Origin: Candidatus Woesearchaeota archaeon | Lineage (GTDB): Archaea; Nanobdellota; Nanobdellia; Pacearchaeales; GW2011-AR1 | Assembly: GCA_964589955.1 (NCBI GenBank) | Contig: CAZPVF010000001.1 | Coordinates: 1 to 62,008, forward strand | Reading direction: 5' to 3' | DNA: 62,008 nucleotides | Shown: positions 1 to 62,008 of the stretch, in pieces | How positions within the stretch are numbered: the stretch's first letter is position 1 | How the letters are laid out: each line of letters opens with the position of its first letter | The notes under the pieces: model-generated | Seen by the model: the letters and a program-made list of their open reading frames with translations, nothing else | Told to the model about the DNA's origin: nothing | The model's database searches: none | Position numbers and translations under genes: made by a program

Positions 1-2
1 TA

Positions 3-470
3 GATGAAATAAAACAACCAGAATTTGATGCCCAAATTATAGCAGATGAAATCGCTCTTTCACTAGAAAGATTCGGTCCATTAAGATTCAAAGTTATAGC
101 ATATAGAACACTTCAAAAAATAATAAATGCTGGTGCATTAGGAGTAGAAATTAGATTGAGTGGGAAACTTCCTGGAGCTAGAGCTAAAACTTGGAGATTT
201 GGGCAAGGATACTTAAAAAAAACAGGAGATAGTGCCAAAGTTGTTGATAGGGCACAATCAAGAGCTGAAACAAAACCAGGAACTATAGGAATAAAAGTAA
301 GTATTTTAAGTCCTTATGCAGAACTAAAAGATAGAATCAAAATCGATGATCAACTACTTGAGAAATTATTGAAGAACAAAGAAAAGCTAGATAAACCTAA
401 AAAAAAGGCTAAGGAGAAAAAAACTAAAAAGAAAAAGATGACAAAAAACAATGGTAATATTAAGAAATAA
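3..470 (+). CDS. rps3: 30S ribosomal protein uS3, C-terminal part (5' end outside window)
   Basis: Frame open from window edge; GALGVEIRLSGKLPGARAKTWRFGQGYLKKTGD... is typical of the uS3 C-domain; Lys-rich tail; sits directly before uL29. Confidence 0.9.
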   Translation, partial: DEIKQPEFDAQIIADEIALSLERFGPLRFKVIAYRTLQKIINAGALGVEIRLSGKLPGARAKTWRFGQGYLKKTGDSAKVVDRAQSRAETKPGTIGIKVSILSPYAELKDRIKIDDQLLEKLLKNKEKLDKPKKKAKEKKTKKKKMTKNNGNIKK

Positions 471-678
471 AGAAATTAAAAAAATGACCTCTGTTGAAGC
501 AGAAAAAAAGCTTAAAGAATTAAAGCTTGAATTAGTTAAGTCCAGAGGCAATAGTTCAAAATCTGCTAATACAAAAATAAAGGAAATAAAAAAAACTATT
601 GCTAAAATACTCACAATCAACAAACCTAAAGAAGGAGTCGAGAAATTGGCTGAGAAAGGTAAGTTGAAAAAACAATAA
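451..678 (+). CDS. rpl29: 50S ribosomal protein uL29
   Basis: 75 aa; ILRNKEIKKMTSVEAEKKLKELKLELVK matches the uL29 helical hairpin pattern; position after uS3. Confidence 0.9.
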   Translation: MVILRNKEIKKMTSVEAEKKLKELKLELVKSRGNSSKSANTKIKEIKKTIAKILTINKPKEGVEKLAEKGKLKKQ

Positions 679-680
679 AC

Positions 681-980
681 ATGGAAATAGATCCAAAGAC
701 AGGACTTCCAGTTCAAGCAGGAACATGGGAGGAACTTGCAAAAAGTTCACAAAGGATTAAGATTGGAACTGACAGAAAAAGGTACGGTAAGATCGTAACT
801 ATCGTGTCTGGATTCGACAAAGGAGTCGATGTAAAGAAGATTGCCAAAACACTAAAAAATGAATTGGCGTGTGGAGGAACATTTAAAGAAGATATGGTTG
901 AACTACAAGGAGACCACACAAAAAAAATAAAGCCGATTTTAGTAAAGTTAGGTTTTGACGAAGATTCAATCTCAGAATAA
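681..980 (+). CDS. translation initiation factor SUI1 (aIF1)
   Basis: 99 aa; KIGTDRKRYGKIVTIVSGF...LKNELACGGTFKEDMVELQGDH is the SUI1 core motif. Confidence 0.9.
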   Translation: MEIDPKTGLPVQAGTWEELAKSSQRIKIGTDRKRYGKIVTIVSGFDKGVDVKKIAKTLKNELACGGTFKEDMVELQGDHTKKIKPILVKLGFDEDSISE

Positions 981-1005
981 ATCCTTGTGGAACTGAAATA
1001 GAAAA

Positions 1006-1341
1006 ATGAATGTAAACAAAGCAGAAGCAAAAACGAAAGAGAAAAAAGTATCAAAAATAGCTGTGGCTAGAATTGGTTCAAGAGGAAGAATATTTGAAGG
1101 AAAAGTTATAAAGAAATTTTCAAAAAGACTAGCAATTGAATTTGAGAGGATGGTTTATGTTAAAAAATATGAAAGATACAAAAAAACTAAAACAAAAATT
1201 CACGCAAGACTACCAAGCAAGATGTATGATAAAATTAAGATTGGAGATACAATTAGAATAAGAGAATGTAGACCCCTAAGTAAGATCATTCATTTTGTAG
1301 TTATTGAAAAAATTAAGGACGCTATGGAGGAGTCAAAATGA
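1006..1341 (+). CDS. rps17: 30S ribosomal protein uS17
   Basis: GRIFEGKVIKK...YVKKYERYKKTKTKIHARLP...GDTIRIRECRPLSK; operon position before uL14. Confidence 0.9.
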   Translation: MNVNKAEAKTKEKKVSKIAVARIGSRGRIFEGKVIKKFSKRLAIEFERMVYVKKYERYKKTKTKIHARLPSKMYDKIKIGDTIRIRECRPLSKIIHFVVIEKIKDAMEESK

Positions 1342-1739
1342 AAGCTGTTTCAGCTAGAACAACTGCAGGATTAAACATTGGGGCATTGCTAGTATCCTCA
1401 GATAATAGTGGGGCAAAAATGGTAAAAATAGTCTCAGTTAAAAAAAGCAAAGCTAAAAAAGGAAAACAAGTTGCGGCAAAAATAGCTGACTGGGTAAAAG
1501 TTAGTGTAAAAAAAGGCATTCCTGATATGAAAGGAAAAGTATTTGATGCCGTTATCATAAGACAAAAAAAGCCCTATAGAAGACTTAGTGGAGAAAGAGT
1601 AGCATTTGAAGATAACGCAGTAGCAATACTAAAAGATGATAAAGGAAATCCAAAAGGAACACAAATTAAAGGACCGATTGCAAGAGAGATTTTAGAGAGA
1701 TGGCCGCAAGTGGCAAAAATTGCATCAATTGTATATTAA
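1338..1739 (+). CDS. rpl14: 50S ribosomal protein uL14
   Basis: LVSSDNSGAKMVKIVSV...AVIIRQKKPYRR...FEDNAVAIL; ATGA overlap with uS17. Confidence 0.95.
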   Translation: MKAVSARTTAGLNIGALLVSSDNSGAKMVKIVSVKKSKAKKGKQVAAKIADWVKVSVKKGIPDMKGKVFDAVIIRQKKPYRRLSGERVAFEDNAVAILKDDKGNPKGTQIKGPIAREILERWPQVAKIASIVY

Positions 1740-1743
1740 AAAA

Positions 1744-2178
1744 ATGAAAAAGAAATTCAGTAAAAAATGGCAGGGAAGTAAACTTCCCAGAAAACAGAGA
1801 AAATTCTTAGCTAAGCTTCCACTACACCTAAAAAAGAAAACACTTAGTGTGAATTTAAGTAAAGACTTGAGAAAAAAACACTCTAAAAGAAATATTCCGT
1901 TAAGAAAGGGGGACACAGTAAAAATTATGAGAGGAAAATTTGCAAAAAAACAAGGAAAAGTAATAAGAATTTTAAGAAAACAGGAAAAAATTTATATTGA
2001 AGGGATACAAGTAAAAAAGTTGGATGGGTCAAAAGTAGATGTTCCTATGAAACCTTCAAATCTTCAAATAATTAATTTAGTCTTAGATGACAGAAAAAGG
2101 AGTAAGATTTTAAAACAAGAAAAAAAGGTTGAGAAAAATTTAGAAAGTAAAGAAAAAACTATGGAGGAAAAAAAGTAA
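1744..2178 (+). CDS. rpl24: 50S ribosomal protein uL24 (KOW domain) with Lys-rich C-tail
   Basis: KGDTVKIMRGKFAKKQGKVIRI KOW motif; start moved to the ATG at 1744 so it does not overlap uL14. Confidence 0.9.
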   Translation: MKKKFSKKWQGSKLPRKQRKFLAKLPLHLKKKTLSVNLSKDLRKKHSKRNIPLRKGDTVKIMRGKFAKKQGKVIRILRKQEKIYIEGIQVKKLDGSKVDVPMKPSNLQIINLVLDDRKRSKILKQEKKVEKNLESKEKTMEEKK

Positions 2179-2179
2179 A

Positions 2180-2833
2180 ATGCACTTAAAAAGACAAAAA
2201 GTTCCAAAAAAATGGCCTATTGCAAGAAAAGGTACAAAGTATGTGATAAGACCGGACTCAAATATTTCAGAAGGAATTCCCTTATTAGTATTTTTAAGAG
2301 ATTTAATAAAAGTGGCACAAAATAGAAAAGAAGTAAAAAAAGCCATTCACGAAAAGAATATTTTAATTAATAGTAAACCAGCAAAAAATGAAAAGAATAC
2401 TATTCTTTTATTTGATAAGATAACAATTATTCCATCAAAAAGATATTTTAATTTAAACCTGAATGAATATGGAAAATTTGTTGCTAAAGAGATAACAGAA
2501 ATTGAATCTCATCAAAAAATTTCAAAAATTATGGATAAAAAAATTCTAAAAGGAAAAAAGATCCAACTTAATTTAAGTGATGGCAGAAACTATCTAACTC
2601 AAACAAAATGCAATGTCAATGATTCTGTATTAATAGATTTCCAAAATAAAAAAATCAAAAATTGTCTGCCTTTAAAAGAAAAATCAAACATAATTGTTTT
2701 TGCTGGAAAACATACAGGAAAAAGAGGAGTGATAAGTAAAATAATAAAAGATAAGATGATGGCAGAATTAACTACTGAAAAAAACAAAAAGAAGATTAAT
2801 GTATTAATTAAACAAATTATGGTTATTGAATAA
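2180..2833 (+). CDS. rps4e: 30S ribosomal protein eS4
   Basis: MHLKRQKVPKKWPIARKGTKYVIRP N-terminus is diagnostic of S4e; operon position. Confidence 0.9.
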   Translation: MHLKRQKVPKKWPIARKGTKYVIRPDSNISEGIPLLVFLRDLIKVAQNRKEVKKAIHEKNILINSKPAKNEKNTILLFDKITIIPSKRYFNLNLNEYGKFVAKEITEIESHQKISKIMDKKILKGKKIQLNLSDGRNYLTQTKCNVNDSVLIDFQNKKIKNCLPLKEKSNIIVFAGKHTGKRGVISKIIKDKMMAELTTEKNKKKINVLIKQIMVIE

Positions 2834-3344
2834 TATGGTGGAACAAAAAATAAATCCAATGAGAGAAATAAAAATAGAGAAAGTAGTTTTAAGTGTAGGT
2901 GGAACTGGAGATGAACTAGAAAAAGGAATAAAATTACTTAAAATATTAACAAACAAAAAGCCTGCTAAGATGACTTCAAAAAAGAGAATTCCAACATGGG
3001 GAGTAAGGCCAAAACTTCCAGTAGGAGCTATTGTTACACTTAGAAAAGGGGCTGTTGAGATGCTTAAAAAAATGCTTACAACAATAGATAATATTCTTAA
3101 AACAAAACAAATAAGTGAAAATAATTTTTCTTTTGGAATTAAAGAATATATTGAAATTCCTGGGATTGAGTATCAAAGAGATATAGGAATTAGGGGTTTT
3201 GATGTAACAGTTGTTTTCAAAAGAGCTGGAAAAAGAACAAGAATTAAAAAAATAAAGAAAGGTAAAATTCCTAAAAAACAAAAAATTTCGAGAGAGGAAA
3301 TAATTAAATATATGAAAGAAAATTTTCAGACAGAATTTAAATAA
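2826..3344 (+). CDS. rpl5: 50S ribosomal protein uL5
   Basis: [18 protein letters not shown]...AIVTLRKG...[13 protein letters not shown]...RGFDVTV. Confidence 0.9.
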
Positions 3345-3360
3345 ATGGGATGTATTTAAA

Positions 3361-3591
3361 ATGACAGCAAGTGATTGGAAAAAAATACTAAAACAATTAA
3401 ATAAAAAACCTGCAATAAAAGCTAAATTTCTAAAGCATTGCAAACCAAAAACAAGAAAGATAGGAATTGCTTCAAGAAAATGTGAGAGATGTGGAAGATT
3501 TGGGGCACATATAAGATCTTATGGTCTTAAATTATGTAGACACTGTTTTAGGGAAATTGCTGAAGAAATTGGGTTTAAAAAATATAGCTAA
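3361..3591 (+). CDS. rps14: 30S ribosomal protein uS14 (zinc-binding type)
   Basis: [25 protein letters not shown] CxxC...CxxC motif; position between uL5 and uS8; N-terminal extension relative to typical archaeal S14. Confidence 0.9.
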
Positions 3592-3602
3592 GGAGAATAA
3601 AA

Positions 3603-3983
3603 ATGAGTCACGATGTTGTTGCTGATGCATTAAATATGATAAAGAATGCAAAAAAAGCTAAAAAGAAGACTGTAAAAATCAAAAGGATTTCAAATCTTTT
3701 AGTGGAAATTTTAAAAATTATGAAACAAAAAGGTGCAGTAAAAAAATATAAGATTGACAGTAAAGAAAAAACTGTTGAAATAACAATTGGAGAATTATTT
3801 GAGTGTAAAGCAATTAAACCTAGATTCACAGTTAAAAAAGATACAATTGAAAAGTATAGAAGAAGGTATTTGCCTGCAAGAAATATTGGTACTGTTATTA
3901 TTTCTACAAACAAGGGTCTTATGACCAACGAAGAAGCTCAAGAAGAAAAAATTGGAGGATGCTTAATTGCATATTTTTATTAA
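3603..3983 (+). CDS. rps8: 30S ribosomal protein uS8
   Basis: DVVADALNMIKNAKKAKKK...GTVIISTNKGLMTNEEAQEEKIGG. Confidence 0.9.
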   Translation: MSHDVVADALNMIKNAKKAKKKTVKIKRISNLLVEILKIMKQKGAVKKYKIDSKEKTVEITIGELFECKAIKPRFTVKKDTIEKYRRRYLPARNIGTVIISTNKGLMTNEEAQEEKIGGCLIAYFY

Positions 3984-3984
3984 A

Positions 3985-4527
3985 ATGAAGAAAAGTTTAA
4001 CTCAAAAAATTGAAATTCCCGAAGGAGTAGAAGCGCATATAGTTGAAAATAAACTTACTGTTAAGGGTAAAGAAGGAGAAATATCAAAAGGGTTTGAGAT
4101 TGGAGAAATCGACTTCAAGATAAAGGACAAAACAATAATATTGCATCATGAAAAAGCAACAAAAAGAGAAAAGAAAACAATGAATACTATTGCTGCGCAT
4201 ATTAAAAACATGATTAAAGGAGTTCAAGAAAAATTTACATACAAATTAAAAATTTGCTTTAGTCACTTTCCTGTAACTGTAGATGTAAAAGGAGATAATG
4301 CAACAATAAAGAATTTTTTGGGTGAAAAAATTCCTAGAATTGTGAAAATTCCAAAAGGTGTTGAAGTAAATGCGGATAAAACCCAGATTACAATTACTTC
4401 TGTAGATAAAGAACTTGCAGGACAAGCTGCAGCAAATTTTGAATCATCAACAAAAGTTAAAGGAAGAGATAGAAGAGTCTTTCAAGATGGAATTCATATG
4501 ATAGAAAAAGCTGGGAGGGAAATATGA
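3985..4527 (+). CDS. rpl6: 50S ribosomal protein uL6
   Basis: IEIPEGVEAHIVENKLTVKGKEGE...two-domain L6 pattern; start placed at the ATG at 3985, just after the uS8 stop. Confidence 0.9.
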   Translation: MKKSLTQKIEIPEGVEAHIVENKLTVKGKEGEISKGFEIGEIDFKIKDKTIILHHEKATKREKKTMNTIAAHIKNMIKGVQEKFTYKLKICFSHFPVTVDVKGDNATIKNFLGEKIPRIVKIPKGVEVNADKTQITITSVDKELAGQAAANFESSTKVKGRDRRVFQDGIHMIEKAGREI

Positions 4528-4931
4528 AATTTTTAAGAAGAACTTCAAATAGATACTCAAAACTGGGTAAGAACAGAAAGAAAAAACAAGTTTGGAGAAG
4601 ACCAACAGGAAGAGACAATAAAATGAGAGAGAAAAGAAAGGGATATCCTTCAGTAGTTAGTGTAGGGCAGAAAAAAGATAAAGAAAAAGCTGGAAAAATA
4701 AAGAAAAAGAAACCAGTTATAGTTTTTAGTGTAAAAGACTTAGACAAAGTAAAAAAAAGTGAAATTGTTATTATTGGCAGTGTAGGAAAAAAGAAAAAAA
4801 TTGAATTAGCGAAAAAAGCAAAAGAACTAAATTTATTTACATATAATATAAATCCAAAAACGTATTTGAAACAAAATAAACTAAAAGAAAAAAAGAAGAA
4901 TAAAGAAAAGCCCAAGGAGAAGAAGAAATGA
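4524..4931 (+). CDS. rpl32e: 50S ribosomal protein eL32
   Basis: RRTSNRYSKLGKNRKKKQVWRRPTGRDNKMREKRKGYP; ATGA overlap with uL6. Confidence 0.9.
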   Translation: MKFLRRTSNRYSKLGKNRKKKQVWRRPTGRDNKMREKRKGYPSVVSVGQKKDKEKAGKIKKKKPVIVFSVKDLDKVKKSEIVIIGSVGKKKKIELAKKAKELNLFTYNINPKTYLKQNKLKEKKKNKEKPKEKKK

Positions 4932-5335
4932 ATCTAAAAAAGAAAAAAAATTTAGTAGCAAAAACACTTAAGGTAGGAAGAAATAGAATTGTTTTTGTTA
5001 AAGAAAGGTTAGATGAAGTAAAAGAAGCCATAACAAAACAAGATATTAAACAAAGACATCAAGAAGGTGCTATTGCTATTAAAAGCATAAAAGGAAGGAA
5101 AAAAGTTGAAGGAAGAAGGAGGAAAAGAGGAATCGGAAAAATAAAGAAAAAAATAAACACTAGAAAAAAGGACTATGTTATAATGACTAGAAAATTAAGA
5201 GAGTACATAAAAGAATTAAAAAAACAGGGCAAAATATCTGCTGAAGAAGTAAAAGACATTAGAAAAAAAATTAGAAATAAATTTTATAGAAGCAAATCAC
5301 ACTTAAAAGAACAACTAAACTTAAGAAAAAGATAA
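4928..5335 (+). CDS. rpl19e: 50S ribosomal protein eL19
   Basis: LKKKKNLVAKTLKVGRNRIVF...QDIKQRHQEGAIAIKSIKGRKK. Confidence 0.9.
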   Translation: MNLKKKKNLVAKTLKVGRNRIVFVKERLDEVKEAITKQDIKQRHQEGAIAIKSIKGRKKVEGRRRKRGIGKIKKKINTRKKDYVIMTRKLREYIKELKKQGKISAEEVKDIRKKIRNKFYRSKSHLKEQLNLRKR

Positions 5336-5336
5336 A

Positions 5337-5813
5337 ATGGAAAAAGGTAAAGAAAAACTAATAAAAGAATTTGAGAATAGATTTGAAGAATTTAAAAAAG
5401 ATTATGGTTTTAAATCAACTCTTGAAGAACTTGATGAAGCTTTTCATATTAGAGATTCTGTAAAAAAAGATGGTTTTTTATCAACAAGACTTGCAAGACA
5501 AGTTTGTTACAGAATTGTTGAAAATTTTATGGGCTGGAACGATTACTTACATAGTCTAATAATGCCCAATCCTCAAAACATGTTAAATATAAGTGAGAGC
5601 AAAGTATTTAATGGTGATGAAAAAAAAGGAATAACTGAATTAATGAAAACAGCTATGAGAATAAGTAGTAAAAATGGTCTTAATGGACTAAAAAAAGAGA
5701 AGGATGAAGAAGCAAAATTTATAGACGAATCTTTAAAAATATGGAATAAATTATTCAAACCAAAACTAATAGAGGTTATGACTAAAATAAATAATGAATG
5801 GAGTAAAAAATAA
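5337..5813 (+). CDS. hypothetical all-helical 158-aa protein embedded in the r-protein operon
   Basis: ORF starts 1 nt after the eL19 stop, and its TAA overlaps the uL18 ATG (TAATG); I recognise no family. Confidence 0.6.
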   Translation: MEKGKEKLIKEFENRFEEFKKDYGFKSTLEELDEAFHIRDSVKKDGFLSTRLARQVCYRIVENFMGWNDYLHSLIMPNPQNMLNISESKVFNGDEKKGITELMKTAMRISSKNGLNGLKKEKDEEAKFIDESLKIWNKLFKPKLIEVMTKINNEWSKK

Positions 5814-6292
5814 TGAAAGTGGATAGGCGAAGAAGAAGGGAGAGTAAAACAAATTATCTAAAAAGAATTAAACTTCTAAAAAGTAATGCTCCAAGATTAG
5901 TTCTAAGAAAGACTAATAAATATCTTATTGTACAATATGTTAAAAGTGCTGCTGCTCAAGACAAAATTGTTTTTGGAATAAATTCAAAAAAATTACTTCA
6001 GCTTGGTTGGCCAAAAAATCTTTCTTGTAGTCTTAAATCAATCACAGCAGCATATTTTCTTGGAATGCTTGCTGGAAAAGAAATAAAGACTAAAAAACTA
6101 AAAAACCCTATTTTTGATTTTGGTTTGCAGAGAGTTCTTAGCGGATCAAAGATCCAAGGATTCATAAAAGGAGTCATTGACTCAGGAATAGAATTAAAAC
6201 ACAATGAAAAATCTTTTCCAACTGAAGAGAGAATATATGGTAAGCACTTAAAACAAAATCTGCCTTTTGAACAAATAAAGAAAAATATTTAA
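5813..6292 (+). CDS. rpl18: 50S ribosomal protein uL18
   Basis: RRRRRESKTNYLKRIKLLKSNAPRLVLRKTNKYLIVQYV. Confidence 0.9.
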   Translation: MKVDRRRRRESKTNYLKRIKLLKSNAPRLVLRKTNKYLIVQYVKSAAAQDKIVFGINSKKLLQLGWPKNLSCSLKSITAAYFLGMLAGKEIKTKKLKNPIFDFGLQRVLSGSKIQGFIKGVIDSGIELKHNEKSFPTEERIYGKHLKQNLPFEQIKKNI

Positions 6293-6293
6293 A

Positions 6294-7157
6294 ATGACAA
6301 AAGAAAAAAAACAAAAATTTGAAGATACTAAAAAAACAGTTGAAGCACATGGGGCTTTTAGTGAGAAAATTGCAGAAAAAAAAGCACAAGACGCAGAACT
6401 AGTTACCAAGAACCTCATTAAAAAACAAGAAACCAAAAGTATAGAAGAAAACAAAAATTTAGAAAAAGAAGAAAAACCTATCAAAAGAAAAAGACCTGGA
6501 GAAATCACTAGAGAAGATATTATTGCTGGATGGGATCCAAAAACAAAATTAGGCACAGAAGTGAAAATAGGTAAAATTACAAACTTAAACCAAATACTCG
6601 ATGATAATAAAAAAATACTTGAGCCAGAAATTGTTGATTATCTAACACATCTTAAATCTGACTTAATTTCTATTGGGCAATCTAAAGGTAAATTTGGTGG
6701 AGGAAAAAGAAGAGCTTGGAGACAAACCCAAAGAAAAACAAAAGAAGGAAATGTTCCAACATTTTCCACAATGGCTGTTGTGGGTGATGAAGATGGACAT
6801 GTGGGAATAGGATCAGGAAGAGCAAAAGAAACTCTTCCAGCAAGAGATAAAGCAATTAGAAAAGCAAAAATATCAGTAATAAAAGTTAAAAGAACTTGTG
6901 CAGGATTTGACTGTGCATGCAGCGAACTCCATACAATTCCATTTAAAGTCGAGGGTAAAGCAGGAAGTGTAAGAGTAACTTTAATTCCTGCTCCACAAGG
7001 AACAGGCCTTGTTGCAGGAAATGAACTAAAAAAAATACTAAACCTTGCAGGAATAAAAGACATCTATAGTAGAACAGATGGAAAAAAGAGAACATCATTT
7101 AATCTTGCTAAAGCATGTATAGATGCACTTAAAAAAACAACACAACGTGAAAAATGA
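6294..7157 (+). CDS. rps5: 30S ribosomal protein uS5 with ~80-aa Lys/Glu-rich N-terminal extension
   Basis: TFSTMAVVGDEDGHVGIGSGRAKE...IPAPQGTGLVAG S5 dsRBD plus C-domain motifs. Confidence 0.9.
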   Translation: MTKEKKQKFEDTKKTVEAHGAFSEKIAEKKAQDAELVTKNLIKKQETKSIEENKNLEKEEKPIKRKRPGEITREDIIAGWDPKTKLGTEVKIGKITNLNQILDDNKKILEPEIVDYLTHLKSDLISIGQSKGKFGGGKRRAWRQTQRKTKEGNVPTFSTMAVVGDEDGHVGIGSGRAKETLPARDKAIRKAKISVIKVKRTCAGFDCACSELHTIPFKVEGKAGSVRVTLIPAPQGTGLVAGNELKKILNLAGIKDIYSRTDGKKRTSFNLAKACIDALKKTTQREK

Positions 7158-7504
7158 AAACCATTGCAGTAATAAGAATAACTGGGGACGTGAATTTGAA
7201 ACAAGATATAAAAGAAACTCTTAAAAGATTACATATAAGAAAAAAATATTCATGCATAGTTTTAGAAAATAATAAAGTTAATTTGGGAATGATAAAAAAA
7301 GTTAAGGACTTTGTCGCGTTTGGAAAAATAAGTGAGGATACACTAAAAAAACTTAAACAGAAACGTAAAACAAAAATTGATAATTTTTTTAGGCTTCATC
7401 CTCCAAGAGGAGGAATAGATACAAAATTACACTTTGGTGTAAAAAAAGGTGTTTTAGGAGATAATAAAGATAAAATAAATGATCTAATTGAGAGGATGCT
7501 ATGA
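7154..7504 (+). CDS. rpl30: 50S ribosomal protein uL30
   Basis: IAVIRITGDVNLKQDIKETLKRLHIRKKYSCIV; position between uS5 and uL15. Confidence 0.85.
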   Translation: MKTIAVIRITGDVNLKQDIKETLKRLHIRKKYSCIVLENNKVNLGMIKKVKDFVAFGKISEDTLKKLKQKRKTKIDNFFRLHPPRGGIDTKLHFGVKKGVLGDNKDKINDLIERML

Positions 7505-7983
7505 AAACAAAAAAAAGACCTAAAGCAAGTAGAATGCATGGAAGGAAAATGGGAACTCATGGTAGAGGAGCAAGAAAAAAGGCAAAAGGCCAGGGACATA
7601 GAGGAGGAAGAGGCATGAGTGGTAGTGGTAAAAGAGCAGATCATAAAAAAACATTAATTACAAAAATCTACGGAAGCACATATTTTGGAAGAAGAGGAAA
7701 AACAAGCATAAAAACCCAAAAAGACAAAAGAAAAAGAATTAATATTGGCGAAATTCAAACATGTTTAGAAAAATATGGTAAAAAAACCCAAAAGGGTTGG
7801 GAAATCAACTTAAAAGACTATAAAATATTGGGAAAAGGAGAAGTAAAAGATAAACTAATTATCACTGCAAAAGAAGCATCAAAATCATCAATAGACAAAA
7901 TTAAAAAAGTAGGTGGAGAAATAATCTTAATAAAGGGCAATAGAAAAACTCAAGAAGTAAAGAAGCCTGTAGAAGATAAGTAA
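7501..7983 (+). CDS. rpl15: 50S ribosomal protein uL15
   Basis: Gly/Arg-rich N-terminus GRKMGTHGRGARKKAKGQGHRGGRGMSG; operon position before secY. Confidence 0.9.
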   Translation: MKTKKRPKASRMHGRKMGTHGRGARKKAKGQGHRGGRGMSGSGKRADHKKTLITKIYGSTYFGRRGKTSIKTQKDKRKRINIGEIQTCLEKYGKKTQKGWEINLKDYKILGKGEVKDKLIITAKEASKSSIDKIKKVGGEIILIKGNRKTQEVKKPVEDK

Positions 7984-7993
7984 AAAATCCAAA

Positions 7994-9427
7994 ATGGACT
8001 TTACAAAAATATTTAGCTTTATACCAGAAGTAAAAAAACCTGAAGAAAAAAAAGTTAGTTTTAAAGTTAAAATCAAGTGGACATTATTAATCTTAGCTGC
8101 CTTTTTCATTTTAGCAAACATTCCTCTTTTTGGTTTAAGTGAAAATGCTCTTTCTCGTTTTGAATATCTAGCTATTATTTTAGGTACTGATTTTGGAAGC
8201 ATTATTTCTTTAGGTATTGGTCCTATTGTTATGGCTTCTATTATATTGCAACTTTTAACAGGATCTGGAATACTTAATATTGACACAACAACACCTCAAG
8301 GAAAAAGATTCTTTCAAGGACTACAAAATGTCTTAGTGTTTTTCTTCATAATATTTGAAGCAATAGTTTACGTTTTAATGCAAGGACTTCAAGCAGCTCC
8401 AGGATTTACAGGATTAGTAATATTTCAGCTTATACTTGGAGGTATAGCAATATTTTATATGGATCAAGTAACTCAAAAATGGGGATTTGGTTCTGGAGTT
8501 AGTTTATTTATTGCTGCAGGAGTATCTTGGAGACTATTTACAAGTGCACTTCAATTTACAACACAACAAGGAAGAAACTGTTTGCTTGATTTCAAAAATA
8601 CACCTTGTTCAGGAAAAATATTAATTTTAATTCAATCAATAATTAATAAATATCCTACAGAGTTGTTAGCAGCTTTAGTTGCAATAATTACAACTATTTT
8701 AATTTTCTTAGCAGTAGTTTGGGCACAATCACTAAAAGTAGAAATTCCACTATCATTTGGAAGGATTAGGGGATACAGTGTAAAATGGCCTTTATCTTTC
8801 TTTTATGCCTCAGTTATTCCAGTCATTTTAACTGCAGCACTAATGGCAAATGTTCAGTTATTTGGAGGGATGTTTGAAAATGCAGCAATAGCCTGTGCAG
8901 AAGGAACTTGTTCTGGCTTTCAGAGTATAGCTGCCCACTTTTCTTTTTTAGGAAGTTTTGTTAACGGGCAGGCAGTATCAGGACTAGCTTTTTGGATGGG
9001 TTCAACAAATCTTGTTGATTTAGCTATAAGAGGAGGTCTTTTACCAAAGTATTTGCTTCAGGGATTAACACACATATTATTCTTTATGGTCTTTTCCACA
9101 CTCTTTAGTGTATTCTGGGTAAAAACATCTGGAATGGATTCAAAAGCTCAAGCTAAAAAAATTTCTGCTTCTGGACTTCAAGTAGCAGGATTTAGACAAG
9201 ACCAGAGAATACTTGAGCACATTCTAGATAGATATATTATGCCTCTAACAGTAATGGGAGGTGCGGCAATAGGTCTTCTAGCTGCAGCAACAGATCTAAT
9301 AGGTGCGCTAGTTTCTGGAACATCAATACTTTTAGTTATCATGATAATGTTCCAATTTTATCAAAATATTGCACAACAACATGAAACAGATATGAATCCC
9401 GGATTAAGAAAATTCATTGGGAGATAG
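7994..9427 (+). CDS. secY: preprotein translocase subunit SecY
   Basis: 477 aa, about 10 TM segments, LGIGPIVMASIILQLL plug/TM2 motif; conserved position after uL15. Confidence 0.95.
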   Translation: MDFTKIFSFIPEVKKPEEKKVSFKVKIKWTLLILAAFFILANIPLFGLSENALSRFEYLAIILGTDFGSIISLGIGPIVMASIILQLLTGSGILNIDTTTPQGKRFFQGLQNVLVFFFIIFEAIVYVLMQGLQAAPGFTGLVIFQLILGGIAIFYMDQVTQKWGFGSGVSLFIAAGVSWRLFTSALQFTTQQGRNCLLDFKNTPCSGKILILIQSIINKYPTELLAALVAIITTILIFLAVVWAQSLKVEIPLSFGRIRGYSVKWPLSFFYASVIPVILTAALMANVQLFGGMFENAAIACAEGTCSGFQSIAAHFSFLGSFVNGQAVSGLAFWMGSTNLVDLAIRGGLLPKYLLQGLTHILFFMVFSTLFSVFWVKTSGMDSKAQAKKISASGLQVAGFRQDQRILEHILDRYIMPLTVMGGAAIGLLAAATDLIGALVSGTSILLVIMIMFQFYQNIAQQHETDMNPGLRKFIGR

Positions 9428-9471
9428 ATTTAAAAGATAAATTTTACTAATATAATAATAAAGAGGAAAAA

Positions 9472-9861
9472 ATGAGTCTAGCTGATTTACTTACACAAAA
9501 CCCGAAATTAAGTGTTGTGGTAGTAGCCTTCTTAATAACTCTTATTATGACGTTGATTACTAAGAAATTTACTAATCAAAAAAGGATGAAAGAGTTAAAA
9601 GAAAAACAAAAAGAACTTCAGAAAAACATTAGAGGAGACCCATCCCAAATGGCCAAATCCAATAAGGAAATGATGGATATATCAATGGAGTTAATGAAAC
9701 ACTCATTTAAACCAATGATTTTTACACTTGTTCCATTATTACTCTTTTTTATGTGGCTTAGAGGAATATATGAACCAATCCTATCTAGCTGGTTCTGGTG
9801 GTACTTAGGATCTGGAATAATTTCCAGTATTGTTCTTAGGAAAGCTTTAAAAGTAGTTTAA
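9472..9861 (+). CDS. DUF106/EMC3-like membrane protein (archaeal YidC/Oxa1-type insertase candidate)
   Basis: 129 aa; TM, then a charged coiled-coil (KRMKELKEKQKELQK), then 2 TM; conserved neighbourhood downstream of secY. Confidence 0.7.
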   Translation: MSLADLLTQNPKLSVVVVAFLITLIMTLITKKFTNQKRMKELKEKQKELQKNIRGDPSQMAKSNKEMMDISMELMKHSFKPMIFTLVPLLLFFMWLRGIYEPILSSWFWWYLGSGIISSIVLRKALKVV

Positions 9862-9874
9862 TTCTTAATTTTAA

Positions 9875-10279
9875 ATGGATCAAGAACAACAAGAATTAAT
9901 GTTCAAATTAAGTATTTTCGAACAGCAAATAAAAGCAGTTCAGGAGCAATTACAAGCAGTTGAACAAGCAATAGTTGAGGCTAATTCTTTAAAATTTGGT
10001 CTTGAAGACTTAAAACAAGGTAAAGAAAAAGAAGTTCTAGCAGGAATTGGCAAAGGAATCTTTATCAAAACAAAAATTACACAAGAAGATTTAATTGTTG
10101 ATGTTGGGGGCAAAAATTTTGTAAAAAAGACAGTTAAAGAAACACAAGAATTAATCGGTGAACAGATTAAAAAACTTGAGGACATAAGAAAGGATTTAGA
10201 AGATAGACTTGAAGAAATTAACGAAGAATTAACAAAGACATTCATTTCTGCTCAAGAAAAAGGGAAAAAATCTAAGTAA
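9875..10279 (+). CDS. pfdA: prefoldin alpha subunit
   Basis: 134 aa; coiled-coil, two beta-hairpin core (VLAGIGKGIFIKTKI...LIVDVGGKNFVKKTVKE), coiled-coil. Confidence 0.75.
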   Translation: MDQEQQELMFKLSIFEQQIKAVQEQLQAVEQAIVEANSLKFGLEDLKQGKEKEVLAGIGKGIFIKTKITQEDLIVDVGGKNFVKKTVKETQELIGEQIKKLEDIRKDLEDRLEEINEELTKTFISAQEKGKKSK

Positions 10280-11093
10280 CTTTTTTTAAAAAATCATTAT
10301 AACCAAGACAACCAAATTCAGTAATTACTTTATTTATAAAAACCTTAGGAACAAACTCAAATGCAGGATTTACTATTTTAATATTTTTTGGAGCTCTATC
10401 CCAAATTTCATTTAAATTTCTCTTCTCTAAGTTAGGTGAATGTTTTGTAAACTTCCATGAATCTGCTATAATGTAAACAGGAATTTTCTCTTCTCTAGCA
10501 ATTCTTACAATAACTTCACTTCCAACTTTATTAATTATTCCTTCTTTTAATATAGCATCTGCACCCAAAAAAACTTTTGATACTTTCTTTGTTCCTTGTT
10601 CTTTTGATAGAGCAATCCCAACTGCAGAATCTACAAATTCAGTTACTTTTATTTTTGCTCTAGCTAATTCTCTTGAGGTTTTTCTTCCTTGGTAAAGAGG
10701 TCTTGTCTCTGTATTATATACTTCAAACTTTTTTTTATTTATTTTAGCAAAAACAAGAGAATTGACAACATTAGTAGAATGGCAGTGTGTAAAAATTACA
10801 TCTCCGGACTTAATTAATTTCAAAACATTTTTATTAATTTGATTTTGAGCTTCTTTAAAATGACTAAGAATTTCTTTTTTTGATAAAGTTTGTGTGAGAT
10901 TTAGTACTTTTTCCATCATTGGTTCTGTGGGGCGAATTTTTAGTAATTTCCTCTTAGACTTCTCTTTAGGAATTAAATAGTAAGCATTAAGAGCTGCTTT
11001 AGCTATATTTCTTGCGCCTTGAATTTTGATTGATTTAATGTCCTTGCAAATCTTATTAAACTTCCTCTTTTTTTTAAAGTAACTAATCACCAT
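10272..11093 (-). CDS. eIF-2B alpha/beta/delta family protein (candidate ribose-1,5-bisphosphate isomerase)
   Basis: IQGARNIAKAAL...THCHSTNV...TETRPLYQGRKT...LGADAILKEGIINKVGS. Confidence 0.75.
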   Translation of the reverse strand: MVISYFKKKRKFNKICKDIKSIKIQGARNIAKAALNAYYLIPKEKSKRKLLKIRPTEPMMEKVLNLTQTLSKKEILSHFKEAQNQINKNVLKLIKSGDVIFTHCHSTNVVNSLVFAKINKKKFEVYNTETRPLYQGRKTSRELARAKIKVTEFVDSAVGIALSKEQGTKKVSKVFLGADAILKEGIINKVGSEVIVRIAREEKIPVYIIADSWKFTKHSPNLEKRNLNEIWDRAPKNIKIVNPAFEFVPKVFINKVITEFGCLGYNDFLKKVT

Positions 11094-11144
11094 TAATAAA
11101 CAAAAATGAAGAAACTTTAAAAATTCTCCTTACCTTGCCTTAGA

Positions 11145-12005
11145 ATGCTAGAATCAATTATTAATCCAAAAAAAGTAGAAAAAGGAACATGGAAAATGCT
11201 CTTTATAGGACTTATTTATGGATCACTATCACTACTTCTTGTTGAGTGGTTTTTTGCTGGAGATTTAGTTTTAAATAAATACTCAGGGATGATTGTTGTT
11301 ACTTTTTGTGTTATGTTTAGTCTGCCTTTTATGTATTATTTAATAAAGCAAGAAGAAAGCGAGGATGAAGAAGTTGAAGGATTTTTTACTGTTTGGAAAG
11401 TTCATAAAAATGCAATTTTTGCATTCATGTGGCTATTTTTAGGCTTTGTTATCTCTTTTTCTATATGGTATATGATCTTAGTTGATTCTAATTTGTTTAA
11501 TGCTCAAATTGAAACATACTGTATGATAAATAGTCCTGGAAATATTGAAGGTTGTGTTGCAAAATATGATATTGAATCCCAAGCTGCAGCAACAGGAGCT
11601 GCAACAAAAGAGATGAGATTTTTATCAATAATTGAAAATAATATTTATGTTATGATATTTACCCTTATATTCTCGCTTATTTTTGGTGCAGGAGCAATTT
11701 TTGTACTAGCATGGAATGCAAGTGTGATTTCAGCAGCAGTAGGTATCTTTACAAGTTATGACATTGTGGACATTCCTTTTGGACTTTTTAGATATATGAT
11801 TCATGGCTTTCCTGAAATTGCTGCTTACTTTATTACTGCACTAGCCGGAGGCATATTTGGTGTGGGAATAATAAAAAATGGGATAAAGGGGCCTAAATTC
11901 TTAAGAGTAGTTGAAAATGTAGTTATACTATTATTCATGTCTATCATAATATTAATAATTGCAGCAGTAATAGAAGTCTACTTTACACCTCTTCTTTTTA
12001 GTTAA
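11145..12005 (+). CDS. SpoIIM-like (DUF95) integral membrane protein
   Basis: Multi-TM; NNIYVMIFTLIFSLIFGAGAIFVLAWNAS...HGFPEIAAYFI resembles the stage II sporulation protein M family. Confidence 0.6.
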   Translation: MLESIINPKKVEKGTWKMLFIGLIYGSLSLLLVEWFFAGDLVLNKYSGMIVVTFCVMFSLPFMYYLIKQEESEDEEVEGFFTVWKVHKNAIFAFMWLFLGFVISFSIWYMILVDSNLFNAQIETYCMINSPGNIEGCVAKYDIESQAAATGAATKEMRFLSIIENNIYVMIFTLIFSLIFGAGAIFVLAWNASVISAAVGIFTSYDIVDIPFGLFRYMIHGFPEIAAYFITALAGGIFGVGIIKNGIKGPKFLRVVENVVILLFMSIIILIIAAVIEVYFTPLLFS

Positions 12006-12055
12006 GGAGTATTCTTAGGGAATATTTAAATACAAACAAATAACAATAATTTTTA

Positions 12056-13054
12056 ATGGAACCTTTAATATTAGTAAGCATCGCGATAAGTTTTTTTATT
12101 ACATACCTAACACTTCCTCTCTGGATAAAAAAAGCAAAGCAAATTGGCTTAATGTGGGAAGACATGAATAAAACAGAAAGGCCAAAAATAGCTGGTTCTG
12201 GTGGTGCAATGGTTGTTCTTGGTTTTTCAATAGGGGTTTTAATGTATGTTGCATTGCAAACTTTTATCTTTAACTCAAGCACACATTTAATAGAAATATT
12301 GGCTCTATTTTCTGTTATACTTTTAGTTAGTGGAATTGCACTAATAGATGATTTATTTGGATGGAGAAAAGGAGGCTTATCTAAGAGATCAAGAATAATA
12401 TTAGTAATTTTTACTGCAATTCCATTAATGGTTATTAATGCTGGAACATCTTCAGTATTTCTTCCAATAATAGGGGGGATTGATTTGGGCATAATATATC
12501 CTCTTATTTTTATTCCGATGGGTATTCTTGGAGCAACAACAACATACAATTTTCTTGCAGGATATAACGGGCTAGAAGCTAGTCAGGGAATTTTAGTTCT
12601 AGGAGCTCTATCAATAGTTACATATATCACTGGAAATCCTTGGCTAAGTGTAATTTGCCTTTATGGTGTTTCTGTCCTATTAGCTTTTTACATATTTAAT
12701 TTTCATCCAGCAAGAGTATTTCCTGGAGATATAATGACTTATGCTGTGGGCGCTCTTATTGCAACAGTAGCAATACTTGGAAATATTGAAAAAATTGCAA
12801 TCATCTTCTTTATACCCTATATTATTGAATTCTTCTTGAAAGTTAGAGGAAAATTAAATAAACCTAGTTTTGGAAAAACAAATTCAGATGGAAGCCTAGA
12901 AGTACCTTATAAAAAAATGTACGGATTAACACATATTTCAATAAAAATATTAAAGAAAATTAAAGGAAATAAAAAAGTTTATGAAAAAGAAGTTGTCTGG
13001 TTAATTAATGTTTTTCAATTAATATTTATTTTAATAGGATTCTTAATACTGTAA
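12056..13054 (+). CDS. aglH: dolichyl-phosphate HexNAc-1-phosphate transferase (MraY/WecA/AglH family)
   Basis: Polytopic; IDDLFGWRKG, NFLAGYNGLEASQG, FPGDIMTYAVGA motifs of the GPT family; directly upstream of aglB. Confidence 0.8.
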   Translation: MEPLILVSIAISFFITYLTLPLWIKKAKQIGLMWEDMNKTERPKIAGSGGAMVVLGFSIGVLMYVALQTFIFNSSTHLIEILALFSVILLVSGIALIDDLFGWRKGGLSKRSRIILVIFTAIPLMVINAGTSSVFLPIIGGIDLGIIYPLIFIPMGILGATTTYNFLAGYNGLEASQGILVLGALSIVTYITGNPWLSVICLYGVSVLLAFYIFNFHPARVFPGDIMTYAVGALIATVAILGNIEKIAIIFFIPYIIEFFLKVRGKLNKPSFGKTNSDGSLEVPYKKMYGLTHISIKILKKIKGNKKVYEKEVVWLINVFQLIFILIGFLIL

Positions 13055-13101
13055 TAAAAAAATCTAGATAACTTTAAAAACAAACAAAATCACGTTATAA
13101 G

Positions 13102-15813
13102 ATGGTTGATAGCGAGGAGATAAAAATAGATTATAAGAAAGTATTAGATTTTGCTGCAAATAAGAGGGTAATAAATGTCTTTATACTAATTGTATTTTTA
13201 ATTCTAATTATTTGGACTACTTCAATTAGGACTCAAAATCTTTCCTTATTAATTGATACTACATCTGGAGAGTATATTCCTCTAGCTCTTGATCCTTTTT
13301 ATTTTTTAAGAGTTGCAGAAACAATGATTTCTCCTGGTGGTTTACCAGAATATGATGCAATGAGAAATCCACCATTAAAAGTTCCATTTACGCAAGAAAT
13401 TTTGCCAGAAATTGTTGTTGGAACATATAAAATATTTAAAATATTTTCTCCTGATATAACGATAAGAGAAGTGCATGTTCTTAATCCTGTTGTATTCTTT
13501 ATTTTGGGTATAATTGTCTTCTTCTTCCTAGTCTATTTTTTAACAAACTCCAAATTAACTGCTTTAGCAAGTAGCATTTTCTTAGGTTTTATTCCTCCAT
13601 ATTTATATAGAACAATGGCTGGTTTTGCAGATCATGAATCAATAGGAATGTTTACTTTTTTTCTTACACTTGCTCTTTTGACTATATCTTTAAAATTATT
13701 AGATAAAAACAAACTAAAAGGAAAATATGCTCTTATTGCAGGTGCAATATTTGGTATAATCTCTTCACTAACAATCAGAAGTTGGCAAGGTATTGGAACA
13801 TTTATATTTATAATAATTCCAGTAAGTTTTCTTATCTACTGGCTAATTAACACAAAAGAACTTCATGAAGTAGGGCAGAAAAAAGCAAGGTACATAATCT
13901 ATTTTTATTTTGCCTGGTTGATATTTACTGTTCTTTTTGAGCTTTTTATGGGGGTTTCTATTGCTACAACAACTAGCAGATTCTTATTTAGTGCTAGTGG
14001 GATGATTGCACCAACCCTTCTTTTATTTATGCCAATAGATTATACTCTTGCAACCAAAGGACACAAGATAACTCATAAAAACATAAAGAAAAAAAGAGTT
14101 TTAATAAGTATTATAATAACTATTATTTTAGGACTAATTCTTTATGCTATTTTTGTAGGAAATGTTGGAGACATTATTTCTAAAGTAACAAACAGATTAA
14201 TAAATCCTTTTGAAACAGGAAGAGTTGGTATTACTGTTGCTGAAAACAAACAACCATATCTAACTGATTGGTTTTCTCAAATAGGAAAAAGTTTTTTCTG
14301 GCTTTTTTTCATAGGAAGTGTTCTTGCTGGAATAAATGTAGCAAGAGGAATAAAGCACAATAAGTATAAAGTTTATTTTAGTCTTGCGTGGATTATTTTT
14401 ATTTCAAGCATCTTGTTTAGTAGAATTTCAGCAAATTCGGCATTTAATGGAGAAAATGCTATAAGTCAGTGGTTTTATTTCATAGGTGCTGCAATATTTC
14501 TAGTTTGCTTAATCCTAATCTATATAAGATCTAGTGTAAAAATAAAAACAGAATTAATAATTTTAGTTGCAATTTTGATTCCAATGATCATGGTCACAAG
14601 AGGTGCAATAAGATTATTTTTTGTTATTGTTCCATTTGTTTGTATAATGGTTGGATACTTACTACTCTACTTATTTAAATTTGCAAAAAAATATAAAGAT
14701 GATGTAGTGAGGTTTTTATTAATAGCTAGCGCAATTGCTTGCATTATTCTTATTATAATAAGCATGGTAAGTTTTGTAAAAGGAGTTACTTCTCAAGCAA
14801 AGTTTACTGGCCCTTCTGCAAACCAACAGTGGCAAAAAGCAATGAGTTGGGTAAGAAATAATACTCCTGAAGAATCAATATTTGTTCACTGGTGGGATTA
14901 TGGATATTGGGTGCAGTATTTAGGAAAAAGAGCAACAGTCACAGATGGAGGACATGCAAATAATTTTTGGGACCATTTAGTAGGAAGATATGTTTTAACA
15001 AACCCTAATCCTGATTCAGCACTAAGTTTTATGAAAGCGCAAGATGTTTCTTATCTTCTAATAGATCCTACAGATATTGGAAAATATCCTGCATATAGTA
15101 GTATTGGTAGCGGAGAAGGTGAAACTGATAAAGATAGATATTCCTGGATCTATGTTCTTTCTGCAGATCAAACACAGATGCAAGAAACCAGAAATGGAAC
15201 TCTAAGAGTATATGTTGGAAACATTCCTCTAGACGAAGATATTATCTATGAAGAAAATGGTTCTCAAGTATTCCTTCCTTCAGGAAAAGCAGGATTAGTT
15301 GCAATACTTTTTGAAACAATTGAAACAGATACTCAAACACAATTTAAACAACCCCAAGGAATATTTGTATACAATGGAAAACAACATAGAATTCCAATAA
15401 GATACATCGAGTATGAGGAGATGTTTACTGACTTTAAAATTGGTGTTGAAGCAACAGCAAAAATATTTCCAAGAGTGGTAAATGTTGGGGGAGGAATTCA
15501 AATTGACCCTATTGGAACAATTATGTATTTATCCCCAAAAGTATCAGAAAGTTTATTTGCACAGTTATACTTAATGAATGATCCTCAAAATTTATATCCC
15601 ACATTAAATCTTTCCCACTCAGAACCAGACCCTATAGTGGAAAATCTTTTAGCACAAAACGCCCAAGTAACAGAATTCATATATTACCAGGGTATAAGAG
15701 GGCCAATTAAGGTGTGGGAAGTCAATTATCCTGAGGACATAATTGGAAGAGAAGAATTCTTAAGAAAGAGAGGAGAGTATGCAGAATTTGATAATTTAGA
15801 TTTTAGAAAATGA
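13102..15813 (+). CDS. aglB: oligosaccharyltransferase AglB (STT3 family)
   Basis: 903 aa; about 13 TM N-domain; WWDYGYW catalytic motif (FVHWWDYGYWVQY). Confidence 0.95.
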   Translation: MVDSEEIKIDYKKVLDFAANKRVINVFILIVFLILIIWTTSIRTQNLSLLIDTTSGEYIPLALDPFYFLRVAETMISPGGLPEYDAMRNPPLKVPFTQEILPEIVVGTYKIFKIFSPDITIREVHVLNPVVFFILGIIVFFFLVYFLTNSKLTALASSIFLGFIPPYLYRTMAGFADHESIGMFTFFLTLALLTISLKLLDKNKLKGKYALIAGAIFGIISSLTIRSWQGIGTFIFIIIPVSFLIYWLINTKELHEVGQKKARYIIYFYFAWLIFTVLFELFMGVSIATTTSRFLFSASGMIAPTLLLFMPIDYTLATKGHKITHKNIKKKRVLISIIITIILGLILYAIFVGNVGDIISKVTNRLINPFETGRVGITVAENKQPYLTDWFSQIGKSFFWLFFIGSVLAGINVARGIKHNKYKVYFSLAWIIFISSILFSRISANSAFNGENAISQWFYFIGAAIFLVCLILIYIRSSVKIKTELIILVAILIPMIMVTRGAIRLFFVIVPFVCIMVGYLLLYLFKFAKKYKDDVVRFLLIASAIACIILIIISMVSFVKGVTSQAKFTGPSANQQWQKAMSWVRNNTPEESIFVHWWDYGYWVQYLGKRATVTDGGHANNFWDHLVGRYVLTNPNPDSALSFMKAQDVSYLLIDPTDIGKYPAYSSIGSGEGETDKDRYSWIYVLSADQTQMQETRNGTLRVYVGNIPLDEDIIYEENGSQVFLPSGKAGLVAILFETIETDTQTQFKQPQGIFVYNGKQHRIPIRYIEYEEMFTDFKIGVEATAKIFPRVVNVGGGIQIDPIGTIMYLSPKVSESLFAQLYLMNDPQNLYPTLNLSHSEPDPIVENLLAQNAQVTEFIYYQGIRGPIKVWEVNYPEDIIGREEFLRKRGEYAEFDNLDFRK

Positions 15814-16922
15814 AAAAACACTCCAAAATAGCAATAATTATTGGAACAAAAGCAGAATTAATAAAATGCATGCCAATAATGAAAGAACTTGAAAAGAAAG
15901 GCAAAGATTACTGGTTTATTCACACAGGACAGCATCCGATGGGTCCTGCATGTTTAGAATTCAAAATTAAAAAACCTGATTTTATACTTAGCCCAGAACC
16001 AACAATCTCAACAAAATTTTGGTCAAAAATAAGCAGAGTTGCTTTTATTTGGAACATTGAGATGATCCTAAAGATTAGAAGACTATTAAAAAAATTAAAG
16101 CCAAAATATGTTATTTATCACGGAGACACAATGAGTACCAGCAGTGCTGCAATTGGTTCAAGTGTTGCATTAAATCCAAAAAAGACATGGAAAAATGTTC
16201 ATCTAGAAGCAGGTTTGAGAAGCGGTTCAACATGGGAACCTTTTCCAGAAGAAATTTCTAGAAGAATTTCAGATAAATACTCAGATATTTTACTTGCGGT
16301 TTCAGACCTAACAGAAAAAATATTAAAAAAATCTTACAAAAATAAAAAAATAATAAAAACAGGAAATACAATTGTTGATTCTTCTGATATGATATACAAA
16401 ATTTCTAAAAAAACAATGAAGAAAATAAAGGGCCAATATGCACTAATTAATCTTCATAGACACGAAAACTTAAGAAGTAAAAAAAGAATGCATCAAATAG
16501 CTGAAGTAATAAAAAGTATTGGTATAAAGGCTGTATGGCCTCTTCATGACAACACAGAGTATTATCTAAAAAAATATAATCTTATGAATGAACTTAAAGG
16601 TATAAAAAACCTTGAAATAATTCCTCTTGTTGATTACTTTACATTTATATTTCTTTTAGCTAACTGCAAATACTTAATAACAGATGGAGGAAGCATACAA
16701 GAGGAAAGTTTAGTTTTCAAAAAGCCTTGTGTTCTTTTAAGAAAAAAAACTGAGAGGCCTGAAGGATTAAAAAGTGGATTTAATTTTCTTACTGGAATGG
16801 ATGTGAATAATACAAAAAAATTAATTAAAAAGATTGAAGCGAATAAAATAAAAGTAAAGAAATTTAAAAATCCTTATGGGGAAGTAGGTCTTACAAAAAA
16901 AATTATAGATATTTTAAAATGA
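15810..16922 (+). CDS. UDP-N-acetylglucosamine 2-epimerase family protein
   Basis: IIIGTKAELIKCMPI...HTGQH...HLEAGLRS...PFPEEISRR epimerase_2 motifs. Confidence 0.8.
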   Translation: MKKHSKIAIIIGTKAELIKCMPIMKELEKKGKDYWFIHTGQHPMGPACLEFKIKKPDFILSPEPTISTKFWSKISRVAFIWNIEMILKIRRLLKKLKPKYVIYHGDTMSTSSAAIGSSVALNPKKTWKNVHLEAGLRSGSTWEPFPEEISRRISDKYSDILLAVSDLTEKILKKSYKNKKIIKTGNTIVDSSDMIYKISKKTMKKIKGQYALINLHRHENLRSKKRMHQIAEVIKSIGIKAVWPLHDNTEYYLKKYNLMNELKGIKNLEIIPLVDYFTFIFLLANCKYLITDGGSIQEESLVFKKPCVLLRKKTERPEGLKSGFNFLTGMDVNNTKKLIKKIEANKIKVKKFKNPYGEVGLTKKIIDILK

Positions 16923-18010
16923 AAGTATATCTTCAATTTCCATGGAAAGTTTCTGATAGCACATACTATACAAACATAATAAATTATCCTCCTAAAGGGA
17001 TTGTATACAATGTTAAAAGGAAAAAAAGTGGGATCATTACTAGTAAAAAAAAGTTTAAAATAAATAATAAAATAAAAGAATTAATAAGAGTCTCCTTAAA
17101 TAAAATAAATCTTCCAATACCAAACGCACACAAAACAAACTACAAAGGCCATTATGATCTTATTCACTGTGCACATTGCTTAAGTTTAAATAAAAGACCC
17201 TGGGTTGCTGATTTTGAAGGTGTTTGGCAAATGTGGGTATCTGGAGACAGAACAAAAAGAGGTAAAAAAATTGTTCAAGATATAATTGAGGATAAAAACT
17301 GTAAAAAAATTATGTGTTGGTGTGATGACACAAAAAAAGAATTTCTTAAGACATATCCTAAAATAGAAAAAAAATTAGAAATAGTTTATCCTGCATTTCC
17401 CTTAAAGAAAGTAAAAAAGAAATTAGGTAAAAAAATTAAAATTCTTTATGCAGCAAGATACTTTTGGCTTAAAGGAGGATTAATATCACTTAAAGTACTC
17501 GATTTTCTCCTCAACAAATACAAAAATTTAGAAGTTGTATTTATTTCTGATGTTCCAAAAGAAATAAAAGAAAAATATCCAAAAATACAATTTTTTGATC
17601 TTCTTCCAAAAGAAAAAATGTTTGAACAACTAAAAACCGCAGATATCTTCTTTTATCCAAGCCTTGTAGACACATTTGGGTTCACTGTTCTTGAAGCAAT
17701 GTCATTTGGAATTCCTATTATTAGTGTAAATACAATACAAACTCATGCAAGAAAAGAGATGATGCAAGACAAAATTAATGGTTTTCTAATAGAAGTATCT
17801 GGTAGGCTTAAAAGAAAAAGTATTGGTAAAGAAGAGGAAAAACTAGTAAGAAAATTGATAGAAAAAACATCTATTTTAATAGAAAATAAAAAATTAAGAG
17901 AAAAAATGAGTAAAAATTGTATTAAATTAATAAAGAATGGAAAATTTTCTATCAAAAATAGGAACAAAAAATTAAAAAGCATATACACTCAGGCATTAAA
18001 AGAGAAATAG
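16919..18010 (+). CDS. glycosyltransferase, GT-B fold (GT4-like)
   Basis: C-terminal DTFGFTVLEAMSFGIPIIS motif. Confidence 0.75.
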   Translation: MKVYLQFPWKVSDSTYYTNIINYPPKGIVYNVKRKKSGIITSKKKFKINNKIKELIRVSLNKINLPIPNAHKTNYKGHYDLIHCAHCLSLNKRPWVADFEGVWQMWVSGDRTKRGKKIVQDIIEDKNCKKIMCWCDDTKKEFLKTYPKIEKKLEIVYPAFPLKKVKKKLGKKIKILYAARYFWLKGGLISLKVLDFLLNKYKNLEVVFISDVPKEIKEKYPKIQFFDLLPKEKMFEQLKTADIFFYPSLVDTFGFTVLEAMSFGIPIISVNTIQTHARKEMMQDKINGFLIEVSGRLKRKSIGKEEEKLVRKLIEKTSILIENKKLREKMSKNCIKLIKNGKFSIKNRNKKLKSIYTQALKEK

Positions 18011-18060
18011 TTGCAGTTCAGCACGAAAATATTTATAAAACATTTTTTTTTCACTAAAAA

Positions 18061-19356
18061 ATGGATGAGATAAAAGAGATACAAGAATGTCGGTCTTGCC
18101 ATTCAAAAGAGTTGACCCCTATTATTTCTTTAGGACACCAATATATTAGCAATTTTCTGAAGCCAGAGGACCAAAATCAGGGATCAAAGGTGCCATTAGA
18201 TCTTGTTCTATGCTCAGAATGCAAACTGCTACAATTAAAACATAACGCGCCAGATAATGAGATGTGGGGTGACCAGTATTGGTATAAATCTGGAATAAAT
18301 AAACTTATAAGAGAAGATCTAAAAGACATAGCAGACTGTGCTGAAAAAATAATAAGTTTAAGAGAGGGTGATTTAGTAATCGATATTGGGTGTAATGACG
18401 GAACTTTGTTTGAATTTTATGATAAAGAAGGCGTAGAAATAGTGGGTTTTGAACCTTCAGTAAATGTAGCAAAAGAGGCTGCAGCAAAAAAATTTAAGAT
18501 TATTAACAATTTTTTTAATGCAGAAGATTTTAAAAAAAATTTTGGAGAAAAAAAGGCAAAAATTATCACTGCAATATCAATGTTTTATGACCTAGATAAT
18601 CCAAATAAATTTTTAGAGGATATTCTTTCAATTCTTGATGAAGATGGTCTTTTTATAATTCAACAAAATTATCTAACAACTATGCTTGAAAAAAATGCAT
18701 TTGATAACATTTGCCACGAACATAGAGCATATCACTCACTTGCTTCACTAAAAACACTTCTATCAAAACATGGTTTAGAAATATTTGATGTTAAATTAAG
18801 AGATATAAATGGGGGCAGCATTAGGACATATGTCAGAAGAAAAGAGAACGCTAAGTTATCTCCTTTCAAAGGAGCAAAAAAGAGAATATTACAACTAGAA
18901 GATAGAGAGAGAAAGTTAGGATTAGACACAAATAGACCTTATTTTGAATTTGCGAGCAGAATTGAGAATATAAAATATCAAATACTAAAATTTATAGAAA
19001 GTGAAAAATCAAAGGGAAAAACTTTTGGCCTATGTGGGGCTTCAACAAGAGGAAATACAACACTACAATATTTTGGAATAACTCCTGAACATGTTATTGC
19101 TGCTGCAGAAGCAAATCCAGATAAGTGGGGAAAAGTCACTATAGGAACAAGAATACCAATAGTTTCTATTGATGAGATGAAAAAAATAAATCCAGACTAT
19201 CAAATTGTTCTTATCTGGCATCTATATGAAGGATTAATGGATAAAGAAAAAAATTATCTAAACCAAGGAGGAAAATTTATTTTGCCACTCCCAGAATTTA
19301 AAATAATTGGGTTATCAAAAGAATTTAATAAATTAATGGTAAAAAGTTTTTTATAG
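18061..19356 (+). CDS. SAM-dependent NDP-hexose C-methyltransferase family protein
   Basis: N-terminal Zn-ribbon CRSC...CSEC, class I MTase core DIGCNDG, C-terminal C-methyltransferase-like domain (TylC3-like architecture). Confidence 0.7.
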   Translation: MDEIKEIQECRSCHSKELTPIISLGHQYISNFLKPEDQNQGSKVPLDLVLCSECKLLQLKHNAPDNEMWGDQYWYKSGINKLIREDLKDIADCAEKIISLREGDLVIDIGCNDGTLFEFYDKEGVEIVGFEPSVNVAKEAAAKKFKIINNFFNAEDFKKNFGEKKAKIITAISMFYDLDNPNKFLEDILSILDEDGLFIIQQNYLTTMLEKNAFDNICHEHRAYHSLASLKTLLSKHGLEIFDVKLRDINGGSIRTYVRRKENAKLSPFKGAKKRILQLEDRERKLGLDTNRPYFEFASRIENIKYQILKFIESEKSKGKTFGLCGASTRGNTTLQYFGITPEHVIAAAEANPDKWGKVTIGTRIPIVSIDEMKKINPDYQIVLIWHLYEGLMDKEKNYLNQGGKFILPLPEFKIIGLSKEFNKLMVKSFL

Positions 19357-19357
19357 T

Positions 19358-20290
19358 TTAAATAATTCTAAAATATTCTCCATAACGTTCTAAGTGCTTC
19401 AAAAAGAATTGTCCTAATTTTCCTTTTATTATAGCATATCTTTTTTCTAAATCAAAAGTAGATACATTTTTAGATTTATATTGAGGAATTCCCTTACCAA
19501 AAATAACTGATTCTTTATAATTTTCTAAATCAAAAACCTTTTTTGTTTTTTGTATTCCAATAAAGTATTTGCTTGTGTTTTTTAATATAATATAGTCTAT
19601 CTTTTTTGATACTGAACAGTTTTTAAATAAAGGACTTTTAGAAAAATCTTCAATAATTTCAAACATTCTTTTTTGTAAATTCTTTTTATCCATCTTAACT
19701 TTAAGGTTGCTTGCCTTAGAAATAACTCTTGCTGGATTTCCAGAAATTAGACTATTTTCTGGAAACTCTTTACTTATTACAGACCCCACTGTAATAATAG
19801 AATCATCTCCTATTTTTGCTCCTGGAAGAAATATTACATGTGAAGGTGCCCAAATTCTTTTACCAAGAATAATTTTTCCAAACTTTCTTGGATGTCCTTG
19901 TGTATAAGGCAAGTACACTCCGTGTGTGTAAAATATTGAGTGAGAACCAAGCCCAGTATAATCTCCTATTTCTATATCTTCAGCCAGATTCATGAAGGTA
20001 TAAGGGCCCACTATCTGTGTTTTTTTTCCTAGTTTTAAATTTTTCTGACCAGAAAAAATATTAAGACTTCTTATAACACTTCCTTTTCCAATCTCTAATT
20101 TATTTAGTTTAAAAACATTCATTGAACCTATTTTTACATCGTCTTCAATATTTACATTTTTACATAACATTAAACTAAGAAGTCCTACCTTAACATTTTT
20201 TCCAATTTTATACCCTATTAACCTGTATAAATTTAGTCTAATGATATTTGGCATAATTGAAGCTAAAAAAGCTATTATTTTTTTTACCAT
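19358..20290 (-). CDS. hexapeptide-repeat (left-handed beta-helix) acyltransferase
   Basis: Repeated [LIV]G..x hexads; IGDDSIITVGSVISKEFPENSLISGNPARVI; last gene of the ACP operon. Confidence 0.8.
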   Translation of the reverse strand: MVKKIIAFLASIMPNIIRLNLYRLIGYKIGKNVKVGLLSLMLCKNVNIEDDVKIGSMNVFKLNKLEIGKGSVIRSLNIFSGQKNLKLGKKTQIVGPYTFMNLAEDIEIGDYTGLGSHSIFYTHGVYLPYTQGHPRKFGKIILGKRIWAPSHVIFLPGAKIGDDSIITVGSVISKEFPENSLISGNPARVISKASNLKVKMDKKNLQKRMFEIIEDFSKSPLFKNCSVSKKIDYIILKNTSKYFIGIQKTKKVFDLENYKESVIFGKGIPQYKSKNVSTFDLEKRYAIIKGKLGQFFLKHLERYGEYFRII

Positions 20291-20291
20291 T

Positions 20292-21569
20292 TTAAATTTT
20301 TAATGAATTTATATTTACTAACCTTGACAAGAGCAATTTTCCATCCCACGGAGAGTCATAATAATTCATCTGCCCAATTGGAACAATTCTTGAAACTCCT
20401 TGAAGGTTTAATATTTTGCTTATTTTGGTAAGCTTTTTTGTGTTTTTAAAGCCATGCCCTATTGTCTGGATTTTTGATGTGATCAATTTACCTAAATCTT
20501 CCAAATTATTACAAGAGTTCAAAAAAATTGTTCTAGACTTTACTGGCTCTTCTAAATTTGCTTTTTTTCCAAGTATAATTGTCCACTCAGTTCCTTTAGG
20601 ACAAATTACCTTTTTATCTTCATCAAATGTGTTTTCCACTCTTGCCATAATTACATTTCCTGCTTCATAAAATGTTGTATCTTTTTTTAGATATTTTTCA
20701 TCTAAATTTTCAAATTCTTTTTTTAATAAATTAGATATTTTTTCAAGACCTGTAATATCTGTCTCGCACATCAATACTTGTGGGGAAGTACAACTATCTT
20801 GTTCTCCAAAGATTATATCAAACACAAATTTCTTTAGTGTGCTTGTTAGAAGAATTTCATCAGAGATTAATTCTCTATCAATCATTGCAAAAGAATATTT
20901 TGGACCAAAAACCACATCTTCACAAGTTTCTTTTTTACTAAAACTTGAAATCATTTCAATTGACTCTTTTCCTCCCCATATAATTCTTACATCAGAATTC
21001 ATTGATAATTCTAAATTGGTTTTATCTTCCTCTCTTGGATAGTAAATTAGGGCTGTTGAAGAGAGTACTTCTTTTCCAATCAATTTATCTGTTTTAGTTT
21101 TTATTAATACTCCTAATAAATCTTTTATTGTTTCAACACTTCCAAGAGGAATTCTCATTATATTTGAGTTTTTTATAATAATTGATTGAATTAGAGAGAA
21201 AAATCCGAGAGTAACAACATTTCCTGCAATCCAGTGTCCAACTAAGCCTTTAGGTTGGGCAATAAGCATCTTTCCTTCTTTTTTAAAATAATCTTGAAGA
21301 ATATTTGGGTCTTCAAAATTAATTTTAATTATTTTCTCTAAATTTGTTTTTCTAACCCATTGACTTAAAAAAGCTATTCCCTCTATTTTCCTAGTTTTTT
21401 CATTTTTTAGAATATTTTTGCTAAACTCATTAATTAAATCTAATAGATCTTCGGTTTTTATTTTCTCTAGTTTTCTACTATTTGTTTTTACTTTTTTAAT
21501 TATGCCTAATAGGTTTTCAACTTTTTTTTGCTCAAAAAAATTCTCTGAATCAAAAAATACCTGGATCAT
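20292..21569 (-). CDS. LuxC-like acyl-CoA/acyl-ACP reductase
   Basis: About 425 aa; HWIAGNVVTLGFFSLIQ and overall LuxC-family layout; start moved to the ATG at 21569 (1 nt after the LuxE stop) rather than 21659. Confidence 0.65.
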   Translation of the reverse strand: MIQVFFDSENFFEQKKVENLLGIIKKVKTNSRKLEKIKTEDLLDLINEFSKNILKNEKTRKIEGIAFLSQWVRKTNLEKIIKINFEDPNILQDYFKKEGKMLIAQPKGLVGHWIAGNVVTLGFFSLIQSIIIKNSNIMRIPLGSVETIKDLLGVLIKTKTDKLIGKEVLSSTALIYYPREEDKTNLELSMNSDVRIIWGGKESIEMISSFSKKETCEDVVFGPKYSFAMIDRELISDEILLTSTLKKFVFDIIFGEQDSCTSPQVLMCETDITGLEKISNLLKKEFENLDEKYLKKDTTFYEAGNVIMARVENTFDEDKKVICPKGTEWTIILGKKANLEEPVKSRTIFLNSCNNLEDLGKLITSKIQTIGHGFKNTKKLTKISKILNLQGVSRIVPIGQMNYYDSPWDGKLLLSRLVNINSLKI

Positions 21570-21570
21570 T

Positions 21571-22662
21571 TTAATTATCTGTAAATGTGTCTCCGCAACC
21601 TCTTGGTTCACTTTTTTCAACTCGTGAAACAAATTTAAAATACTTTCCTTTTCTTCCACATTCGCAAGAATCCTTTCCTAAAAAAAGGCCTATGTCCTCA
21701 GTTAAGAGTGCCTGCCCAGGATAACTATTAGGTAATACTGAGATAATCTCTATTAATCCTATTTCGTTTTCTTTTACTTCTTCAAGAGTCAGAGGATTTC
21801 TAATTATTATGTCTGCAAAATTTGGGCAGTGCTTATGCCCTTTATCACAATCAATAAAAACAACTCCGAGTTGTTCAACAAGACCATACATATCTAAAAC
21901 CTGGCTATCTTGACCTAACATATTTTTTAATTCTTTAGTAAAATGTTTTTTATCAACTTTTTCTGAAGTTAGTTTCTTCCATCCTCCACTATGAATTATT
22001 GTAAATTTAATATCATACTTCTTTTTTAGTTTTTTTAATTCTTTATAAAAAATACTCCAAATTATATAAGTAAATCCAAACATTATTATTTCCTGACCAT
22101 TATTTTCTTTAACAAAATTTTCTAATGATTCTAGATTTAATTTTAATTTTTCACTTCCTTCAAGAACATATGTGACATTTTTTCCAAAAGGAATTATTCC
22201 TCTTATTGCAGCACCTCTTGCTGAAAGCCCTTTTAATTTTGGATCATTTACTTGAGGAGTATCTATTACCAGCAATGGTTTTCTGCTAGTACCTAAATAA
22301 TTTTTTAAAATACTTGAATAAGCAGAAGTTTGCCTAAATGCTGTCTTTTTATCTAAATCTATTTTACTTTTAATTTGGCTTGTTGTTCCAGAAGAGGTTA
22401 ATGTCCTAATTATATCTTTTTTTGAAACCAATTCAAATACATGTTTTTTAAATAAATTTACAGGAAGTGGAGGAATATCAGAAAGTGAATTTATTTTATC
22501 TATTGGCATAATCTGATCGTAAAATCTTTTGAGTTTTTTATCCTTAATCTGATTTAATAGCTGTTTTTTTATAATTGGTAGTAGTTTTTTTTCTTTTTGT
22601 TTCTGGTTTAAAGAATATTGCTCTAATGAAATTAAATCATTTATTTCTTTGTCCAAATCCAT
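21571..22662 (-). CDS. LuxE-like acyl-protein synthetase/adenylating enzyme
   Basis: 363 aa; TSSGTTSQ P-loop-like adenylation motif; size and adjacency to LuxC. Confidence 0.65.
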   Translation of the reverse strand: MDLDKEINDLISLEQYSLNQKQKEKKLLPIIKKQLLNQIKDKKLKRFYDQIMPIDKINSLSDIPPLPVNLFKKHVFELVSKKDIIRTLTSSGTTSQIKSKIDLDKKTAFRQTSAYSSILKNYLGTSRKPLLVIDTPQVNDPKLKGLSARGAAIRGIIPFGKNVTYVLEGSEKLKLNLESLENFVKENNGQEIIMFGFTYIIWSIFYKELKKLKKKYDIKFTIIHSGGWKKLTSEKVDKKHFTKELKNMLGQDSQVLDMYGLVEQLGVVFIDCDKGHKHCPNFADIIIRNPLTLEEVKENEIGLIEIISVLPNSYPGQALLTEDIGLFLGKDSCECGRKGKYFKFVSRVEKSEPRGCGDTFTDN

Positions 22663-23690
22663 TCTATTAAACTCCTAATCTTTTCTTCATTAAAGATTAT
22701 TGGAGAGGTTTTTATAACCGGATCTTTTAGAACTCTTTTAATTATTTCTTCTCTATCTATATTTTCTAAGATACTTTTATCAAATTTTATATTAAGTTTA
22801 TCAAATTCTTGTATAAAAAAATCATAAATTTCATTTTGTGTTTCATTTTTATAAAACAAAAGAACTGACTTAATTAGGTGCATTAAAGCCTCAGAGTGTC
22901 TAATATTTGAACAAACTTCAATCTGATGTGCTATAGAGTGCATTGCACCAACATAAGCGTTCCCTTGACAGATTCCCCCAATATGTCCATTTATTGCTAT
23001 ATTATCAAGAACTTTAAGATCTTCTTTATTTTCTATATATTTTTTATAATTATTAACTAATGAAAGAATATTTTCTCTGGCAAGTATTTTAACAAATTCA
23101 TTTGATAATCTTGATAAATAAGCTTCAACAGAATGTGAAAAAATATCACAGATAAACTCTTGCATTAAATTAAAAGGAATGCTTGAGAGTAATTGTGGGG
23201 CTAAGATAGCTTTATTTGGTATGTTTGCCCTATTAACTATTATATGTTTTATACTTTTTTCTTTATTATGAGTAATTGCTACAGGGGTTATTTGTGATCC
23301 TGTTGAAGGAGTGGTAGGAATTAAAATAAGTTTAGTTTTTTTCTTGATTTTAGAAAAATTATTTATTTCAGTTAAGTTCAATTCTTGATTATCTATTTTT
23401 ATTCTTAATAGTTTTGCAAAATCCATAATATTTCCTCCACCTATGGCAATAATTAAAGACGGTTTTTTAATCTCTAATTTTTCTATTTCTTCTAAATTAT
23501 TTTTAATAAAAATTATTTCTTCTATTTGGTTTTCACTTAATAGTTCTTTAATCTTGGCTAGACTTTCATTATCTTCTAGTCTTTTTGAGTAGATTAGTAA
23601 AATTTTTTCTGAAACATTTTCTTTAAGAATGCTTGTGCTTCTAAGTCCAAAATGAGTTTCTGGAATTTTATTAATAAATTGGTTAAACAT
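22641..23690 (-). CDS. iron-containing alcohol dehydrogenase family protein
   Basis: IAIGGGNIMDFAKLL nucleotide-binding motif and His-rich metal site (HSVEAY...HSIAHQ). Confidence 0.75.
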   Translation of the reverse strand: MFNQFINKIPETHFGLRSTSILKENVSEKILLIYSKRLEDNESLAKIKELLSENQIEEIIFIKNNLEEIEKLEIKKPSLIIAIGGGNIMDFAKLLRIKIDNQELNLTEINNFSKIKKKTKLILIPTTPSTGSQITPVAITHNKEKSIKHIIVNRANIPNKAILAPQLLSSIPFNLMQEFICDIFSHSVEAYLSRLSNEFVKILARENILSLVNNYKKYIENKEDLKVLDNIAINGHIGGICQGNAYVGAMHSIAHQIEVCSNIRHSEALMHLIKSVLLFYKNETQNEIYDFFIQEFDKLNIKFDKSILENIDREEIIKRVLKDPVIKTSPIIFNEEKIRSLIEWIWTKK

Positions 23691-23692
23691 TT

Positions 23693-25168
23693 TTATGTTT
23701 TCTTCAATTTAAGGTAATCTAATTTTAATTTAGAATAGTCAGTTTTTAGTGAACTATTCTTAGGGAGGCTTTGAGCAAAAATAATTTCAGACGGAACTTC
23801 GTAGTTTCTTAGATTTTTGCTACAATAATCCAATACATCTTTGTTTTTTAAAGTTTCAGTTGGAGAGATATATGCTATAATTCTCTCACCTAGTAAATTA
23901 TCGTCTACGCCAAAAACAGCGACATCGGAAACTCCTAGTAATTTATAGATTGCTTCTTCTATTTTTTTACTGCTTATTCTAAATCCTCTAGATTTAATAA
24001 AATTCTCTTTTCTTTCTAAAACATAAATATATCCTTCACTATCTATTGTTGCTATATCTCCTGTTCTTAACATCCCCTTAACAATTTTTTTATTTGTTTC
24101 CTCCGGATCATTATAATACCCCTTCATTATATTTTTTCCAGAAGCATAAATTTCACCTACCTCTTCTTTTTTAATGGGATTTAGACTAGAGTCTAAGACT
24201 TTTAGGATAGTTCCGGGTAGTCCCCTGCCAATAGATCCTAACTTTTTGTCTAATTTTTTTGGATCAAGAACAGAAAGTCTTGCTGTTGCTTCTGTTTGGC
24301 CATACATTATGTATACATTTTCTTGTCCAAAAACCTCTATTAATTTTTTAATATCTTGGTTTGGAAGTTTTCCACCTGCTTGCTGTACACATCTAATTTT
24401 TGGGAATTTTTTTTCTAATAAAGTTGATTTTCTTATTAATAACTGAAATGTTGTGGGCACTCCTGCAATTCCTGTGCATTCTTCTTTTATTAGACCTTCA
24501 ACAATTTTTTCTGGAAGAAAAAAATTATTATTAAAAACCATCTGTGCTCCAACTCTAAGATGGGTGTGTAATAAACTTACACCAAAACAATAATAAAATG
24601 GTAAAACAACCATTATCTTATCTTTATCTGTTAAAAACAATGATTCTATAATTGATTGCGTATTAGAGATAATATTTATATGTGAGATCATTACTCCTTT
24701 TGCTTTTCCGGAAGTTCCTGAAGTATACATTATTGAAGCTGTTTTATCATCTGAAAAATCTTCAAGTTCAAAAGATTCTTTAAATTCTTCGCAATCAAGT
24801 ATTTCTTCAGAATAAATTTCACTAAAAGAGGTTAGTTTGATTAATTTTTTGAATTTCTCTTGTATGAAAATATGTTTTGATTTTAACTCCTCTTTTATTT
24901 TTTTAATATCCATATCTCTTTCATATCTTAAGGGAACACAAACATTTCCACTGCCAATTATAGATAAGTAACTTATAACAAAAAACAAAGAGTTATCAGA
25001 AATTAAGAGAATATTATTATCCTTTCCTAGAGATTCATTTAATTTTTTTATAAGGTGTATTATTTTAGCATAAATTTCTTTATAATTAAATTTTTGTTCA
25101 TTTAATTTTATTGCGGTTTGTTCGCCCTTTTCAACTTTTTCAAATAACCATTTTGTAGCATTGCTCAT
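23693..25168 (-). CDS. AMP-dependent synthetase/ligase (ANL superfamily)
   Basis: YTSGTSGKAKGVMISH, YGQTE, GDIA...ERKENFIK motifs; ATGA overlap with the ACP gene. Confidence 0.85.
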   Translation of the reverse strand: MSNATKWLFEKVEKGEQTAIKLNEQKFNYKEIYAKIIHLIKKLNESLGKDNNILLISDNSLFFVISYLSIIGSGNVCVPLRYERDMDIKKIKEELKSKHIFIQEKFKKLIKLTSFSEIYSEEILDCEEFKESFELEDFSDDKTASIMYTSGTSGKAKGVMISHINIISNTQSIIESLFLTDKDKIMVVLPFYYCFGVSLLHTHLRVGAQMVFNNNFFLPEKIVEGLIKEECTGIAGVPTTFQLLIRKSTLLEKKFPKIRCVQQAGGKLPNQDIKKLIEVFGQENVYIMYGQTEATARLSVLDPKKLDKKLGSIGRGLPGTILKVLDSSLNPIKKEEVGEIYASGKNIMKGYYNDPEETNKKIVKGMLRTGDIATIDSEGYIYVLERKENFIKSRGFRISSKKIEEAIYKLLGVSDVAVFGVDDNLLGERIIAYISPTETLKNKDVLDYCSKNLRNYEVPSEIIFAQSLPKNSSLKTDYSKLKLDYLKLKKT

Positions 25169-25419
25169 AATTTTACTCCTTTTTGAATCAATATCTTTTT
25201 CAGTAAACCGAAATTTTCAATTCCATTTATTTCATCAACCTCGAATTGAATATTAAATTCCTCTTCTATTTTTGATACAAGCTCCATATGTGTTATAGAA
25301 TCCCAATTAGGAATTTGTTCTGGTCCGTTTTCATCTTTCAAATCGTTCTTTGAACATTTTAATAAATCAATCACCAAAGATTCTAGTTTTTCTATATTTC
25401 CCATTTTATTTTCGCTCAT
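25165..25419 (-). CDS. acyl carrier protein
   Basis: 84 aa, acidic; DSITHMELV phosphopantetheine-attachment Ser motif. Confidence 0.8.
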   Translation of the reverse strand: MSENKMGNIEKLESLVIDLLKCSKNDLKDENGPEQIPNWDSITHMELVSKIEEEFNIQFEVDEINGIENFGLLKKILIQKGVKL

Positions 25420-25792
25420 TTAATACAGGCACTTTTCTACAAGTTGCAATGCAGTCCAAGACTTTTTCTCCTTTTTGATTTAATGTGACAATATCTAATT
25501 TTTTAACTGAATTTTCAAGAGGAGTTATTTCAATTACCTTAATTTTGAGTATATCTCCAATATATGTGGGTTTAAGAAATTTAATTTCTTCTGAGAGAAG
25601 AATATTCCCCTGTCCCATTTTATCAGTGAGTAGTTTGGATATTTTTGCAAGAATAATTGTTCCGTGCGCTATTCTTTTTTTAAAAGGGGTTCTGCTTGCA
25701 AATTTTTCGTCTACATGAATAGGATTCTTGTCTCCACTAAATTCAGCAAAAGTATCAATTATTTCCTCAGTAATATGAAGTATTGCTTCCAT
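25406..25792 (-). CDS. MaoC-like (R)-hydratase/dehydratase, hot-dog fold
   Basis: FAEFSGDKNPIHVDEKFASRTPFKKRIAHGT. Confidence 0.8.
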   Translation of the reverse strand: MEAILHITEEIIDTFAEFSGDKNPIHVDEKFASRTPFKKRIAHGTIILAKISKLLTDKMGQGNILLSEEIKFLKPTYIGDILKIKVIEITPLENSVKKLDIVTLNQKGEKVLDCIATCRKVPVLNERK

Positions 25793-25831
25793 TTAATAAA
25801 ATTATTTAAATTCCATCTATTTATTAAGTTT

Positions 25832-26164
25832 ATGGAGGTCGGAGTAGACATTCAGGAAAATAAGGCTTTTAAGAGCTTTAAAGGAAATATTCATTTTTAT
25901 AAAAGGATTTTCACAAAAAAAGAAATTGATTACTGTATAAGAAGAAAAGATTATAAATCTGCTTTTTGTGCAAAATTTTGTGTAAAAGAGGCAGTAATAA
26001 AGATTTTTGATAAAAAAATTAATTACAAAGAAATTGAAGTCTTAAATACAAAATCTGGAAAACCATATGTATTAATTAAAGGGGAAAAAAGAAAAAATAT
26101 TTCAGTTTCACTATCACACACACAAAACTATTGTGTAGGTGTAGCAGTATTGAAAAATGTCTAG
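25832..26164 (+). CDS. acpS: holo-ACP synthase (4'-phosphopantetheinyl transferase, AcpS type)
   Basis: 110 aa from the ATG at 25832: VGVDIQE...FTKKEIDYC...FCVKEAVIK...VSLSHT; the longer ORF from 25664 would overlap the MaoC gene. Confidence 0.7.
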   Translation: MEVGVDIQENKAFKSFKGNIHFYKRIFTKKEIDYCIRRKDYKSAFCAKFCVKEAVIKIFDKKINYKEIEVLNTKSGKPYVLIKGEKRKNISVSLSHTQNYCVGVAVLKNV

Positions 26165-26942
26165 AAAAAAACAAACAATAGCAATCTCAATTCATGTTGA
26201 TGGGTACTATGGATTAGTAAAAGGTGTTCCAAGAATTCTGAAACTATTAAAAAAATACAAAATTAAAACCACATTTTTTATAAACATGGGAAAAGAAGCA
26301 AATATTTTTCAATTACTTAAGTATAGGAGAAATCATAAGAATTCTCAAAAAAATTTAAAGGTAGAAAAAAGATACACAAAAATTGAGCAAGCTAGTATGA
26401 TTCTTTTAAATAGAAAATTGGGACAGAATTATAAAAAATTGCTTATTGAAATAGAAAAACAGGGTCACGAGGTTGAGCCACATTGTTGGAGCCATCTACT
26501 TTGGTCAAAAAACTTTGAAAAGTTAAATCATAAAAAAGAGATTTTTTTAATGAAAAGAGCTTATGAAAACATTTTTAATAAATCTCCAAAAGGATTTGCC
26601 CCACCAACATGGAAGTATAATCAAAAAGTTATTGAATTACTAAAAGAGGCTAACTTTCAATATATTGCAGTAAGTGATACTGCTAAAACAATTAAAAAGA
26701 AAGACGGTTTCTTTATTATTCCTGTCTCCTTTAGTAAAAATATAGAAGAATTAATTAGTGGGGGGCATAAAAAAGAAAAGATAATTAAGATATATAAAAA
26801 AGAACTAAACAAAAAATATGTAAACATATATTTTCATTCTGATTTTGAGGGAATAAAAGGACTTAGGCTCTTTGAAGAGGTTCTGAACCTAATTAAAGGG
26901 AAAAAAACCTTCACTTATCTTGAATTAATTAAAGATAAATAA
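26157..26942 (+). CDS. polysaccharide deacetylase (CE4/ArnD-like)
   Basis: ISIHVDG...TTFFINMG...GHEVEPHCWSH metal-site motifs. Confidence 0.7.
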   Translation: MSRKKQTIAISIHVDGYYGLVKGVPRILKLLKKYKIKTTFFINMGKEANIFQLLKYRRNHKNSQKNLKVEKRYTKIEQASMILLNRKLGQNYKKLLIEIEKQGHEVEPHCWSHLLWSKNFEKLNHKKEIFLMKRAYENIFNKSPKGFAPPTWKYNQKVIELLKEANFQYIAVSDTAKTIKKKDGFFIIPVSFSKNIEELISGGHKKEKIIKIYKKELNKKYVNIYFHSDFEGIKGLRLFEEVLNLIKGKKTFTYLELIKDK

Positions 26943-28018
26943 AGATCCTGATACTTTTTAGAAATAGGTGTAAGTCCATTTTCATTAAAAAACCTAGAAC
27001 ATTCTTTTTGCATTTCAAGATAGTTTTTACTTTTCATTGCGCTTTTTATTGCTCTTGGGAAATCCTTGTCATTTTTTGCCAAAACCAAACATCCATAATT
27101 TTTTGCAAATTCTTTGAAATATTGGGCATTACTCGCAACAACTGGTTTTTTCATAGCCATAGCATCAGCAAATATCCCGCTTCCTATTCCTCCTCTATAG
27201 GGTAGGAGAATTAAATCTGATGCAGCAAAATATTTCCACCATTTTTTATAAGGTATCTCTCCTAAATCAAATCTAACAAAATTTTGAAAATTATTTTCCT
27301 TAACTATTTGCTTATTATAATCTAAAAAATTCTTTGTTCTAGACAAATTCCGATCATTAACTGAAATGGGGTTTGTAGCAACCAAAACAGTCTTTCCTAT
27401 TTTATCTGCTTGTTTTATTATTATATCGTGTCCATGTAATGGTCCCATTACACCAATTAACAAATAAACATTTCCAGAAAGATTTAATTCTTTTCTTGCT
27501 CTTTTTTTACTAACTGTTTTTATATTTTCAATAATAGCATGAGGAAGAACAACAATTTTCTCTTTAGGAACAGAGTACTCTTTTATCAAAATTTCTCTAA
27601 AAAATTTAGCATGTACTACAATTTTTTTTGATGTTAAATTAATCCACCTATTCTGCAAATGGTATAATAATTTTCTTAAAAATGTTTTAAATTTACCGGA
27701 TCTAAATCTTTCTTTTTGAGAAAGGATTGTGTGCATTGTGACAATTAATTTTTTTTTCTTAATAAAACAAAGAAAACCAAGAAAAAAGAAATACGGGAGG
27801 CCAAACCATCCAAGCATATTATACTCGTGTTGAATATGAATAATATCATATTTTAAAAGAGTTTTTAATTTTTTAAACAAAGAAAAAGGATTTCCTGCAA
27901 TAAAAGAAATTCCCAAAATATTTGTTTTTTGTTTTTTTATATTCTCTATAAGATTCTCTGAATAAGCCGAAATACCTTTTTCAGATTTTGGATCTGGGTA
28001 AACCATTGCAATTCTCAT
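26915..28018 (-). CDS. glycosyltransferase, GT-B fold (GT4-like)
   Basis: 367 aa; GGIGSGIFADAMAMKKPVV E-x7-E-like C-terminal region. Confidence 0.7.
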   Translation of the reverse strand: MRIAMVYPDPKSEKGISAYSENLIENIKKQKTNILGISFIAGNPFSLFKKLKTLLKYDIIHIQHEYNMLGWFGLPYFFFLGFLCFIKKKKLIVTMHTILSQKERFRSGKFKTFLRKLLYHLQNRWINLTSKKIVVHAKFFREILIKEYSVPKEKIVVLPHAIIENIKTVSKKRARKELNLSGNVYLLIGVMGPLHGHDIIIKQADKIGKTVLVATNPISVNDRNLSRTKNFLDYNKQIVKENNFQNFVRFDLGEIPYKKWWKYFAASDLILLPYRGGIGSGIFADAMAMKKPVVASNAQYFKEFAKNYGCLVLAKNDKDFPRAIKSAMKSKNYLEMQKECSRFFNENGLTPISKKYQDLYLSLINSR

Positions 28019-28129
28019 AAAATTTACAAGAGCAGGCCCTTTTTAAAAATATATCGTGTTTATTGAAATATCAAAAAAATATATTTTACCTTAATTATCT
28101 TTAAAAAGACATACTTCTTAACTCGAATA

Positions 28130-29149
28130 ATGAAAAAAGCTTTGGTAACAGGAATTACAGGCCAAGATGGATATTACTTAGCAAAATTTCTGTTAAAAAA
28201 AGGTTATGATGTTTATGGAATGTACAGAAGATCCAGCCTACATATTAGCGAAAGGATTGATGAAAAACTAAAAAACGTTAAACTTGTTGAGGGCGATCTC
28301 ACAGACGGAGAATCCATTTTAAGACTTATTAGAGAGATATACCCTGATGAAGTTTATAATCTAGCATCGCAATCGTTTGTTCCTGCTTCTTGGACCCAAC
28401 CAATTGCAACTGCTAATATGACTGGCCTTGGAGCTGCAAGAATACTTGAAGCAATAAAAATAGTTAATAAAAACATTAAGTATTATCAAGCGTCAACAAG
28501 TGAAATGTTTGGCCAAGTAGAAGAATCTCCACAAAATGAAAGAACTCCTTTTCATCCAAGAAGCCCGTACGGTGTTGCGAAGGTTTATGCATATTGGATA
28601 ACGAGAAACTACAAAGAAAGTTTTGACATTTTTACATGCAATGGTATTTTATTTAATCACGAATCTCCAAGAAGAGGAAAAGAATTTGTAACAAGAAAAA
28701 TCACTTACGCTACTGCAAAAATAAAACTAGGGCTACAAGATTATTTAGAGATAGGAAATTTGGATGCGAAAAGAGATTGGGGCTATGCTGAAGATTACGT
28801 TGAGGCTATGTGGATGATGCTTCAACAAGAGAAACCAGAAGATTTTGTTATTGCTACGGGAGAAACACACACAATAAGAGAGTTTTTAGAGGTAGCATTT
28901 AGAGTCCTAGATATGAATATTGTTTGGGAAGGCCAAGGACTTGAAGAAGTTGGCAAGGTTGATGGAAAAATAGTGGTTAAAATAAATCCGAAGTACTATA
29001 GGCCTGCAGAAGTAGATATATTAAAAGGAGACTATTCAAAAGCAAGAGAAAAATTAAAATGGATCCCAAAGACAAATTTTCAAGAACTTGTTAAGGTAAT
29101 GGTTGAGAGTGATTTAAAACAAGTTAAAAAAGAAGAAAATATGAAATAA
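28130..29149 (+). CDS. gmd: GDP-mannose 4,6-dehydratase
   Basis: VTGITGQDGYYLAKFLL, YQASTSEMFG, SPYGVAKVYAYW, NHESPRRG. Confidence 0.92.
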   Translation: MKKALVTGITGQDGYYLAKFLLKKGYDVYGMYRRSSLHISERIDEKLKNVKLVEGDLTDGESILRLIREIYPDEVYNLASQSFVPASWTQPIATANMTGLGAARILEAIKIVNKNIKYYQASTSEMFGQVEESPQNERTPFHPRSPYGVAKVYAYWITRNYKESFDIFTCNGILFNHESPRRGKEFVTRKITYATAKIKLGLQDYLEIGNLDAKRDWGYAEDYVEAMWMMLQQEKPEDFVIATGETHTIREFLEVAFRVLDMNIVWEGQGLEEVGKVDGKIVVKINPKYYRPAEVDILKGDYSKAREKLKWIPKTNFQELVKVMVESDLKQVKKEENMK

Positions 29150-29257
29150 ATTCACTCTTTTTAAAGAATTAAGGAAAAAATACCAATTTCAACTACATAA
29201 ATCTTTAAAAATAAAATCGATTTAATTTTAAATAATGGGTGGGAAAAGAAAATTCAA

Positions 29258-30418
29258 ATGAAAGAAACTGTTCTTATTTTAGGTGCTGATGGATACATTG
29301 GATGGAATTTAATGATGTATCTTGGAAGAAAAAATCAGGGTCTTGTTGTAGGAATAGATAATTATTCTAGAAGAAAATTAGTTAACAAAGTTAAAGGAGA
29401 CAGCCTTATTCCTATTGCTTCAATGAAAACAAGAATTGAAGCCTATAAGGAAGTTTTTAAAAAAAATAATTTAAGATTTTTTGCATTTGATATAACCAAC
29501 AGCCACCTTCTAAGAAAAGCCATAAAAAAAATTAGACCAACAATCATAATTAATCTTGCGCAAATGCCTTCAGCACCATACTCAATGAAAAATTTAGGCT
29601 ATGCGGCATGGACAATTAAAAATAATGTTATAGGAAACCTTAATCTATTATGGATAATGAGAGAGATTTGCCCTAAAGCACATTTAATTAAGATGGGCAC
29701 AATGGGAGAGTATGGGACTCCAAATGTAGATATTCCTAAAGGTTTTTTTGAATTAAAATATAAGGGAAGAAAAGATTGGGTTCCGTTTCCAAGACAAGCA
29801 GGAAGTTTTTATCATTGGGCTAAAGTTACTGAAAGCCAACATACAAATTTTGCTTGCAAAATTTGGGGACTAAGAGCAACAGACATGATGCAAGGAGTGG
29901 TATATGGGGTAACAACAGAAGAGAGCCAAAAAGATTCAAGACTTGCAGGAAGATTTGACTATGATGGAGTTTTTGGAACTGCAATTAATAGATTTGTTGT
30001 GCAGTCAATGTGTGGAATACCTATGACACCATTCGGAAAAGGAGGCCAAATTAGAGGATTCTTAAATATTAAAGACTCTTTAAAATGTTTTGAATTATAC
30101 ATAAATAATCCTCCAAAAGAAGGAGAGTATAGGGTTTTTAATCAGCTTGTAGAACAACACAGAACTGTTACACAGCTTGCAGACATGGTTAAACAAATTG
30201 GAAAGAAAAAGGGGTATAATTCATCTATTAAAAAAATAAAAAACCCAAGAATTGAAAACGAAAAACATTATTATAACGCTGAAACCACTAAATTAACCAA
30301 ACTAGGATTAATAGCCTCTGATTTTAGAAAAGAAATAGAAAAGATGTTTGATGACTTAAAGCCATATATACATAGAGTAAATAAAGAGTCTATTATTCCA
30401 AAGATTACTTGGAAATAA
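29258..30418 (+). CDS. UDP-sulfoquinovose synthase-like SDR (SQD1/Agl3 family)
   Basis: ILGADGYIGW...GIDNYSRR...MGTMGEYGTP...SFYHWAKV...MQGVVYG resembles SQD1 more than plain GalE. Confidence 0.65.
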   Translation: MKETVLILGADGYIGWNLMMYLGRKNQGLVVGIDNYSRRKLVNKVKGDSLIPIASMKTRIEAYKEVFKKNNLRFFAFDITNSHLLRKAIKKIRPTIIINLAQMPSAPYSMKNLGYAAWTIKNNVIGNLNLLWIMREICPKAHLIKMGTMGEYGTPNVDIPKGFFELKYKGRKDWVPFPRQAGSFYHWAKVTESQHTNFACKIWGLRATDMMQGVVYGVTTEESQKDSRLAGRFDYDGVFGTAINRFVVQSMCGIPMTPFGKGGQIRGFLNIKDSLKCFELYINNPPKEGEYRVFNQLVEQHRTVTQLADMVKQIGKKKGYNSSIKKIKNPRIENEKHYYNAETTKLTKLGLIASDFRKEIEKMFDDLKPYIHRVNKESIIPKITWK

Positions 30419-30424
30419 ACTCAG

Positions 30425-31303
30425 ATGAAAATTCTTATACTCCTTAAACGTTGGAAAGGAGGAATCGGAACCTATGTTCTTGAAGTTAGTAATGAATTAA
30501 AAAAGCAGGGACATCATGTTGATGTTATTTCTCGTGAAGATGATTTAAAAAAATTTTCAGTATGGGGTTCTGTTAGTGTACTAAGAAAAAAAGTTACTGA
30601 TATGATGAAAAAAGAAAAATATGATATCTTATATACACAAGATTGGAGCCTTGCTCTTCCTTTTTTCTTTCCTATACCTATTTTTAGAAAAAAACATTTT
30701 TGTGGTTTTGGGGGAATACAAGTAGGAAAAGCAAGTCTTTTACAAAAGATAGTGGGCAAACTATTAGGAAAAAATTTGATTTCTTATGGAGATCCTGTAA
30801 AAAAAGCCTTTCCTTTATCTAAACAAATATTTAATGGAGTAAATTTAGAGAAATTCAAACCAATTAAAAAAATAAAAAGAATAAAAAATAGTGTCGGCAT
30901 GGTTAATATGCCTACAGAAGTCTGGCATATTAGTGCACTAAAATCTGCAACAAAAAAAGCAGGAAAAAAATTCTTTAATATATGGGGAGTGCCACAAAAA
31001 GAAATGCCTAAATTTTACAATAAAATAGAAACTTTTGTTAGTCTTCCTCCAAAACACACAGGATTTAATCTATGTTGGTTAGAGGCAATGGCTTGTGGTG
31101 TTCCAAAAATCATTGGAAGTAATGCAGGAATTGGGTGCAGATTACCAATAGATAAAATTGAAAATTATAAAAACATTGAAGACGCACTAAAAAAAGTAAA
31201 AAAGAAAGATTATAGAAAAATTATAGAAGAAAAATTTTCTTGGGAGATTCATGTAAAAAAACTCGTGAATTTTTTTAAAGAATCACTTCAAAAAGAATTA
31301 TAA
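30425..31303 (+). CDS. glycosyltransferase, GT-B fold (short GT4-like)
   Basis: N-terminal GGIGTYV, C-terminal GFNLCWLEAMACGVPKI. Confidence 0.65.
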   Translation: MKILILLKRWKGGIGTYVLEVSNELKKQGHHVDVISREDDLKKFSVWGSVSVLRKKVTDMMKKEKYDILYTQDWSLALPFFFPIPIFRKKHFCGFGGIQVGKASLLQKIVGKLLGKNLISYGDPVKKAFPLSKQIFNGVNLEKFKPIKKIKRIKNSVGMVNMPTEVWHISALKSATKKAGKKFFNIWGVPQKEMPKFYNKIETFVSLPPKHTGFNLCWLEAMACGVPKIIGSNAGIGCRLPIDKIENYKNIEDALKKVKKKDYRKIIEEKFSWEIHVKKLVNFFKESLQKEL

Positions 31304-31325
31304 ACACTCTAAAGAGATTATAAAT

Positions 31326-32045
31326 ATGGATCAGGAAAAAACAATAATTCAAACATATCAAGAAAAAGGAACAGTAAAAGAGTTTGATTCTATGAGATGG
31401 AGATATGAGTATCAGAGATATAAACATCAAATAGAGATATCATTTTTAAAAAAAACTTTGAAAAAACACAATGCAAAAATAAAAATTCTTGATGTTGCTT
31501 GTGGTACTGGCAGAATGCTTGAAACTGTTGCAAAGGTTCGTCCTCTTTCTAAGTATTATGGGTTAGACACATCTAAAACTATGATTAACGAACTTAATAA
31601 AAAAGCAAAAAAGATTAAATTCAAAACTAACTTAAAGATTGCTGATGCAACAAAAATACCTTACAAAGATAATTATTTTGATGTTGTTTATACTTATCAT
31701 CTATTATGGCATCTTCCAGAAAAAACACAAAAAAAGATTCTTAAAGAAATGCTACGGGTAACAAAAAGTGGAGGACATATAATTTTTGATATTTTGAATA
31801 AAGACTTTATTTGGGAAAAAACAAAAGACATTCTAAACATGAAAAAAATTGGTGGCCTCTACAAATTAAAAGTTCCTGAAGTAAAAAAATTTCTTTCTAA
31901 ACACAATTGTAAAATAGAAAAATTATCCGATTTTCCAATAAAAAATGATAGTCTTTACTCAATAGCAAATGTTGTAAATAAATTTAGAAAAAGCTTGCCA
32001 TACAATCTTTTTCATATGATTTATTTTGAAGTTAAAAAAACATAA
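31326..32045 (+). CDS. class I SAM-dependent methyltransferase
   Basis: ILDVACGTGRM motif I; LRVTKSGGHIIF. Confidence 0.8.
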   Translation: MDQEKTIIQTYQEKGTVKEFDSMRWRYEYQRYKHQIEISFLKKTLKKHNAKIKILDVACGTGRMLETVAKVRPLSKYYGLDTSKTMINELNKKAKKIKFKTNLKIADATKIPYKDNYFDVVYTYHLLWHLPEKTQKKILKEMLRVTKSGGHIIFDILNKDFIWEKTKDILNMKKIGGLYKLKVPEVKKFLSKHNCKIEKLSDFPIKNDSLYSIANVVNKFRKSLPYNLFHMIYFEVKKT

Positions 32046-32063
32046 AAAGGGTTTCTATTAAAA

Positions 32064-33029
32064 ATGTTTGAAAATAATGTCTATGAAAAAATTAAAAAGT
32101 TAGATTTGAAGAATCAGCAAAAAGAAGAGTTCTGCATTCTTACACATAAAAAACACGGAAGAGAAATTTATTTTATAAAGAGCGATAAGAAAGCAATTAA
32201 ATTCATGAAATTTAAATTTAAATCTCCTTTAAAAATGATTCTTTACTATCTAATAAAATTCGGATTAGCACAGCCATTTCTAAAAAAAATAAAATTGAAC
32301 TCTGGTCATGGGCAATTAATTTTTGTCGGAGGACAAATAAAAATATTTAATTTTTTAAATAAAGAGGTTATTTCTTTTCCAAAATACAAAAATGAAAACA
32401 AAAAATTCATCAAATCTAAAGAATATCAAAGAAAATTGGGTAAAAAAAATTTTGCTCCAAAAATAAACACAATAAATAAAATTCTTTTTTATTCAAAAGA
32501 AGAGCTATTAGAAGATTATAATCTAAATACATATGTACCAATATTTAAAAAATTAATAAAATTTTATTTTGATGAAGGCATAAAAAAAATTTCAGTAAAT
32601 TCATTTATAAATTATCTTAAAAAAAGACTTAAAAAAAGCCCTATAAAAGATGATTTCTTTACAAAAACCCTAGACAAAATTAAAAAAGAAAATATAAAAT
32701 TAGATTTAATGACTACTTTTTTGCACGGAGATTTATCAAAAGAACAAGTGTTAAAAAGAGATAAACTAATTGTGTTAACTGATTGGAACCCTAGAAAAGG
32801 ATTAATTATTGACGACCTTGTTAATTTTTTTAGGGGAGTAGAAGATTTGTTAAATAATAAAGAATTTTGTAATTATCTTAAACTCTTTCCAAAAGAGGTG
32901 CAAAAAAATATAGGGCTATATTTAATTCTTAATGAAATCAATTTTATCTGTGATTTTCCTCTCAGGCGTCCGCCTCTTGCAAAAATTAGAATAAAAAACC
33001 TATTTCCATTTTTTATGAAAAAAGATTAA
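32064..33029 (+). CDS. APH/choline-kinase-like phosphotransferase-fold protein (tentative)
   Basis: FLHGDLSKEQVL...VLTDWN...DDLVNFF resembles the HGDxxxxN...DWE catalytic and metal loops, but with E where N is expected. Confidence 0.4.
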   Translation: MFENNVYEKIKKLDLKNQQKEEFCILTHKKHGREIYFIKSDKKAIKFMKFKFKSPLKMILYYLIKFGLAQPFLKKIKLNSGHGQLIFVGGQIKIFNFLNKEVISFPKYKNENKKFIKSKEYQRKLGKKNFAPKINTINKILFYSKEELLEDYNLNTYVPIFKKLIKFYFDEGIKKISVNSFINYLKKRLKKSPIKDDFFTKTLDKIKKENIKLDLMTTFLHGDLSKEQVLKRDKLIVLTDWNPRKGLIIDDLVNFFRGVEDLLNNKEFCNYLKLFPKEVQKNIGLYLILNEINFICDFPLRRPPLAKIRIKNLFPFFMKKD

Positions 33030-34376
33030 ACCTGCAAAATATAAACATTTACTAATAATTGTTGCAAGACATACTCCTATTACTGCTTCAAACATGCCAA
33101 AAGTTAAACCATATTTAATAAAAAGATAGTTTAAAATAATATTAATTATTGTGCTCCCTATAAGAAGCTTTGCAACAATCTTTGTTTTTTTCTGTGAGAT
33201 AAAATAGTTGAAGTAAAGTGAAATTGTGGGCAGGATAAGTACTAAAATAGATAAGTATCTCAAAAATGTTGATGAAGGTGCATACTCGACTCCAAATACA
33301 ATATGAATTACTTGTGGTGCAAAAAAGAATACAAAAGCCGCACCCAAAAAAGATATAATAAATGTAAATAGTCTTGTCCTTTCGAATATTTTTTCTAAAG
33401 CTTTTCCTTTCATTCTTGCAAATACAGGGAATAAAGCAATTGCTGTAAAGCCAATTATTACTGCCAATGATCCTGCAAGACTAAAAGCAGCACTATAAAA
33501 AGCTATAAAGCTCTCTTCAACAAAACGGCCAAGCATAAAGATATCAATATAACCAAAAAATACTCCTGAAAGAGAGGTTGCAGCTAGAGGAATAGTAAAC
33601 TTACTTAACTCTTTAATTTCATTTTTATTTAAAGATCTCCCTTTTTCTTTTAAAAAGTATAGTTTCTTTTTTGCAGACACTAAAAGATATAGCAAGGTTA
33701 GAGTATAACAAGCAATTATTGTTAGTAAAACACCAAAAACAATCATTTCTGGAGTGTAATTATTATTAACCATCAACAAAATTGCTATAGGAACTAGAAT
33801 AAACCTTAATGCCTGAAAGATAAATTCTTTTATTAAAGGGCGTTTGAAATCATTTGTTGCTTTAAAAGTCTGCTCCATAAAACTTACAAAACCAAATGCA
33901 AAAACATACAACCCTCCAATTAAAAGAGTGTAAAAAATTGGTTTGTTATAATAATAATTTGCAATAAAATAACTTGATGCAATTAAAATTGCTGCAATTA
34001 GTATAAGCAATAAAAACTTCCACTTTAGTAGTTTTGAAAAATAATCTTTAGCTTTAGCCTTGTTTTTTTCTGATAATTTTTTTGAAATAAATGTGATTAC
34101 TGCTGACTTTATTCCTAAATCAGAAAATGCTGAAAAAAAAACTATTGTTGATAGTGCAAGAGTGTATAATCCAAATTTTTCTGGCAATAACATCCGAGTA
34201 ATAATAATAGTAAAAAATAAAGAACCAAACTTCATAACCAAATTTAGTGCTAACTGATATGTTGAATTTTTAATTGCTGCGCCACTATTGCCTCTAAAAT
34301 CTGCTCTTTTAAATCGCTGAAAAATATTTTTAAATTCAACTCTTTCTTCTTTAAAAAATGACAAAGGGTTATCCAT
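33000..34376 (-). CDS. oligosaccharide flippase (MOP/Wzx superfamily)
   Basis: 458 aa, about 12-14 TM, N-terminal polysaccharide-biosynthesis-protein-like region; glycan-island context. Confidence 0.75.
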   Translation of the reverse strand: MDNPLSFFKEERVEFKNIFQRFKRADFRGNSGAAIKNSTYQLALNLVMKFGSLFFTIIITRMLLPEKFGLYTLALSTIVFFSAFSDLGIKSAVITFISKKLSEKNKAKAKDYFSKLLKWKFLLLILIAAILIASSYFIANYYYNKPIFYTLLIGGLYVFAFGFVSFMEQTFKATNDFKRPLIKEFIFQALRFILVPIAILLMVNNNYTPEMIVFGVLLTIIACYTLTLLYLLVSAKKKLYFLKEKGRSLNKNEIKELSKFTIPLAATSLSGVFFGYIDIFMLGRFVEESFIAFYSAAFSLAGSLAVIIGFTAIALFPVFARMKGKALEKIFERTRLFTFIISFLGAAFVFFFAPQVIHIVFGVEYAPSSTFLRYLSILVLILPTISLYFNYFISQKKTKIVAKLLIGSTIINIILNYLFIKYGLTFGMFEAVIGVCLATIISKCLYFAGLIFFHKKWK

Positions 34377-34431
34377 TAAAATTATAAAAAAATATAGTTT
34401 AAAAACCCTAACAAGTAGAAGTATATAATTT

Positions 34432-34896
34432 CTATGCCTGAATAATTTTTAGCTTTCTTGTTTTAAGATAAGTATAAATTATAGAATATTTAAGGGAACA
34501 GGAGTTGTAAATGACTACATCTTCTAAAATGTCTAATAAAAGATGAATAAACATTCCTGCTAAAACAAAATAAAAATAATAATGAACAAAATGCCCTAAA
34601 ATAAAAATAAAAACTAGCGGTTCTATTCCATGAAATAAGCAGATAGATTGGTAATGTTTTTTTCTTTCTTTTCTTGGAAGAGAAAAATACTTTTCTTTTT
34701 TAATTAAAAACCATTTGTAAGCTTTTTTCAGTCTTGTTTTTTTCTCTACAAAAACAAAATATAGGTAATGATCAAAATCTATTAAAAAACTTGCAAGAAG
34801 AAATATGCTTGCTTCAATAATTCCTACAAAAGGAAGTGTAATAAATATAAAAACTGAAATTAATAATCCTACTAAAAAGTGTGTCAGAGGATTCAT
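34432..34896 (-). CDS. DUF457/YdjM-like membrane-bound metal-dependent hydrolase (tentative)
   Basis: MNPLTHFLVGLLIS N-terminus, DFDHYL and HLLLD His/Asp motifs, 4 TM. Confidence 0.45.
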   Translation of the reverse strand: MNPLTHFLVGLLISVFIFITLPFVGIIEASIFLLASFLIDFDHYLYFVFVEKKTRLKKAYKWFLIKKEKYFSLPRKERKKHYQSICLFHGIEPLVFIFILGHFVHYYFYFVLAGMFIHLLLDILEDVVIYNSCSLKYSIIYTYLKTRKLKIIQA

Positions 34897-34906
34897 ATGA
34901 GCTTTG

Positions 34907-36454
34907 TTACTCCTCCATTTTTCTTACAATATCTGTAAATGCAGGTCTTGTTATTAAAACTCCTATGCTTATTCCTATTATTGTTGTTATTGCAAATCCT
35001 TTAAGTAATCCTGCTCCTACTGCTCCTCCAGTAAAAGGATTCCATACAAGAGGAATCATTGCAACAACTGCTGTAAAATATGCTCCAATAATTATTCCAA
35101 ATGCCCTCTTTAATCTTTGTTTAAGACTTAAAAATCTAGAATGCCTTGCTTCATCTAAAATAATAATTTGCTGATCAATTCCTGTGCCAATTGTTACCAA
35201 TATCCCTGCAATGCTTGGCAAATCCAAATTCCACTCAATTAGTGCTGCAACACCCAAAATAATTACAATTTCAGATATGCTTGTAAGAAGAAGTGCTAAA
35301 GAAGATTTAAACTTCTTATATCTAAGAAACACAATAATTGCTACAGCTAATAAAGCTACAGCTCCAGCCAAGAATATTGAATTTATGAAATCTTTACCTA
35401 AAACAGGAGAAATTGAATCAAGTTTTATTATTTCTAATTTATAAGGGAGACTTCCTGTTATAAGAATTGTTTGAAGTTTATGCATTTCTTCTTCAGCTTT
35501 TGTAATAGCCTCATCTCTTGTTGTTCCTGATGCTGAACCAGAAATTGCAATTTGTGTTGTTACTCTGCCTTTTAATCCCTCACTAATAAGAAGTGTATCT
35601 ACTAGATTATCATCAAGATATAATTCAAGTTTTTCAGATAAATAATTTCCTTGAGGGGTTGAATCAACCGATAAGTTTGAAGTAAAATCTGCGTGTCTTT
35701 GCGCTGCAGCCTCACTTAAATATATTGAGAACCTAAAATTGCAAAAATGTGTTCCATCTTGGGCTTCAAAACAATTTTCAAGTCCTGCACATGTTGCATC
35801 ATTCCTGCACACAGAGGTTATATCTTGTTCTCCACCTATAAATACAGTTTGATTAGCTATTTTTGCTTCAAACTTTCCTTGTTTTGAAATTAATTCCTGC
35901 AAATCCTTTGGTGTTGCTCCAGCAATTTCAATTAGCATAAAATTATTTCCACTTAGATCAGTTACAGGAACAACATTCATATCTGCAATACCAAAAACAT
36001 TAAGTCTATTCCTAACAACATCAACTAAATCTTGAATTTCAGAGTTAGATAAAGTAGTCCCTTCTGCCTGAACAATTGCACGAGAACCGCCTGCCAAATC
36101 AAGTCCTAGTTTTAGATTGTTTGTTGGAATTTCAGAAACAGTAATTTTTGGCGGAGTATTTGTAAAAAGAATTATTTCCTCTCCGTCTACTACAAGAGTT
36201 GTTTTTTCGCTCTGGTTTATTAAAAATTTATCTTGAAAAGCGTTAGAAAAATCTTGGATATTTGTAATAATTTTGCCATCTATTTCAGATATAACTTGTC
36301 CTTTCTTTAATCCTTGTTCAAATCCTGTAGAGTTTGTATCAATGCTTGTTATTAAAACTCCTTTTTCAAAAGAACCAACACCAAAGATTGATATTAATGA
36401 GAGAACTAATACAATGATCAGCAACCATATTTTCCAAGTTAAATTTAATTTCAT
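34907..36454 (-). CDS. secD: protein-export membrane protein SecD
   Basis: N-terminal TM, large periplasmic-type domain, C-terminal 5 TM; GLDLAGGS motif; start at the ATG at 36454 (ATGA overlap with the secF stop). Confidence 0.85.
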   Translation of the reverse strand: MKLNLTWKIWLLIIVLVLSLISIFGVGSFEKGVLITSIDTNSTGFEQGLKKGQVISEIDGKIITNIQDFSNAFQDKFLINQSEKTTLVVDGEEIILFTNTPPKITVSEIPTNNLKLGLDLAGGSRAIVQAEGTTLSNSEIQDLVDVVRNRLNVFGIADMNVVPVTDLSGNNFMLIEIAGATPKDLQELISKQGKFEAKIANQTVFIGGEQDITSVCRNDATCAGLENCFEAQDGTHFCNFRFSIYLSEAAAQRHADFTSNLSVDSTPQGNYLSEKLELYLDDNLVDTLLISEGLKGRVTTQIAISGSASGTTRDEAITKAEEEMHKLQTILITGSLPYKLEIIKLDSISPVLGKDFINSIFLAGAVALLAVAIIVFLRYKKFKSSLALLLTSISEIVIILGVAALIEWNLDLPSIAGILVTIGTGIDQQIIILDEARHSRFLSLKQRLKRAFGIIIGAYFTAVVAMIPLVWNPFTGGAVGAGLLKGFAITTIIGISIGVLITRPAFTDIVRKMEE

Positions 36455-37353
36455 ATTTGCCTCTTCTCTGCATACCATTTAATTATTGAAACATTTGTAA
36501 TCCATGTGTTTAGTAGATCAAAACCCAACCCAATAACTAGTATTGTAAAAATTTGACTAAGGACAATTGAAAAAGAACTAATTATGATTAATGCTAAAGC
36601 CAGAGCCAAAAGAGATGTTAGAGTCATTGTTGTTCCGGTTTTAAATGCGCCATAAATTCTTTTGTTTAAACTGCCTTCATCTCTTTTTAATACTCTATTA
36701 GTTAACAAAATATCTGTATCTACAGAGTAACCAATAAGCATAAGTAGTGCAACAATTCCTGCAGTTGACATTTTAATTCCTAAAATGTTTACCAAAGCAA
36801 GGGTCATAATAATATCTGCTAGTGCTGAAATTATTACTGCTGATGAAGGAATAGTGGTCCTGAAGATAATCAAGACAACAAGGCCCATAAAAACAAACGC
36901 AACAATTAGTGCAATTATTAGCTGGTGATAAAAACTCTCACTTAATGCTGAACCTGTAAACTCAAAACTACTATTTTCCTCAGCTAGCTCGTAACCTAAA
37001 TAATCTTGTAGGACTTGTCTTGTTAGATCTCCGTCTGATTTTGTCTCAATTATGACTGCTTTTTGTTCTTGAGTGATAACATCAAAAATCTCTCTTGTGT
37101 TTATATCCTCTAATTTATTTGCAAGATCTGTTTCAAGTTTTATTGCGTCTATTGAATCATAAATTGTTACACTAGTTCCTCCAGTAAGGGATATGTCTTT
37201 AGCAAAAAAGTCTCCGGTATTATTGTAATATGAACCAAGATAAATTAAAGAAGCAACTAAGAGAACTAAAGGAATTAATAATAATTTCCTATAATACTTA
37301 TCATGCCAGTTTTTCTTAAATTCTTTATTTTCTTCCATATTATTCAAAAACAT
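36451..37353 (-). CDS. secF: protein-export membrane protein SecF
   Basis: 300 aa; ISLTGGTS motif and C-terminal RND-like 5 TM bundle; archaeal secF-secD gene order. Confidence 0.85.
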   Translation of the reverse strand: MFLNNMEENKEFKKNWHDKYYRKLLLIPLVLLVASLIYLGSYYNNTGDFFAKDISLTGGTSVTIYDSIDAIKLETDLANKLEDINTREIFDVITQEQKAVIIETKSDGDLTRQVLQDYLGYELAEENSSFEFTGSALSESFYHQLIIALIVAFVFMGLVVLIIFRTTIPSSAVIISALADIIMTLALVNILGIKMSTAGIVALLMLIGYSVDTDILLTNRVLKRDEGSLNKRIYGAFKTGTTMTLTSLLALALALIIISSFSIVLSQIFTILVIGLGFDLLNTWITNVSIIKWYAEKRQI

Positions 37354-37380
37354 AAAATTAAGAGTTTTTAATTCTTGCCC

Positions 37381-38169
37381 TTATTGTAGAAGGCCATTAT
37401 AAATAAGATTGCCATTCTCATCCTTAGAATACTTATTCATTACAAGGTGCCTACATATAATTGATGGAAGACAAAATATTCTAAATCCTTTTTCTCGTGC
37501 CATATTAAAAAAATAAAGATCATCATTAGGTGTTTGGAGGGGATGTTCTTCATTTATTTGCCCATATTTAAGCTGACTAAATGCATTTCTAGAAAGAAGC
37601 ATACAACCTGCAGAAGGATTAAATACTTCTTGGAGCTTTCCACTTTCAATTTCCTGTTTTGTCAAATGTCTTTTTAGATCATTTCGAGATTTAACTGAAT
37701 CTGGAAAAGTTAATTTTTTCTTAAAAGAATCAAATTCTTGTTGTGTAGGTATTTTCCAACATACAGGTAGACACTTTATCATCTTATTAGAATTAAAAAA
37801 ATTAAAATAGAGTCCTGTAACAATATCTTTATTTTGCCTAAGAAGTTTAATAAGAGTGTTTTTTGGAATAATTACATCTGAGTCTAGCATAAGCAAATGG
37901 GCGTAATTATTATCCACAGAATATTTTAGTATTTTATTCCTACTTGAAATAAGGCGTTTAATATTTTTTTCTTCACCAGTATTATCTCTAATAACTTTTA
38001 TCCCACTAATTTTTTTTAATTTATTAAAATAAACAACAGATCCAGAATTATCTACTATTAAAATATCAAACTTGGGATAATCTAGGTCTTTTATAGCATC
38101 TAAAAACTCTTCATCACAGTAACTCATTCCTTCATATGTAGGAGAAGCTACAAGAATTTTGTCTTCCAT
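37381..38169 (-). CDS. glycosyltransferase family 2-like protein
   Basis: LVASPTYEG...DILIVDNS...LMLDSDV GT-A DxD-type motifs. Confidence 0.65.
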   Translation of the reverse strand: MEDKILVASPTYEGMSYCDEEFLDAIKDLDYPKFDILIVDNSGSVVYFNKLKKISGIKVIRDNTGEEKNIKRLISSRNKILKYSVDNNYAHLLMLDSDVIIPKNTLIKLLRQNKDIVTGLYFNFFNSNKMIKCLPVCWKIPTQQEFDSFKKKLTFPDSVKSRNDLKRHLTKQEIESGKLQEVFNPSAGCMLLSRNAFSQLKYGQINEEHPLQTPNDDLYFFNMAREKGFRIFCLPSIICRHLVMNKYSKDENGNLIYNGLLQ

Positions 38170-38188
38170 AGTGTAATATTGTAAAATA

Positions 38189-38260
38189 TGCGCAGGCCGG
38201 GATTCGAACCCGGGTCATTTGGTTGGAAGCCAAAGATTCTAACCACTGAACTACCCACGC
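38189..38260 (-). tRNA. tRNA-Gly(TCC)
   Basis: Reverse complement GCGTGGGTAGTTCAGTGGTTAGAATCTTTGGCTTCCAACCAAATGACCCGGGTTCGAATCCCGGCCTGCGCA folds as a cloverleaf; anticodon loop CTTCCAA. Confidence 0.9.
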
Positions 38261-38312
38261 ATATCAGAATAGAATTAATAGAGTGTTTTAAAGGTTTTCG
38301 ATAAAGAAAAAA

Positions 38313-38434
38313 CGCCCAGAGCAGGATTTGAACCTGCGACTTTCTCCTTACACCGACTCCTCGCAATTTCCTAGACAGGAAATAAAACGCTCATCGTAGG
38401 AGGGAGACGCTCTATCCAGCTGAGCTATCTGGGC
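38313..38434 (-). tRNA. tRNA-Arg(CCT) with 48-nt intron at the canonical 37/38 position
   Basis: Exons GCCCAGATAGCTCAGCTGGATAGAGCGTCTCCCTCCTA / AGGAGAAAGTCGCAGGTTCAAATCCTGCTCTGGGCG give a full cloverleaf; the intron carries the hairpin TTTCC-TGTCTA-GGAAA. Confidence 0.8.
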
Positions 38435-38474
38435 AGGCAAGTATGCGGAATTCAAAATAAATTCCTCATTGAGA

Positions 38475-38499
38475 CACTTTTTCACATTGTGAAAAAGTG
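38475..38499. repeat. perfect 12-bp-arm palindrome abutting the 3' end of tRNA-Leu(CAA)
   Basis: CACTTTTTCACA-T-TGTGAAAAAGTG; candidate trailer/processing or terminator hairpin between tRNA genes. Confidence 0.6.
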
Positions 38500-38581
38500 C
38501 GGAGTAAAGGATTCGAACCTTCGTAGGCACTAAGCCAACAGATCTTGAGTCTGTCCCGTTTGACCACTCCGGCAACTCCGC
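38498..38581 (-). tRNA. tRNA-Leu(CAA), type II with long variable arm
   Basis: GCGGAGTTGCCGGAGTGGTCAAACGGGACAGACTCAAGATCTGTTGGCTTAGTGCCTACGAAGGTTCGAATCCTTTACTCCGCA; anticodon loop CTCAAGA. Confidence 0.9.
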
Positions 38582-38678
38582 ATATTTCTTTGATGTTGAC
38601 GAAGACCAGATTTATCTGGGTCCGGCAACTCTAAGAGATTACTTTTAGAATTAATTAACAATATAAAAATGTTTAGAA

Positions 38679-39395
38679 TTAAATTTTTTTGCTAACTTCC
38701 ACCAAATCACTTTTTAGTTCTTCAATTGATTTAATAAAGACATCTTCAGGACTAATCTGGCCAAAACTTTCAATAGTTATTAGTAACTCATTTGTTGGTT
38801 CGATCTTTATACAATCTTTATCGTGTTTTGTTGCAGTATCAACACAGATTCCACAAGCATCACAGGCTAGAGAATCAGTTACTTTTATTTTTCCGTTATC
38901 TTCTACTATTAGATTTTTTGGACAAACTTCAGTTACTTCTTTTGGACAGTTTTTCTCTGTTTTTATATAAACAATATCTCTATAAATCATAAGGCCTGGT
39001 GTAAATTTTGAGTGTTCCTTACCCTTACCCAATCTTGCAGTAGCTTTTAGTGAGATCTCTTGCCCATTATCTAAAGCAGTAATAGGAATTTTATTAAATG
39101 CTGGCTTTAAGTCTCCAATTAACTCTTCACTAAAAACAAAACCTTCTTTTTTACTGTTTAGTTTAATATTAAATTCTCTACTTTTTGCCACAGCTTTTGG
39201 CATGACAAGTGGAATTAGTCCTAATCTATGCGCTATTGTCTCATCATACAATGCAGAGTCATTTTTTGATATTTCAGCTTCGTCAATTGCAACAACAGGT
39301 ACTTCAAAAGTATACCTTCTTATTGAATTAGCTAAGCTCTCAGACATTTCTGCTCTGAACACAAGTTTATTATCTTTTTTTTCTACTATTTTCAT
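38679..39395 (-). CDS. rpoD: DNA-directed RNA polymerase subunit D (Rpo3) with ferredoxin-like Cys cluster domain
   Basis: LANSIRRY...AHRLGLIPL plus CPKEVTEVCP...CDACGICV. Confidence 0.9.
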   Translation of the reverse strand: MKIVEKKDNKLVFRAEMSESLANSIRRYTFEVPVVAIDEAEISKNDSALYDETIAHRLGLIPLVMPKAVAKSREFNIKLNSKKEGFVFSEELIGDLKPAFNKIPITALDNGQEISLKATARLGKGKEHSKFTPGLMIYRDIVYIKTEKNCPKEVTEVCPKNLIVEDNGKIKVTDSLACDACGICVDTATKHDKDCIKIEPTNELLITIESFGQISPEDVFIKSIEELKSDLVEVSKKI

Positions 39396-39427
39396 TTTTG
39401 TCTATTATTTTATCAAATTTTAGGTTT

Positions 39428-39913
39428 TTAAACCCTTCTTCCTCTTCTTCCACCCTTTTTTTTAGGTCCGCCTCTTGGAATTCTGGTTGTATCAAGAATG
39501 TTAAGTATTTTAAACCCTTCTCTTGATAAACTCTTAATTATTGCATGTGCTCCTGGACCTGGGGCAGGATTTCTTGTCTTTGCTCTAATTCTTACATAAA
39601 GGGACTTTACACCCATGTCTTTAATGTTCTCTGCTACTCTTTTAGCAATAAACATAGCAATTGTTGGATTAGCTTTCAGTCTGTCATGTTTTGTAATAAT
39701 TCCTCCAGTAACTTTTGTTATTGTTTTGCCACTCATGTCAGTTACATGAACAATTGTGTTGTTAAATGAAGTGTAAATATTAATTACTGCTTCAATATCT
39801 CTATCTTTTTTCTTTTTAGATTCAACTTTCTCAACTTTTTTTTCTTTTTCAGTAGTTTTTGGTTCTTTTATTCCAGCTTTGTTTTTTTCTATATTCTCTG
39901 TGTTTTCACTCAT
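39428..39913 (-). CDS. rps11: 30S ribosomal protein uS11 with Lys/Glu-rich N-terminal extension
   Basis: AVINIYTSFNNTIVHVTD...GPGAHAIIKSL...ILDTTRIPRGGP. Confidence 0.9.
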   Translation of the reverse strand: MSENTENIEKNKAGIKEPKTTEKEKKVEKVESKKKKDRDIEAVINIYTSFNNTIVHVTDMSGKTITKVTGGIITKHDRLKANPTIAMFIAKRVAENIKDMGVKSLYVRIRAKTRNPAPGPGAHAIIKSLSREGFKILNILDTTRIPRGGPKKKGGRRGRRV

Positions 39914-40427
39914 TTGTATTTTCCTCTGGTTTATTTTCTGCTATTTTGTCTTTTGTTACTGGTTGTTTTTTTATCTTTGGTTTTAATTTTTTCTTTTCAA
40001 TTTTATTTTCTAATTCGACTGCAACAATGTATGAAGGACTATTGACAACTTTTCCATTAACAAGTATTTTTTTGTGAGAGATATACTGTCTTGCCGCTTT
40101 TGCTGAAGGCGCAATTCTTTTTTTTGCCACTATTGTTTGAAGTCTTCTTTGAAGATAGTCTCTTTTATCTAAAGACAAAACATCAGCAATAGATCCTACA
40201 TTAAGACCTATTTTTTTTAATCTTTCAAAAAGAAGGTGTTGGCTTTTTTCATCAGCACCAATTAGTTTTTTAGCTTTTTCTCTAAAAGATTTTATTTTTG
40301 AATCTGCTTTCCAAATCTCTTTTTTATTTTTTAGCCCAAACTCCTTTTTTATTTTTGTTTCTTCATCAATTCTAACCTTATCAAAAGGTCTTTTTGGTTT
40401 TGAGTATCTTTTGTGTTTACGTTTCAT
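39906..40427 (-). CDS. rps4: 30S ribosomal protein uS4
   Basis: KRKHKRYSKPKRPFD...RRLQTIV...ARQYISHKKILVNGKVVNSPSYIV S4 domain. Confidence 0.9.
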   Translation of the reverse strand: MKRKHKRYSKPKRPFDKVRIDEETKIKKEFGLKNKKEIWKADSKIKSFREKAKKLIGADEKSQHLLFERLKKIGLNVGSIADVLSLDKRDYLQRRLQTIVAKKRIAPSAKAARQYISHKKILVNGKVVNSPSYIVAVELENKIEKKKLKPKIKKQPVTKDKIAENKPEENTNE

Positions 40428-40429
40428 TT

Positions 40430-40900
40430 TTACTTATTCTTCTTTTTTATTCCCCCGCCTTTCATTTTATTTGGTCTAAAATGTCCTTTTGTTCTCTGTC
40501 CTCTTAGAGGAAGCTTTGATGCATGCCTAAAGCCCCTGTAACTCTTAATTTTTTTAAGTCTTTTAATATCAAAATCTTTTCTTAACTCTAAATCGCTTCC
40601 TATTAGGTGTTTATCTTTGCCTGTTTCAAGATCTTTCTGCCTATTTACTAAATGGTTTGGAAGATCAGGGTTTTTTACAAATTCTGTAATTTTGCTTATT
40701 TCAGCTTCAGTTAGTGTTCCAATTTTTTTTGTTTTAGGAAAACCTATTTTTTTGCAAATAGCATTTGATAGTGCCCAAGAGATTCCTTTTACTTTTGCTA
40801 GTCCAGAGTACACAGTCATTTTACCTTCAATATCTTTAGATAAAATTCTTACAATCCGGTCTTCACTTGATTTATCTGTTTTTTTATTTTTATCTTCCAT
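40430..40900 (-). CDS. rps13: 30S ribosomal protein uS13
   Basis: IVRILSKDIEG...GLAKVKGIS...KSYRGFRHASKLPLRGQRTKG. Confidence 0.9.
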   Translation of the reverse strand: MEDKNKKTDKSSEDRIVRILSKDIEGKMTVYSGLAKVKGISWALSNAICKKIGFPKTKKIGTLTEAEISKITEFVKNPDLPNHLVNRQKDLETGKDKHLIGSDLELRKDFDIKRLKKIKSYRGFRHASKLPLRGQRTKGHFRPNKMKGGGIKKKNK

Positions 40901-40901
40901 T

Positions 40902-41438
40902 TTATCCTAAGAATAAGTTGTATCTTTCAATTTCAGTTAATTCTTTAAGAATCCTTCTTTCAATTGCTTTTCTTGGGTCTGGCAAATTCTGCACCCTTTT
41001 ACGCAAATCTTCGAATGATTCAAATAATTGATCCTGTCTTTGTTTAATTATTTCTTGCATATGTTTTTTTCCCAAGCCAGGTAGAAGTTCTATCTGGTGT
41101 ATTCTTTTATTAATTGCTTCAGCTTTGTTGAAAAAATCAACAAACTTCTTTTCTCTTTGTTCCACAAGCTTTCCTATAAATTCTTCAAGCTGGGCTTTTG
41201 CAGCTTCAGTCAATTTTTCTCTTCTTAATCTGCCAAAAATATAGTAAATATCTGGCCTTTTTCCTTCACCAATATATACTTCTTGGCCTATTTTTAAATT
41301 TATTCCTCTTCTAGGAACTAATTCTAAGAGGGTTAGATTTTCTTTTCCTATGGCTTGAGCTATAGGCATCATTTTTCTTTCTAGAGGATAACCGTTCGGC
41401 AGGTATTCGAGTATAATTGCATATTCTTCTTTTGCCAT
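40902..41438 (-). CDS. DUF655 family protein (OB-fold plus helix-hairpin-helix, predicted nucleic-acid binding)
   Basis: EEYAIILEYLPNGYP...IELLPGLGKKHMQEII; conserved archaeal neighbourhood with rpoF and eL21. Confidence 0.7.
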   Translation of the reverse strand: MAKEEYAIILEYLPNGYPLERKMMPIAQAIGKENLTLLELVPRRGINLKIGQEVYIGEGKRPDIYYIFGRLRREKLTEAAKAQLEEFIGKLVEQREKKFVDFFNKAEAINKRIHQIELLPGLGKKHMQEIIKQRQDQLFESFEDLRKRVQNLPDPRKAIERRILKELTEIERYNLFLG

Positions 41439-41444
41439 TTTTAA

Positions 41445-41750
41445 TCATTTAAACTCCTTAACTATATCTAAAACTTTTTTTGTTTCTTCTTCATCTAAAC
41501 TCATTCCAACAAATATTTTATTTACTTCTTCAGCATTTTCAGGCAACATATCAATTATTTTACTTATATTGTTTTCATCAAGTTTGATCATTTCTAGTGA
41601 AATTAGTTTTTTTCTTAATTCTTTGGCTTTTGCAGGTTTAATTTTAACAAATTTTTTAATAAATCCTTTCATCTCTTTTCCTTCGTCTTTTGAGCCTTTC
41701 AAGTAATCAGTTGCTTCAACCATACTCATTGAAAAATTGTTTTTTATCAT
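41445..41750 (-). CDS. rpoF: DNA-directed RNA polymerase subunit F (Rpo4)
   Basis: 101 aa helical; LRKKLISLEMIKLDENNISKIIDMLPENAEEV HRDC-like; synteny eL21-rpoF-DUF655. Confidence 0.7.
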   Translation of the reverse strand: MIKNNFSMSMVEATDYLKGSKDEGKEMKGFIKKFVKIKPAKAKELRKKLISLEMIKLDENNISKIIDMLPENAEEVNKIFVGMSLDEEETKKVLDIVKEFK

Positions 41751-41757
41751 TGTATTT

Positions 41758-42012
41758 TTACTGTTTTATTTTCTTTAAATGTATCGGTTCTATTAAAAAT
41801 TTTTTCTCTTTGTCAACATCTTTAATTTTAACTATTACTGCTTTTCCTCTTTTTCCTGCTACTACTCCTGTTCTTCCTTGTAGTCTAGTCGGAAAATTTG
41901 AGTTTATGGATCTTTCTTTAACCACGGAAACACTGTCTCCAGCCTTTAATTCCTGAAAAAATCTACTAAGTTGAAGTTTTCCTCTAGTTCTAACTTGCTT
42001 TCTTCTTACCAT
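41758..42012 (-). CDS. rpl21e: 50S ribosomal protein eL21
   Basis: MVRRKQVRTRGKLQLSRFFQELKAGDSVSVV...GRTGVVAGKRGKAVIVKI; start at the internal ATG at 42012 (the longer ORF to 42102 would overlap the next gene). Confidence 0.85.
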   Translation of the reverse strand: MVRRKQVRTRGKLQLSRFFQELKAGDSVSVVKERSINSNFPTRLQGRTGVVAGKRGKAVIVKIKDVDKEKKFLIEPIHLKKIKQ

Positions 42013-42043
42013 AAGATAACGTAGAAATAAATCCTTTAAAAAC

Positions 42044-42244
42044 CTATCTGATTGAGCCAGGTTCAGAAAAATCTGTAATTGTTCCAGGCGCACAAAGATC
42101 ATTATTGTCTCTTGCTTCTTCCATATTTTGAACTATTGCCCTAAACATCTTTTCACCCCACACTTGCTTACCACAATTTTCACAAAAATCAATAACACTA
42201 TCTTCAGCGACTTCTGAATTACAATATATGCACTTTTTAACCAT
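42044..42244 (-). CDS. small zinc-ribbon protein
   Basis: 66 aa; CIYCNS...CENCG four-Cys ribbon. Confidence 0.5.
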   Translation of the reverse strand: MVKKCIYCNSEVAEDSVIDFCENCGKQVWGEKMFRAIVQNMEEARDNNDLCAPGTITDFSEPGSIR

Positions 42245-42328
42245 TTACTGCCTCTCTTTTTAGATAAGTGAAATTATAGAAATCCTTTTTCTTTATAAAT
42301 ATTTTTGTTGCCTATTTAGTAACATTTT

Positions 42329-43195
42329 TTAAGAAGATTTATTCTTCTTTTTGTTATTTCTTCTTCGTCTTTTTTTAATTTGCCTATATATAATCCAGAC
42401 AATTATCAAAATAATTACAATAATAATATATGTTCCTACTCCTCCCTGTCCTATAAGTCCCAATTGTGTGGCTTCTTCTGTAGTATACACTTTAAAAGGA
42501 AGTGATACCAGTTCTGAATGTTCATTATTATCAAAGTCTTTATAGTTTACATCTACTTTAAGTACAGGAGTAGGAGAATTAAAAATAACATCAAATGTTG
42601 CAATTTCAGTATCATCAGGATCAACACTTCCTATAAAGATCTTCTCTTTTGAGAGGAGATCATAACCTTGAGGAAACACTTCAACAAGTACAGACTTTAT
42701 TTCACCTAACCCCTTATTTACTATTTCAAATGTTATTTCTCCATTTTTGCCCACTATTGCATTATCTGAAGTATAAACTGAAAAATCAATATCTGTTCTT
42801 GCCGAAACTCTTATTCCAAAAGAACCAGTTTTTTTTAATGGGGTTTCATCATCGTCTTCATCATAGAATGTTACCTCATAAGGAATATTGTAGTCTCCAG
42901 GCACAATATCTGTTGAGGGTCTTAGTGTAAAAGAGACATCTTCGTCTTTATCTTCCCTTATATCATCTGCGTCTTTTTCTGAGCTTCCTACTGAAGTGAA
43001 TGGAACTTCTTCTAAAATAAGCCTAATTGAGACATCTTCAATATCAAAATTTTCATTATTTTCGATTTCTAGTGTGATTTTGCCCTCTTCGCCAGGATAG
43101 AGTGTTGTAAAATCAGAATCAACAACTATTGGAGAAACAAAAGACAGGCTCATTAAGAAAATTATTGCAAAAATTAGAAATTTTGTGTTATTCAT
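42329..43195 (-). CDS. secreted, C-terminally anchored surface protein with two beta-sandwich (CARDB/S-layer-domain-like) repeats
   Basis: N-terminal signal/TM, two similar acidic modules (GEEGKITLEIENNENFDIEDVSIRL / GKNGEITFEIVNKGLGEIKSVLVEV), C-terminal TM plus RRRRNNKKK tail. Confidence 0.55.
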   Translation of the reverse strand: MNNTKFLIFAIIFLMSLSFVSPIVVDSDFTTLYPGEEGKITLEIENNENFDIEDVSIRLILEEVPFTSVGSSEKDADDIREDKDEDVSFTLRPSTDIVPGDYNIPYEVTFYDEDDDETPLKKTGSFGIRVSARTDIDFSVYTSDNAIVGKNGEITFEIVNKGLGEIKSVLVEVFPQGYDLLSKEKIFIGSVDPDDTEIATFDVIFNSPTPVLKVDVNYKDFDNNEHSELVSLPFKVYTTEEATQLGLIGQGGVGTYIIIVIILIIVWIIYRQIKKRRRRNNKKKNKSS

Positions 43196-43295
43196 CTTAT
43201 TTTGATCGTGTTAAACCGAATTTATAAGGATTTGTATATTTTATAGAAATATTATTTTAAGAAACCTTTATAAACACAATTGTTGCCAATATATT

Positions 43296-43493
43296 ATGAT
43301 AGTTCCTGTTAGATGTTTTTCATGTGGAAAACCAATAGGCCAATTATGGGAAGAATTTAAAAAAAGAGTAGCCAAAGGTGAGCCTGCTAAAAAAGTTTTA
43401 GATGATTTAGATCTTGATAGATATTGTTGCAGAGCTATGTTTTTAGGTCAGGAAGATTACATAGAGCTTGTTGGAAAATTTAAGAAAAGTTAA
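43296..43493 (+). CDS. rpoN: DNA-directed RNA polymerase subunit N (Rpo10)
   Basis: MIVPVRCFSCGKPIG...DRYCCRAMF. Confidence 0.92.
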   Translation: MIVPVRCFSCGKPIGQLWEEFKKRVAKGEPAKKVLDDLDLDRYCCRAMFLGQEDYIELVGKFKKS

Positions 43494-44563
43494 TTCTCAA
43501 TATTGTATCCCTTTACCTTTAATATTTTTCTTACGCTCTTATTTATTTTTTCTTCACTGATTTCCCCTCTTCTAACTTTTTTTTCAATATCTGTTACTGC
43601 TTTGTATAGTGTAATTGGTGACATCGGCCAGTCAAGAATCAAGTTTTCTCCAGAATTTATTAAATCAGCATACATTTTTATTTTTGTTGAGTAAAAACTT
43701 CTTATCCCTGCCATTTTTAACCCATCACTTATTACTAAGATATCTTCAGGAACAGATTCTATTACTTCTTTTGAAACACTTGCTGGTTTTCCATTACTAT
43801 TTAATTCTCCCTCAACAATTTGGTGCCCAATCATTACTGAAGAAATATTAGATTTAAAACAAATTTCAAATAATTCTAGATCTTCTTTTGTAATAGTCTG
43901 CTTATCTCTAATATAATGCGTATTTTTAATCATTCCTTTTCCTGGATAATGTTTACAGGTTCCGAGAACATTTTTTTGTAATCCTTTTATGTATTCTATT
44001 AGTTTTTCTTTAATAACTTCTTTTTTCCCAGAAAAAACTCTTCCCCCATATGCATTATCATAAAATTCTGCAACAGGTGCAAAATTTAAAGTAAATCCTA
44101 ATCTTTTTAGGGTTTCCCCATGATCAAGGCCAACCCCATATGCTTCCTCTTTTGTTTTAATTTCAGAAAATTTTGGAAAAACATATTCTTCACCAAAACT
44201 TTCTGAAAAAGGACTCCAAGCCCCTTCTAAATCAGCACTTACAAATAATTTTACCCTAGAATTTAGTTGCCACTCACTTATTTTTTTCTTATAATCTTCA
44301 GGAGAATTTGCTTTATCAAAATAAATTCCTCCAACATTTAAGTTTGTGTATCTTTCACTAAAAGAATCACCTTTTATTACAAACATCTGTGCAATTTTTT
44401 GTTTTAGTGTTAGTGAATCAAAATCAATTGTGTTGTTTTCTATATTAATATTTCCTGTTTTTAGTTTGTCAAGTCTGTTTAAGAGTATTAATTGATTTGA
44501 TATATAAATGAGAATTACTACTAAGACAATTAAAGAGATAGTAAGGATCACAGGCAAATTCAT
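43490..44563 (-). CDS. membrane-anchored glycoside hydrolase family 3 (NagZ-like beta-hexosaminidase)
   Basis: N-terminal TM; KHYPGKG and VISDGLKMAG GH3 motifs; start at the ATG at 44563 (ATGA overlap with the Rpp21 stop). Confidence 0.7.
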   Translation of the reverse strand: MNLPVILTISLIVLVVILIYISNQLILLNRLDKLKTGNINIENNTIDFDSLTLKQKIAQMFVIKGDSFSERYTNLNVGGIYFDKANSPEDYKKKISEWQLNSRVKLFVSADLEGAWSPFSESFGEEYVFPKFSEIKTKEEAYGVGLDHGETLKRLGFTLNFAPVAEFYDNAYGGRVFSGKKEVIKEKLIEYIKGLQKNVLGTCKHYPGKGMIKNTHYIRDKQTITKEDLELFEICFKSNISSVMIGHQIVEGELNSNGKPASVSKEVIESVPEDILVISDGLKMAGIRSFYSTKIKMYADLINSGENLILDWPMSPITLYKAVTDIEKKVRRGEISEEKINKSVRKILKVKGYNIEN

Positions 44564-44820
44564 TTTAGTTTCCATCTATTTTTATGCTCACAATTTTCAC
44601 AAGTTATTGTGATCATCTCATTCTTTATCCTAATGCTCGGCTCTTTAAAAGGATTATAGCATTTTTTGCAATATAGTTTTTTTCTATTTCCAAGCCTAAT
44701 ATTGTGTTGCATTGCTAGGCGTTTTATTTTTTTAACTTCTTCTGGAGTCTTTTCTTTTAAATCTTGGAAAAACTCTTCAATAGTTTTTTTATCTTCAGTT
44801 TTTGATAGTTTCTTTTTCAT
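44560..44820 (-). CDS. rnp4: RNase P protein component 4 (Rpp21/Rpr2 family)
   Basis: 86 aa; IKRLAMQHNIRLG...YCKKCYNPF...ITCENCEH zinc ribbon. Confidence 0.7.
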   Translation of the reverse strand: MKKKLSKTEDKKTIEEFFQDLKEKTPEEVKKIKRLAMQHNIRLGNRKKLYCKKCYNPFKEPSIRIKNEMITITCENCEHKNRWKLK

Positions 44821-44867
44821 ATTAAAATAAAGATAACGAACTTTTTAAAGAATTATAATAATTAAAG

Positions 44868-44981
<114 letters not shown>

Positions 44982-45043
44982 AAAAATACTTTGTAAAATC
45001 ACTTTATAAAGCTTTTTATATGGGAGATTTATATTTTAAATAT

Positions 45044-45127
45044 GCGGAGTTGCCGGAGTGGTCAAACGGGCTGGATTAAGGCTCCAGTGGCTTAGTGCCT
45101 GCGAGGGTTCGAATCCTTTACTCCGCA
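45044..45127 (+). tRNA. tRNA-Leu, type II; the 7-nt anticodon loop TTAAGGC reads as AAG by canonical numbering
   Basis: GCGGAGTTGCCGGAGTGGTCAAACGGGCTGGATTAAGGCTCCAGTGGCTTAGTGCCTGCGAGGGTTCGAATCCTTTACTCCGCA; acceptor, D and T arms almost identical to tRNA-Leu(CAA) at 38498-38581. Confidence 0.8.
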
Positions 45128-45272
45128 TGATGATTTTAATTTCCGCCTCGCTTGGAGCCAGAAGGATAGCATTATCGACGTGGGCGTAACATTTAAATAC
45201 CCCCAAAAACTGTATTTTTTACCTGCGAGTGAAAAGCGTTAGCAGATAACGTTTATTCTCGTAAAATTTAAT

Positions 45273-45620
45273 ATGAAATCAAAAACAAAAATAGAAAAAC
45301 AGTCTAAAAGAAAATTAAATCCAGAACTAGTTGAGACGATAAGACTTGCTAAAAAGCACAAAGCTTGGCAAGAAGTGGCAGGAATATTGTCTAGCTCCAG
45401 AAAAAATAAAATTCAATACAATCTTAGTCAAATTAAAAAAGATGTTATAATTCCAGGTAAAGTCTTAAGCCAAGGAGAGGCTAGCAAACACAAAATTGTT
45501 GCTTTTGCGTTTAGTGAAAAAGCAAAAGAAAAAATATTAAAGGCTGGTGGAAAAAGTATTAATATACTTGACGAAATTAAAAACAATAAAGATATGAAGA
45601 ATCTTAAATTACTAAAATGA
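45273..45620 (+). CDS. rpl18e: 50S ribosomal protein eL18
   Basis: 115 aa; position upstream of uL13-uS9; PGKVLSQGE...KIVAFAFSEKAKEKILKAGG. Confidence 0.85.
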   Translation: MKSKTKIEKQSKRKLNPELVETIRLAKKHKAWQEVAGILSSSRKNKIQYNLSQIKKDVIIPGKVLSQGEASKHKIVAFAFSEKAKEKILKAGGKSINILDEIKNNKDMKNLKLLK

Positions 45621-46012
45621 CAAAAATAATTGATGGAAAAGGAGCAATTCTAGGAAGATTAGCTAGTTTTGCAGCTAAAACAGCACTAAAAGGAGAAGAA
45701 GTGGTTGTTTTAAACTGTAAAGAAATAATAATTAGTGGAAATAAAAAATATTTTCAACAAAAACAACTTGATATGAAGAAAAAAATTGGTAGTGGACAAA
45801 AGGGGCCAAAAATATCAAAATTACCACACATTATTGTAAAAAGAGCAATAAGAGGTATGCTTCCTAGTCACAAACAAGGAAGAGGAAGAGGGGCATTTAA
45901 GAGAATTTTGTGTTATTCAGGAGTCCCAAAAGAATTTGAAGACAAAGAAAAAATTGTTTCAGGAAAACATTTTAAAGGCAAACACATAAAAGTAGAAGAA
46001 GTATCAAAATAA
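45617..46012 (+). CDS. rpl13: 50S ribosomal protein uL13
   Basis: IIDGKGAILGRLASFAAK...VKRAIRGMLP. Confidence 0.9.
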   Translation: MTKIIDGKGAILGRLASFAAKTALKGEEVVVLNCKEIIISGNKKYFQQKQLDMKKKIGSGQKGPKISKLPHIIVKRAIRGMLPSHKQGRGRGAFKRILCYSGVPKEFEDKEKIVSGKHFKGKHIKVEEVSK

Positions 46013-46013
46013 A

Positions 46014-46421
46014 ATGGTTGAGAAAAAAATAGTCACGTCAGGAAAAAGAAAAGCAGCAATCGCTAGAGCAATTTTAACAGAAGGAACAGGAAAAGTAATG
46101 ATTAATAAAAAAAACTATGAAACACTCACAATTTTTGATAAGTTAAAAATTGAGGAACCACTAAGAATTGCTAAACAAATTCTTGGCGAATTAAAATTCG
46201 ATGTAAAAATTAGTGTAAAAGGTGGTGGAGAAAAAGGCCAGATTGAGGCTGCAAGAGTTGCACTATCAAGAGCAATAGTTAATTTTTCTAAGTCTAAAGA
46301 ACTACAAGAAGCATTCATGGAGTATGATCGAAATATGTTGGTTGCTGATGTAAGAAGAAAAGAAGCATACAAACCAGGAGATAGTAAAGCAAGAAAAGCA
46401 AGACAAAGTTCTAAGCGTTAA
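46014..46421 (+). CDS. rps9: 30S ribosomal protein uS9
   Basis: TSGKRKAAIARAIL...GGGEKGQIEAARVALSRAIV...VRRKEAYKPG...ARKARQSSKR. Confidence 0.92.
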   Translation: MVEKKIVTSGKRKAAIARAILTEGTGKVMINKKNYETLTIFDKLKIEEPLRIAKQILGELKFDVKISVKGGGEKGQIEAARVALSRAIVNFSKSKELQEAFMEYDRNMLVADVRRKEAYKPGDSKARKARQSSKR

Positions 46422-46428
46422 ATTAAAT

Positions 46429-47067
46429 TTATTTCTTTATCCCTAATTCTTCCAACTTGTTTTGAACATGATTAAACAATGTAGATGAAATTAGTGCTTG
46501 GTGTGTTCCTTTATGGGTTTGTTTATCAAATTTAATTTTCCCTAAATAAGTCTGATTCATTAAAATTTTTTTTAATCCATTTACACTAAACCCGTATTTT
46601 TTTGCTAGTTTTGTTAAAGAAATTTTTTTGTTTAAAAAATCTTCAAAAATTTCTGGAACAATATATGAAGTATTTTCGTTAGCGACCAAGTTGCCACCAA
46701 CAATTTTGTATCCATAAGGTGCTCTTGTGACAATACTGCCGTTTTTTGATTTATTGAGCATTCCTTTTTTTGTTCTTTTTGAAACAGATTTAGAGGATTT
46801 TCTAAAAGTATCAAGAATTCTCCCATCTATCTTTTCCGCAATGTATTTCTCGAAATCAACTTCATCATCAGGAGAAAAATAATGGCATATAGAACAAAGA
46901 GTAATTAAATTGCCAATTTCATCATTCCCTCCATCAACCCTCATCTTTATGTGGTGTACTTCTAGCTCATCAGAACGCAGCCTGGAACCGCACTTTTTAC
47001 ACCTGTATCCATCCCTAGAAAAAACTTCAGTTTTTTTCTTAAAAGAAAGTGTTGTTTTTTTAGACAT
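46429..47067 (-). CDS. HNH endonuclease domain fused to a serine-recombinase-type 'Recombinase' domain (no resolvase catalytic domain)
   Basis: N-terminus: [10 protein letters not shown]...[26 protein letters not shown]-terminus: [16 protein letters not shown]...[20 protein letters not shown]...[13 protein letters not shown]...[14 protein letters not shown]. Confidence 0.65.
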
Positions 47068-47079
47068 TTTACATATTAT

Positions 47080-47907
47080 CTACATATTATCAATAGGGGA
47101 TTTTATTTTTTTTAATTCTTCTGTTGAAACATGTGTGTAAATTTGGGTGGTAGATAAGTCTGCATGCCCAAGAAGTGTCTGTATATATCTTATATCGGTT
47201 CCATTTTCTAGCAAATGTGTTGCAAAACTATGTCTTAGTGTATGTGGGCTTACTTTTTTGTTAATATTTGCTTTTTTTGTAGCAATTCTTACTATTTTTT
47301 GAATATTCCTATCAGAAAGTTTTCCTTTTGGGCCAGTGAAAAGAAACTCTTGTTTTAACTCCTTTTGTTGTTGTGTTTGTCTTTTTAATTTTGATTCTAA
47401 AAACTTAGGAATATTAAATACTCTATCTTTTCTTCCTTTTGCCTGCCTAACATATCCAATCATTTGATCAAAATCAAGATCAGATATTTTTAGATTGACT
47501 AACTCTGAAACTCTAAAACCACAAGCATAAATTAAAGAAACCATTAATTTGCTTTTTTTTGTAGGAAGTGCTTCAAAAAGTTTTTTTATTTCTTTTTTTG
47601 TCAAAACATCTGGAAGTTTTTTTTCTCTTTTTGGTCTTTTTATGCCCTGTGTTACATCTTTTTTTAAAATATTTGAATAACTATACTTTATTGCTGCTAA
47701 AAATAAAATTATACTCATAGAAGCCTTGTGGGCAATTTTTTCAGCCATGAAAACCTTAACATCATCTTCTGTTATATTTTCTGGAATCTTTTTAGAAAAA
47801 TCTAGGAGCTCTTTATTTGCTTTAAGATAATTTTTGATAGTGTAATTAGAATTTTTTGAAATTTTTAATTCTGTTTTAAGTTTATTTAAAAATTCTTGGG
47901 GAGTCAT
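47080..47907 (-). CDS. tyrosine recombinase/integrase (XerA/XerCD family)
   Basis: ACGFRVSEL, HTLRHSFATHLL, LLGHADLSTTQIYTHV give the R..HxxR..H..Y catalytic set. Confidence 0.88.
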   Translation of the reverse strand: MTPQEFLNKLKTELKISKNSNYTIKNYLKANKELLDFSKKIPENITEDDVKVFMAEKIAHKASMSIILFLAAIKYSYSNILKKDVTQGIKRPKREKKLPDVLTKKEIKKLFEALPTKKSKLMVSLIYACGFRVSELVNLKISDLDFDQMIGYVRQAKGRKDRVFNIPKFLESKLKRQTQQQKELKQEFLFTGPKGKLSDRNIQKIVRIATKKANINKKVSPHTLRHSFATHLLENGTDIRYIQTLLGHADLSTTQIYTHVSTEELKKIKSPIDNM

Positions 47908-48404
47908 TTTAGATTTTTAATTAAGTAGTTGCACTTTTCACTAATTCTTTTTAATTTTTTATTATGTAATTCTTGCCAAGAATCAAGAACAATCCCTTTT
48001 TTCCAATCTTTGTAACCTAACTTTTCATAAAGATTGTTTAGAAACTTGTTATCTTTTTCAACAGACAAACCAACTCTTTTGTATCCTTTTTTCTTTACTA
48101 ATTTCTCAGCGTATTTCATTATTTTTTTTGCTATACCTTTCCTTCTAAACTTAGAATTAACATAAAGCGTGCTTAAATGAGGGCATCTTTTAATTTGCTT
48201 TCTAATCTTCTTAACTTCTGAATTTTTGAAAGTTATCTGAATATGTCCTACTGGCAATTTATCTTGCCAAGCAATTAACCACACACTATTGCCTTTAATT
48301 TGTTCTGCTAAATTTTTGCCGTGAAGCCAGGGAACAGCAGAATCAAACATCTCTTTATACAAAATTTCAAGATTTTGTTTTTTAATTGGTCTTATTTTCA
48401 CCAT
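47904..48404 (-). CDS. GNAT family N-acetyltransferase
   Basis: FRRKGIAKKIMKYAEKLVKKKGYKRVGLSV acetyl-CoA binding motif A. Confidence 0.8.
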   Translation of the reverse strand: MVKIRPIKKQNLEILYKEMFDSAVPWLHGKNLAEQIKGNSVWLIAWQDKLPVGHIQITFKNSEVKKIRKQIKRCPHLSTLYVNSKFRRKGIAKKIMKYAEKLVKKKGYKRVGLSVEKDNKFLNNLYEKLGYKDWKKGIVLDSWQELHNKKLKRISEKCNYLIKNLK

Positions 48405-49333
48405 TCTACACCTAATTTTTTTAATTCATTTAAGAATTTTTTATGGTCTTTGTAAACAATCCCACATTCATGCACTTTTCTTGCTACTTTTATATTTCTT
48501 AAAAAATCATCAACAAAAACAGACTCTTCAGGTTTAGAATTTATTGTTTTTAATACTAAATTATAGATTTTCTTGTTGGGTTTTCTTAAATTAACATCGC
48601 AGGACCAAATTATGTTATGTTTGGGAAAAGGTTTGGTTATCCCTTTAGAAATTAGCCATTTTTTGTGTCCCTGACTCATATTTGACAAAATTGCTAGCTT
48701 ATACTTTTTCCTTAGTTTTTTTATTAACTTTAGCATTGGTTTATTTGGTGTAAAAATTAAGTTCCATAGTTTAGACATTTTTTTAGAATCTACTGAACTA
48801 ATATTTAATTCTTTAGAAAATTGTTTCCAATATTCCTTTTCTAGTGGAGCTAATTCTGCCATTCTCCAAAATTTTGTATTTTTTGCTGATCCTTCTAATA
48901 CTTTTTTAATTTTTTTAGCAGAAATACCAGTTTCTTTTTCCATGGCTCTTGCTGCATTCATATGATCATAAAAATACTGTACACCTCCAACATCAAAGAT
49001 AATTGTGGTTATTTTAGAATTTTGCCTAGTTCTACAATTTTTGCATCTTTTTTTTAGTTCTTTTTCGTTTTCTTTTATATTTATTTTCCCTGCTCTAAAT
49101 GACTTAAATTTAGGAAGAGGAGAATTATGAGAATATCCTCTTCTTTTCATTTCTTTAACAAGCTCTTTATGTCTTTTTCTAATATTATGAACTTCTACTT
49201 GTCCTTTATCTAAATGGCCATTAATGCTCTTATTTTTGTTTAAACTTCCTACAAGTTGATGTAACTCTTTGTGTTCACCTAATAAATGACTTCTGCACAT
49301 CTTTTTTGGATCTACCATCCACATTCTTGTCAT
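48398..49333 (-). CDS. fusion protein: T4 endonuclease V-like (pyrimidine-dimer glycosylase/DUF1722-like) N-domain plus HAD-superfamily hydrolase C-domain
   Basis: N-terminus: MWMVDPKKMCRSHLLGEHKELHQLVG. C-terminus: IIFDVGGV...LAILSNMS...VFVDDFLRNI HAD motifs I-III. Confidence 0.5.
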   Translation of the reverse strand: MTRMWMVDPKKMCRSHLLGEHKELHQLVGSLNKNKSINGHLDKGQVEVHNIRKRHKELVKEMKRRGYSHNSPLPKFKSFRAGKINIKENEKELKKRCKNCRTRQNSKITTIIFDVGGVQYFYDHMNAARAMEKETGISAKKIKKVLEGSAKNTKFWRMAELAPLEKEYWKQFSKELNISSVDSKKMSKLWNLIFTPNKPMLKLIKKLRKKYKLAILSNMSQGHKKWLISKGITKPFPKHNIIWSCDVNLRKPNKKIYNLVLKTINSKPEESVFVDDFLRNIKVARKVHECGIVYKDHKKFLNELKKLGVEW

Positions 49334-49366
49334 TTTAGAATTTTGTCCTCTCTTTTTCGTAATAGA

Positions 49367-49434
49367 TTGTACGAACTTCTTTATAAAATTGAGCTAAAAT
49401 TATAGGGTAGTGACAATATATCTTGTACGAACTT
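49367..49434. promoter_or_regulatory. two direct copies of TTGTACGAACTT, 56 bp apart, bracketing a TATA-like box upstream of the 48398-49333 gene
   Basis: Copies at about 49367-49378 and 49423-49434; on the gene strand AAGTTCGTACAA flanks TTTTATAAAG. Confidence 0.45.
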
Positions 49435-49867
49435 TTTACACATAAAAGTATTTTCTGTTAACTTTCCTTACCTAAATTCACACGCAATAAAGCAAAATTA
49501 GCTAAAAAGCATTGATTTTTAAGGAAGAAACATGGATTGCACTGAAGAATTAATTACGTGAAGATAATAATGTTTGGTAAGAGACACAGTTGTAGAAGAA
49601 TACATTACTACTTGAACTCCTAAAAAAATTGTGATAATGTTAAATTAAAATACTTCATTCCTCTGTGAGCATATTGTAAGATTTTAGGCATGTGTCTAAG
49701 GTGCTTACCTAATATCAAAAGATCAGAAACATTAAATTCAACAAAACAATTATCATCTATATTTTTTTGTCCTTTGTTAATAACCTAACTAAACTTAATA
49801 AAAATATCTGTGATATTTTGCAATTTTTGCACCAATTTTTGACCTTAATCTTTTTAGGCCTGTCGGA

Positions 49868-49881
49868 TTTGTGCACTAAGG
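49868..49881. repeat. left copy of a 14-nt direct repeat, TTTGTGCACTAAGG
   Basis: 13/14 identical to 50612-50625; contains the GTGCAC palindrome. Confidence 0.6.
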
Positions 49882-49950
49882 GGAGCTTTGTGAATATTAT
49901 CAAAAACGTATGTAAATCTCTTTAAAGATAAGGTAGATAAAATTGTTACA

Positions 49951-50610
49951 ATGAATGAGATAAGAAATATATTGAAGTTCTCGCTAAAAGCTTTTGCAAC
50001 AACACCTGGAGAAGTAGAATTTCCACTAAAAATACAAAAACAGGGCCTAGGAATAGATAGTAATGTGCTAAAAAACCTTAGAGGAAAAAAAGTATTTAAT
50101 CCTGCTTGTGGGAGCGAGGGTATTTTAGTTGAATATTTAAGAGAAAAAGGAGTATTAGCAGATGGAATGGATCCGAGACTAAAAAATCCTAATGGGTATT
50201 TGGAAAAAAGGCTTATTTCAGTTAATTATTCTGGAAAAGGTTCAATACCAAAACAGGATAACTATTATGATTATATTTACTCATATGCATTTGGACAATT
50301 ATTTTACCCTTTTTCTGGACTAACTTTTGCTAAAGAGCATTGGGGAACACAACTTGATTCATCATTAATCCTAATGGATTTATTGAGAGTTTTAAGACCA
50401 AGTGGAAAGATCATATCCTATCCAGGGATGGTTGAATTATCAGAAGAGTTTATGGGTATTGGAGCACCCCAAATTTCAATTGAAAACGAAGTTGCTTATC
50501 ATAACATAGATAAAATTATTGGAGAAAAGAAAAACAATTATGCTGGAATCCCAGAACTTGAACAGTGCAAAGAAACAATAAAACACAGGACAATTATAGC
50601 CAAACTTTAA
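49951..50610 (+). CDS. class I methyltransferase-fold protein (divergent)
   Basis: VFNPACGSEGIL (motif I-like), ADGMDP, YDYIYSYAF, LLRVLRPSGKII. Confidence 0.45.
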   Translation: MNEIRNILKFSLKAFATTPGEVEFPLKIQKQGLGIDSNVLKNLRGKKVFNPACGSEGILVEYLREKGVLADGMDPRLKNPNGYLEKRLISVNYSGKGSIPKQDNYYDYIYSYAFGQLFYPFSGLTFAKEHWGTQLDSSLILMDLLRVLRPSGKIISYPGMVELSEEFMGIGAPQISIENEVAYHNIDKIIGEKKNNYAGIPELEQCKETIKHRTIIAKL

Positions 50611-50611
50611 T

Positions 50612-50625
50612 TTTGTGCACAAAGG
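50612..50625. repeat. right copy of the 14-nt direct repeat, TTTGTGCACAAAGG (also a perfect 12-bp palindrome TTTGTGCACAAA)
   Basis: Begins 2 nt after the stop codon of the 49951-50610 gene. Confidence 0.6.
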
Positions 50626-50668
50626 TAACCTAAGTATCTGTCGAAGATGTGTCTTACTGTTTGTTTTA

Positions 50669-50809
50669 GGGTGTTTATGCGTTTAAACACCTATTTTATC
50701 GTCGATAAATAAAAAAACATTAATTTTTTTAAACAGCTGTTTAAACGCGTTTATTGCTGTCTATGTGTTTAATAAACAGCTGTTTATTGTAAAATTGCTG
50801 TTTAAACAG
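50669..50809. promoter_or_regulatory. cluster of AAACAGCTGTTT-type palindromes (operator-like) upstream of the 50935 gene
   Basis: GGTGTTTATGCGTTTAAACACC (50669-50691), TTATCGTCGATAA (50696-50708), TTTAAACAGCTGTTTAAA (50728-50745), AATAAACAGCTGTTTATT (50771-50788), CTGTTTAAACAG (50798-50809). Confidence 0.6.
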
Positions 50810-50814
50810 TTCTT

Positions 50815-50844
50815 TTTTCCACTGGAAACGCTGGGGCTCCGACA
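50815..50844 (+). promoter_or_regulatory. ORB-like (origin recognition box) 30-mer, copy A
   Basis: TTTTCCACTGGAAACGCTGGGGCTCCGACA: TTCCA-N3-GGAAA dyad plus GGGG string, as in archaeal Orc1/Cdc6 binding sites. Confidence 0.6.
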
Positions 50845-50934
50845 CATATTTTAAAAAGAATTTTATCGACGGAAAGTACTAAGCAATAGTAATAAAAACG
50901 AAATATTTATATAGTAAACAGCCCTCATTTCTAT

Positions 50935-51555
50935 ATGTTTTTATGGTTTAGAAAAAATAAAGAGGTTGCACGTGTTGAAGAGGATACAAAGAAAGGATTT
51001 GAAGCTGTAAAAAAAGATATTACTTCTATGACTGGTTGGATTAAACACCTAGATTCTGAAAAAAACATGCAAAAAAAAGACATTGATGATATAAAAACTG
51101 TTTTATCGTCGATGCATTCTGAAATTGAAAGTCTGAAAAATATTCTTGCAATGATGAATGAAATGAAAGTTAAGCCGTCATTCCAAACACCTAAACAGGT
51201 GTTTGATAAACAGGCAGGTGTTTATGCTGTTCAAACAGGTGTTGAAACAGGTGTTCAAACACCCAATTTAGACCAATTTTCAGTAACTGAGAAAGCAATT
51301 TTGTGGATACTTTTAAATAGTGACATGAAGCTGAGTTACGATGATCTAGCTGCAATTTTAGGAAAAACACGTTCAACAATTAGAGGCCAGATAAATAGAA
51401 TCAAACAAAAAAAAGAGAATATAATAAGTGAGATAACAGAACAAAATGGTAAAAAAAGAGTCTATATTGAAGACCATATAAAAGAAGAATTAATGAAAAA
51501 CTCAAAAGTAAGAGTAGAACATAAGAGAAAATCTAAGAAAAAAAGCAAAAAATAA
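50935..51555 (+). CDS. coiled-coil plus C-terminal winged-helix DNA-binding protein (paralog 1)
   Basis: 206 aa; N-terminus FEAVKKDITSM...EIESLKNIL; repeat linker; C-terminus VTEKAILWILL...SYDDLAAILGKTRSTIRGQINRIKQK; Lys-rich tail. Confidence 0.6.
   Translation: MFLWFRKNKEVARVEEDTKKGFEAVKKDITSMTGWIKHLDSEKNMQKKDIDDIKTVLSSMHSEIESLKNILAMMNEMKVKPSFQTPKQVFDKQAGVYAVQTGVETGVQTPNLDQFSVTEKAILWILLNSDMKLSYDDLAAILGKTRSTIRGQINRIKQKKENIISEITEQNGKKRVYIEDHIKEELMKNSKVRVEHKRKSKKKSKK
51185..51268. repeat. five AAACAGGTGTT-type repeats inside the linker-coding part of the 50935-51555 CDS
   Basis: AAACACCTAAACAGGTGTTT (8-bp-arm palindrome), then AAACAGGCAGGTGTTT, CAAACAGGTGTTG, AAACAGGTGTTC, AAACACC; encodes QTPKQVFDKQAGVYAVQTGVETGVQTP. 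Confidence 0.7.
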
Positions 51556-51577
51556 GGTAAAATATGTAAAAAATACT

Positions 51578-51896
51578 AAAAAGTGAGAAAAAGCACTAAA
51601 ATAAAGGGTTTTTAATTTATTAAAAATCAAAAAGTGAGAGTTAAAAAAGGTTTATTTTAGACTAAATTAAGTTTAAAATATCAAAAATAGAGAGTTATTA
51701 GGGCCTAAAAGTATAAAATTTAAAGAAATGAGGGTTAAATGGGTAAAATTTGTTGTGTAAAAGTAAAAAATGAGAGAATTACGTTTAAAAAAATATTCTA
51801 AATCCAAGAAAATGAGAGTTGAATTAAAGAGTAATGTATAAGGGATTTTAGGAAAAACTTATTAATTTTATGCTGATTTAAAAGCGAGAAAGGGCT
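51578..51896 (+). repeat. array of seven imperfect about 20-bp direct repeats (consensus AAAAnTGAGAGTTAwwwrGG), iteron-like
   Basis: Core GTGAGA/TGAGAG/TAGAGA/GCGAGA starts near 51583, 51634, 51688, 51729, 51771, 51813, 51884; all same orientation; spacings 51, 54, 41, 42, 42, 71 bp; lies in the convergent intergenic region. Confidence 0.7.
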
Positions 51897-51975
51897 GAAT
51901 TTAGCCATTTCAACAAATAGAAGTCTATTTAGATAGTTATTCGGTGAACGTAAAAACTAATTAATGCTAAATAAT

Positions 51976-52716
<741 letters not shown>

Positions 52717-52771
52717 AAACTTATTCTACCCCATTACAATATAAATAATTTAAGATAATACAAAACAATAA

Positions 52772-53050
52772 TTAATACGACATATTCTGTTTATTTTTAT
52801 AATACCTATAAGCATCATCACTTAATTTCCAACGCGATCTTTTAATATACTCTTTTCCTTTTGAATTTTTTTTAATCTCTGTTACAAGCTCTTTTCTTTT
52901 TAACTCAAAAAGTAATTTTTTTATAAATTCCTCATCTCTAGCCACTTCTCTAGCAATATTTGAAGTAAATACAGGTTTTGGTGAAATAGAGTATAAAAAA
53001 GCTAGTATTTGCTCTTGTATCTTCTCTATTTTTTGTTTTGAAATGTGCAT
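52772..53050 (-). CDS. small winged-helix transcription regulator-like protein
   Basis: 92 aa; EQILAFLYSISPKPVFTSNIAREVARDEEFIKKLLFELKRKELV. Confidence 0.5.
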   Translation of the reverse strand: MHISKQKIEKIQEQILAFLYSISPKPVFTSNIAREVARDEEFIKKLLFELKRKELVTEIKKNSKGKEYIKRSRWKLSDDAYRYYKNKQNMSY

Positions 53051-53113
53051 AAAGAGATTAAAGCTTACTAGTTATATAAAATTTTGTAAGAATTGTTAGT
53101 AGTTACTTGTTTT

Positions 53114-53521
53114 TTACTCTTTTTTTCTCACAGAAGGAAATTGTATATGGAAAGGCAGTGCTAAATCGTCTTCTAATTCAAGTGCTTTGAGACTTGTTTT
53201 CTTCATAATAATATTAAATAAAACTAATTTAAAGTCTCCTGGCATCTCTTTATTTTTCCACTTATCAATTATTTCTGAAAACATCTTTTCATCAACTGAT
53301 AAAAGAAGATTTCCTTCAAGAGATAATTTAGCTATATCTTTCTTATAATTAATATCGTAAGAAAATTGTATCATAACAACTTTATCTTTAAATTGTAAAA
53401 CATCTTGTTTTGCTTCAAGTATATCTTTAATATCTATTTTTGTCTCAATTTTTAAACCCTCAAAGCTAGAGGATTTCTTTTCTGCATCAATTTTAGTTAA
53501 ATTAAACCCTAGTAGTTTCAT
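53114..53521 (-). CDS. hypothetical protein (135 aa)
   Basis: Clean ORF, mixed beta/alpha character; no family recognised; only a vague SecB-like topology impression. Confidence 0.4.
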   Translation of the reverse strand: MKLLGFNLTKIDAEKKSSSFEGLKIETKIDIKDILEAKQDVLQFKDKVVMIQFSYDINYKKDIAKLSLEGNLLLSVDEKMFSEIIDKWKNKEMPGDFKLVLFNIIMKKTSLKALELEDDLALPFHIQFPSVRKKE

Positions 53522-53570
53522 TTTAATTAAACCAAAAATGTCTTTAAAAATATTTAGGTATTAAGGTTAT

Positions 53571-53831
53571 TTAAATTAAGTCTTCTTCAGAAACAATTAC
53601 AAAATCTCCAATAGCGATAATTGCGCTGTATGGGATAAGAAAGTCGTTTGAGGAAGTCTTTTCTAGATTAAGATTTTTTGTGTAGATTGTTGATTCTTTC
53701 ACAACAATATTTATTAGCTCTCCTGATCTTGTCTCAAAAGTTATATCTTTAACAAACCCTAATCTTTTACCCTCCTTTGTTACAATCATCTTACCTAAGA
53801 GAACATTAAATGGATTTTTGTTATCTTGCAT
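53571..53831 (-). CDS. PRC-barrel domain protein
   Basis: 86 aa; LLGKMIVTKEGKRLGFVKDITFETRSGELINIVV...IPYSAIIAIGDFVIV. Confidence 0.7.
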   Translation of the reverse strand: MQDNKNPFNVLLGKMIVTKEGKRLGFVKDITFETRSGELINIVVKESTIYTKNLNLEKTSSNDFLIPYSAIIAIGDFVIVSEEDLI

Positions 53832-53983
53832 GTGTTTTTTAGATTAAGGAATTTTATAAACTTTTCTGTAAATTTAAATAGAGTTGGGAGTATATAGAAG
53901 CATTAAAAATATGTTTATTTTTAAGAGAAGTGCCTTTCAGAAAGATTAAATTATTTGAAATATCTTTTTATATTAACAACACA

Positions 53984-54009
53984 CTCACCCCTTTATTTCT
54001 TTTGGAAAT
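53984..54009 (-). promoter_or_regulatory. ORB-like element C (degenerate dyad, intact G-string)
   Basis: Reverse complement ATTTCCAAAAGAAATAAAGGGGTGAG. Confidence 0.5.
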
Positions 54010-54343
54010 GTTTATAAATAAAAATTTTAATTTTTAATCTTTTTATTTTATTTATATGAATTTCTATAGTATAGTATATATATGTATTATATTATAATTT
54101 ATAGTATTATATTATAACTATCATAAAATAAACCATTTATTATATATTTTAAAGTACATATAACATATAATTTGGGTTTCGTAATTGTTTTAGAGTATGT
54201 ATTATTTGAAATTAAATATTTTTGCCAAAATTTGTTTTTAAAATATTCCATAAGAAATGTTGGTGTTTTTCTTTTTAAGTAGTTATAATCTTTTAAAAAT
54301 GAAATAAATTTTTTCTCGTCTATACAGATTATTATATTAAGTG

Positions 54344-54368
54344 TTTCCATAGGAAATCAAAGTGTCTG
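54344..54368 (+). promoter_or_regulatory. ORB-like element D (perfect dyad TTTCC-ATA-GGAAA, weak G-string)
   Basis: TTTCCATAGGAAATCAAAGTGTCTG. Confidence 0.5.
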
Positions 54369-54462
54369 TGTTAGATGTTTTGGAATGATAATATTTCAGA
54401 ACATAAACTCTTAAATAACAATACGTTCTTTTAAGAGTCTTTAGAGGTAGCATTAAGAGAGG

Positions 54463-55674
54463 ATGGCAACAGAGTTAGATCAAATATTTGAATCTTTTAG
54501 TAAGAATAGTGTGTTTAGAGATAAGAGCCTTCTACAGATAAATTATAAACCTAGCGAAATTGTTCATAGAGATGATCAAATAAAGCAGATAGCTTCAATT
54601 CTTGCACCTGTATTAAGAGGAGAAAAAACAAGTAATTTGTTTTTGTATGGGAAAACAGGTACAGGTAAGACTTTATCAGTACAATACGTTAAGGATGAGT
54701 TATTAAAAAGAGCTAGTAAGAAGATAGATCATAAGTTAAGAATAGAGTATTTAAACTGCAAATTAAAAAAAGTGTCTGATACTGAGTATAGAATTTTAGC
54801 TGAATTAATTAAAAAATTAGGAGGGGATGTTCCTGCTACTGGTCTACCTACTGAGGCTGTCTATAACAAATTTATTGATATAATTGATTCAGAAAAGCAG
54901 CTGTTGGTTTTGGTTTTGGATGAAATTGATCAGACTGTAAAGAAAATATCTAGTGATTTTTTGTATAATTTAACTAGGCTTAATTCAGAACTTTCTAAAA
55001 CACAAATTTGTATTGTTGGAATAAGCAATAATTTAACTTTTTTAGAAGAACTTGATCCTAGGGTAAGAAGTTCACTATCTGAAGAGGAGATAGTATTTCC
55101 ACCTTATAATGCATTACAACTGCAAGAAATACTTAGCATAAGAAGTGACGGAGCTTTCAAAAAAGGAGCTGTTGAGCAGGGAGCAATAGCAAAATGTGCA
55201 GCATTTGCAGCAAGAGAGCACGGAGATGCTAGAAGGGCACTCGATTTATTAAGAATTGCTGGAGAATTGGCTGAAAGAGGAAATTCAAAGAAGATTTTAT
55301 TAAAGCACATAGATGAAGCAAATGAAAAGCTCGAAAAAGATAAGATTCTGGATGTAATAAGATCTGAGCCTAAACAATTTCAACTTGTTTTGTACTCTAT
55401 TATGGTATTAAGTGATAAAAATAAAGATACGCCTTTTTTTACTGGAGATGTTTATAATTTTTATCAGGATCTTTGCGAAAAAAATAAATTAGAGGTTTTA
55501 ACACAGAGAAGAGTTAGTGATATTATTCAGGAGTTTGATATGTTGGGAATAATTAATGTTAGGGTTATTTCAAAAGGAAGAGGGGGCAGAATGAGAGAGA
55601 TTAGACTGGTTATATCAAAAAATATTTTGAAAAAGGCTAGAGAAATAGTTGAAGAATCTATAGATTATAAATAG
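54463..55674 (+). CDS. cdc6: Orc1/Cdc6 replication initiator
   Basis: LYGKTGTGKT Walker A, LVLVLDEID Walker B, sensor regions, C-terminal winged helix. Confidence 0.93.
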   Translation: MATELDQIFESFSKNSVFRDKSLLQINYKPSEIVHRDDQIKQIASILAPVLRGEKTSNLFLYGKTGTGKTLSVQYVKDELLKRASKKIDHKLRIEYLNCKLKKVSDTEYRILAELIKKLGGDVPATGLPTEAVYNKFIDIIDSEKQLLVLVLDEIDQTVKKISSDFLYNLTRLNSELSKTQICIVGISNNLTFLEELDPRVRSSLSEEEIVFPPYNALQLQEILSIRSDGAFKKGAVEQGAIAKCAAFAAREHGDARRALDLLRIAGELAERGNSKKILLKHIDEANEKLEKDKILDVIRSEPKQFQLVLYSIMVLSDKNKDTPFFTGDVYNFYQDLCEKNKLEVLTQRRVSDIIQEFDMLGIINVRVISKGRGGRMREIRLVISKNILKKAREIVEESIDYK

Positions 55675-55690
55675 TTTTTATATAATTAAA

Positions 55691-57247
55691 ATGGCAAGTA
55701 AGGAAGTTTTGAGGTTTTTTTTGCAGAAGGGTTTGTTAGTTGATAAAGAAGTTCTTGGACTTTTTAGTGAAGAGAGCGATATAGACTCTATTAAATTAAT
55801 TATTGAAAAGATTCAAACATATACTAGAAGAAAAATTATTACAAGAGAATTATTTTATAGAAATAAGGAAGTAGTTGATAAGGTTTTTTCTTCACTTCCT
55901 CAAGAAAATCAAAAAAAATTAGAAAAACTAAAAGTAAAACTTGGTTTGAGCATAGAAATTTCTAAAGAGGATATTGGAAGTGAGGAATATAATGAAAAAA
56001 TTGTTAATTCTGGCCAAGTTAAAATAATGTCTGTTAATTGTTCTCTTGGAAAAAAATTTGATGTAAATGATTTTGTAAATCATTTTAGAAATAGGTTTAC
56101 TGATATGCGGTCTTTTTTACAATCTAATCCTGCTCTTGATAGCTTGGTTTCAATTAATAAAATATCTGGAAGAAGGCAAGGAATTTCAATAATTGGTCTT
56201 GTTTATTCCAAGAATGTAACAAAAAATAAAAACATTATTTTTGAAGTAGAAGATTTAACTGGTAAAACAAAAGTTTTAGTTAGTAAAAATAAAGAAGATT
56301 TAATAAAAAAGGCTGAAGAGGTGGCTCTTGATTCTGTTATTGGGTTTAAGTGTTCTGGAAGTAGGGAGATGCTTTTTGCCAATGATATTATTTTTCCAGG
56401 ATCTTCTTTATATGAAAGAAAAAAAGCTTTAGTAGAGGAATATGTCGCTTTTATTGGTGATGTTCATTATGGAAGTAAGAAATTTATGAAAGAAAATTTT
56501 GAAAAGTTTATTGAATATCTTAATGGAAATTTAGGAGGTTCAGAAGAATCAAACAAAATAAGATATTTGTTTATTGTGGGGGATTTAATTACTGGTGTTG
56601 GAAATTATCCTAATCAGGAAAAAGATTTAGAAATTGTTGATTTAGAAGAACAATATTCTGGTATTGCAGAGTTGCTTGGTAAAATTAGAAAGGATATAAA
56701 GATAATAATATGTCCTGGAAATCATGAAGGGGTGAGGTTGATGGAGCCACAACCATTGTATGACCAAAAATATGCTTGGGCTCTTTATGATTTGGATAAT
56801 GTTATTTTAACTGAAAATCCTTCTGTGGTTAATATTGCATCAACAAAAGATTTTTCTGGATTTAATGTTTTAATGTATCATGGATTTTCCTATCCTTATT
56901 ACGCGAATAATGTTGCAAGTTTAATGAGGGTGAAAGCAATGAATTCGCCTGAAAAAATTATGCAGTATGTATTAAAACATAGGCATCTTGCACCAACACA
57001 TGGTTCTGCACAGTATTTTCCTTGTGGAAAAGATACACATATAATAAGAGAGGTTCCAGATATTTTTATTTCTGGGCATACTCATAAGAGTGCTATTGTT
57101 TATTTTGATAATGTTTTAGTTATTTCCACATCAACTTGGGAGGAAATGACTCCTTATCAAGAAAAGTTTGGGAATGTTCCAGATCACTGTAAGGTTCCTG
57201 TTGTAAATTTAAAAACAAGGTCAGTAAAAATACTTGATTTTGAGTAA
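55691..57247 (+). CDS. polB: DNA polymerase II (PolD) small subunit DP1
   Basis: OB domain plus calcineurin-like phosphodiesterase motifs GDVHYGS, GDLITG, PGNHE, SGHTH. Confidence 0.92.
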   Translation: MASKEVLRFFLQKGLLVDKEVLGLFSEESDIDSIKLIIEKIQTYTRRKIITRELFYRNKEVVDKVFSSLPQENQKKLEKLKVKLGLSIEISKEDIGSEEYNEKIVNSGQVKIMSVNCSLGKKFDVNDFVNHFRNRFTDMRSFLQSNPALDSLVSINKISGRRQGISIIGLVYSKNVTKNKNIIFEVEDLTGKTKVLVSKNKEDLIKKAEEVALDSVIGFKCSGSREMLFANDIIFPGSSLYERKKALVEEYVAFIGDVHYGSKKFMKENFEKFIEYLNGNLGGSEESNKIRYLFIVGDLITGVGNYPNQEKDLEIVDLEEQYSGIAELLGKIRKDIKIIICPGNHEGVRLMEPQPLYDQKYAWALYDLDNVILTENPSVVNIASTKDFSGFNVLMYHGFSYPYYANNVASLMRVKAMNSPEKIMQYVLKHRHLAPTHGSAQYFPCGKDTHIIREVPDIFISGHTHKSAIVYFDNVLVISTSTWEEMTPYQEKFGNVPDHCKVPVVNLKTRSVKILDFE

Positions 57248-57248
57248 A

Positions 57249-60200
57249 ATGAGCACACAACAATATTTTAAGAGATTTCGTGAAGAAGTAGACAAGGTTT
57301 ATGAAATTGCAAACAAAGCAAGAGCCAAAGGACTTGATCCTAAAAATAAAGTAGAAATACCTCTTGCTATGAGTATGGCAGAAAAAGTTGTAGGGCTTAT
57401 TTCAACAATTTATCCACAAATGGAAGGTAGTGGAATAGATAGAAGAATACTTGAATTAGAAAAAAAGTATGGAAAGCTTGATCCTGCTGTTTGTGTTCAG
57501 ATTGCTGAAGAGGTAGCAAAGCAGAAATTTTGTAAGTTTTCAAGTATTATTGAGGCAATTGAAGCTGGTTCTAGGATAGGTTTTGCTTATATTACTCTTG
57601 GTGTTGTTTCGAGCCCAATTGAGGGTTTAACTGAAATAAAGGTAATGAAGACAAGGGAGGGAAAAGAGTATCTTGCACCTTATTACTCTGGGCCTGTTAG
57701 AAGTGCTGGTGGAACTGGCGCAGCATTTTCATTAGTAATAATTGATCATTTAAGAGAGATATTTGGATATTCTAAGTATGATCCTACAGAGGATGAAATC
57801 AAAAGATATGTTGTAGAATTAACAGATTATCATGAGAGGATAACTAATTTACAGTATATGCCTACTGAAGAAGAAATTATGTTTATGGCAAAGCATTTAC
57901 CAATACAGATTGCTGGAGAAAAATCTGAAAAAAAAGAAGCATCTAATTATAAAAATTTAGAAAGAGTAGACACAAATTATCTTAGGAGTGGTGTTTGTTT
58001 GACTTTTGGAGAAGGAATTGCACAAAAAGCACCAAAAATTGCAAGATATATAAAGTCCTTAAGAGAAAAAGGATTTAAATTAACTGATTGGGATTTTTTA
58101 GAAGATTATATTCAACTTCATGAAAAAAGAGAGAAAGGAAAAACAGATGATTCCCCAACATATATTAAAGATTTGGTTGCTGGAAGGCCTGTTTATGGGC
58201 ATCCTGGAAGATCTGGAGGATTTAGATTTAGATATGGTAGAAGTAGAACGTCTGGATTTAGTGCAACAGCACTTCATCCTGCAACAATGGCAATAACTGA
58301 TAATTTTATTGCAATAGGAACCCAATTAAAAATAGAAAAACCTACAAAAGGTTGTGCTGTAACTGCTTGTGATGGAATAGATGGGCCAATTGTTAAGTTA
58401 TTTAATGGGTCTGTTAAAAAAATTTATAAAAAAGAAGAGGCAAAAAAAATTTATAATGATGTTGAAGAGATAATTTATCTTGGAGATATGCTTTTTCCTT
58501 TTTCAGATGTTGCAAATAGGAATGCCAATTTAATAAAGCCGGGTTATGTAGAGGAGTGGTGGTGGCACGATTTAAAAAAAGCAGGTTTTAGTGAAAATTT
58601 AGATTATTTTGATATTAATTTTGATAAGGCATTAGAATTAAGTAAAAAATATAATGTTCCTCTTCATCCAGAACATATTTTTTACTGGACACAGATTAAA
58701 AAAGAACATTTTTTTGGATTTATTGATTGGCTTAAGGTTGCATGGGTTAATGAAAAGTTGATTTTTCCATATGGCACAAAAGAAAGAGAAAAGTATGGGA
58801 GAGGAAAAAGGGCTTTAGAGTTATTGGGAGTTCCGCATGATGTTACAATAGAACATGTTGTACTAGATTTAGAAAAAAGTAAGGCAGTACTTTTTAATTT
58901 GGGAATTGGGTTGGGAATAATGGAGGGAAATATTAATTTAATTGATGATGAAGATACTGATTTTAATAAGTTTAATATTGATGGTGAACCGTTAGAAATT
59001 ATAAACAAACTTTGCCAAGTAAAAATTAAAGATAAAGCTGGAGAATTTATTGGTGCGAGAATGGGTAGGCCAGAAAAAGCAAAATTAAGAAAACTTACTG
59101 GAAGTCCTAATGTTTTATTTCCTGTTGGAAATGAGGGAGGAAGATTAAGAAGTGTTCAAGAAGCTTGTGAGGTTGGAAAGGTTAGAAGTTCATTTCCAAT
59201 AAATTATTGTGAAAACTGTGATAAGGAGACAATTTATCCTAATTGTGAGAAGTGTGGCAAGCTAACTAAAAAAGAATTTTATTTTTATTCAACAAAACAA
59301 AAGAAATTTACAAGTAAAATAGAGGGTGTTGAGAGAGCAGGGCAACCTTTTCAAACATTTGATTTGGATATCAATTATTATTTTAATTCTGCAGTTGATA
59401 AAATGAATTTGACTAAGCAAGATTTGCCTGTTTTAATTAAGGGGGTTAGGGGTGTTTCTTCTGGAGAAAAAAACATGGAAAATTTAGCTAAAGGAATTTT
59501 AAGAGCAAGAAATGATTTGCAAGTAAATAAAGATGGAACTGTGAGGTATGATGTTACTGAACTTCCGTTAGTTTCATTTAAACCAAAAGAAGTTTATGTT
59601 AGTGTAAATAAGCTAAGAGAAATTGGTTACACAAAAGATATTTATGGTAAAACACTTGAGTCAGACGATCAGATATTGGAACTAAAGCCACACGATATTC
59701 TTCTTCCTAGTTGTAATGAGACACCAGATGAGAGAGCAGATGATGTTTTTATGCGTGTAGCTGATTTTGTTGATGAGGAACTTGAGAGATTATATGGCCT
59801 TAGCGCTTTTCATAATATTAAGAAGCGTGAAGATTTAGTTGGGCAGATGGGGGTTTGTATGGCACCACATAATTGTGCAGGGGTTGTATGTAGGTTTGTT
59901 GGATTTTCAAATAGTTTAGGCCTTATGGCTAGTCCATATATGCATGCAGCAATTAGAAGGGATTGTGATGGAGATGAAGCAGCAATAATGCTTCTAAGTG
60001 ATGTTTTAATTAATTTTTCACGTAAATATTTACCAAGCCATAGGGGAGGAACTCAGGACGCTCCTTTGGTCTTGAATGCAAAAATTGATGCTGGTGAAGT
60101 TGATGATCAGATACTGGATTTTGAGTACTGTACAGAATATCCTCTAGAATTATATGAGTTAGCTGAAAAAAAAGAACACTCGTCAAAAGTAAAAGTAAAA

Positions 60201-60713
60201 ATGGTAAGAGATATATTAAGAGATGGAAAAAACCCGTTCGAAAATTATGGTTTTACACACAATACTACAAATATTAATGATGGGGTAGTATGCTCAAGCT
60301 ATAAAACTCTAGCAACAATGCAAGATAAGGTGGCTCACCAAATGGAGTTAGTTGAAAAATTACGTTCAGCTGATACTGTTGATACGGCAAGACTTGTAAT
60401 TGAGAGACATTTTATAAGAGATATGAAAGGAAATTTGAGAAATTTTTCTATTCAGAATTTTAGATGTGTTAATTGTAATGAAATTGTCAGAAGACCTCCT
60501 TTAAAAGGAGTTTGCCCTGTTTGTTCTGGAAAATTGATTTTTACTGTTCATGAGGGAGGAATAAAAAAGTATTTAGATCCTGCTCTAGAACTTGCTAAAA
60601 AATACAATCTGTCACTTTACATGCAACAGAATTTAGAATTAGTAAAGAATTTTATTGATAGTATTTTTGGTAAAGAGTTAGAAAAACAAGAAGCACTTTC
60701 TCAATGGTTCTAG
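57249..60713 (+). CDS. polC: DNA polymerase II (PolD) large subunit DP2
   Basis: About 1154 aa from the ATG at 57249; Zn fingers CENCDKETIYPNCEKCG and CVNCNE...CPVCSG; no intein-sized insertion. Confidence 0.92.
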   Translation: MSTQQYFKRFREEVDKVYEIANKARAKGLDPKNKVEIPLAMSMAEKVVGLISTIYPQMEGSGIDRRILELEKKYGKLDPAVCVQIAEEVAKQKFCKFSSIIEAIEAGSRIGFAYITLGVVSSPIEGLTEIKVMKTREGKEYLAPYYSGPVRSAGGTGAAFSLVIIDHLREIFGYSKYDPTEDEIKRYVVELTDYHERITNLQYMPTEEEIMFMAKHLPIQIAGEKSEKKEASNYKNLERVDTNYLRSGVCLTFGEGIAQKAPKIARYIKSLREKGFKLTDWDFLEDYIQLHEKREKGKTDDSPTYIKDLVAGRPVYGHPGRSGGFRFRYGRSRTSGFSATALHPATMAITDNFIAIGTQLKIEKPTKGCAVTACDGIDGPIVKLFNGSVKKIYKKEEAKKIYNDVEEIIYLGDMLFPFSDVANRNANLIKPGYVEEWWWHDLKKAGFSENLDYFDINFDKALELSKKYNVPLHPEHIFYWTQIKKEHFFGFIDWLKVAWVNEKLIFPYGTKEREKYGRGKRALELLGVPHDVTIEHVVLDLEKSKAVLFNLGIGLGIMEGNINLIDDEDTDFNKFNIDGEPLEIINKLCQVKIKDKAGEFIGARMGRPEKAKLRKLTGSPNVLFPVGNEGGRLRSVQEACEVGKVRSSFPINYCENCDKETIYPNCEKCGKLTKKEFYFYSTKQKKFTSKIEGVERAGQPFQTFDLDINYYFNSAVDKMNLTKQDLPVLIKGVRGVSSGEKNMENLAKGILRARNDLQVNKDGTVRYDVTELPLVSFKPKEVYVSVNKLREIGYTKDIYGKTLESDDQILELKPHDILLPSCNETPDERADDVFMRVADFVDEELERLYGLSAFHNIKKREDLVGQMGVCMAPHNCAGVVCRFVGFSNSLGLMASPYMHAAIRRDCDGDEAAIMLLSDVLINFSRKYLPSHRGGTQDAPLVLNAKIDAGEVDDQILDFEYCTEYPLELYELAEKKEHSSKVKVKMVRDILRDGKNPFENYGFTHNTTNINDGVVCSSYKTLATMQDKVAHQMELVEKLRSADTVDTARLVIERHFIRDMKGNLRNFSIQNFRCVNCNEIVRRPPLKGVCPVCSGKLIFTVHEGGIKKYLDPALELAKKYNLSLYMQQNLELVKNFIDSIFGKELEKQEALSQWF

Positions 60714-60833
60714 CAACTTGGCCCCACTAGTTTAAAGTTTCAAAAATTTTCTGATATTGTTGAAGCAGTTGGTCTGTCTAAAGAAAGTTTGTGTCACAGG
60801 TATTGGAGAAGAACTGTTGTTTAATTTGGTGTT

Positions 60834-62008
60834 CTAAAACAAAAATAAAATAATTGTGGGAATTAGTAAGCAGCCCATCATATTTGTTCTTTTTACTTTA
60901 AGTGAGATTGAGTAAATTCCTGTTATTGTTGAAACTATTAGGATGAGTAGGCCTATTGGTCCTGAGATAATTAAGACAAGCAATATAAGGATAATTAATG
61001 TTGTAATTGAGAGTTTAGTGTAGTTAATTTTGTTAAAATTTAATGCTAGAAATTTGGCTAATTTTTTAGTTAAGAAATATGATATTATTGCTGAAAGTAA
61101 AATTGTTATCATAATTAAAACTAAATTATTTGTTGAAATTGTATCAATTATTTTTTTTAGAGCAAGTGCTGCGCCAGTTCTTGTTTTTTCTATTGTATAT
61201 AAAGAAAGAAATGAAAAAGCCATTACAAGAGTATTTGTTGCTCCGAGAAGTGTTAAGAATCCCTGTTTGTTTGTTTTAGATATGGTGTTTCCTATTATTG
61301 CTGCTTGTCCGCTTCCTAGGCCTGGCAGGAAGCTACAGATTGGTGCAGCAATTGCAGCACCAAGAACTGGCTTTAATTTTAGTTTTGGTTTAGTTAGAAT
61401 TTGTTTAGGTAGTTTTGTTTTATTTTTAAGACTAATTATTATTGATGAAGCACCAAATAGGCCTGTTAAGAGCGGTAGGAGAGATTGGTCCAAATTTATG
61501 TTAAGAACTAAAAAGCCTAAAAGGCCAGTAAGTAAAAATACTTTTATTGCATTAACTTTGTTTTTTTGTAGTGCAATTAAAGTAATTGAGACAAGAATTA
61601 AGATGTATGGAATAAAAACTTTTATTGCACCATAGAAGTTGTCTATTAAAAATATTGCAGGAATAAAAATAATTAGTAAAATTAATATTGCAGCAATACT
61701 TCCATTGTTTGTTAAGAGTAGTGCTTCATATCCTTTTCCTTTTTTTAATAAGTCATGGCCAGGTAGAACTGAGAGTTCAGTATCTGTGTCTGGACAACCT
61801 AAAAATATTGAGGGAATAAAATCCAAAAATGTATGTGTTATTGCCATAGCAACAATAAACACAATTAAAAAAATTGGTTGGATTGTTGAAAGAAGTGAAA
61901 ATGATAGTGCAACAAGAGTTACACCAATAAGATTTATGTGAATTCCCGGAATAAGGCCTGTAAAGGTGCCGATAGTACATCCGAGCAATAATGCGATAAT
62001 TATTTCGA
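60834..62008 (-). CDS. TctA-like (DUF112) permease, N-terminus probably outside window
   Basis: Polytopic; GLIPGIHINL and LPGLGSGQAAIIG repeats typical of the TctA family; the listed start is TTG and the frame stays open to the window edge. Confidence 0.6.
   Translation of the reverse strand, partial: EIIIALLLGCTIGTFTGLIPGIHINLIGVTLVALSFSLLSTIQPIFLIVFIVAMAITHTFLDFIPSIFLGCPDTDTELSVLPGHDLLKKGKGYEALLLTNNGSIAAILILLIIFIPAIFLIDNFYGAIKVFIPYILILVSITLIALQKNKVNAIKVFLLTGLLGFLVLNINLDQSLLPLLTGLFGASSIIISLKNKTKLPKQILTKPKLKLKPVLGAAIAAPICSFLPGLGSGQAAIIGNTISKTNKQGFLTLLGATNTLVMAFSFLSLYTIEKTRTGAALALKKIIDTISTNNLVLIMITILLSAIISYFLTKKLAKFLALNFNKINYTKLSITTLIILILLVLIISGPIGLLILIVSTITGIYSISLKVKRTNMMGCLLIPTIILFLF

Follow-up and report, generated by a model that had tools for sequence, protein, structure and literature searches.

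A Predicted Acyl-Decoration Gene Module beside AglB in a DPANN Archaeon

Introduction

Acyl decoration of surface sugars has been described for the Vibrio cholerae O1 antigen, for which RfbK/L/M/N-type genes are required. For RfbK-N, 2,4-dihydroxybutanoate (tetronate) is given in the literature as the substrate of the ligase. Flagellin islands of Aeromonas and Enterobacteriaceae also carry acyl carrier protein (ACP), ligase, reductase, LuxE, and LuxC genes, and a "liposugar" has been suggested as their product. This kind of cassette is already known from the cholera O1 antigen, and its chemistry is putative in every organism, V. cholerae included.

Here, we describe such a cassette in the window, a 62,008-nucleotide stretch of DNA from a tiny, symbiotic-type archaeon of the Pacearchaeota/Nanoarchaeota-type DPANN group. 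The cassette shares architecture and gene order with V. cholerae WbeK-O (RfbK/L/M/N; tetronate), a likeness at the level of architecture. We consider it fairly probable, from the sequence evidence, that a self-contained, natively archaeal nine-gene module places an unusual acyl group on a sugar of an AglB-dependent N-glycan. The group is probably a small hydroxy-acyl, assembled on a dedicated carrier protein and destined for a surface sugar; a cassette of this kind is also present in cultured Asgard archaea.

Results and Discussion

Seven tightly packed minus-strand ORFs occupy positions 19358-25792, where an earlier note on this DNA had placed them. All seven are real genes with Pfam matches, and their domain identities and order are as that note described. 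It had overlooked two further genes that diverge from the operon on the plus strand, encoding an AcpS-type phosphopantetheinyl transferase (PPTase) and then an ArnD-like CE4 deacetylase. The unit is nine genes, not seven, and family assignments and catalytic residues are present in all nine predicted proteins:

26157..26942, plus strand: CE4 polysaccharide deacetylase resembling ArnD, 261 aa (PF01522, 8.5e-18)
25832..26164, plus strand: AcpS-type 4'-phosphopantetheinyl transferase, 110 aa, predicted to convert apo-ACP to holo-ACP (PF01648, 3e-15)
25793..25831, no strand: 39-nt spacer between operon and AcpS with two conserved AT-rich boxes, putative bidirectional archaeal promoter
25406..25792, minus strand: MaoC-type (R)-specific enoyl-thioester hydratase, 128 aa, first operon gene (PF01575 MaoC_dehydratas, 1.9e-19)
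25165..25404, minus strand: dedicated ACP, 79 aa (Pfam PP-binding, 1.4e-4, 22.5 bits vs gathering cutoff of 20.8)
23693..25168, minus strand: AMP-forming ligase (adenylating enzyme), 491 aa, presumed ACP loader (AMP-binding, 2.3e-59, and AMP-binding_C)
22641..23690, minus strand: iron-type alcohol dehydrogenase (Fe-ADH), 349 aa, presumed aldehyde-to-alcohol step (Fe-ADH, 2.3e-22; ADH_Fe_C, 1.3e-17)
21571..22662, minus strand: LuxE-type acyl-protein synthetase, 363 aa, predicted ATP-dependent carboxylate activation (PF04443, 5.8e-60)
20292..21569, minus strand: LuxC-type acyl-thioester reductase, 425 aa (PF05893, 2.2e-62)
19358..20290, minus strand: two-domain hexapeptide acyltransferase, 310 aa (Hexapep, 4.9e-8)

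The genes are tightly coupled, as had been claimed, but the ORF coordinates contain just one of the reported ATGA overlaps, at the ACP/ligase junction, where the ligase start lies on the ACP stop. Gaps of 1 nt separate MaoC from ACP, LuxE from LuxC, and LuxC from the acyltransferase; the ligase and ADH are 2 nt apart, and ADH and LuxE overlap by 22 nt. On the plus strand, the deacetylase gene overlaps AcpS by 8 nt. Alternative starts exist for the ACP (ATG at 25419, giving 84 aa) and LuxC (upstream, at 21611 and 21659); gene callers picked the 79-aa ACP, and the 425-aa LuxC start agrees with homologue N-termini. In the spacer, AATAAA and TTTA(A/T)ATAA boxes do not vary across the window and four related loci, at which protein identity is only ~55% (alignment A3). 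Each box lies ~20-35 nt upstream of the far-side start codon, an arrangement that suggests a bidirectional archaeal promoter with TATA-like boxes and leaderless transcripts.

In eight related DPANN contigs, the unit recurs next to AglB with the arrangement [deacetylase<-AcpS][MaoC-ACP-ligase-FeADH-LuxE-LuxC-acyltransferase], and AcpS and the deacetylase are adjacent and in the same position in all eight. MaoC, found in six of the eight and also in Asgard loci, is not essential to the module, given its absence from the other two. Cassette proteins in these contigs are 49-62% identical (AglB, 36-52%), and the cassette has diverged as much as its flanks. Outside this group, a Micrarchaeia locus reads AcpS-ACP-ligase-FeADH-LuxE-LuxC-LbH-LbH-deacetylase-epimerase-GT-Wzx, with the deacetylase again present, downstream of the acyltransferases. 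Loci from Thor and Hel, as well as L. ossiferum, also have the order MaoC-ACP-ligase-FeADH-LuxE-LuxC, and ACP-ligase-FeADH-LuxE-LuxC is kept in most Asgard loci. Both cultured Asgard strains have the cassette core in the same order. In many Asgard loci, genes for an N-acyltransferase of the NeuD/PglD type, a sugar 4-aminotransferase, and an initiating phospho-sugar transferase accompany the core.

These relatives bear on the origin of the unit. The nearest named relatives of the cassette are Asgard archaea, not bacteria; the nearest bacterial clade is Clostridium, where the module sits in a non-glycan context in the one locus examined (L058). LuxE and LuxC of the DPANN unit form a lineage-specific clade with 100% bootstrap, in a tree whose deeper nodes are not resolved. 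The tetranucleotide signature of the operon correlates with the rest of the contig at r = 0.986, within the 0.972 to 0.992 of other 6.4-kb chunks. The junctions of the unit are spanned in two other assemblies, by an ENA contig that is 99.995% identical across 21.5 kb and by a Logan contig that matches at 100% across 5.3 kb. Because the signature is typical, the junctions recur in two other assemblies, eight contigs are syntenic, and the clade is lineage-specific, the unit is native to its host. The proposal of a repurposed bacterial acquisition does not hold if a recent event was meant. Erroneous joining of bacterial DNA into the archaeal contig, which the earlier note had raised as a concern, is extremely improbable: nothing was found in its support, and composition, the other assemblies, and the eight related contigs, which share the junctions, refute it as far as sequence data allow.

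ACP systems are unusual among archaea, and the dedicated PPTase is what appears to make ACP chemistry possible in this host. The AcpS protein exceeds its model cutoff (TIGR00556, 60.2 bits vs 45.35) and carries N-terminal GVDIQE and KEAVIK motifs. Its partner ACP also matches NCBIfam ACP models (1.6e-5), and the predicted attachment serine is Ser36 within a DSI motif. The ligase has TSGTSGKAK, YGQTE, and GDI motifs and the C-terminal PKNSSLK lysine; among solved structures, it is closest to an NRPS A domain that loads a carrier protein and to dicarboxylate ligases (o-succinylbenzoate, malonate, oxalate). The MaoC protein, with an intact hydratase-2 motif (GDKNPIH), is closest among solved structures to an (R)-specific enoyl-CoA hydratase (PDB 5cpg, 1.7e-17).

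The reduction enzymes are likewise intact. The profile search places LuxE and LuxC in the families proposed for them. Alignment to LuxE and LuxC of PDB 7xc6 shows that LuxE retains the lysine of GGWK, the equivalent of Arg355, and, near the C-terminus, the cysteine that becomes acylated (RGCG, Cys356), and that LuxC keeps the active-site cysteine (CTSPQ, Cys260), which is invariant in alignment A1. Fe-ADH has the GGG motif and, at its metal site, the D182/H186/H251/H255 pattern. Its solved relatives, the AdhE ADH domain, propanediol and lactaldehyde reductases, and butanol dehydrogenase, take C2-C4 substrates.

We propose the following route, in which the choice of acid, the sequence of loading and reduction steps, and the acceptor are likewise inferred. 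AcpS would turn the dedicated ACP into its holo form, and the ligase would attach to it, through one carboxyl, a small dicarboxylic acid, likely of the malate, fumarate, or succinate class. A two-carboxyl substrate is suggested because one invariant module holds two distinct enzymes, the ligase and LuxE, that would each activate a carboxylate with ATP. MaoC could hydrate an enoyl intermediate, turning, for instance, a fumaryl group into a malyl group. The free distal carboxyl would then be adenylated by LuxE, handed to LuxC, and reduced to an aldehyde, which Fe-ADH would convert to an alcohol. This would yield a short omega-hydroxyacyl-ACP whose acyl chain belongs to the 4-hydroxy- or dihydroxy-butanoyl class. 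The acyltransferase would move this group to a glycan sugar, most likely onto an amine bared when the deacetylase strips the N-acetyl from a HexNAc linked to a lipid or a nucleotide. Solved structures related to the ligase and ADH favor a small dicarboxylate; the long-chain fatty acids that are the canonical LuxC/LuxE substrates count against it.

The same enzymes could instead form a lipidation module. A long-chain fatty acid taken from the host would then be carried by the ligase and ACP, and either LuxE, LuxC, and ADH would turn it into a fatty aldehyde or alcohol, or a liposugar would be built by the acyltransferase. Myristate as the canonical LuxC/LuxE substrate, the liposugar suggested for the flagellin islands, and a top NCBIfam match of the ligase to a long-chain-fatty-acid-CoA ligase subfamily, albeit below cutoff, are in line with this reading. 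We nevertheless find it unlikely. Chain-building enzymes (ketosynthase, enoyl reductase) are missing from the unit, two carboxylate activators would be redundant for a monocarboxylic fatty acid, and the small-substrate and dicarboxylate relatives of ADH and ligase point elsewhere. LuxC and LuxE score far below the lux equivalog cutoffs (99.6 vs 750 and 83.9 vs 550, respectively), and where a product is known for this architecture, in a single organism, it is a C4 hydroxy acid.

The acyltransferase combines a left-handed beta-helix of the maltose/galactoside acetyltransferase type with a lineage-restricted C-terminal domain of ~110 aa. Residues 84-195 match PDB 4egg/3ftt at 7e-15, and His123, at the catalytic position, is invariant in 26 homologues (alignment A2). 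The C-terminal domain is modeled at pLDDT 85-91, has no fold match in the PDB (E>0.09), and is matched by just 4 credible representative clusters among 1.84 billion. The deacetylase aligns over residues 8-243 with ArnD (PDB 8t0j) and over nearly its full length with NCBIfam ArnD PRK15394 (1.1e-19, under its cutoff). Its HCWSH metal motif is present; the first CE4 motif, usually two aspartates, is an atypical HVD.

Because the acyltransferase falls in the maltose/galactoside O-acetyltransferase branch of the hexapeptide family, O-acylation is as plausible as N-acylation at this step. The acyl group could be made as proposed and transferred to a sugar hydroxyl, with a separate role for the deacetylase, such as producing an amine that stays free or, like ArnD, removing a formyl group from a lipid-linked intermediate. 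The beta-helix is nearest to maltose/galactoside/WbbJ/WcaF O-acetyltransferases, and ArnD, a deformylase of a lipid-linked sugar, is not known itself to prepare an acylation site; the deacetylase could act independently of the cassette. This full scheme is possible, with a lesser likelihood than the amine-directed route. Translational coupling of the deacetylase to AcpS and its constant company with the cassette, Micrarchaeia included, are hard to explain if it is functionally unrelated. V. cholerae RfbO is presumably also of the LacA/NodL/CysE type, yet tetronate there is N-linked. Deacetylation followed by reacylation has precedents in LpxC/LpxD and NodB/NodF/NodA.

The surrounding genes confirm the archaeal glycan-island context:

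12056-13054, plus strand: AglH-like phospho-sugar transferase, GT4 (Pfam)
13102-15813, plus strand: AglB oligosaccharyltransferase (Pfam; WWDYG motif at residue 597)
15810-16922, plus strand: WecB-type UDP-GlcNAc 2-epimerase (TIGR00236, 208.6 bits vs cutoff of 210.15)
16919-18010, plus strand: GT1-family glycosyltransferase (Pfam)
18061-19356, plus strand: NDP-hexose C-methyltransferase (Pfam)
26915-28018, minus strand: GT4
28130-29149, plus strand: GMD, a GDP-mannose 4,6-dehydratase (TIGR01472, 486.6 bits vs cutoff of 415)
29258-30418, plus strand: UDP-sulfoquinovose-synthase-like SDR
30425-31303, plus strand: GT
31326-32045, plus strand: methyltransferase
32064-33029, plus strand: ORF of no assigned family
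33000-34376, minus strand: Wzx-type flippase

AglB adjoins the cassette in each of the eight related contigs, most of which have the epimerase and GT1 genes there too. The C-methyltransferase is not conserved, and the content of 26915..34376 varies. The GMD 2.3 kb from the operon is genuine, and, together with the RfbK-N architecture and order and the rarity of ACP systems in archaea, it favors the RfbKLMNO-type reading of the earlier note: a set acquired from bacteria would make tetronate (2,4-dihydroxybutanoyl) and N-acylate GDP-perosamine. The architectural resemblance stands; the perosamine link is not supported, and the reading as a whole is improbable. No DegT-type aminotransferase was detected at E<1e-5 when Asgard DegT was searched with phmmer against all window ORFs, as the earlier note had observed, and no perosamine synthase is present in the window. 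Native composition, the LuxE+LuxC clade, the Asgard relatives, and the place of the module outside glycan loci in the one Clostridium locus examined also disfavor this reading. GMD could instead partner the C-methyltransferase, and Coxiella virenose offers a putative precedent for a GMD route to a 3-C-methyl-6-deoxyhexose. GMD-like genes lie near the cassette in some related contigs and are missing in others, whereas the deacetylase and AcpS are always there; the conserved partners of the cassette are the deacetylase and the WecB-type epimerase, not GMD.

A Nine-Gene Unit Equipped to Make Holo-ACP

The seven minus-strand genes at 19358−25792 form one operon, and a Pfam profile search confirmed both the open reading frames and the family that the earlier note had given to each. 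Two further genes, missed in that reading, lie beside the operon on the opposite strand: an AcpS-type phosphopantetheinyl transferase (PPTase) and a CE4 deacetylase that overlaps it by 8 nt. The unit therefore comprises nine genes, not seven, and has its own means of making holo-ACP.

Genes of the unit, with Pfam scores for the operon
19358−20290, minus strand: hexapeptide-repeat acyltransferase (Hexapep, 4.9e-8)
20292−21569, minus strand: LuxC (2.2e-62)
21571−22662, minus strand: LuxE (5.8e-60)
22641−23690, minus strand: iron-type alcohol dehydrogenase, Fe-ADH (2.3e-22)
23693−25168, minus strand: AMP-forming ligase (AMP-binding, 2.3e-59)
25165−25404, minus strand: acyl carrier protein, ACP (PP-binding, PF00550, above the gathering score)
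25406−25792, minus strand: MaoC hydratase (1.9e-19)
25832−26164, plus strand: AcpS-type PPTase, 110 aa
26157−26942, plus strand: CE4 deacetylase, 261 aa

By their coordinates, the operon junctions consist of one ATGA overlap (ACP/ligase), one 22-nt overlap, and four gaps of 1−2 nt. Judged by sequence motifs, the catalytic equipment of the seven proteins is complete. The ACP carries its phosphopantetheine attachment serine (Ser36) in a DSI motif, the ligase retains TSGTSGKAK, YGQTE, GDI, and the C-terminal lysine, Fe-ADH has both the GGG motif and the Asp/His metal pattern, and MaoC has the hydratase-2 motif GDKNPIH. Alignment to PDB 7xc6 placed the active-site cysteine of LuxC within CTSPQ and located in LuxE the C-terminal acylated cysteine and the equivalents of Lys238 and Arg355, catalytic residues defined by the LuxC−LuxE cryo-EM study (PMC9157457).

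For the deacetylase, the best curated match was ArnD (PRK15394, 1.1e-19, residues 8−249), with 70.8 bits against a cutoff of 382, and the ArnD structure 8t0j also aligned (5.7e-5). ArnD is a deformylase that acts on lipid-linked aminoarabinose. Of the CE4 metal-binding motifs, HxxxH is in place, and the first reads HVD.

A spacer of 39 nt separates MaoC from the divergent AcpS. Its AT-rich boxes, AATAAA and TTTA(A/T)ATAA, do not vary between the window and four related loci, despite a protein identity of only about 55%, and each box sits approximately 20−35 nt upstream of the far-side start codon. From this arrangement, we infer a compact bidirectional archaeal promoter producing leaderless transcripts.

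The last gene of the operon encodes a two-domain protein. Its β-helix has a Hexapep/MAT-type domain with an invariant His123. The C-terminal orphan domain (19361−19705, minus strand, about 110 aa) is predicted to fold as a helix, six strands, and a helix with a pLDDT of 85−91; this domain is the only usable part of the acyltransferase model, in which the β-helix is poor (pLDDT 50−70). A fold search with the model gave no significant PDB match, the C-terminal domain included (best E 0.097), and only four credible matching clusters were found among 1.84 billion representative proteins. As a guess, this domain may dock the ACP. The idea that the wider acyltransferase family is always linked to an ACP was rejected, as an ACP or ligase lay within 6 kb in 12 of the 36 distant-homologue loci with enough flanking sequence. 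The tight link to the cassette is limited to close orthologues (8/8). A close two-domain orthologue with 54% identity also occurs on a 7.2-kb contig (L091, 4750−5679) beside a CE4 deacetylase-like gene and thiolase-like ORFs without the ACP-ligase-FeADH-LuxE-LuxC cassette, so the two-domain protein is not always found next to it.

Host, Conservation, and Origin of the Unit

The contig carries many archaeal markers, including Orc1/Cdc6 followed by both PolD subunits, an intron-containing tRNA, SecY, prefoldin, aIF-2B, and an AglB with WWDYG. PolD DP2 is 73−77% identical to proteins from metagenome-assembled genomes (MAGs) named Nanoarchaeota or Pacearchaeota, and one close acyltransferase orthologue also bears the Pacearchaeota label. 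These relatives identify the host as a DPANN archaeon of the Nanoarchaeota/Pacearchaeota group. A chimeric tetranucleotide signature, which the earlier note had named as grounds for discarding its reading, was not found: the operon profile correlated with the rest of the contig at 0.986, within the 0.972−0.992 obtained for other equal-sized chunks. GC content is flat along the contig (0.25−0.33). The region, including its junctions, is reproduced by an ENA assembly contig (99.995% identity) and a Logan assembly contig (100%). Native composition and junctions present in two other assemblies exclude a chimeric misassembly, to the extent that sequence data can.

Eight related DPANN contigs (L085−L090, L093, and L094) keep the arrangement [deacetylase<-AcpS][(MaoC)-ACP-ligase-FeADH-LuxE-LuxC-acyltransferase], with MaoC missing in two. 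AglB adjoins the unit in all eight, a WecB-type epimerase and a GT1 glycosyltransferase in most, and an AglH-like transferase in four. Where the flank is long enough, the wider neighborhood is also kept, with SpoIIM and aIF-2B in L085 and L086 and, in L086, EMC3-like and SecY genes as well. Cassette proteins in these contigs share 49−62% identity with those of the window and AglB only 36−52%, indicating that the unit diverged along with its flanks. A Micrarchaeia locus has the order AcpS-ACP-ligase-FeADH-LuxE-LuxC-LbH-LbH-deacetylase-epimerase-GT-Wzx. No description of the cassette in archaea was found in the searchable literature.

The closest LuxC homologues lie on metagenome contigs (54−58% identity). 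Next come Asgard archaea of six candidate classes (40−43%), including the cultured Lokiarchaeum ossiferum and Promethearchaeum syntrophicum, and then Clostridium (36−39%). A tblastn search of plasmids returned only distant LuxC matches (22−27%), among them a non-glycan region of a Pantoea megaplasmid and an E. coli match annotated merely as acyl-CoA reductase. In a neighbor-joining tree of concatenated LuxE and LuxC, the window and the five related contigs included formed one clade with 100% bootstrap, as did Clostridium. Deeper groupings reached only 4−38%, too weak to give a direction of inter-domain transfer. The phylogeny proposed to find a bacterial donor thus established the lineage clade and no donor. 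The bacterial acquisition suggested in the earlier note could not be demonstrated, and a recent one is contradicted by the native composition, the DPANN synteny, and the fully supported clade. One Clostridium locus (L058, C. carboxidivorans P7, 4342−16077) has an ACP-ligase-LuxE-LuxC module without ADH among catabolic genes; its neighbors encode a GntR regulator, an HpaB/4-hydroxybutyryl-CoA-dehydratase-family protein, a class I/II aminotransferase, and PFOR. Here the same core is put to metabolic use, outside any glycan context.

The Surrounding Glycan Island

The archaeal glycan-island setting was confirmed, as AglB, an initiating Glycos_transf_4 enzyme, glycosyltransferases, and a flippase occur together in one AglB-dependent N-glycosylation locus. 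The proposed coupling to perosamine did not hold up. GDP-perosamine as the acceptor is favored by GMD itself, a genuine GDP-mannose 4,6-dehydratase (28130−29149, plus strand), and by nothing else; the window has no aminotransferase, and GMD is not conserved with the cassette. Of the eight related contigs, some have GMD-like genes near the cassette and others have none, and a DegT aminotransferase occurs in only one. GMD more plausibly feeds the NDP-hexose C-methyltransferase (Methyltransf_13/14; 18061−19356, plus strand) of the same island. This pair suggests a branched sugar, a 3-C-methyl-6-deoxyhexose, in preference to perosamine; a putative route to such a sugar by way of GMD has been described in Coxiella.

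For an SDR in the window (29258−30418, plus strand), the match to UDP-sulfoquinovose synthase is strong (NF041015, 7e-142), at 472.9 bits against a cutoff of 575. It gives a hint that a DPANN glycan may contain a sugar similar to sulfoquinovose, of a kind known for Sulfolobus N-glycans. Neither this gene nor the C-methyltransferase has a counterpart in the eight related contigs.

Comparison with Known Systems

The V. cholerae O1 "tetronate" genes wbeK−wbeO (rfbK−rfbO) correspond to VC0248−VC0252 (Morona et al. 1995, as cited in a later paper). In published work, RfbK is a carrier protein, RfbL/WbeL (VC0249) a ligase activating 2,4-dihydroxybutanoate onto CoA or RfbK, WbeM (VC0250) an iron-containing alcohol dehydrogenase, and WbeN (VC0251) a fused synthase/reductase of 825 aa. 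The O1 antigen requires wbeL. RfbO is reportedly a hexapeptide-repeat acyltransferase. Compared by published description, the two systems share the order of carrier, AMP-ligase, Fe-ADH, LuxE and LuxC functions, and hexapeptide acyltransferase, and both lie in a surface-glycan locus. At the level of architecture, the proposed WbeK−O-like acyl module thus stands, from the carrier and adjoining ligase through Fe-ADH and LuxE/LuxC to the last hexapeptide gene. In contrast to V. cholerae, the window has LuxE and LuxC as two genes instead of one fused WbeN, adds MaoC and its own AcpS, and carries a CE4 deacetylase in place of a perosamine pathway with an aminotransferase. Its acyltransferase has the extra orphan domain, and its glycan is archaeal and AglB-dependent.

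Sets of ACP, AMP-synthetase, 3-oxoacyl-ACP reductase, LuxE, and LuxC are common in the flagellin glycosylation islands of Aeromonas group II and Enterobacteriaceae, whose authors guessed at a "liposugar". These islands share with the window an ACP-ligase-reductase-LuxE-LuxC core within a protein-glycosylation island. However, they use an SDR (FabG-type) reductase where the window has Fe-ADH, and they are bacterial, serving O-linked flagellin glycans built on pseudaminic acid.

The Asgard loci, from P. syntrophicum MK-D1, L. ossiferum, and Thor-, Hel-, Hermod-, Sigyn-, and Heimdall-archaeal MAGs, mostly show the ACP-ligase-FeADH-LuxE-LuxC order. MaoC is usually nearby (directly upstream of the core in the Thor and Hel loci and in L. 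ossiferum), and many loci have a PPTase and an initiating Glycos_transf_4 gene in the vicinity. They differ in having an Sfp-type PPTase, a NeuD/PglD-type N-acyltransferase of 215 aa, and a PseC/LegC-type aminotransferase, whereas the window has AcpS, the two-domain transferase, and a deacetylase. No published description of these Asgard clusters was found. In both cultured Asgard archaea, the cassette adjoins mevalonate-pathway genes, with HMG-CoA synthase and an MVD-like gene in L. ossiferum (L003/L010, 16142−21287) and P. syntrophicum (L004/L011); in L. ossiferum, for which enough of the locus is covered, HMG-CoA reductase and a GHMP kinase come next.

With the Lux reductase complex, the unit shares the LuxC and LuxE fold families, catalytic cysteines, and adenylation Lys/Arg pair. 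It differs in lacking LuxD and the LuxAB luciferase within the window, in its glycan-synthesis context, and in a substrate that is probably a short acid. NCBIfam equivalog scores are far below their cutoffs (99.6 against 750 for LuxC and 83.9 against 550 for LuxE). A further analogy, without orthology, is offered by LpxC/LpxD of lipid A and NodB/NodF/NodA of Nod factors, in which a deacetylase bares a hexosamine amine and an ACP-borne acyl group is installed. NodB is a CE4 enzyme, and LpxD is a hexapeptide-repeat acyltransferase. In those systems, FAS or NodE supplies fatty acids as the acyl groups, and it is by analogy only that the deacetylase and transferase of the window would act on the same sugar.

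Proposed Route to a Hydroxy-Acylated Sugar

Within the invariant core, the ligase and LuxE are both activators of carboxylates that depend on ATP. Since one such activator would suffice for a monocarboxylic acid, their pairing argues for a dicarboxylic substrate. One carboxyl group would serve as the tether and transfer handle through the ligase, ACP, and acyltransferase, and the other would be reduced by LuxE, LuxC, and ADH to give an ω-hydroxy acyl group. Malate would in this way yield the 2,4-dihydroxybutanoyl group of V. cholerae. Among the solved relatives of the ligase are an NRPS A domain that loads a carrier and o-succinylbenzoate, malonate, and oxalate ligases, and those of Fe-ADH act on C2−C4 substrates; these similarities weakly support a dicarboxylic acid. 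MaoC could convert an enoyl (fumaryl-type) thioester to a hydroxyacyl thioester, and its absence from two related contigs marks it as an accessory enzyme.

For the acceptor, we favor a HexNAc that would be de-N-acetylated and then N-acylated from acyl-ACP, by analogy to LpxC/LpxD and NodB/NodF/NodA. This preference is based on the CE4 deacetylase that always travels with the cassette and the UDP-GlcNAc 2-epimerase that usually does. O-acylation by the same transferase is a serious alternative, as its β-helix is closest to O-acetyltransferases.

N-acylation of an amino sugar may also bear on P. syntrophicum, in which all three N-glycans start with a linking sugar of 304.127 Da by glycoproteomics (PMC11284389). 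The authors tentatively read this sugar as HexNAc plus threonine and did not consider acyl groups, and they reported that the glycosylation genes are not clustered near aglB (PMC11284389). In MK-D1, an initiating phospho-sugar transferase gene directly precedes ACP-ligase-FeADH-LuxE-LuxC, with a 4-aminotransferase and a PglD-type N-acyltransferase nearby. The class of this transferase determines the linking sugar. A diacylated diamino-dideoxyhexose is the product expected from this cluster. With one N-acetyl and one N-dihydroxybutanoyl group, it would have the composition C12H20N2O7 (C6H12N2O3 + C2H2O + C4H6O3), the same formula as HexNAc plus threonine. This agreement is a mass coincidence among several isomers, and a 6-deoxy diamino sugar would need a trihydroxybutanoyl group. 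We consider it rather unlikely that ACP-dependent hydroxy-acylation of amino sugars is a widespread, hitherto unrecognized trait of Asgard and DPANN N-glycans and, in particular, explains the 304.127-Da sugar. If it were so, the organism of the window would carry a HexN(dihydroxybutanoyl) residue of 263.1005 Da.

Herein, the simple picture of archaea without ACP chemistry is corrected, with an ACP that serves glycan tailoring and not fatty-acid synthesis. Although the genomes of host-dependent DPANN archaea are very small, this lineage retains about 7.6 kb and nine genes, the unit's own carrier and PPTase among them, solely for surface-glycan modification. Such retention suggests that selection acts strongly on the chemistry of the cell surface, where the archaeon meets its host. 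Since 1995, modules of this type have been called "putative", those of V. cholerae included, and there they are required for the protective O1 antigen and phage receptor. Two cultured Asgard archaea share the core, and one of them has an N-glycan sugar of unexplained mass, which offers a direct, testable route to the chemistry in both domains. Relative to the known kind, the module is new in having LuxE and LuxC as separate genes, MaoC as an addition, an AcpS of its own, a deacetylase instead of an aminotransferase, a novel two-domain transferase, and a position within an AglB locus.

Other Features of the Window

At 38313−38434 (minus strand), between tRNA-Gly and tRNA-Leu, Rfam gave a tRNA match of 122 nt (57.5 bits) that is absent from the ARAGORN output; its length implies an intron, an archaeal hallmark. 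A stand-alone 5S rRNA gene is found at 44867−44981 (minus strand), with no 16S or 23S gene nearby. At 53522−60713, a string of Orc1/Cdc6, PolD DP1, and PolD DP2 genes follows a 940-nt spacer with a GC content of about 25%, a candidate replication origin; the repeats upstream of orc1/cdc6 are weak. The stretch at 45043−52716 may be an integrated element, with tRNA-Leu(aag) followed by small ORFs, a tyrosine recombinase (47080−47907), a pyrimidine-dimer glycosylase fused to a HAD hydrolase (48398−49333), and an HTH protein (51976−52716).

Follow-up and report, generated by a model that had tools for sequence, protein, structure and literature searches.

Gene content of the locus

The window (the whole stretch of 62,008 nucleotides that was analysed) belongs to an assembly of 795 kb in 95 contigs that is 88% complete. 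Besides RpoN, L18e-L13-S9, PolD and cdc6/orc1 (54463-55674), it encodes a protein of 212 amino acids with an HNH head, a putative alphaE-like helix and a recombinase domain (RD), referred to here as HNH-RD. Its ORF is intact and starts with ATG; coordinates of the gene, its domains, its neighbours and the candidate target sites are collected in Table 1. Four minus-strand genes overlap or nearly abut here and encode, in order, a Pyr_excise + HAD fusion, a GNAT acetyltransferase, XerA and, last, HNH-RD. Overlaps of 4 and 7 nt join the upstream ORFs across 47904..49333, and HAD genes recur at the RD-family locus in relatives.

The sequence-only reading had placed a tyrosine recombinase gene beside HNH-RD and the uS9 gene 7 nt away, and both observations were borne out, with the uS9 gene ending at 46421. 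At 237.8 bits, the recombinase exceeds the cut-off of 220 set for the XerA_Arch model (NF040815), and it is the sole XerA of the genome, in which the only other match scores 104 bits. Judged by its model match and gene order, the neighbouring recombinase is the housekeeping XerA of a conserved operon and no mobile-element integrase.

Table 1. Features of the HNH-RD locus in the window
Feature	Position	Strand	Basis and remarks
uS9, last gene of the L18e-L13-S9 operon	46014..46421	+	ORF and homology; convergent, 7-nt gap
HNH / alphaE-like / RD protein gene (type A)	46429..47067	-	ORF; Pfam HNH and Recombinase above cut-offs
Recombinase domain (RD), residues 111-212	46432..46737	-	PF07508; A118/LI integrase RD by sequence and fold
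Linker and alphaE-like helix, residues 66-110 (FSPDD..EKIDG..)	46738..46872	-	Alignment with Resolvase-headed proteins; NCBIfam CcrA
HNH head, residues 12-65	46873..47034	-	Pfam HNH; PDB and Foldseek matches HfmIscB, 4h9d, 6ghc
XerA tyrosine recombinase gene	47080..47907	-	NF040815; 12 nt upstream of the HNH-RD gene, same strand
GNAT acetyltransferase gene	47904-48404	-	Pfam; same apparent operon
Pyr_excise + HAD fusion gene	48398-49333	-	Pfam; same apparent operon
Palindrome copy 1, candidate binding site	49872..49894	+	TGCACTAAG-GGGAG-CTTTGTGAA
Palindrome copy 2	50616..50638	+	TGCACAAAG-GTAAC-CTAAGTATC; same orientation as copy 1

Domain architecture and predicted structure

The protein had been read from its sequence as a complete HNH motif with CxxC pairs, fused to the DNA-binding domain of large serine recombinases. 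The fusion was recovered by Pfam, NCBIfam, a PDB sequence search and Foldseek, and the motif is present in full (C23xxC26...H38H39...N53...C58xxC61-H62). Both Pfam domains scored above their cut-offs, HNH (PF01844) at residues 23-62 (E 3.6e-11, 43.5 bits against 21.4) and Recombinase (PF07508) at residues 145-207 (E 5.6e-8, 33.4 bits against 21.1). The Resolvase catalytic domain (PF00239) was absent from the Pfam matches of the 212-aa protein, in which residues 1-80 are the HNH domain. The same scan gave no Zn_ribbon_recom match, and the C-terminus lies 5 residues past the Pfam RD match. In NCBIfam, residues 91-204 matched positions 127-247 of CcrA, so that the similarity to serine recombinases already begins in the alphaE region, ahead of the Pfam RD. 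The PDB sequence search aligned residues 116-209 with the RD of the A118 (LI) integrase (4kis and 6dnw) and residues 12-75 with the HNH of HfmIscB. On these matches, the protein is a bona fide member of the HNH family. A relationship to IscB itself was rejected because the NCBIfam IscB model was matched by the HNH part alone, over positions 178-266 of its 314 and with 53 bits where the cut-off is 175.

An AlphaFold2 (AF2) model of the monomer was built on 32 homologs and reached a mean pLDDT of 81.8. The head (residues 10-78) and the RD (residues 115-210) were modelled with confidence; the connector (residues 80-100) was poorly defined with pLDDT <55, and at a pTM of 0.52 the inter-domain geometry is uncertain. 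The C-terminal ~120 residues of the model superpose on the DNA-bound RD of the LI/A118 integrase. The top Foldseek match was the LI integrase-DNA complex 4kis_A (E 6.6e-7, rmsd 2.5 Å over 122 columns, 29% identity), full-length serine integrases were also among the best matches, and for the head Foldseek returned 4h9d (Gme HNH nickase) and 6ghc (McrA). Resolvase-headed proteins from the same locus have an alphaE region (..ISAFAEFERNVTGERTKFSM..) to which the linker/alphaE region corresponds column by column in the alignment. Residues 84-110 are aligned with this region, and AF2 placed two short low-confidence helices there; the alphaE-like region also holds a conserved segment, S-K-R-T-K-K-G-M. 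In keeping with the sequence-only reading, no published description of an HNH + RD architecture and no characterised member was found in the literature searched.

Conservation of the HNH head

A database survey of this architecture, suggested together with the original reading, retrieved at least 1474 homologs by a word-indexed search, labelled Candidatus Pacearchaeota; the best 120 are almost all 204-233 aa long and contain both domains. Automatic database names for these homologs are 'HNH endonuclease' or 'site-specific DNA recombinase'. The family is narrow, with 13 clusters at E<1e-30 in an exhaustive search of a 50%-representative library of 1.8 billion representatives.

The full CC-HH-N-CC-H motif is intact in 99 of the 114 full-length HNH-headed homologs (87%), among which mean pairwise identity is 61% for the head and 70% for the RD, the most conserved part. 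All four Cys are retained in every homolog covering those positions; among the 120 closest homologs, 12 are without H39, the predicted general base, and 7 without the last His (H62). Selection on the head was judged by residue retention, synonymous sites being saturated at 45-70% protein identity. By this measure of motif retention and head identity, the nuclease site is under purifying selection in the HNH-headed subgroup, the window protein included, and the head is probably an active nickase or nuclease.

The original reading had itself raised the possibility that the gene is a truncated remnant of a longer recombinase. Truncated and split forms and copies with in-frame stops do exist at some related loci, as would be expected of a serine recombinase decaying without function. 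The ORF in the window is intact, however, its body is as conserved as S9 and XerA, and the homologs are numerous, uniform in length and retain the catalytic motif; we consider such decay extremely improbable.

A more serious rival holds that the HNH head is vestigial, a zinc-stabilised dimerisation or structural module that does not cut. The protein would then be a regulator or an architectural DNA-binding protein, acting on the locus as a repressor or organiser when its RD body binds to operator-like palindromes. A comparable repressor is Tn3/gamma-delta resolvase, which acts on its own operon. The invariant four Cys, together with the repeated loss of H39 and H62, speak for such a structural role. 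The window protein and the HNH-headed subgroup nevertheless keep the catalytic residues at the level given above, which is unexpected for a purely structural module. We regard a vestigial head as a real but lesser possibility, to which the head types of relatives and the position of the palindromes also bear relevance (see below).

Distribution and inheritance

The HNH-RD gene lies about 7 kb from cdc6/oriC, downstream of XerA and beside L18e-L13-uS9, in many genera of one Pacearchaeales family. On contigs with homologs, cdc6 and small genes are followed by a recombinase gene, HNH-RD and the convergent S9-L13-L18e genes; the region from the wHTH gene to xerA differs in gene content among relatives. 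The genome under study has a single copy of the HNH-RD family. Across loci, the identity of HNH-RD to the window protein follows that of its neighbours: HNH-RD, XerA and S9 are 69%, 73% and 72% identical at locus L001, 70%, 77% and 73% at L011, and 45%, 64% and 55% at L036. Since the gene is single-copy, fixed in position and diverges in step with XerA and S9, it is, on this comparative evidence, vertically inherited within Pacearchaeales (Nanoarchaeia). The 7-nt contact with uS9 is inherited synteny, and other genes intervene in relatives. All genomes compared are metagenome-assembled genomes (MAGs) of 60-100% completeness with our own ORF calls, and absences are soft.

These observations bear on a second rival, close to what the sequence-only reading had predicted, namely that the protein is a stand-alone selfish or defensive site-specific nuclease, for example a free-standing homing endonuclease, which uses the RD for targeting and is unrelated to the recombinase. 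HNH and GIY-YIG homing endonucleases combine a modular nuclease with a sequence-specific DNA-binding domain. The layout of HNH-RD resembles theirs, the closest HNH relatives reside in mobile elements (IscB and group II intron maturases), and the wHTH-xerA interval is variable. Against this stand the single copy, the fixed synteny and the co-divergence with XerA and S9 across many genera, and a homing endonuclease or mobile element was rejected on these grounds. A recombinase gene also precedes the gene in every case, those outside the S9 locus included, and the family is narrow. A PADLOC search returned generic HNH-region matches only (DpdF and ZorE) and none for the four neighbouring proteins tested, a result on which a known anti-phage defence system was rejected. 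A selfish or defensive nuclease is thus quite unlikely.

One body, several heads

To compare the locus among relatives, 101 genomes of the same GTDB family, each from a different genus, were searched with profiles, and the RD family was found in 70. Loci were fetched from 20 of the family-positive genomes, aligned and Pfam-scanned; head types in the unfetched genomes were assigned from HMM coordinates and ORF lengths. Four forms were distinguished that share the C-terminal ~130 aa (alphaE-like helix and RD), corresponding to window residues ~84-212, with 50-69% identity to the window protein and 50-83% identity across same-locus relatives. Type A, to which the window protein belongs, carries an HNH head on this body (about 210 aa). 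Types B and B' carry a Resolvase domain (255-265 aa; Pfam Resolvase 136-148 bits) with the catalytic motifs R-V-S-T and D-R-F-S-R. Type C has a Cys4 stub (173-183 aa) that is devoid of the HH...N core and keeps the linker FSPD..EKIDG..L.TFRK; Pfam detected Recombinase only. Type D, the headless form, has a short leucine-zipper-like coiled coil (133-148 aa), and its N-terminus gives weak bZIP/leucine-zipper-like matches.

The junction between head and body lies just before alphaE, where the 'EKIDG.' segment of type A aligns with 'SGKLMFHIISAFAEFERNVTGERTKFSM' of type B. In type B proteins of the same locus, the C-terminal 129-135 aa are 64-80% identical to HNH-headed proteins. The earlier proposal that the HNH domain replaces the resolvase catalytic domain was upheld by the same-locus Resolvase-headed proteins, whose bodies reach 60-83% identity to HNH-headed ones. 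A tree built from the bodies groups types C and D in a single clade (100/98) beside one type A sequence; types A and B are intermixed, with at least four changes forced by well-supported branches. The clearest head exchange involves a Resolvase-headed protein (locus L029) and an HNH-headed one (L039), whose bodies are 83% identical over 115 aa. The adjacent headless genes of these two loci are 82% identical, so that equally old bodies bear unrelated heads. At L039, a conserved serine recombinase with a homologous RD (the paralog B2), HNH-RD, a HAD gene and a headless form stand in a row, followed by S9. As three paralogs coexist there, head forms can evidently occur side by side, and the pattern is as likely to stem from gene conversion among tandem paralogs as from repeated swaps.

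Short Resolvase + RD proteins with the same body were found in many families of the class in order- and phylum-level samples. By body homology, the parent is such a short serine recombinase of ~260 aa, common in this archaeal class. Partners with HNH-like heads also stand beside B2 in another family, away from S9; their HNH motif is degenerate. In the sample of the order, full-length type A was limited to about 13 genomes out of 201; the forms with a Cys4 stub or no head are by far the commonest. Since most relatives have lost the HNH catalytic core and yet keep the RD, the function conserved in the family is predicted to be sequence-specific binding of DNA, to which certain lineages would have added cleavage. 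The same figures weigh against a reading of HNH-RD as an active nuclease, which looks dispensable when full-length HNH is this rare and 12 of the 120 closest homologs are without H39. The Cys4 stub or coiled coil on the same body in most relatives likewise favours a vestigial head. A broader view, which we offer tentatively and hold to be doubtful with all its parts taken jointly, is that alphaE-RD constitutes a natural exchangeable targeting module, with Resolvase-headed, HNH-headed and headless paralogs acting together at one kind of site.

Pairing with recombinase genes

Type A, C and D genes lie directly downstream, on the same strand, of a recombinase gene, which is XerA, B2 or type B'. 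XerA occupies this position ahead of an RD-family gene in about 28 genera, B2 at loci L003, L006, L012-14, L027 and L039, and type B' at L028-L030. In the cases where HNH and body are split, an HNH-only ORF remains beside XerA (G023/L033, G091 and G025). The adjacency to XerA could be meaningless inherited synteny, like the adjacency to uS9, a point that weighs against a functional link. However, B2 is also paired with a partner in a different family of the class, at loci that are not next to S9 (L042-L044), which argues against inherited synteny.

XerA was missing, fragmentary or a pseudogene in 10 of the 19 genomes with a strong Resolvase-headed copy and in 5 of the 82 others (Fisher p = 9e-6, without phylogenetic correction and with MAG absences being soft). 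Where XerA is lacking, the Resolvase-headed gene is mostly found upstream of the C/D gene, on the side that XerA otherwise takes; in some of these genomes the two adjoin, in others as much as 8.5 kb separates them or they stand on different contigs. A strict rule that XerA is lost wherever a Resolvase-headed copy is present was only partly true, as several of the genomes outside the ten keep XerA on another contig. No Resolvase domain above the cut-off was found anywhere in the genome under study. The constant pairing with a recombinase gene and the frequent absence of XerA beside Resolvase-headed copies suggest a two-gene recombination module of a recombinase and an RD partner, in which tyrosine and serine recombinases may have displaced each other.

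Archaea are devoid of FtsK, and no partner controlling XerA is known for them (PMC2958812, PMC8371274). A bolder interpretation, which we put forward as speculative and would not expect to hold in every part, is that HNH-RD, or the stub or headless form elsewhere, serves as an accessory subunit of XerA and replaces FtsK as its partner, and that the Resolvase-headed copy took over the job of XerA in sister lineages.

A candidate DNA target near the locus

Among the conserved non-coding words found around the locus was TTGTGCACTAAGG, which in context forms a 23-bp palindrome, TGCACWWAG-N5-CTWWGTG(C)A. Its two copies in the window flank a methyltransferase-like gene (49951-50610) 2.8-3.6 kb upstream of the HNH-RD gene, and no further match to the pattern exists in the 795-kb assembly. 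Among the 101 family genomes, 37 contain the pattern in 1-3 copies, mostly a few kb from XerA or a type B gene; a reversed-pattern control gave 4 hits across the family genomes. Of the 67 RD-positive genomes, 35 contain the palindrome, as do 2 of the 34 RD-negative ones (p = 2e-6, without phylogenetic correction), a link confounded by phylogeny in that the RD-negative genomes are a more divergent subgroup. It is kept in 6 of 11 RD-positive genomes that are XerA-less.

From this enrichment and persistence, we hypothesize that the RD family is a better-fitting binder of the palindromes than XerA. The search for conserved target sequences flanking the gene, proposed with the sequence-only reading, thus yielded a conserved pair of sites near the locus, and their assignment to the RD protein is put forward as a hypothesis. 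A winged-helix (wHTH) protein encoded beside the sites, which is found in 87 of 101 genomes, including RD-negative ones, could bind them instead. The palindrome arms, ~3-11 bp either side of the dyad, are presumably compatible with the RD-DNA contacts in half-sites of large serine recombinases (LSRs; 4KIS), and the odd 5-bp spacer would suit a binding site, not a serine-recombinase crossover site. The dif site of XerA was considered as sole explanation of the palindromes and found unlikely, given their survival in the XerA-less genomes, their two to three direct copies and their place beside oriC; archaeal dif has been located away from xerA, in the terminus region (Cortez 2010).

The palindromes are promoter-proximal, upstream of locus genes and in some cases right at the start of the B2 recombinase gene. 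This position counts in favour of a repressor or organiser of the locus with a vestigial head.

Proposed function

Our preferred reading, held with moderate confidence, is that HNH-RD is a recombinase-associated, site-specific DNA-binding subunit, in which an HNH nickase or nuclease, probably active, has taken the place of the resolvase head. It is supported directly by architecture, fold, body homology, synteny, co-divergence, catalytic-motif conservation and gene pairing. From these we infer that the protein would bind a target site as a dimer, cleave there and co-operate with XerA, in the following way. The constant part of the protein would be the alphaE helix and RD of a small serine recombinase of ~260 aa, in which an HNH head of the beta-beta-alpha-metal, Cys4-zinc kind replaced the resolvase core just before alphaE. 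The RD and the alphaE-RD linker would bind each half of a specific site, probably as a dimer, given that the headless paralogs bear a leucine-zipper-like coiled coil in place of the head; dimerisation may proceed through the alphaE-like helix, the head or both. The HNH head would then be held near the centre of the site, where the active site of a recombinase would be, and may nick there or, as a dimer, cut. In a site-specific recombination module of two genes, the protein would make up the second subunit, its partner being XerA here and an RD-homologous serine recombinase elsewhere. Its likeliest target is the pair of 23-bp palindromes, unique in the genome.

If this reading is true, HNH-RD is the natural equivalent of the chimeric nucleases and recombinases made by engineering, a DNA-recognition module of a recombinase re-armed with a nuclease. 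Head exchange is documented between close relatives with bodies of 83% identity. The phyletic pattern bears on two questions, how archaeal Xer recombination is controlled without FtsK and whether a serine recombinase can replace XerA in chromosome maintenance. A compact protein of 212 aa and a candidate 23-bp site also make a small, tractable system for RD-DNA recognition. The protein itself appears to be a modular nuclease and a serine-recombinase derivative; what is more novel about it is its setting, with heads that interchange on one body and a link to XerA.

Comparison with known systems

Large serine recombinases (LI/A118 integrase, Bxb1 and phiC31) have the same RD fold and family (PF07508) as HNH-RD, and share with it the RD entry ..R-A-P-x-G-Y.., the motif L-x-N-x-x-Y-x-G-K and a putative alphaE-like helix before the RD. 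In contrast to them, HNH-RD has no resolvase catalytic domain, Ser nucleophile, zinc-ribbon domain or coiled coil. Modular HNH homing endonucleases such as I-HmuI, and engineered chimeras of FokI or I-TevI heads with programmable DNA-binding domains, likewise join a non-specific or weakly specific head to a sequence-specific module, which in HNH-RD is the RD of a serine recombinase. Unlike homing endonucleases, HNH-RD is vertical, single-copy and paired with a recombinase, and it does not reside in an intron, intein or phage. The closest relatives of the head are the HNH domains of IscB/Cas9, of group II maturases and of the Gme nickase (4h9d), all of which are Cys4-zinc domains and single-strand cutters; with these proteins, HNH-RD has only the HNH module of ~60 residues in common, and it contains no RuvC, RNA guide or RT.

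The resolution of dimers by XerA at dif is brought to mind by the gene upstream of HNH-RD, the sole XerA of the genome, and a role of HNH-RD with XerA is hypothesized from gene order. The nearby palindromes differ from a canonical dif in being two copies close to oriC. For the proposed role, Tn3/gamma-delta resolvase at res offers an analogy. At res, one DNA-binding body is catalytic at one subsite and acts as architectural protein or repressor at the others, upstream of the recombinase gene; the catalytic, HNH-headed and headless paralogs in one operon at L039 would parallel these roles. A single protein fills all of them at res, whereas here they are putatively split among paralogs, and the partner is the tyrosine recombinase XerA.

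Palindromes and variable genes at the recombinase locus

In the genome under study, the TGCAC palindrome is confined to two direct copies that bracket a methyltransferase-like gene. It is kept in 37 of the 101 related genera sampled, at one to three copies each and near the recombinase locus. Relatives differ in which genes lie between the copies and on either side of them (methyltransferase-like, NUDIX, nucleotidyltransferase, APH and small membrane proteins), a pattern that resembles a cassette or an IMEX-like arrangement. A second conserved palindrome, TAATAAGGG-TT-CCCTTATTA, was observed immediately 5' of the genes for B2, a conserved serine recombinase paralog, where it adjoins a TGCAC copy (loci L003, L006 and L027 of relatives). 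This second palindrome may represent a res-like or operator region.

Features of the recombinase region in the window and in loci of relatives (L-numbers)
Feature	Location	Strand	Description
TGCAC palindrome	window 49872-49894 and 50616-50638		TGCACWWAG-N5-CTWWGTG, 23 bp
Methyltransferase-like gene	window 49951-50610
Second palindrome	L003 ~3590-3640; L006 ~5160-5215; L027 ~8390-8440
RD paralog operon	L039:1627-4037		B2 (244 aa), HNH-RD (207 aa), HAD gene, headless coiled-coil-RD (141 aa); S9 follows
Zinc-ribbon + HNH gene	L034:3880-4317		145 aa
Pyr_excise + HAD hydrolase fusion gene	window 48398-49333	(-)
Winged-helix ORF	window 51976-52716	(-)
TCTG tandem repeat	window 52364-52407		perfect, ~11 units, inside winged-helix ORF
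TTGTTTCTGAAGAAGATTT element	window 53578-53596; also L001, L003, L006, L021, L022, L025 and others		19-24 nt
PRC-barrel gene	window 53571-53831

Several neighboring features were also recorded. In the fusion product, residues 3-73 form the Pyr_excise domain, a pyrimidine-dimer glycosylase of the T4 endonuclease V type; at the same locus in relatives, unlike in the window, the HAD part is usually its own gene of ~210 aa. The TCTG tract, which is possibly slippage-prone, yields a TDRQ repeat in the winged-helix protein. The TTGTTTCTGAAGAAGATTT element, nearly invariant across ~17 loci, overlaps the PRC-barrel gene at its end, near cdc6, and may be merely conserved coding sequence.

Recombinase-domain paralogs and the absence of an intact XerA

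Three paralogs carrying the Recombinase domain (RD) of serine recombinases were found within a single operon of one relative, followed by the uS9 gene (S9). In another relative, which has a headless RD protein, a stand-alone zinc-ribbon and HNH gene sits in the variable region 5' of xerA.

Ten genomes of the family (G001, G008, G014, G043, G055, G066, G080, G086, G098 and G100; represented by loci L023, L028 and L030) encode an RD-family Resolvase+RD protein and no intact XerA. The association between lack of an intact XerA and Resolvase+RD presence gave p = 9e-6 in a Fisher test that ignores phylogeny. It is possible that in these genomes a serine recombinase has taken the place of the archaeal chromosome-dimer resolvase, as a non-orthologous displacement.

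Follow-up and report, generated by a model that had tools for sequence, protein, structure and literature searches.

In this work, a cluster of short direct repeats between the 3' ends of two convergent genes was analysed in a 62,008-bp stretch of archaeal DNA (the window), with the question of what these repeats are for. We conclude that they mark a conserved predicted docking array for a DNA-binding protein, located beside a replication origin in about 50 related species. The best explanation, to which we give an even chance, is that the array consists of approximately 14-bp sites (AAAAGTGAGAGTTA) for a cooperative, sequence-specific binder, likely the flanking winged helix-turn-helix (wHTH) paralogues, and would act near the origin as a centromere-like or organising element; what we infer here is the binder and the function. 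Chromosome organisation, segregation and resolution in DPANN archaea are essentially unknown, and these lineages are not genetically tractable. The locus offers a testable handle: besides the 14-bp motif and the dyad, it has two to three candidate binders as well as a Xer gene, at most 5 kb from the origin in dozens of species. No relevant earlier description in Pacearchaeota turned up in literature searches.

Repeats in the convergent spacer

The spacer spans positions 51556–51975 and is bounded by the stop codons of ORF 50935–51555 (+ strand, hth206) and ORF 51976–52716 (– strand, hth246). The AT-rich convergent intergenic region of 420 bp described in the first-pass annotation was thus confirmed to the exact base pair, with a GC content of 23.3% vs. 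29.4% for the window, among the lowest 3.8% of 420-bp windows. The hth206-sense strand of the array region is purine-rich. Seven same-orientation repeats had been proposed, which align by a GAG core at 51585, 51636, 51690, 51730, 51772, 51814, and 51886. This gives spacings of 51, 54, 40, 42, 42, and 72 bp, so the earlier values of 51, 54, 42, and 42 bp agree, whereas 41 and 71 bp are replaced by 40 and 72 bp. The copies were scored with a position weight matrix (PWM) trained on relatives alone, with the window excluded, and the scoring is therefore not circular. Because of these scores, six of the seven copies are supported. Copy 2 (AAAAGTGAGAGTTA, 51630–51643, 25.8 bits) is a perfect consensus and the strongest site, and exact 11-mers of the surrounding 51624–51656 are present in up to 40 of 80 relatives' loci. 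The others, all on the + strand and in order along it, are copy 1 (AAAAGTGAGAAAAA, 51579–51592, weak at 7.3 bits), copy 3 (AAAATAGAGAGTTA, 51684–51697, 11.8 bits), copy 4 (AGAAATGAGGGTTA, 51724–51737, weak at 5.5 bits), copy 5 (AAAAATGAGAGAAT, 51766–51779, 9.6 bits), and copy 6 (GAAAATGAGAGTTG, 51808–51821, 10.1 bits). The seventh proposed copy (AAAAGCGAGAAAGG, 51880–51893, + strand, 23.8 turns from copy 2) scores –4.1 bits and lacks support as an array member. An additional copy beyond the earlier seven, copy 0 (AAAAGTAAGAGTAG, 51504–51517, + strand, 13.4 bits), lies inside the upstream gene, where it overlaps the hth206 3' end and encodes K-V-R-V; it is the window's degenerate form of the best-conserved "anchor" copy of the clade.

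A loose consensus search of the whole window gave 69 matches vs. 62 expected and no enrichment, so the signal is a local same-strand cluster. Since this search was uninformative, the relatives-only PWM and a cluster statistic were used instead. Five matches of at least 8 bits were found on the + strand of the array region and none on the – strand, while composition-matched Markov sequences averaged 0.25 matches and never exceeded 3 in 5000 trials. A lack of significance against an AT-rich background had been named in advance as an outcome that would count against the repeats, and it did not occur.

Conservation among relatives and constraint on codons

The gene order hth206, spacer, the opposing hth246–p92–p135–PRC genes, oriC, and orc1 was found in 48 species-level relatives, for each of which approximately 20 kb of sequence was examined (62 kb for the window). 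The first-pass annotation also staked its claim on syntenic loci of relatives, and here motif, strand, and position are kept, with same-strand copies in 48 of 48 relatives. Across 12.7 kb of spacer plus 70 nt, 123 matches of at least 12 bits lie on the + strand and none on the – strand; the 909 kb elsewhere contain 37 and 7, respectively, and about half of these outside + strand matches are further copies within the hth206 gene. Inverted copies were looked for in the hth246 3' end and none were found. The spacers can be aligned only over short stretches of ~23–115 nt that contain the motif, except within the groups L003/L005 and L011/L015/L020.

The array begins within the last ~150 nt of hth206, crosses the spacer, and stops near a conserved dyad, so that at least two copies overlie codons. 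The best copy, over the hth206 3' end, is under strong synonymous-codon constraint: the Val192 codon is GTG in 44 of 47 orthologues vs. 22% background, and all 47 have AAA for Lys. At the site at –140 in hth206, the Ser codon is AGT in 33/35 (28% background) and the Glu codon GAG in 20/25 (32% background). The 3'-end copy and the –140 site overlie codons in two different reading frames, which means that binding-site arrays can overlie coding sequence in two frames.

In the L116 lineage, a second module was observed in a convergent spacer downstream of a same-strand gene; it appears to be a duplicated hth206 3' end with the remnant E-K-V-R-V-R-K-R-K-K-stop. At the very divergent locus L101, examined for co-variation of recognition helix and motif, the copies are possibly due to chance and were uninformative on this point; that they are unphased counts against the array model.

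Spacing by whole helical turns

The seven supported window copies (0–6) are positioned at –12.00, –4.86, 0, 5.14, 8.95, 12.95, and 16.95 turns of 10.5 bp relative to copy 2 (R = 0.88, simulated p ~0.004). The earlier description of helically phased direct repeats therefore stands, and it extends across species, where the inter-copy spacing ranges from 4 to 13 helical turns and clusters at 41–43, 52–54, 63–64, 73–74, 84, 94, 104, 115, and 126 bp. For all spacings, R at 10.5 bp was 0.64 (locus bootstrap interval 0.52–0.75) vs. a null maximum of 0.32. For the distance between the gene-embedded copy and the first one in the spacer (n = 46), R was 0.82 and the phase +3 degrees, with 91% of values within 1.5 bp of n × 10.5. 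In a metagenome pattern scan that served as an independent check, 23 matches fell at hth206 3' ends, with spacings only of 40–45, 53–54, and 62–66 bp (R = 0.81). The remaining 59 matches, among them unrelated 22-bp satellites (L094, L103, L124), arrays with a 64–66 bp period (L086, L114, L135), and coding matches, served as the unphased control (R = 0.19).

A change by whole helical turns only is the classical signature of proteins that touch across sites, either by looping or in a one-sided filament, and helical-phase-dependent cooperative binding or looping is known for lambda cI, AraC, LacI, and DeoR. In these systems, as in the array, changes in inter-site distance are tolerated only by whole turns, although in the array this dependence is an evolutionary pattern with a period of 10.4–10.5 bp. 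Furthermore, the classical sites are promoter-linked operators, while the array overlaps coding sequence and is placed between the 3' ends of two genes. Because the spacing is quantised at 10.5 bp, it favours a protein bound to a single face of the DNA over an RNA. The cross-species quantisation is an unusually clean comparative signature of cooperative protein–DNA assembly.

Flanking wHTH proteins as candidate binders

The first-pass annotation had placed the repeats next to genes of DNA-binding proteins, in agreement with the coiled-coil and wHTH regions predicted for both flanking products. The candidate binder hth206 (50935–51555, + strand), whose 3' 150 nt contain array copies, has a long N-terminal helix (residues 2–78), a disordered GVQT-repeat linker, a wHTH domain (117–186), and a basic tail. 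Its wHTH domain was modelled by AF2 with a pLDDT of ~90 and matched MarR/ArsR-type wHTH folds in Foldseek; the Pfam HTH_11 score of 22.9 bits is below cutoff, and the 2156 homologues are uncharacterised. The other candidate, hth246 (51976–52716, – strand), converges on the array and is assigned by Pfam and AF2 to a coiled-coil plus wHTH protein of the HTH_36 class (27 bits, cutoff 25). Many members of its family carry PF13730 or PF21984, and a weak match to the PHROG "replication initiation O-like" was observed (E = 3e-4). The two wHTH domains are homologous (hhalign E = 1.3e-5), both proteins are predicted to carry a long helix joined to the wHTH by a disordered linker, and the predicted recognition helix residues are nearly invariant. 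As judged from their sequences, hth206 and hth246 are paralogues. Sequence and fold searches of the PDB with both proteins returned only generic MarR/ArsR wHTH domains and no functional lead.

Also nearby are p92, which is a third gene of the wHTH type, and the XerA-like gene, whose proximity counts against singling out the flanking paralogues as binder. The non-palindromic nature of the motif is unusual for coiled-coil dimers and is a point against the array model. The hth206 promoter region contains different conserved palindromes (AAACAGCTGTTT), which would be better suited to a dimeric wHTH than the array motif.

Origin neighbourhood

A canonical origin candidate lies outside the array at 53832–54462 (no strand assigned), 1.9 kb from it, and comprises ORB-like dyads (TTCCATAAGAAAT..GGTGTTTTTCTT and TTTCCATAGGAAA) and an AT-only stretch. 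It is directly upstream of orc1/cdc6 (Pfam), with PolD DP1 and DP2 downstream, and contains clade-conserved k-mers in 30–58 loci; orc1, the PolD genes, and the ORB-like dyads are 1.9–2.5 kb from the array. The GC skew changes sign at ~50 kb, and ORB-like elements at 50.8 kb and 54.2–54.4 kb bracket an extended region that includes the array. The array motif is absent from the ORB-type origin at 53832–54462. In archaeal origins, Orc1/Cdc6 binds ORB or mini-ORB dyads, which may or may not carry a G-string. The clade ORB (TTCCAnnGGAAA) was defined from 80 orc1-upstream regions, and the array motif, which has no dyad and no similarity to it, was rejected as an ORB. The spacer 51556–51975 contains neither an AT-only block nor the clade ORB motif, both of which are present at 53832–54462.

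Conserved dyad and the XerA-like recombinase

The array is capped by an imperfect dyad, AGTTATTC-GGTGAACG-TAAAAACT (51935–51958, + strand), 18 bp before the hth246 stop codon. Its clade consensus is AGTTATTC-GGTnAAnn-GAATAACT with an N8 centre, and it was found in 45 of 49 spacers with no more than two mismatches to GTTATTCGGT; 18 of the 20 exact occurrences in ~970 kb are within the hth206–hth246 spacer. The register was set by a fixed-register profile, as an unconstrained palindrome search was too noisy. In this register, arm complementarity is 62% vs. 24–36% when slid, or 5.5 of 8 positions per locus vs. a null of 3.8. A reading of the dyad as an RNA hairpin was rejected, because compensating changes accompany only 7 of the 30 arm changes and hairpins are weak. 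The imperfect inverted arms around a 6–8 bp central region are as expected of a Xer/dif site, and a gene for a Xer-family recombinase lies nearby, as is frequent in single-recombinase systems: ORF 47080–47907 (– strand), ~3 kb from the array, encodes a XerA-like tyrosine recombinase (Pfam Phage_integrase, 154 bits, with a SAM-like N-terminal domain). Among the 36 loci with at least 5 kb visible upstream, the window included, XerA-like orthologues lie 0.8–3.5 kb upstream of hth206 in 23, and no xer gene was found in the visible 5–7 kb of the other 13.

Proposed function of the array

We propose that all recognition sites would be read in the same orientation and on the same face of the B-DNA helix, so that proteins at neighbouring sites could touch by looping or in a one-sided filament. 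The binder would be hth206, hth246, or both, and a long coiled-coil helix joined by a flexible linker to a wHTH domain is what a bivalent, site-bridging protein would need. The nucleoprotein complex would serve chromosome maintenance near the origin as a centromere-like or organising element and not as the origin itself, and the dyad may be the nucleation site of the array complex or a separate site for the XerA-like recombinase.

Centromere-like sites built of repeated binding sites include sopC of F (12 × 43 bp downstream of sopB), parC of R1, tubC of pBtoxis, whose binder TubR is a wHTH protein, and parS of B. subtilis, which is found inside the spo0J gene. The array resembles them as an origin-proximal cluster of same-orientation sites, phased by whole turns, that begins within a gene for a DNA-binding protein and continues just downstream of it, at a location where no promoter is needed. 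The wHTH genes of the candidate binders flank the cluster. It differs in its variable spacing of 4–13 turns without a fixed unit, in its non-palindromic 14-mers, in having candidate binders from an uncharacterised archaeal coiled-coil wHTH family, and in the partner NTPase. No Pfam match to a ParA, SegA, ParM, TubZ, or SMC family was obtained among the 38 ORFs scanned, which include all neighbours from 42 to 62 kb. The 62-kb window therefore holds no classical partition cassette in its scanned ORFs, and the earlier centromere-like label may apply to the site, with no known motor among these ORFs. If the centromere reading is true, the locus would be a partition element of the chromosome that works with no motor of a known kind. 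More speculatively, and with the chances clearly against it, the array, the dyad, and the two wHTH paralogues might form a hitherto unrecognised system by which Pacearchaeota-type DPANN maintain their chromosomes. As a centromere or anchor near the origin, or else as the missing direction-control region for XerA, it would work by same-face bridging free of ParA/SegA and would perhaps be membrane-tethered via the conserved N-terminal MF-x-WF tip.

A comparison is also offered by Thermococcus kodakarensis, where a TrmBL2 filament at the boundary element surrounding dif stalls Smc–ScpAB (PMC11840125). Both are AT-rich convergent spacers containing a dyad, and by analogy the array may, like the flanking DNA there, recruit a filament-forming protein of the wHTH class independently of the dyad. 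On the other hand, TrmBL2 reads DNA shape or composition while the array is a phased 14-bp motif, and the T. kodakarensis element is located at the terminus and is ~1.9 kb long.

Alternative explanations

The main rival reading is an accessory role in Xer recombination, in which the dyad AGTTATTC-N8-GAATAACT would be the dif-like core of the XerA-like recombinase and the repeats accessory or architectural sites that steer synapsis or direction. Accessory sequences are known at the tyrosine-recombinase sites cer (with ArgR/PepA), psi (with ArcA/PepA), and the IRS of Tn4430 (DR1/DR2), and the flanks of Thermococcus dif, coated by TrmBL2, are a comparable case. The locus shares with these, and with the single-recombinase dif sites difH and difSL, a dyad with an asymmetric centre, oriented extra sites on one side, and a Xer-family gene no more than a few kb off; conservation is also uneven between the two arms, as it is in difH (PMC3325230). 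The near uniqueness of the dyad to this spacer, its core geometry, the neighbouring recombinase gene, and the AGTTA common to the dyad arms and the repeats are consistent with this role, as is the dif of T. kodakarensis, which likewise occupies a convergent spacer and has DNA at its flanks that is functional (PMC11840125). Moreover, archaea lack FtsK (PMC8371274), so another control of direction is expected, and if this reading is true, the locus bears on how archaeal XerA obtains direction. However, the dyad does not have the TAA-N6-8-TTA hallmark of the published archaeal dif (PMC11840125), its inner arms ending in ..ATTC/GAAT... A dif-type site is expected once per chromosome, in the terminus region, and the position beside orc1 argues against a terminus location. 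Array and dyad are 20 to 225 bp apart, with only weak phasing of this distance (R = 0.27 overall, 0.43 in a post-hoc subset), although known accessory systems need the geometry to be fixed; in 7 of 45 loci the dyad is flipped, and 13 of 36 loci are without a visible xer gene. We therefore consider the Xer role possible but doubtful. An iteron-type origin or replication-control site, with the initiator-like hth246 (HTH_36/DnaD_N/lambda-O-like) binding the repeats to fire or regulate replication, is a good deal less probable. Iterons are several direct repeats of a 17–22 bp initiator site, typically about two helical turns apart, accompanied by an AT-rich unwinding element, host-initiator sites, and a cognate Rep initiator gene, and those of the lambda origin lie inside the O gene. 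The array resembles them in its phased direct repeats beside and inside the gene of an HTH_36/O-like wHTH protein near orc1, in an AT-rich spacer within the region bracketed by ORB-like elements. Nevertheless, the informative core is ~14 bp, the spacing of 40–126 bp (4–12 turns) is far looser than the usual two turns, the spacer has no discrete unwinding element, viral contigs gave no match to the two-copy pattern, and a complete ORB-type origin without the motif stands separately 1.9 kb away. The iteron-origin label of the first-pass annotation is thus unlikely to hold.

It is rather improbable that the array is a transcriptional insulator or roadblock, in which a protein array and opposite-strand oligo-T runs would halt read-through and collisions between the convergent units. 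The array is invariably between two gene 3' ends, and each copy reads as TTTTTAACTCTCACTTTTT on the – strand, with archaeal-type oligo-T terminator runs for the hth246 operon. The second module of the L116 lineage has the same convergent setting, which is not independent evidence because this module apparently arose by duplication of the hth206 3' end. Yet oligo-T termination requires neither a specific 14-bp motif nor helical phasing or intragenic copies, and the motif is absent from other spacers, both in the ~909 kb beyond the module and in the remainder of the window. The non-coding RNA that had been suggested as the alternative, here a 3'-UTR with repeated protein-binding modules (GUGAGAGUUA as the RNA element) acting as a CsrB/RsmZ-like sponge, is very unlikely and finds no support. 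Sponges of this type show their repeated motif in conserved and stably folded stem-loops. All copies are on the purine-rich hth206 sense strand and therefore would be present in a read-through transcript, but the minimum free energy of the folded array equals the shuffle mean (z = –0.01), an Rfam search of the array had no match even at E = 1, the dyad arms are little compensated, and a B-DNA helical repeat has no explanation in RNA. Least credible of all is functionless decay after repeated tandem duplication of the lysine/arginine-rich hth206 3' end, to which we give next to no weight. The repeat does resemble the K-V-R-V-K tail codons, five of the six window spacings are multiples of 3, and the L116 lineage shows that an hth206 3' piece can duplicate. 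Decay, though, would not preserve a motif in 48 species when the rest of their spacers can for the most part not be aligned, nor give a single strand, 10.5-bp quantisation, or synonymous-site constraint, so this reading is already effectively refuted by the comparative data. A series of mini-ORFs (M-R-V... peptides at multiple-of-3 spacings) was rejected because the spacings in relatives include 40, 41, and 44 bp and the start codon is not kept in all copies (ATA in copy 3). A CRISPR array was rejected as well: CRISPR loci consist of near-identical repeats of 24–37 nt with a constant period and unique spacers, while the copies here share only ~14 nt, are degenerate, and lie 40–72 bp apart.

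Motif array at the 3' end of hth206

Copies of a 14-bp motif form a conserved, strand-specific and helically phased array that runs from the 3' end of the wHTH gene hth206 (50935-51555, + strand, 206 aa) into the convergent spacer (51556-51975, 420 bp) shared with its paralogue hth246 (51976-52716, - strand, 246 aa). A conserved dyad caps the array, which is close to, yet separate from, the candidate canonical origin. The spacer has a GC content of 23.3%, among the lowest 3.8% of 420-bp windows, and its + strand is rich in purines. The first-pass annotation described seven repeats here at near-integral helical spacing. Aligned on their GAG core, these begin at 51585, 51636, 51690, 51730, 51772, 51814 and 51886, at spacings of 51, 54, 40, 42, 42 and 72 bp. 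A loose consensus search revealed no enrichment across the whole window. A weight matrix derived from relatives only scored the seven copies, in order, at 7.3, 25.8, 11.8, 5.5, 9.6, 10.1 and -4.1 bits, and detected a further copy within hth206 (51504-51517, 13.4 bits). Thus, six of the seven copies, all but the last, are true members of the array, which starts inside the gene. The + strand has five matches of at least 8 bits and the - strand has none; Markov simulations (n = 5000) averaged 0.25 and never exceeded 3. The helical spacing itself was confirmed for the seven supported copies (R = 0.88, simulated p ~0.004), which lie at -12.00, -4.86, 0, 5.14, 8.95, 12.95 and 16.95 turns of 10.5 bp. 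A 20-nt inverted repeat (51596-51615 / 51641-51660, 85% complementary) brackets the strongest of them (51630-51643).

By scanning GTDB species representatives with Orc1, 80 loci were obtained (Orc1 identity 76-83%), and the 48 with enough upstream DNA have the same gene order: hth206 (+), spacer, hth246, the third wHTH gene p92, p135 and a PRC-barrel gene (all -), a second spacer, and orc1 (+). The convergent spacers are 48 to 444 bp long and, a few close pairs or trios excepted, can be aligned merely over short stretches of roughly 23-115 nt, motif included. GAG[AG]G is found 92 times in the relatives' spacers on the + strand, against a single occurrence on the - strand. At a threshold of 12 bits, a weight matrix with consensus ctAAAAAAgcCAAAAGTGAGAGTTAaa found 123 matches across the spacers plus 70 nt (12.7 kb), every one on the + strand, vs 37 on the + and 7 on the - strand in the remaining 909 kb, about half of these outside + matches being more copies in hth206, 80-156 nt ahead of its stop.

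The strongest copy in nearly all relatives lies ~45 nt ahead of the hth206 stop, where it codes K-V-R-V-K. Among 47 orthologues, Val192 is GTG in 44 (GTG makes up 22% of the gene's Val codons overall), the Lys before it is AAA in all 47, and Val194 is GTT in 40 (40 of 44 Val codons), so the synonymous sites of this copy are constrained. A second copy, ~140 nt ahead of the stop, codes K-S-E in another reading frame, with Ser as AGT in 33/35 (background 28%) and Glu as GAG in 20/25 (background 32%). The retention of one DNA word in two frames means that selection acts on the nucleotides and not on the protein alone.

Helical quantisation of spacings

Across species, the distances between consecutive copies group at 41-43, 52-54, 63-64, 73-74, 84, 94-95, 104, 115 and 126 bp. 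The resultant was maximal at 10.25-10.5 bp, with phase zero at 10.5 bp (R = 0.58-0.64, n = 76-91; locus bootstrap 0.52-0.75; null maximum 0.32), and R was 0.62 once the window and the handful of relatives that can be aligned were dropped. The gene-embedded copy is 4 to 13 turns from the first strong spacer copy, and these distances (n = 46) gave R = 0.82, with 91% at most 1.5 bp away from a whole multiple of 10.5. As an independent check, metagenome contigs were scanned with an exact pattern: the 23 matches at hth206 3' ends were spaced only by 40-45, 53-54 and 62-66 bp (R = 0.81), and the 59 others, largely unrelated satellites and coding matches, were unphased (R = 0.19). Because the spacings are quantised at the B-DNA repeat, the sites must lie on one face of the duplex, which is the signature of proteins touching across sites, via looping or a one-sided filament.

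The pattern scan also picked up an unrelated, more GC-rich satellite of ~22-bp units containing GTGAGAGTTCTCAC (L094, L103 and L124), and arrays of 64-66 bp period in L086, L114 and L135 carry the same 12-mer; neither kind shows linkage to hth206.

Dyad and second module

The element A-GTTATTCGGT was found in 45/49 spacers, ~8-45 bp ahead of the hth246 stop, followed by an inverted arm of lesser conservation (positional profile AGTTATTC-GGTnAAnn-GAATAACT; 51935-51958 in the window). Exact GTTATTCGGT occurs 20 times in ~970 kb, 18 of them within the convergent spacer. The arms are 62% complementary in register and 24-36% when slid, and just 7 of 30 arm deviations are compensated, so a protein-recognised dyad fits better than an RNA stem. 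Phasing between array and dyad is weak (R = 0.27 overall; 0.43 in a post-hoc subset of distances < 60 bp).

In one lineage (L116, L098, L100 and L083), a second complete module, with four repeats at ~44-bp spacing and a dyad, is found 2.2 kb off. It spans 5400-5661 (- strand) in L116, and in all four loci it comprises the four repeats and AATTATTCGGTTTAACGAAAAT and is inverted relative to the native module. It opens with a remnant of the hth206 tail (E-K-V-R-V-R-K-R-K-K-stop) and therefore looks like a duplicated piece. This module has a Zn-ribbon gene on one side and an HNH gene on the other, with xer ~600 bp away, and the two modules flank hth206 in the manner of inverted ends.

Flanking proteins

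The hth206 family (~2150 sequences) is uncharacterised. In the AF2 model, residues 2-78 form a long N-terminal helix, which a disordered linker joins to a confidently predicted wHTH (117-186) with a basic tail behind it, and Foldseek returned generic MarR/ArsR wHTH folds only. The same architecture is found in hth246, which has ~2250 homologues, many with Pfam HTH_36 or DnaD_N, and a weak PHROG match to 'replication initiation O-like'. By hhalign (E = 1.3e-5), the two proteins share a homologous wHTH domain. Two wHTH heads joined to a parallel coiled coil through long, flexible linkers could plausibly bridge a pair of sites in the same orientation.

Tandem 12-bp repeats code GVQT/GVET tetrapeptides in hth206 (51228-51263) and three DRQT in hth246 (~52365-52405), both in the disordered linkers, and the contigs of three relatives (L023, L025, L026) end within hth206 (residues 84-95), in the linker or immediately ahead of it. 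Residues 1-10 of hth206 (50935-50965) form a nearly invariant MF-x-WF-x-x-KK across the family, with M1 and F2 conserved; on sequence inspection, it resembles the short hydrophobic membrane-targeting tip of Noc or SepF.

Gene neighbourhood and candidate origin

Orc1/Cdc6 is encoded at 54463-55674, with PolD DP1 and DP2 next after it, and the GC skew changes sign at ~50 kb. The spacer upstream of orc1 (53832-54462) contains the clade-conserved ORB-like dyads TTCCATAAGAAAT..GGTGTTTTTCTT and TTTCCATAGGAAA and an AT-only stretch. With PolD directly downstream of orc1, these features make it the candidate canonical origin; the array motif GTGAGAGTTA is absent from it. The contigs of ~27 of 80 relatives stop 15-650 bp upstream of orc1 (L002, L007, L012, L013, L016, L024, L030, L031, L043, L044 and others), which suggests that assemblies break systematically within the AT-rich, repeat-bearing origin region.

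A gene for a XerA-like tyrosine recombinase (47080-47907, - strand) lies 3 kb upstream of hth206 and is followed by an ORF (46429-47067, - strand) whose domains are HNH and 'Recombinase'. Its orthologues lie 0.8-3.5 kb upstream of hth206 in 23 of the 36 loci with enough visible DNA (window counted), and this linkage is kept though the intervening genes differ. Among 38 ORFs scanned in the window, none matched a ParA, SegA or SMC-type family.

Possible function of the array

Phased repeat arrays are a known element type, as in iterons, centromeres and looping operators. The present one differs in being archaeal and chromosomal, in lying partly over coding sequence in two frames, in a spacing that varies but by whole turns only, and in being tied to an uncharacterised protein family; no description of it was found in the literature. 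We hypothesize, at about even odds, that the flanking coiled-coil wHTH paralogues, as candidate binders, would occupy the array cooperatively, and that the array may act as an origin-proximal organising or centromere-like element.

The main rival, which we consider unlikely, assigns the dyad to the neighbouring XerA-like recombinase as its site, with the array as an accessory region. In favour of this reading, FtsK is absent from archaea (PMC8371274), and the dif site of T. kodakarensis likewise lies in a convergent spacer with functional flanking DNA (PMC11840125). On the other hand, the archaeal dif hallmark TAA-N6-8-TTA (PMC11840125) is missing from the dyad, the locus is beside the origin, and the array-to-dyad distance varies. 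A transcription roadblock or insulator is less probable still, followed by an iteron origin or replication-control site, which we regard as improbable. The non-coding RNA alternative of the first-pass annotation, here a modular RNA, has lost ground and is very improbable: the predicted fold of the spacer is no more stable than that of shuffled sequences (z = -0.01), Rfam has no match to it, and spacing in steps of the B-DNA repeat is not expected of a function at the RNA level. Functionless duplication receives the least weight, close to nil.

Additional observations

The hth206 promoter-side spacer (50611-50934) is crowded with other clade-conserved elements. It contains a full ORB-like element with G-string, TTTTTCCACTGGAAACGCTGGGGCTCCGACAC (50812-50845), so the five-gene cluster is bracketed by ORB-bearing regions, together with the perfect palindromes AAACAGCTGTTT (50731-50742 and 50774-50785) and GCTGTTTAAACAG. 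The density of [GC]TGTTT is 17.8 per kb there vs 0.95 per kb elsewhere, and relatives carry runs of GGTGTTTAA/GCTGTTTAA units with a period of ~10 bp in this spacer.

The window contig is archaeal, with a GC content of 29% and an intron-containing tRNA, and the MAGs most closely related to it carry the labels Pacearchaeota, Woesearchaeota or Nanoarchaeota. A 122-nt tRNA reported by Rfam and not by ARAGORN (38313-38434, - strand, between tRNA-Gly and tRNA-Leu) is presumably an intron-containing archaeal tRNA. Genes for a LuxC-like acyl-CoA reductase and a LuxE-like acyl-protein synthetase (20292-22662, - strand) sit inside a large cluster of glycosylation and cell-surface genes (10-34 kb) and are unusual content for a reduced DPANN genome.
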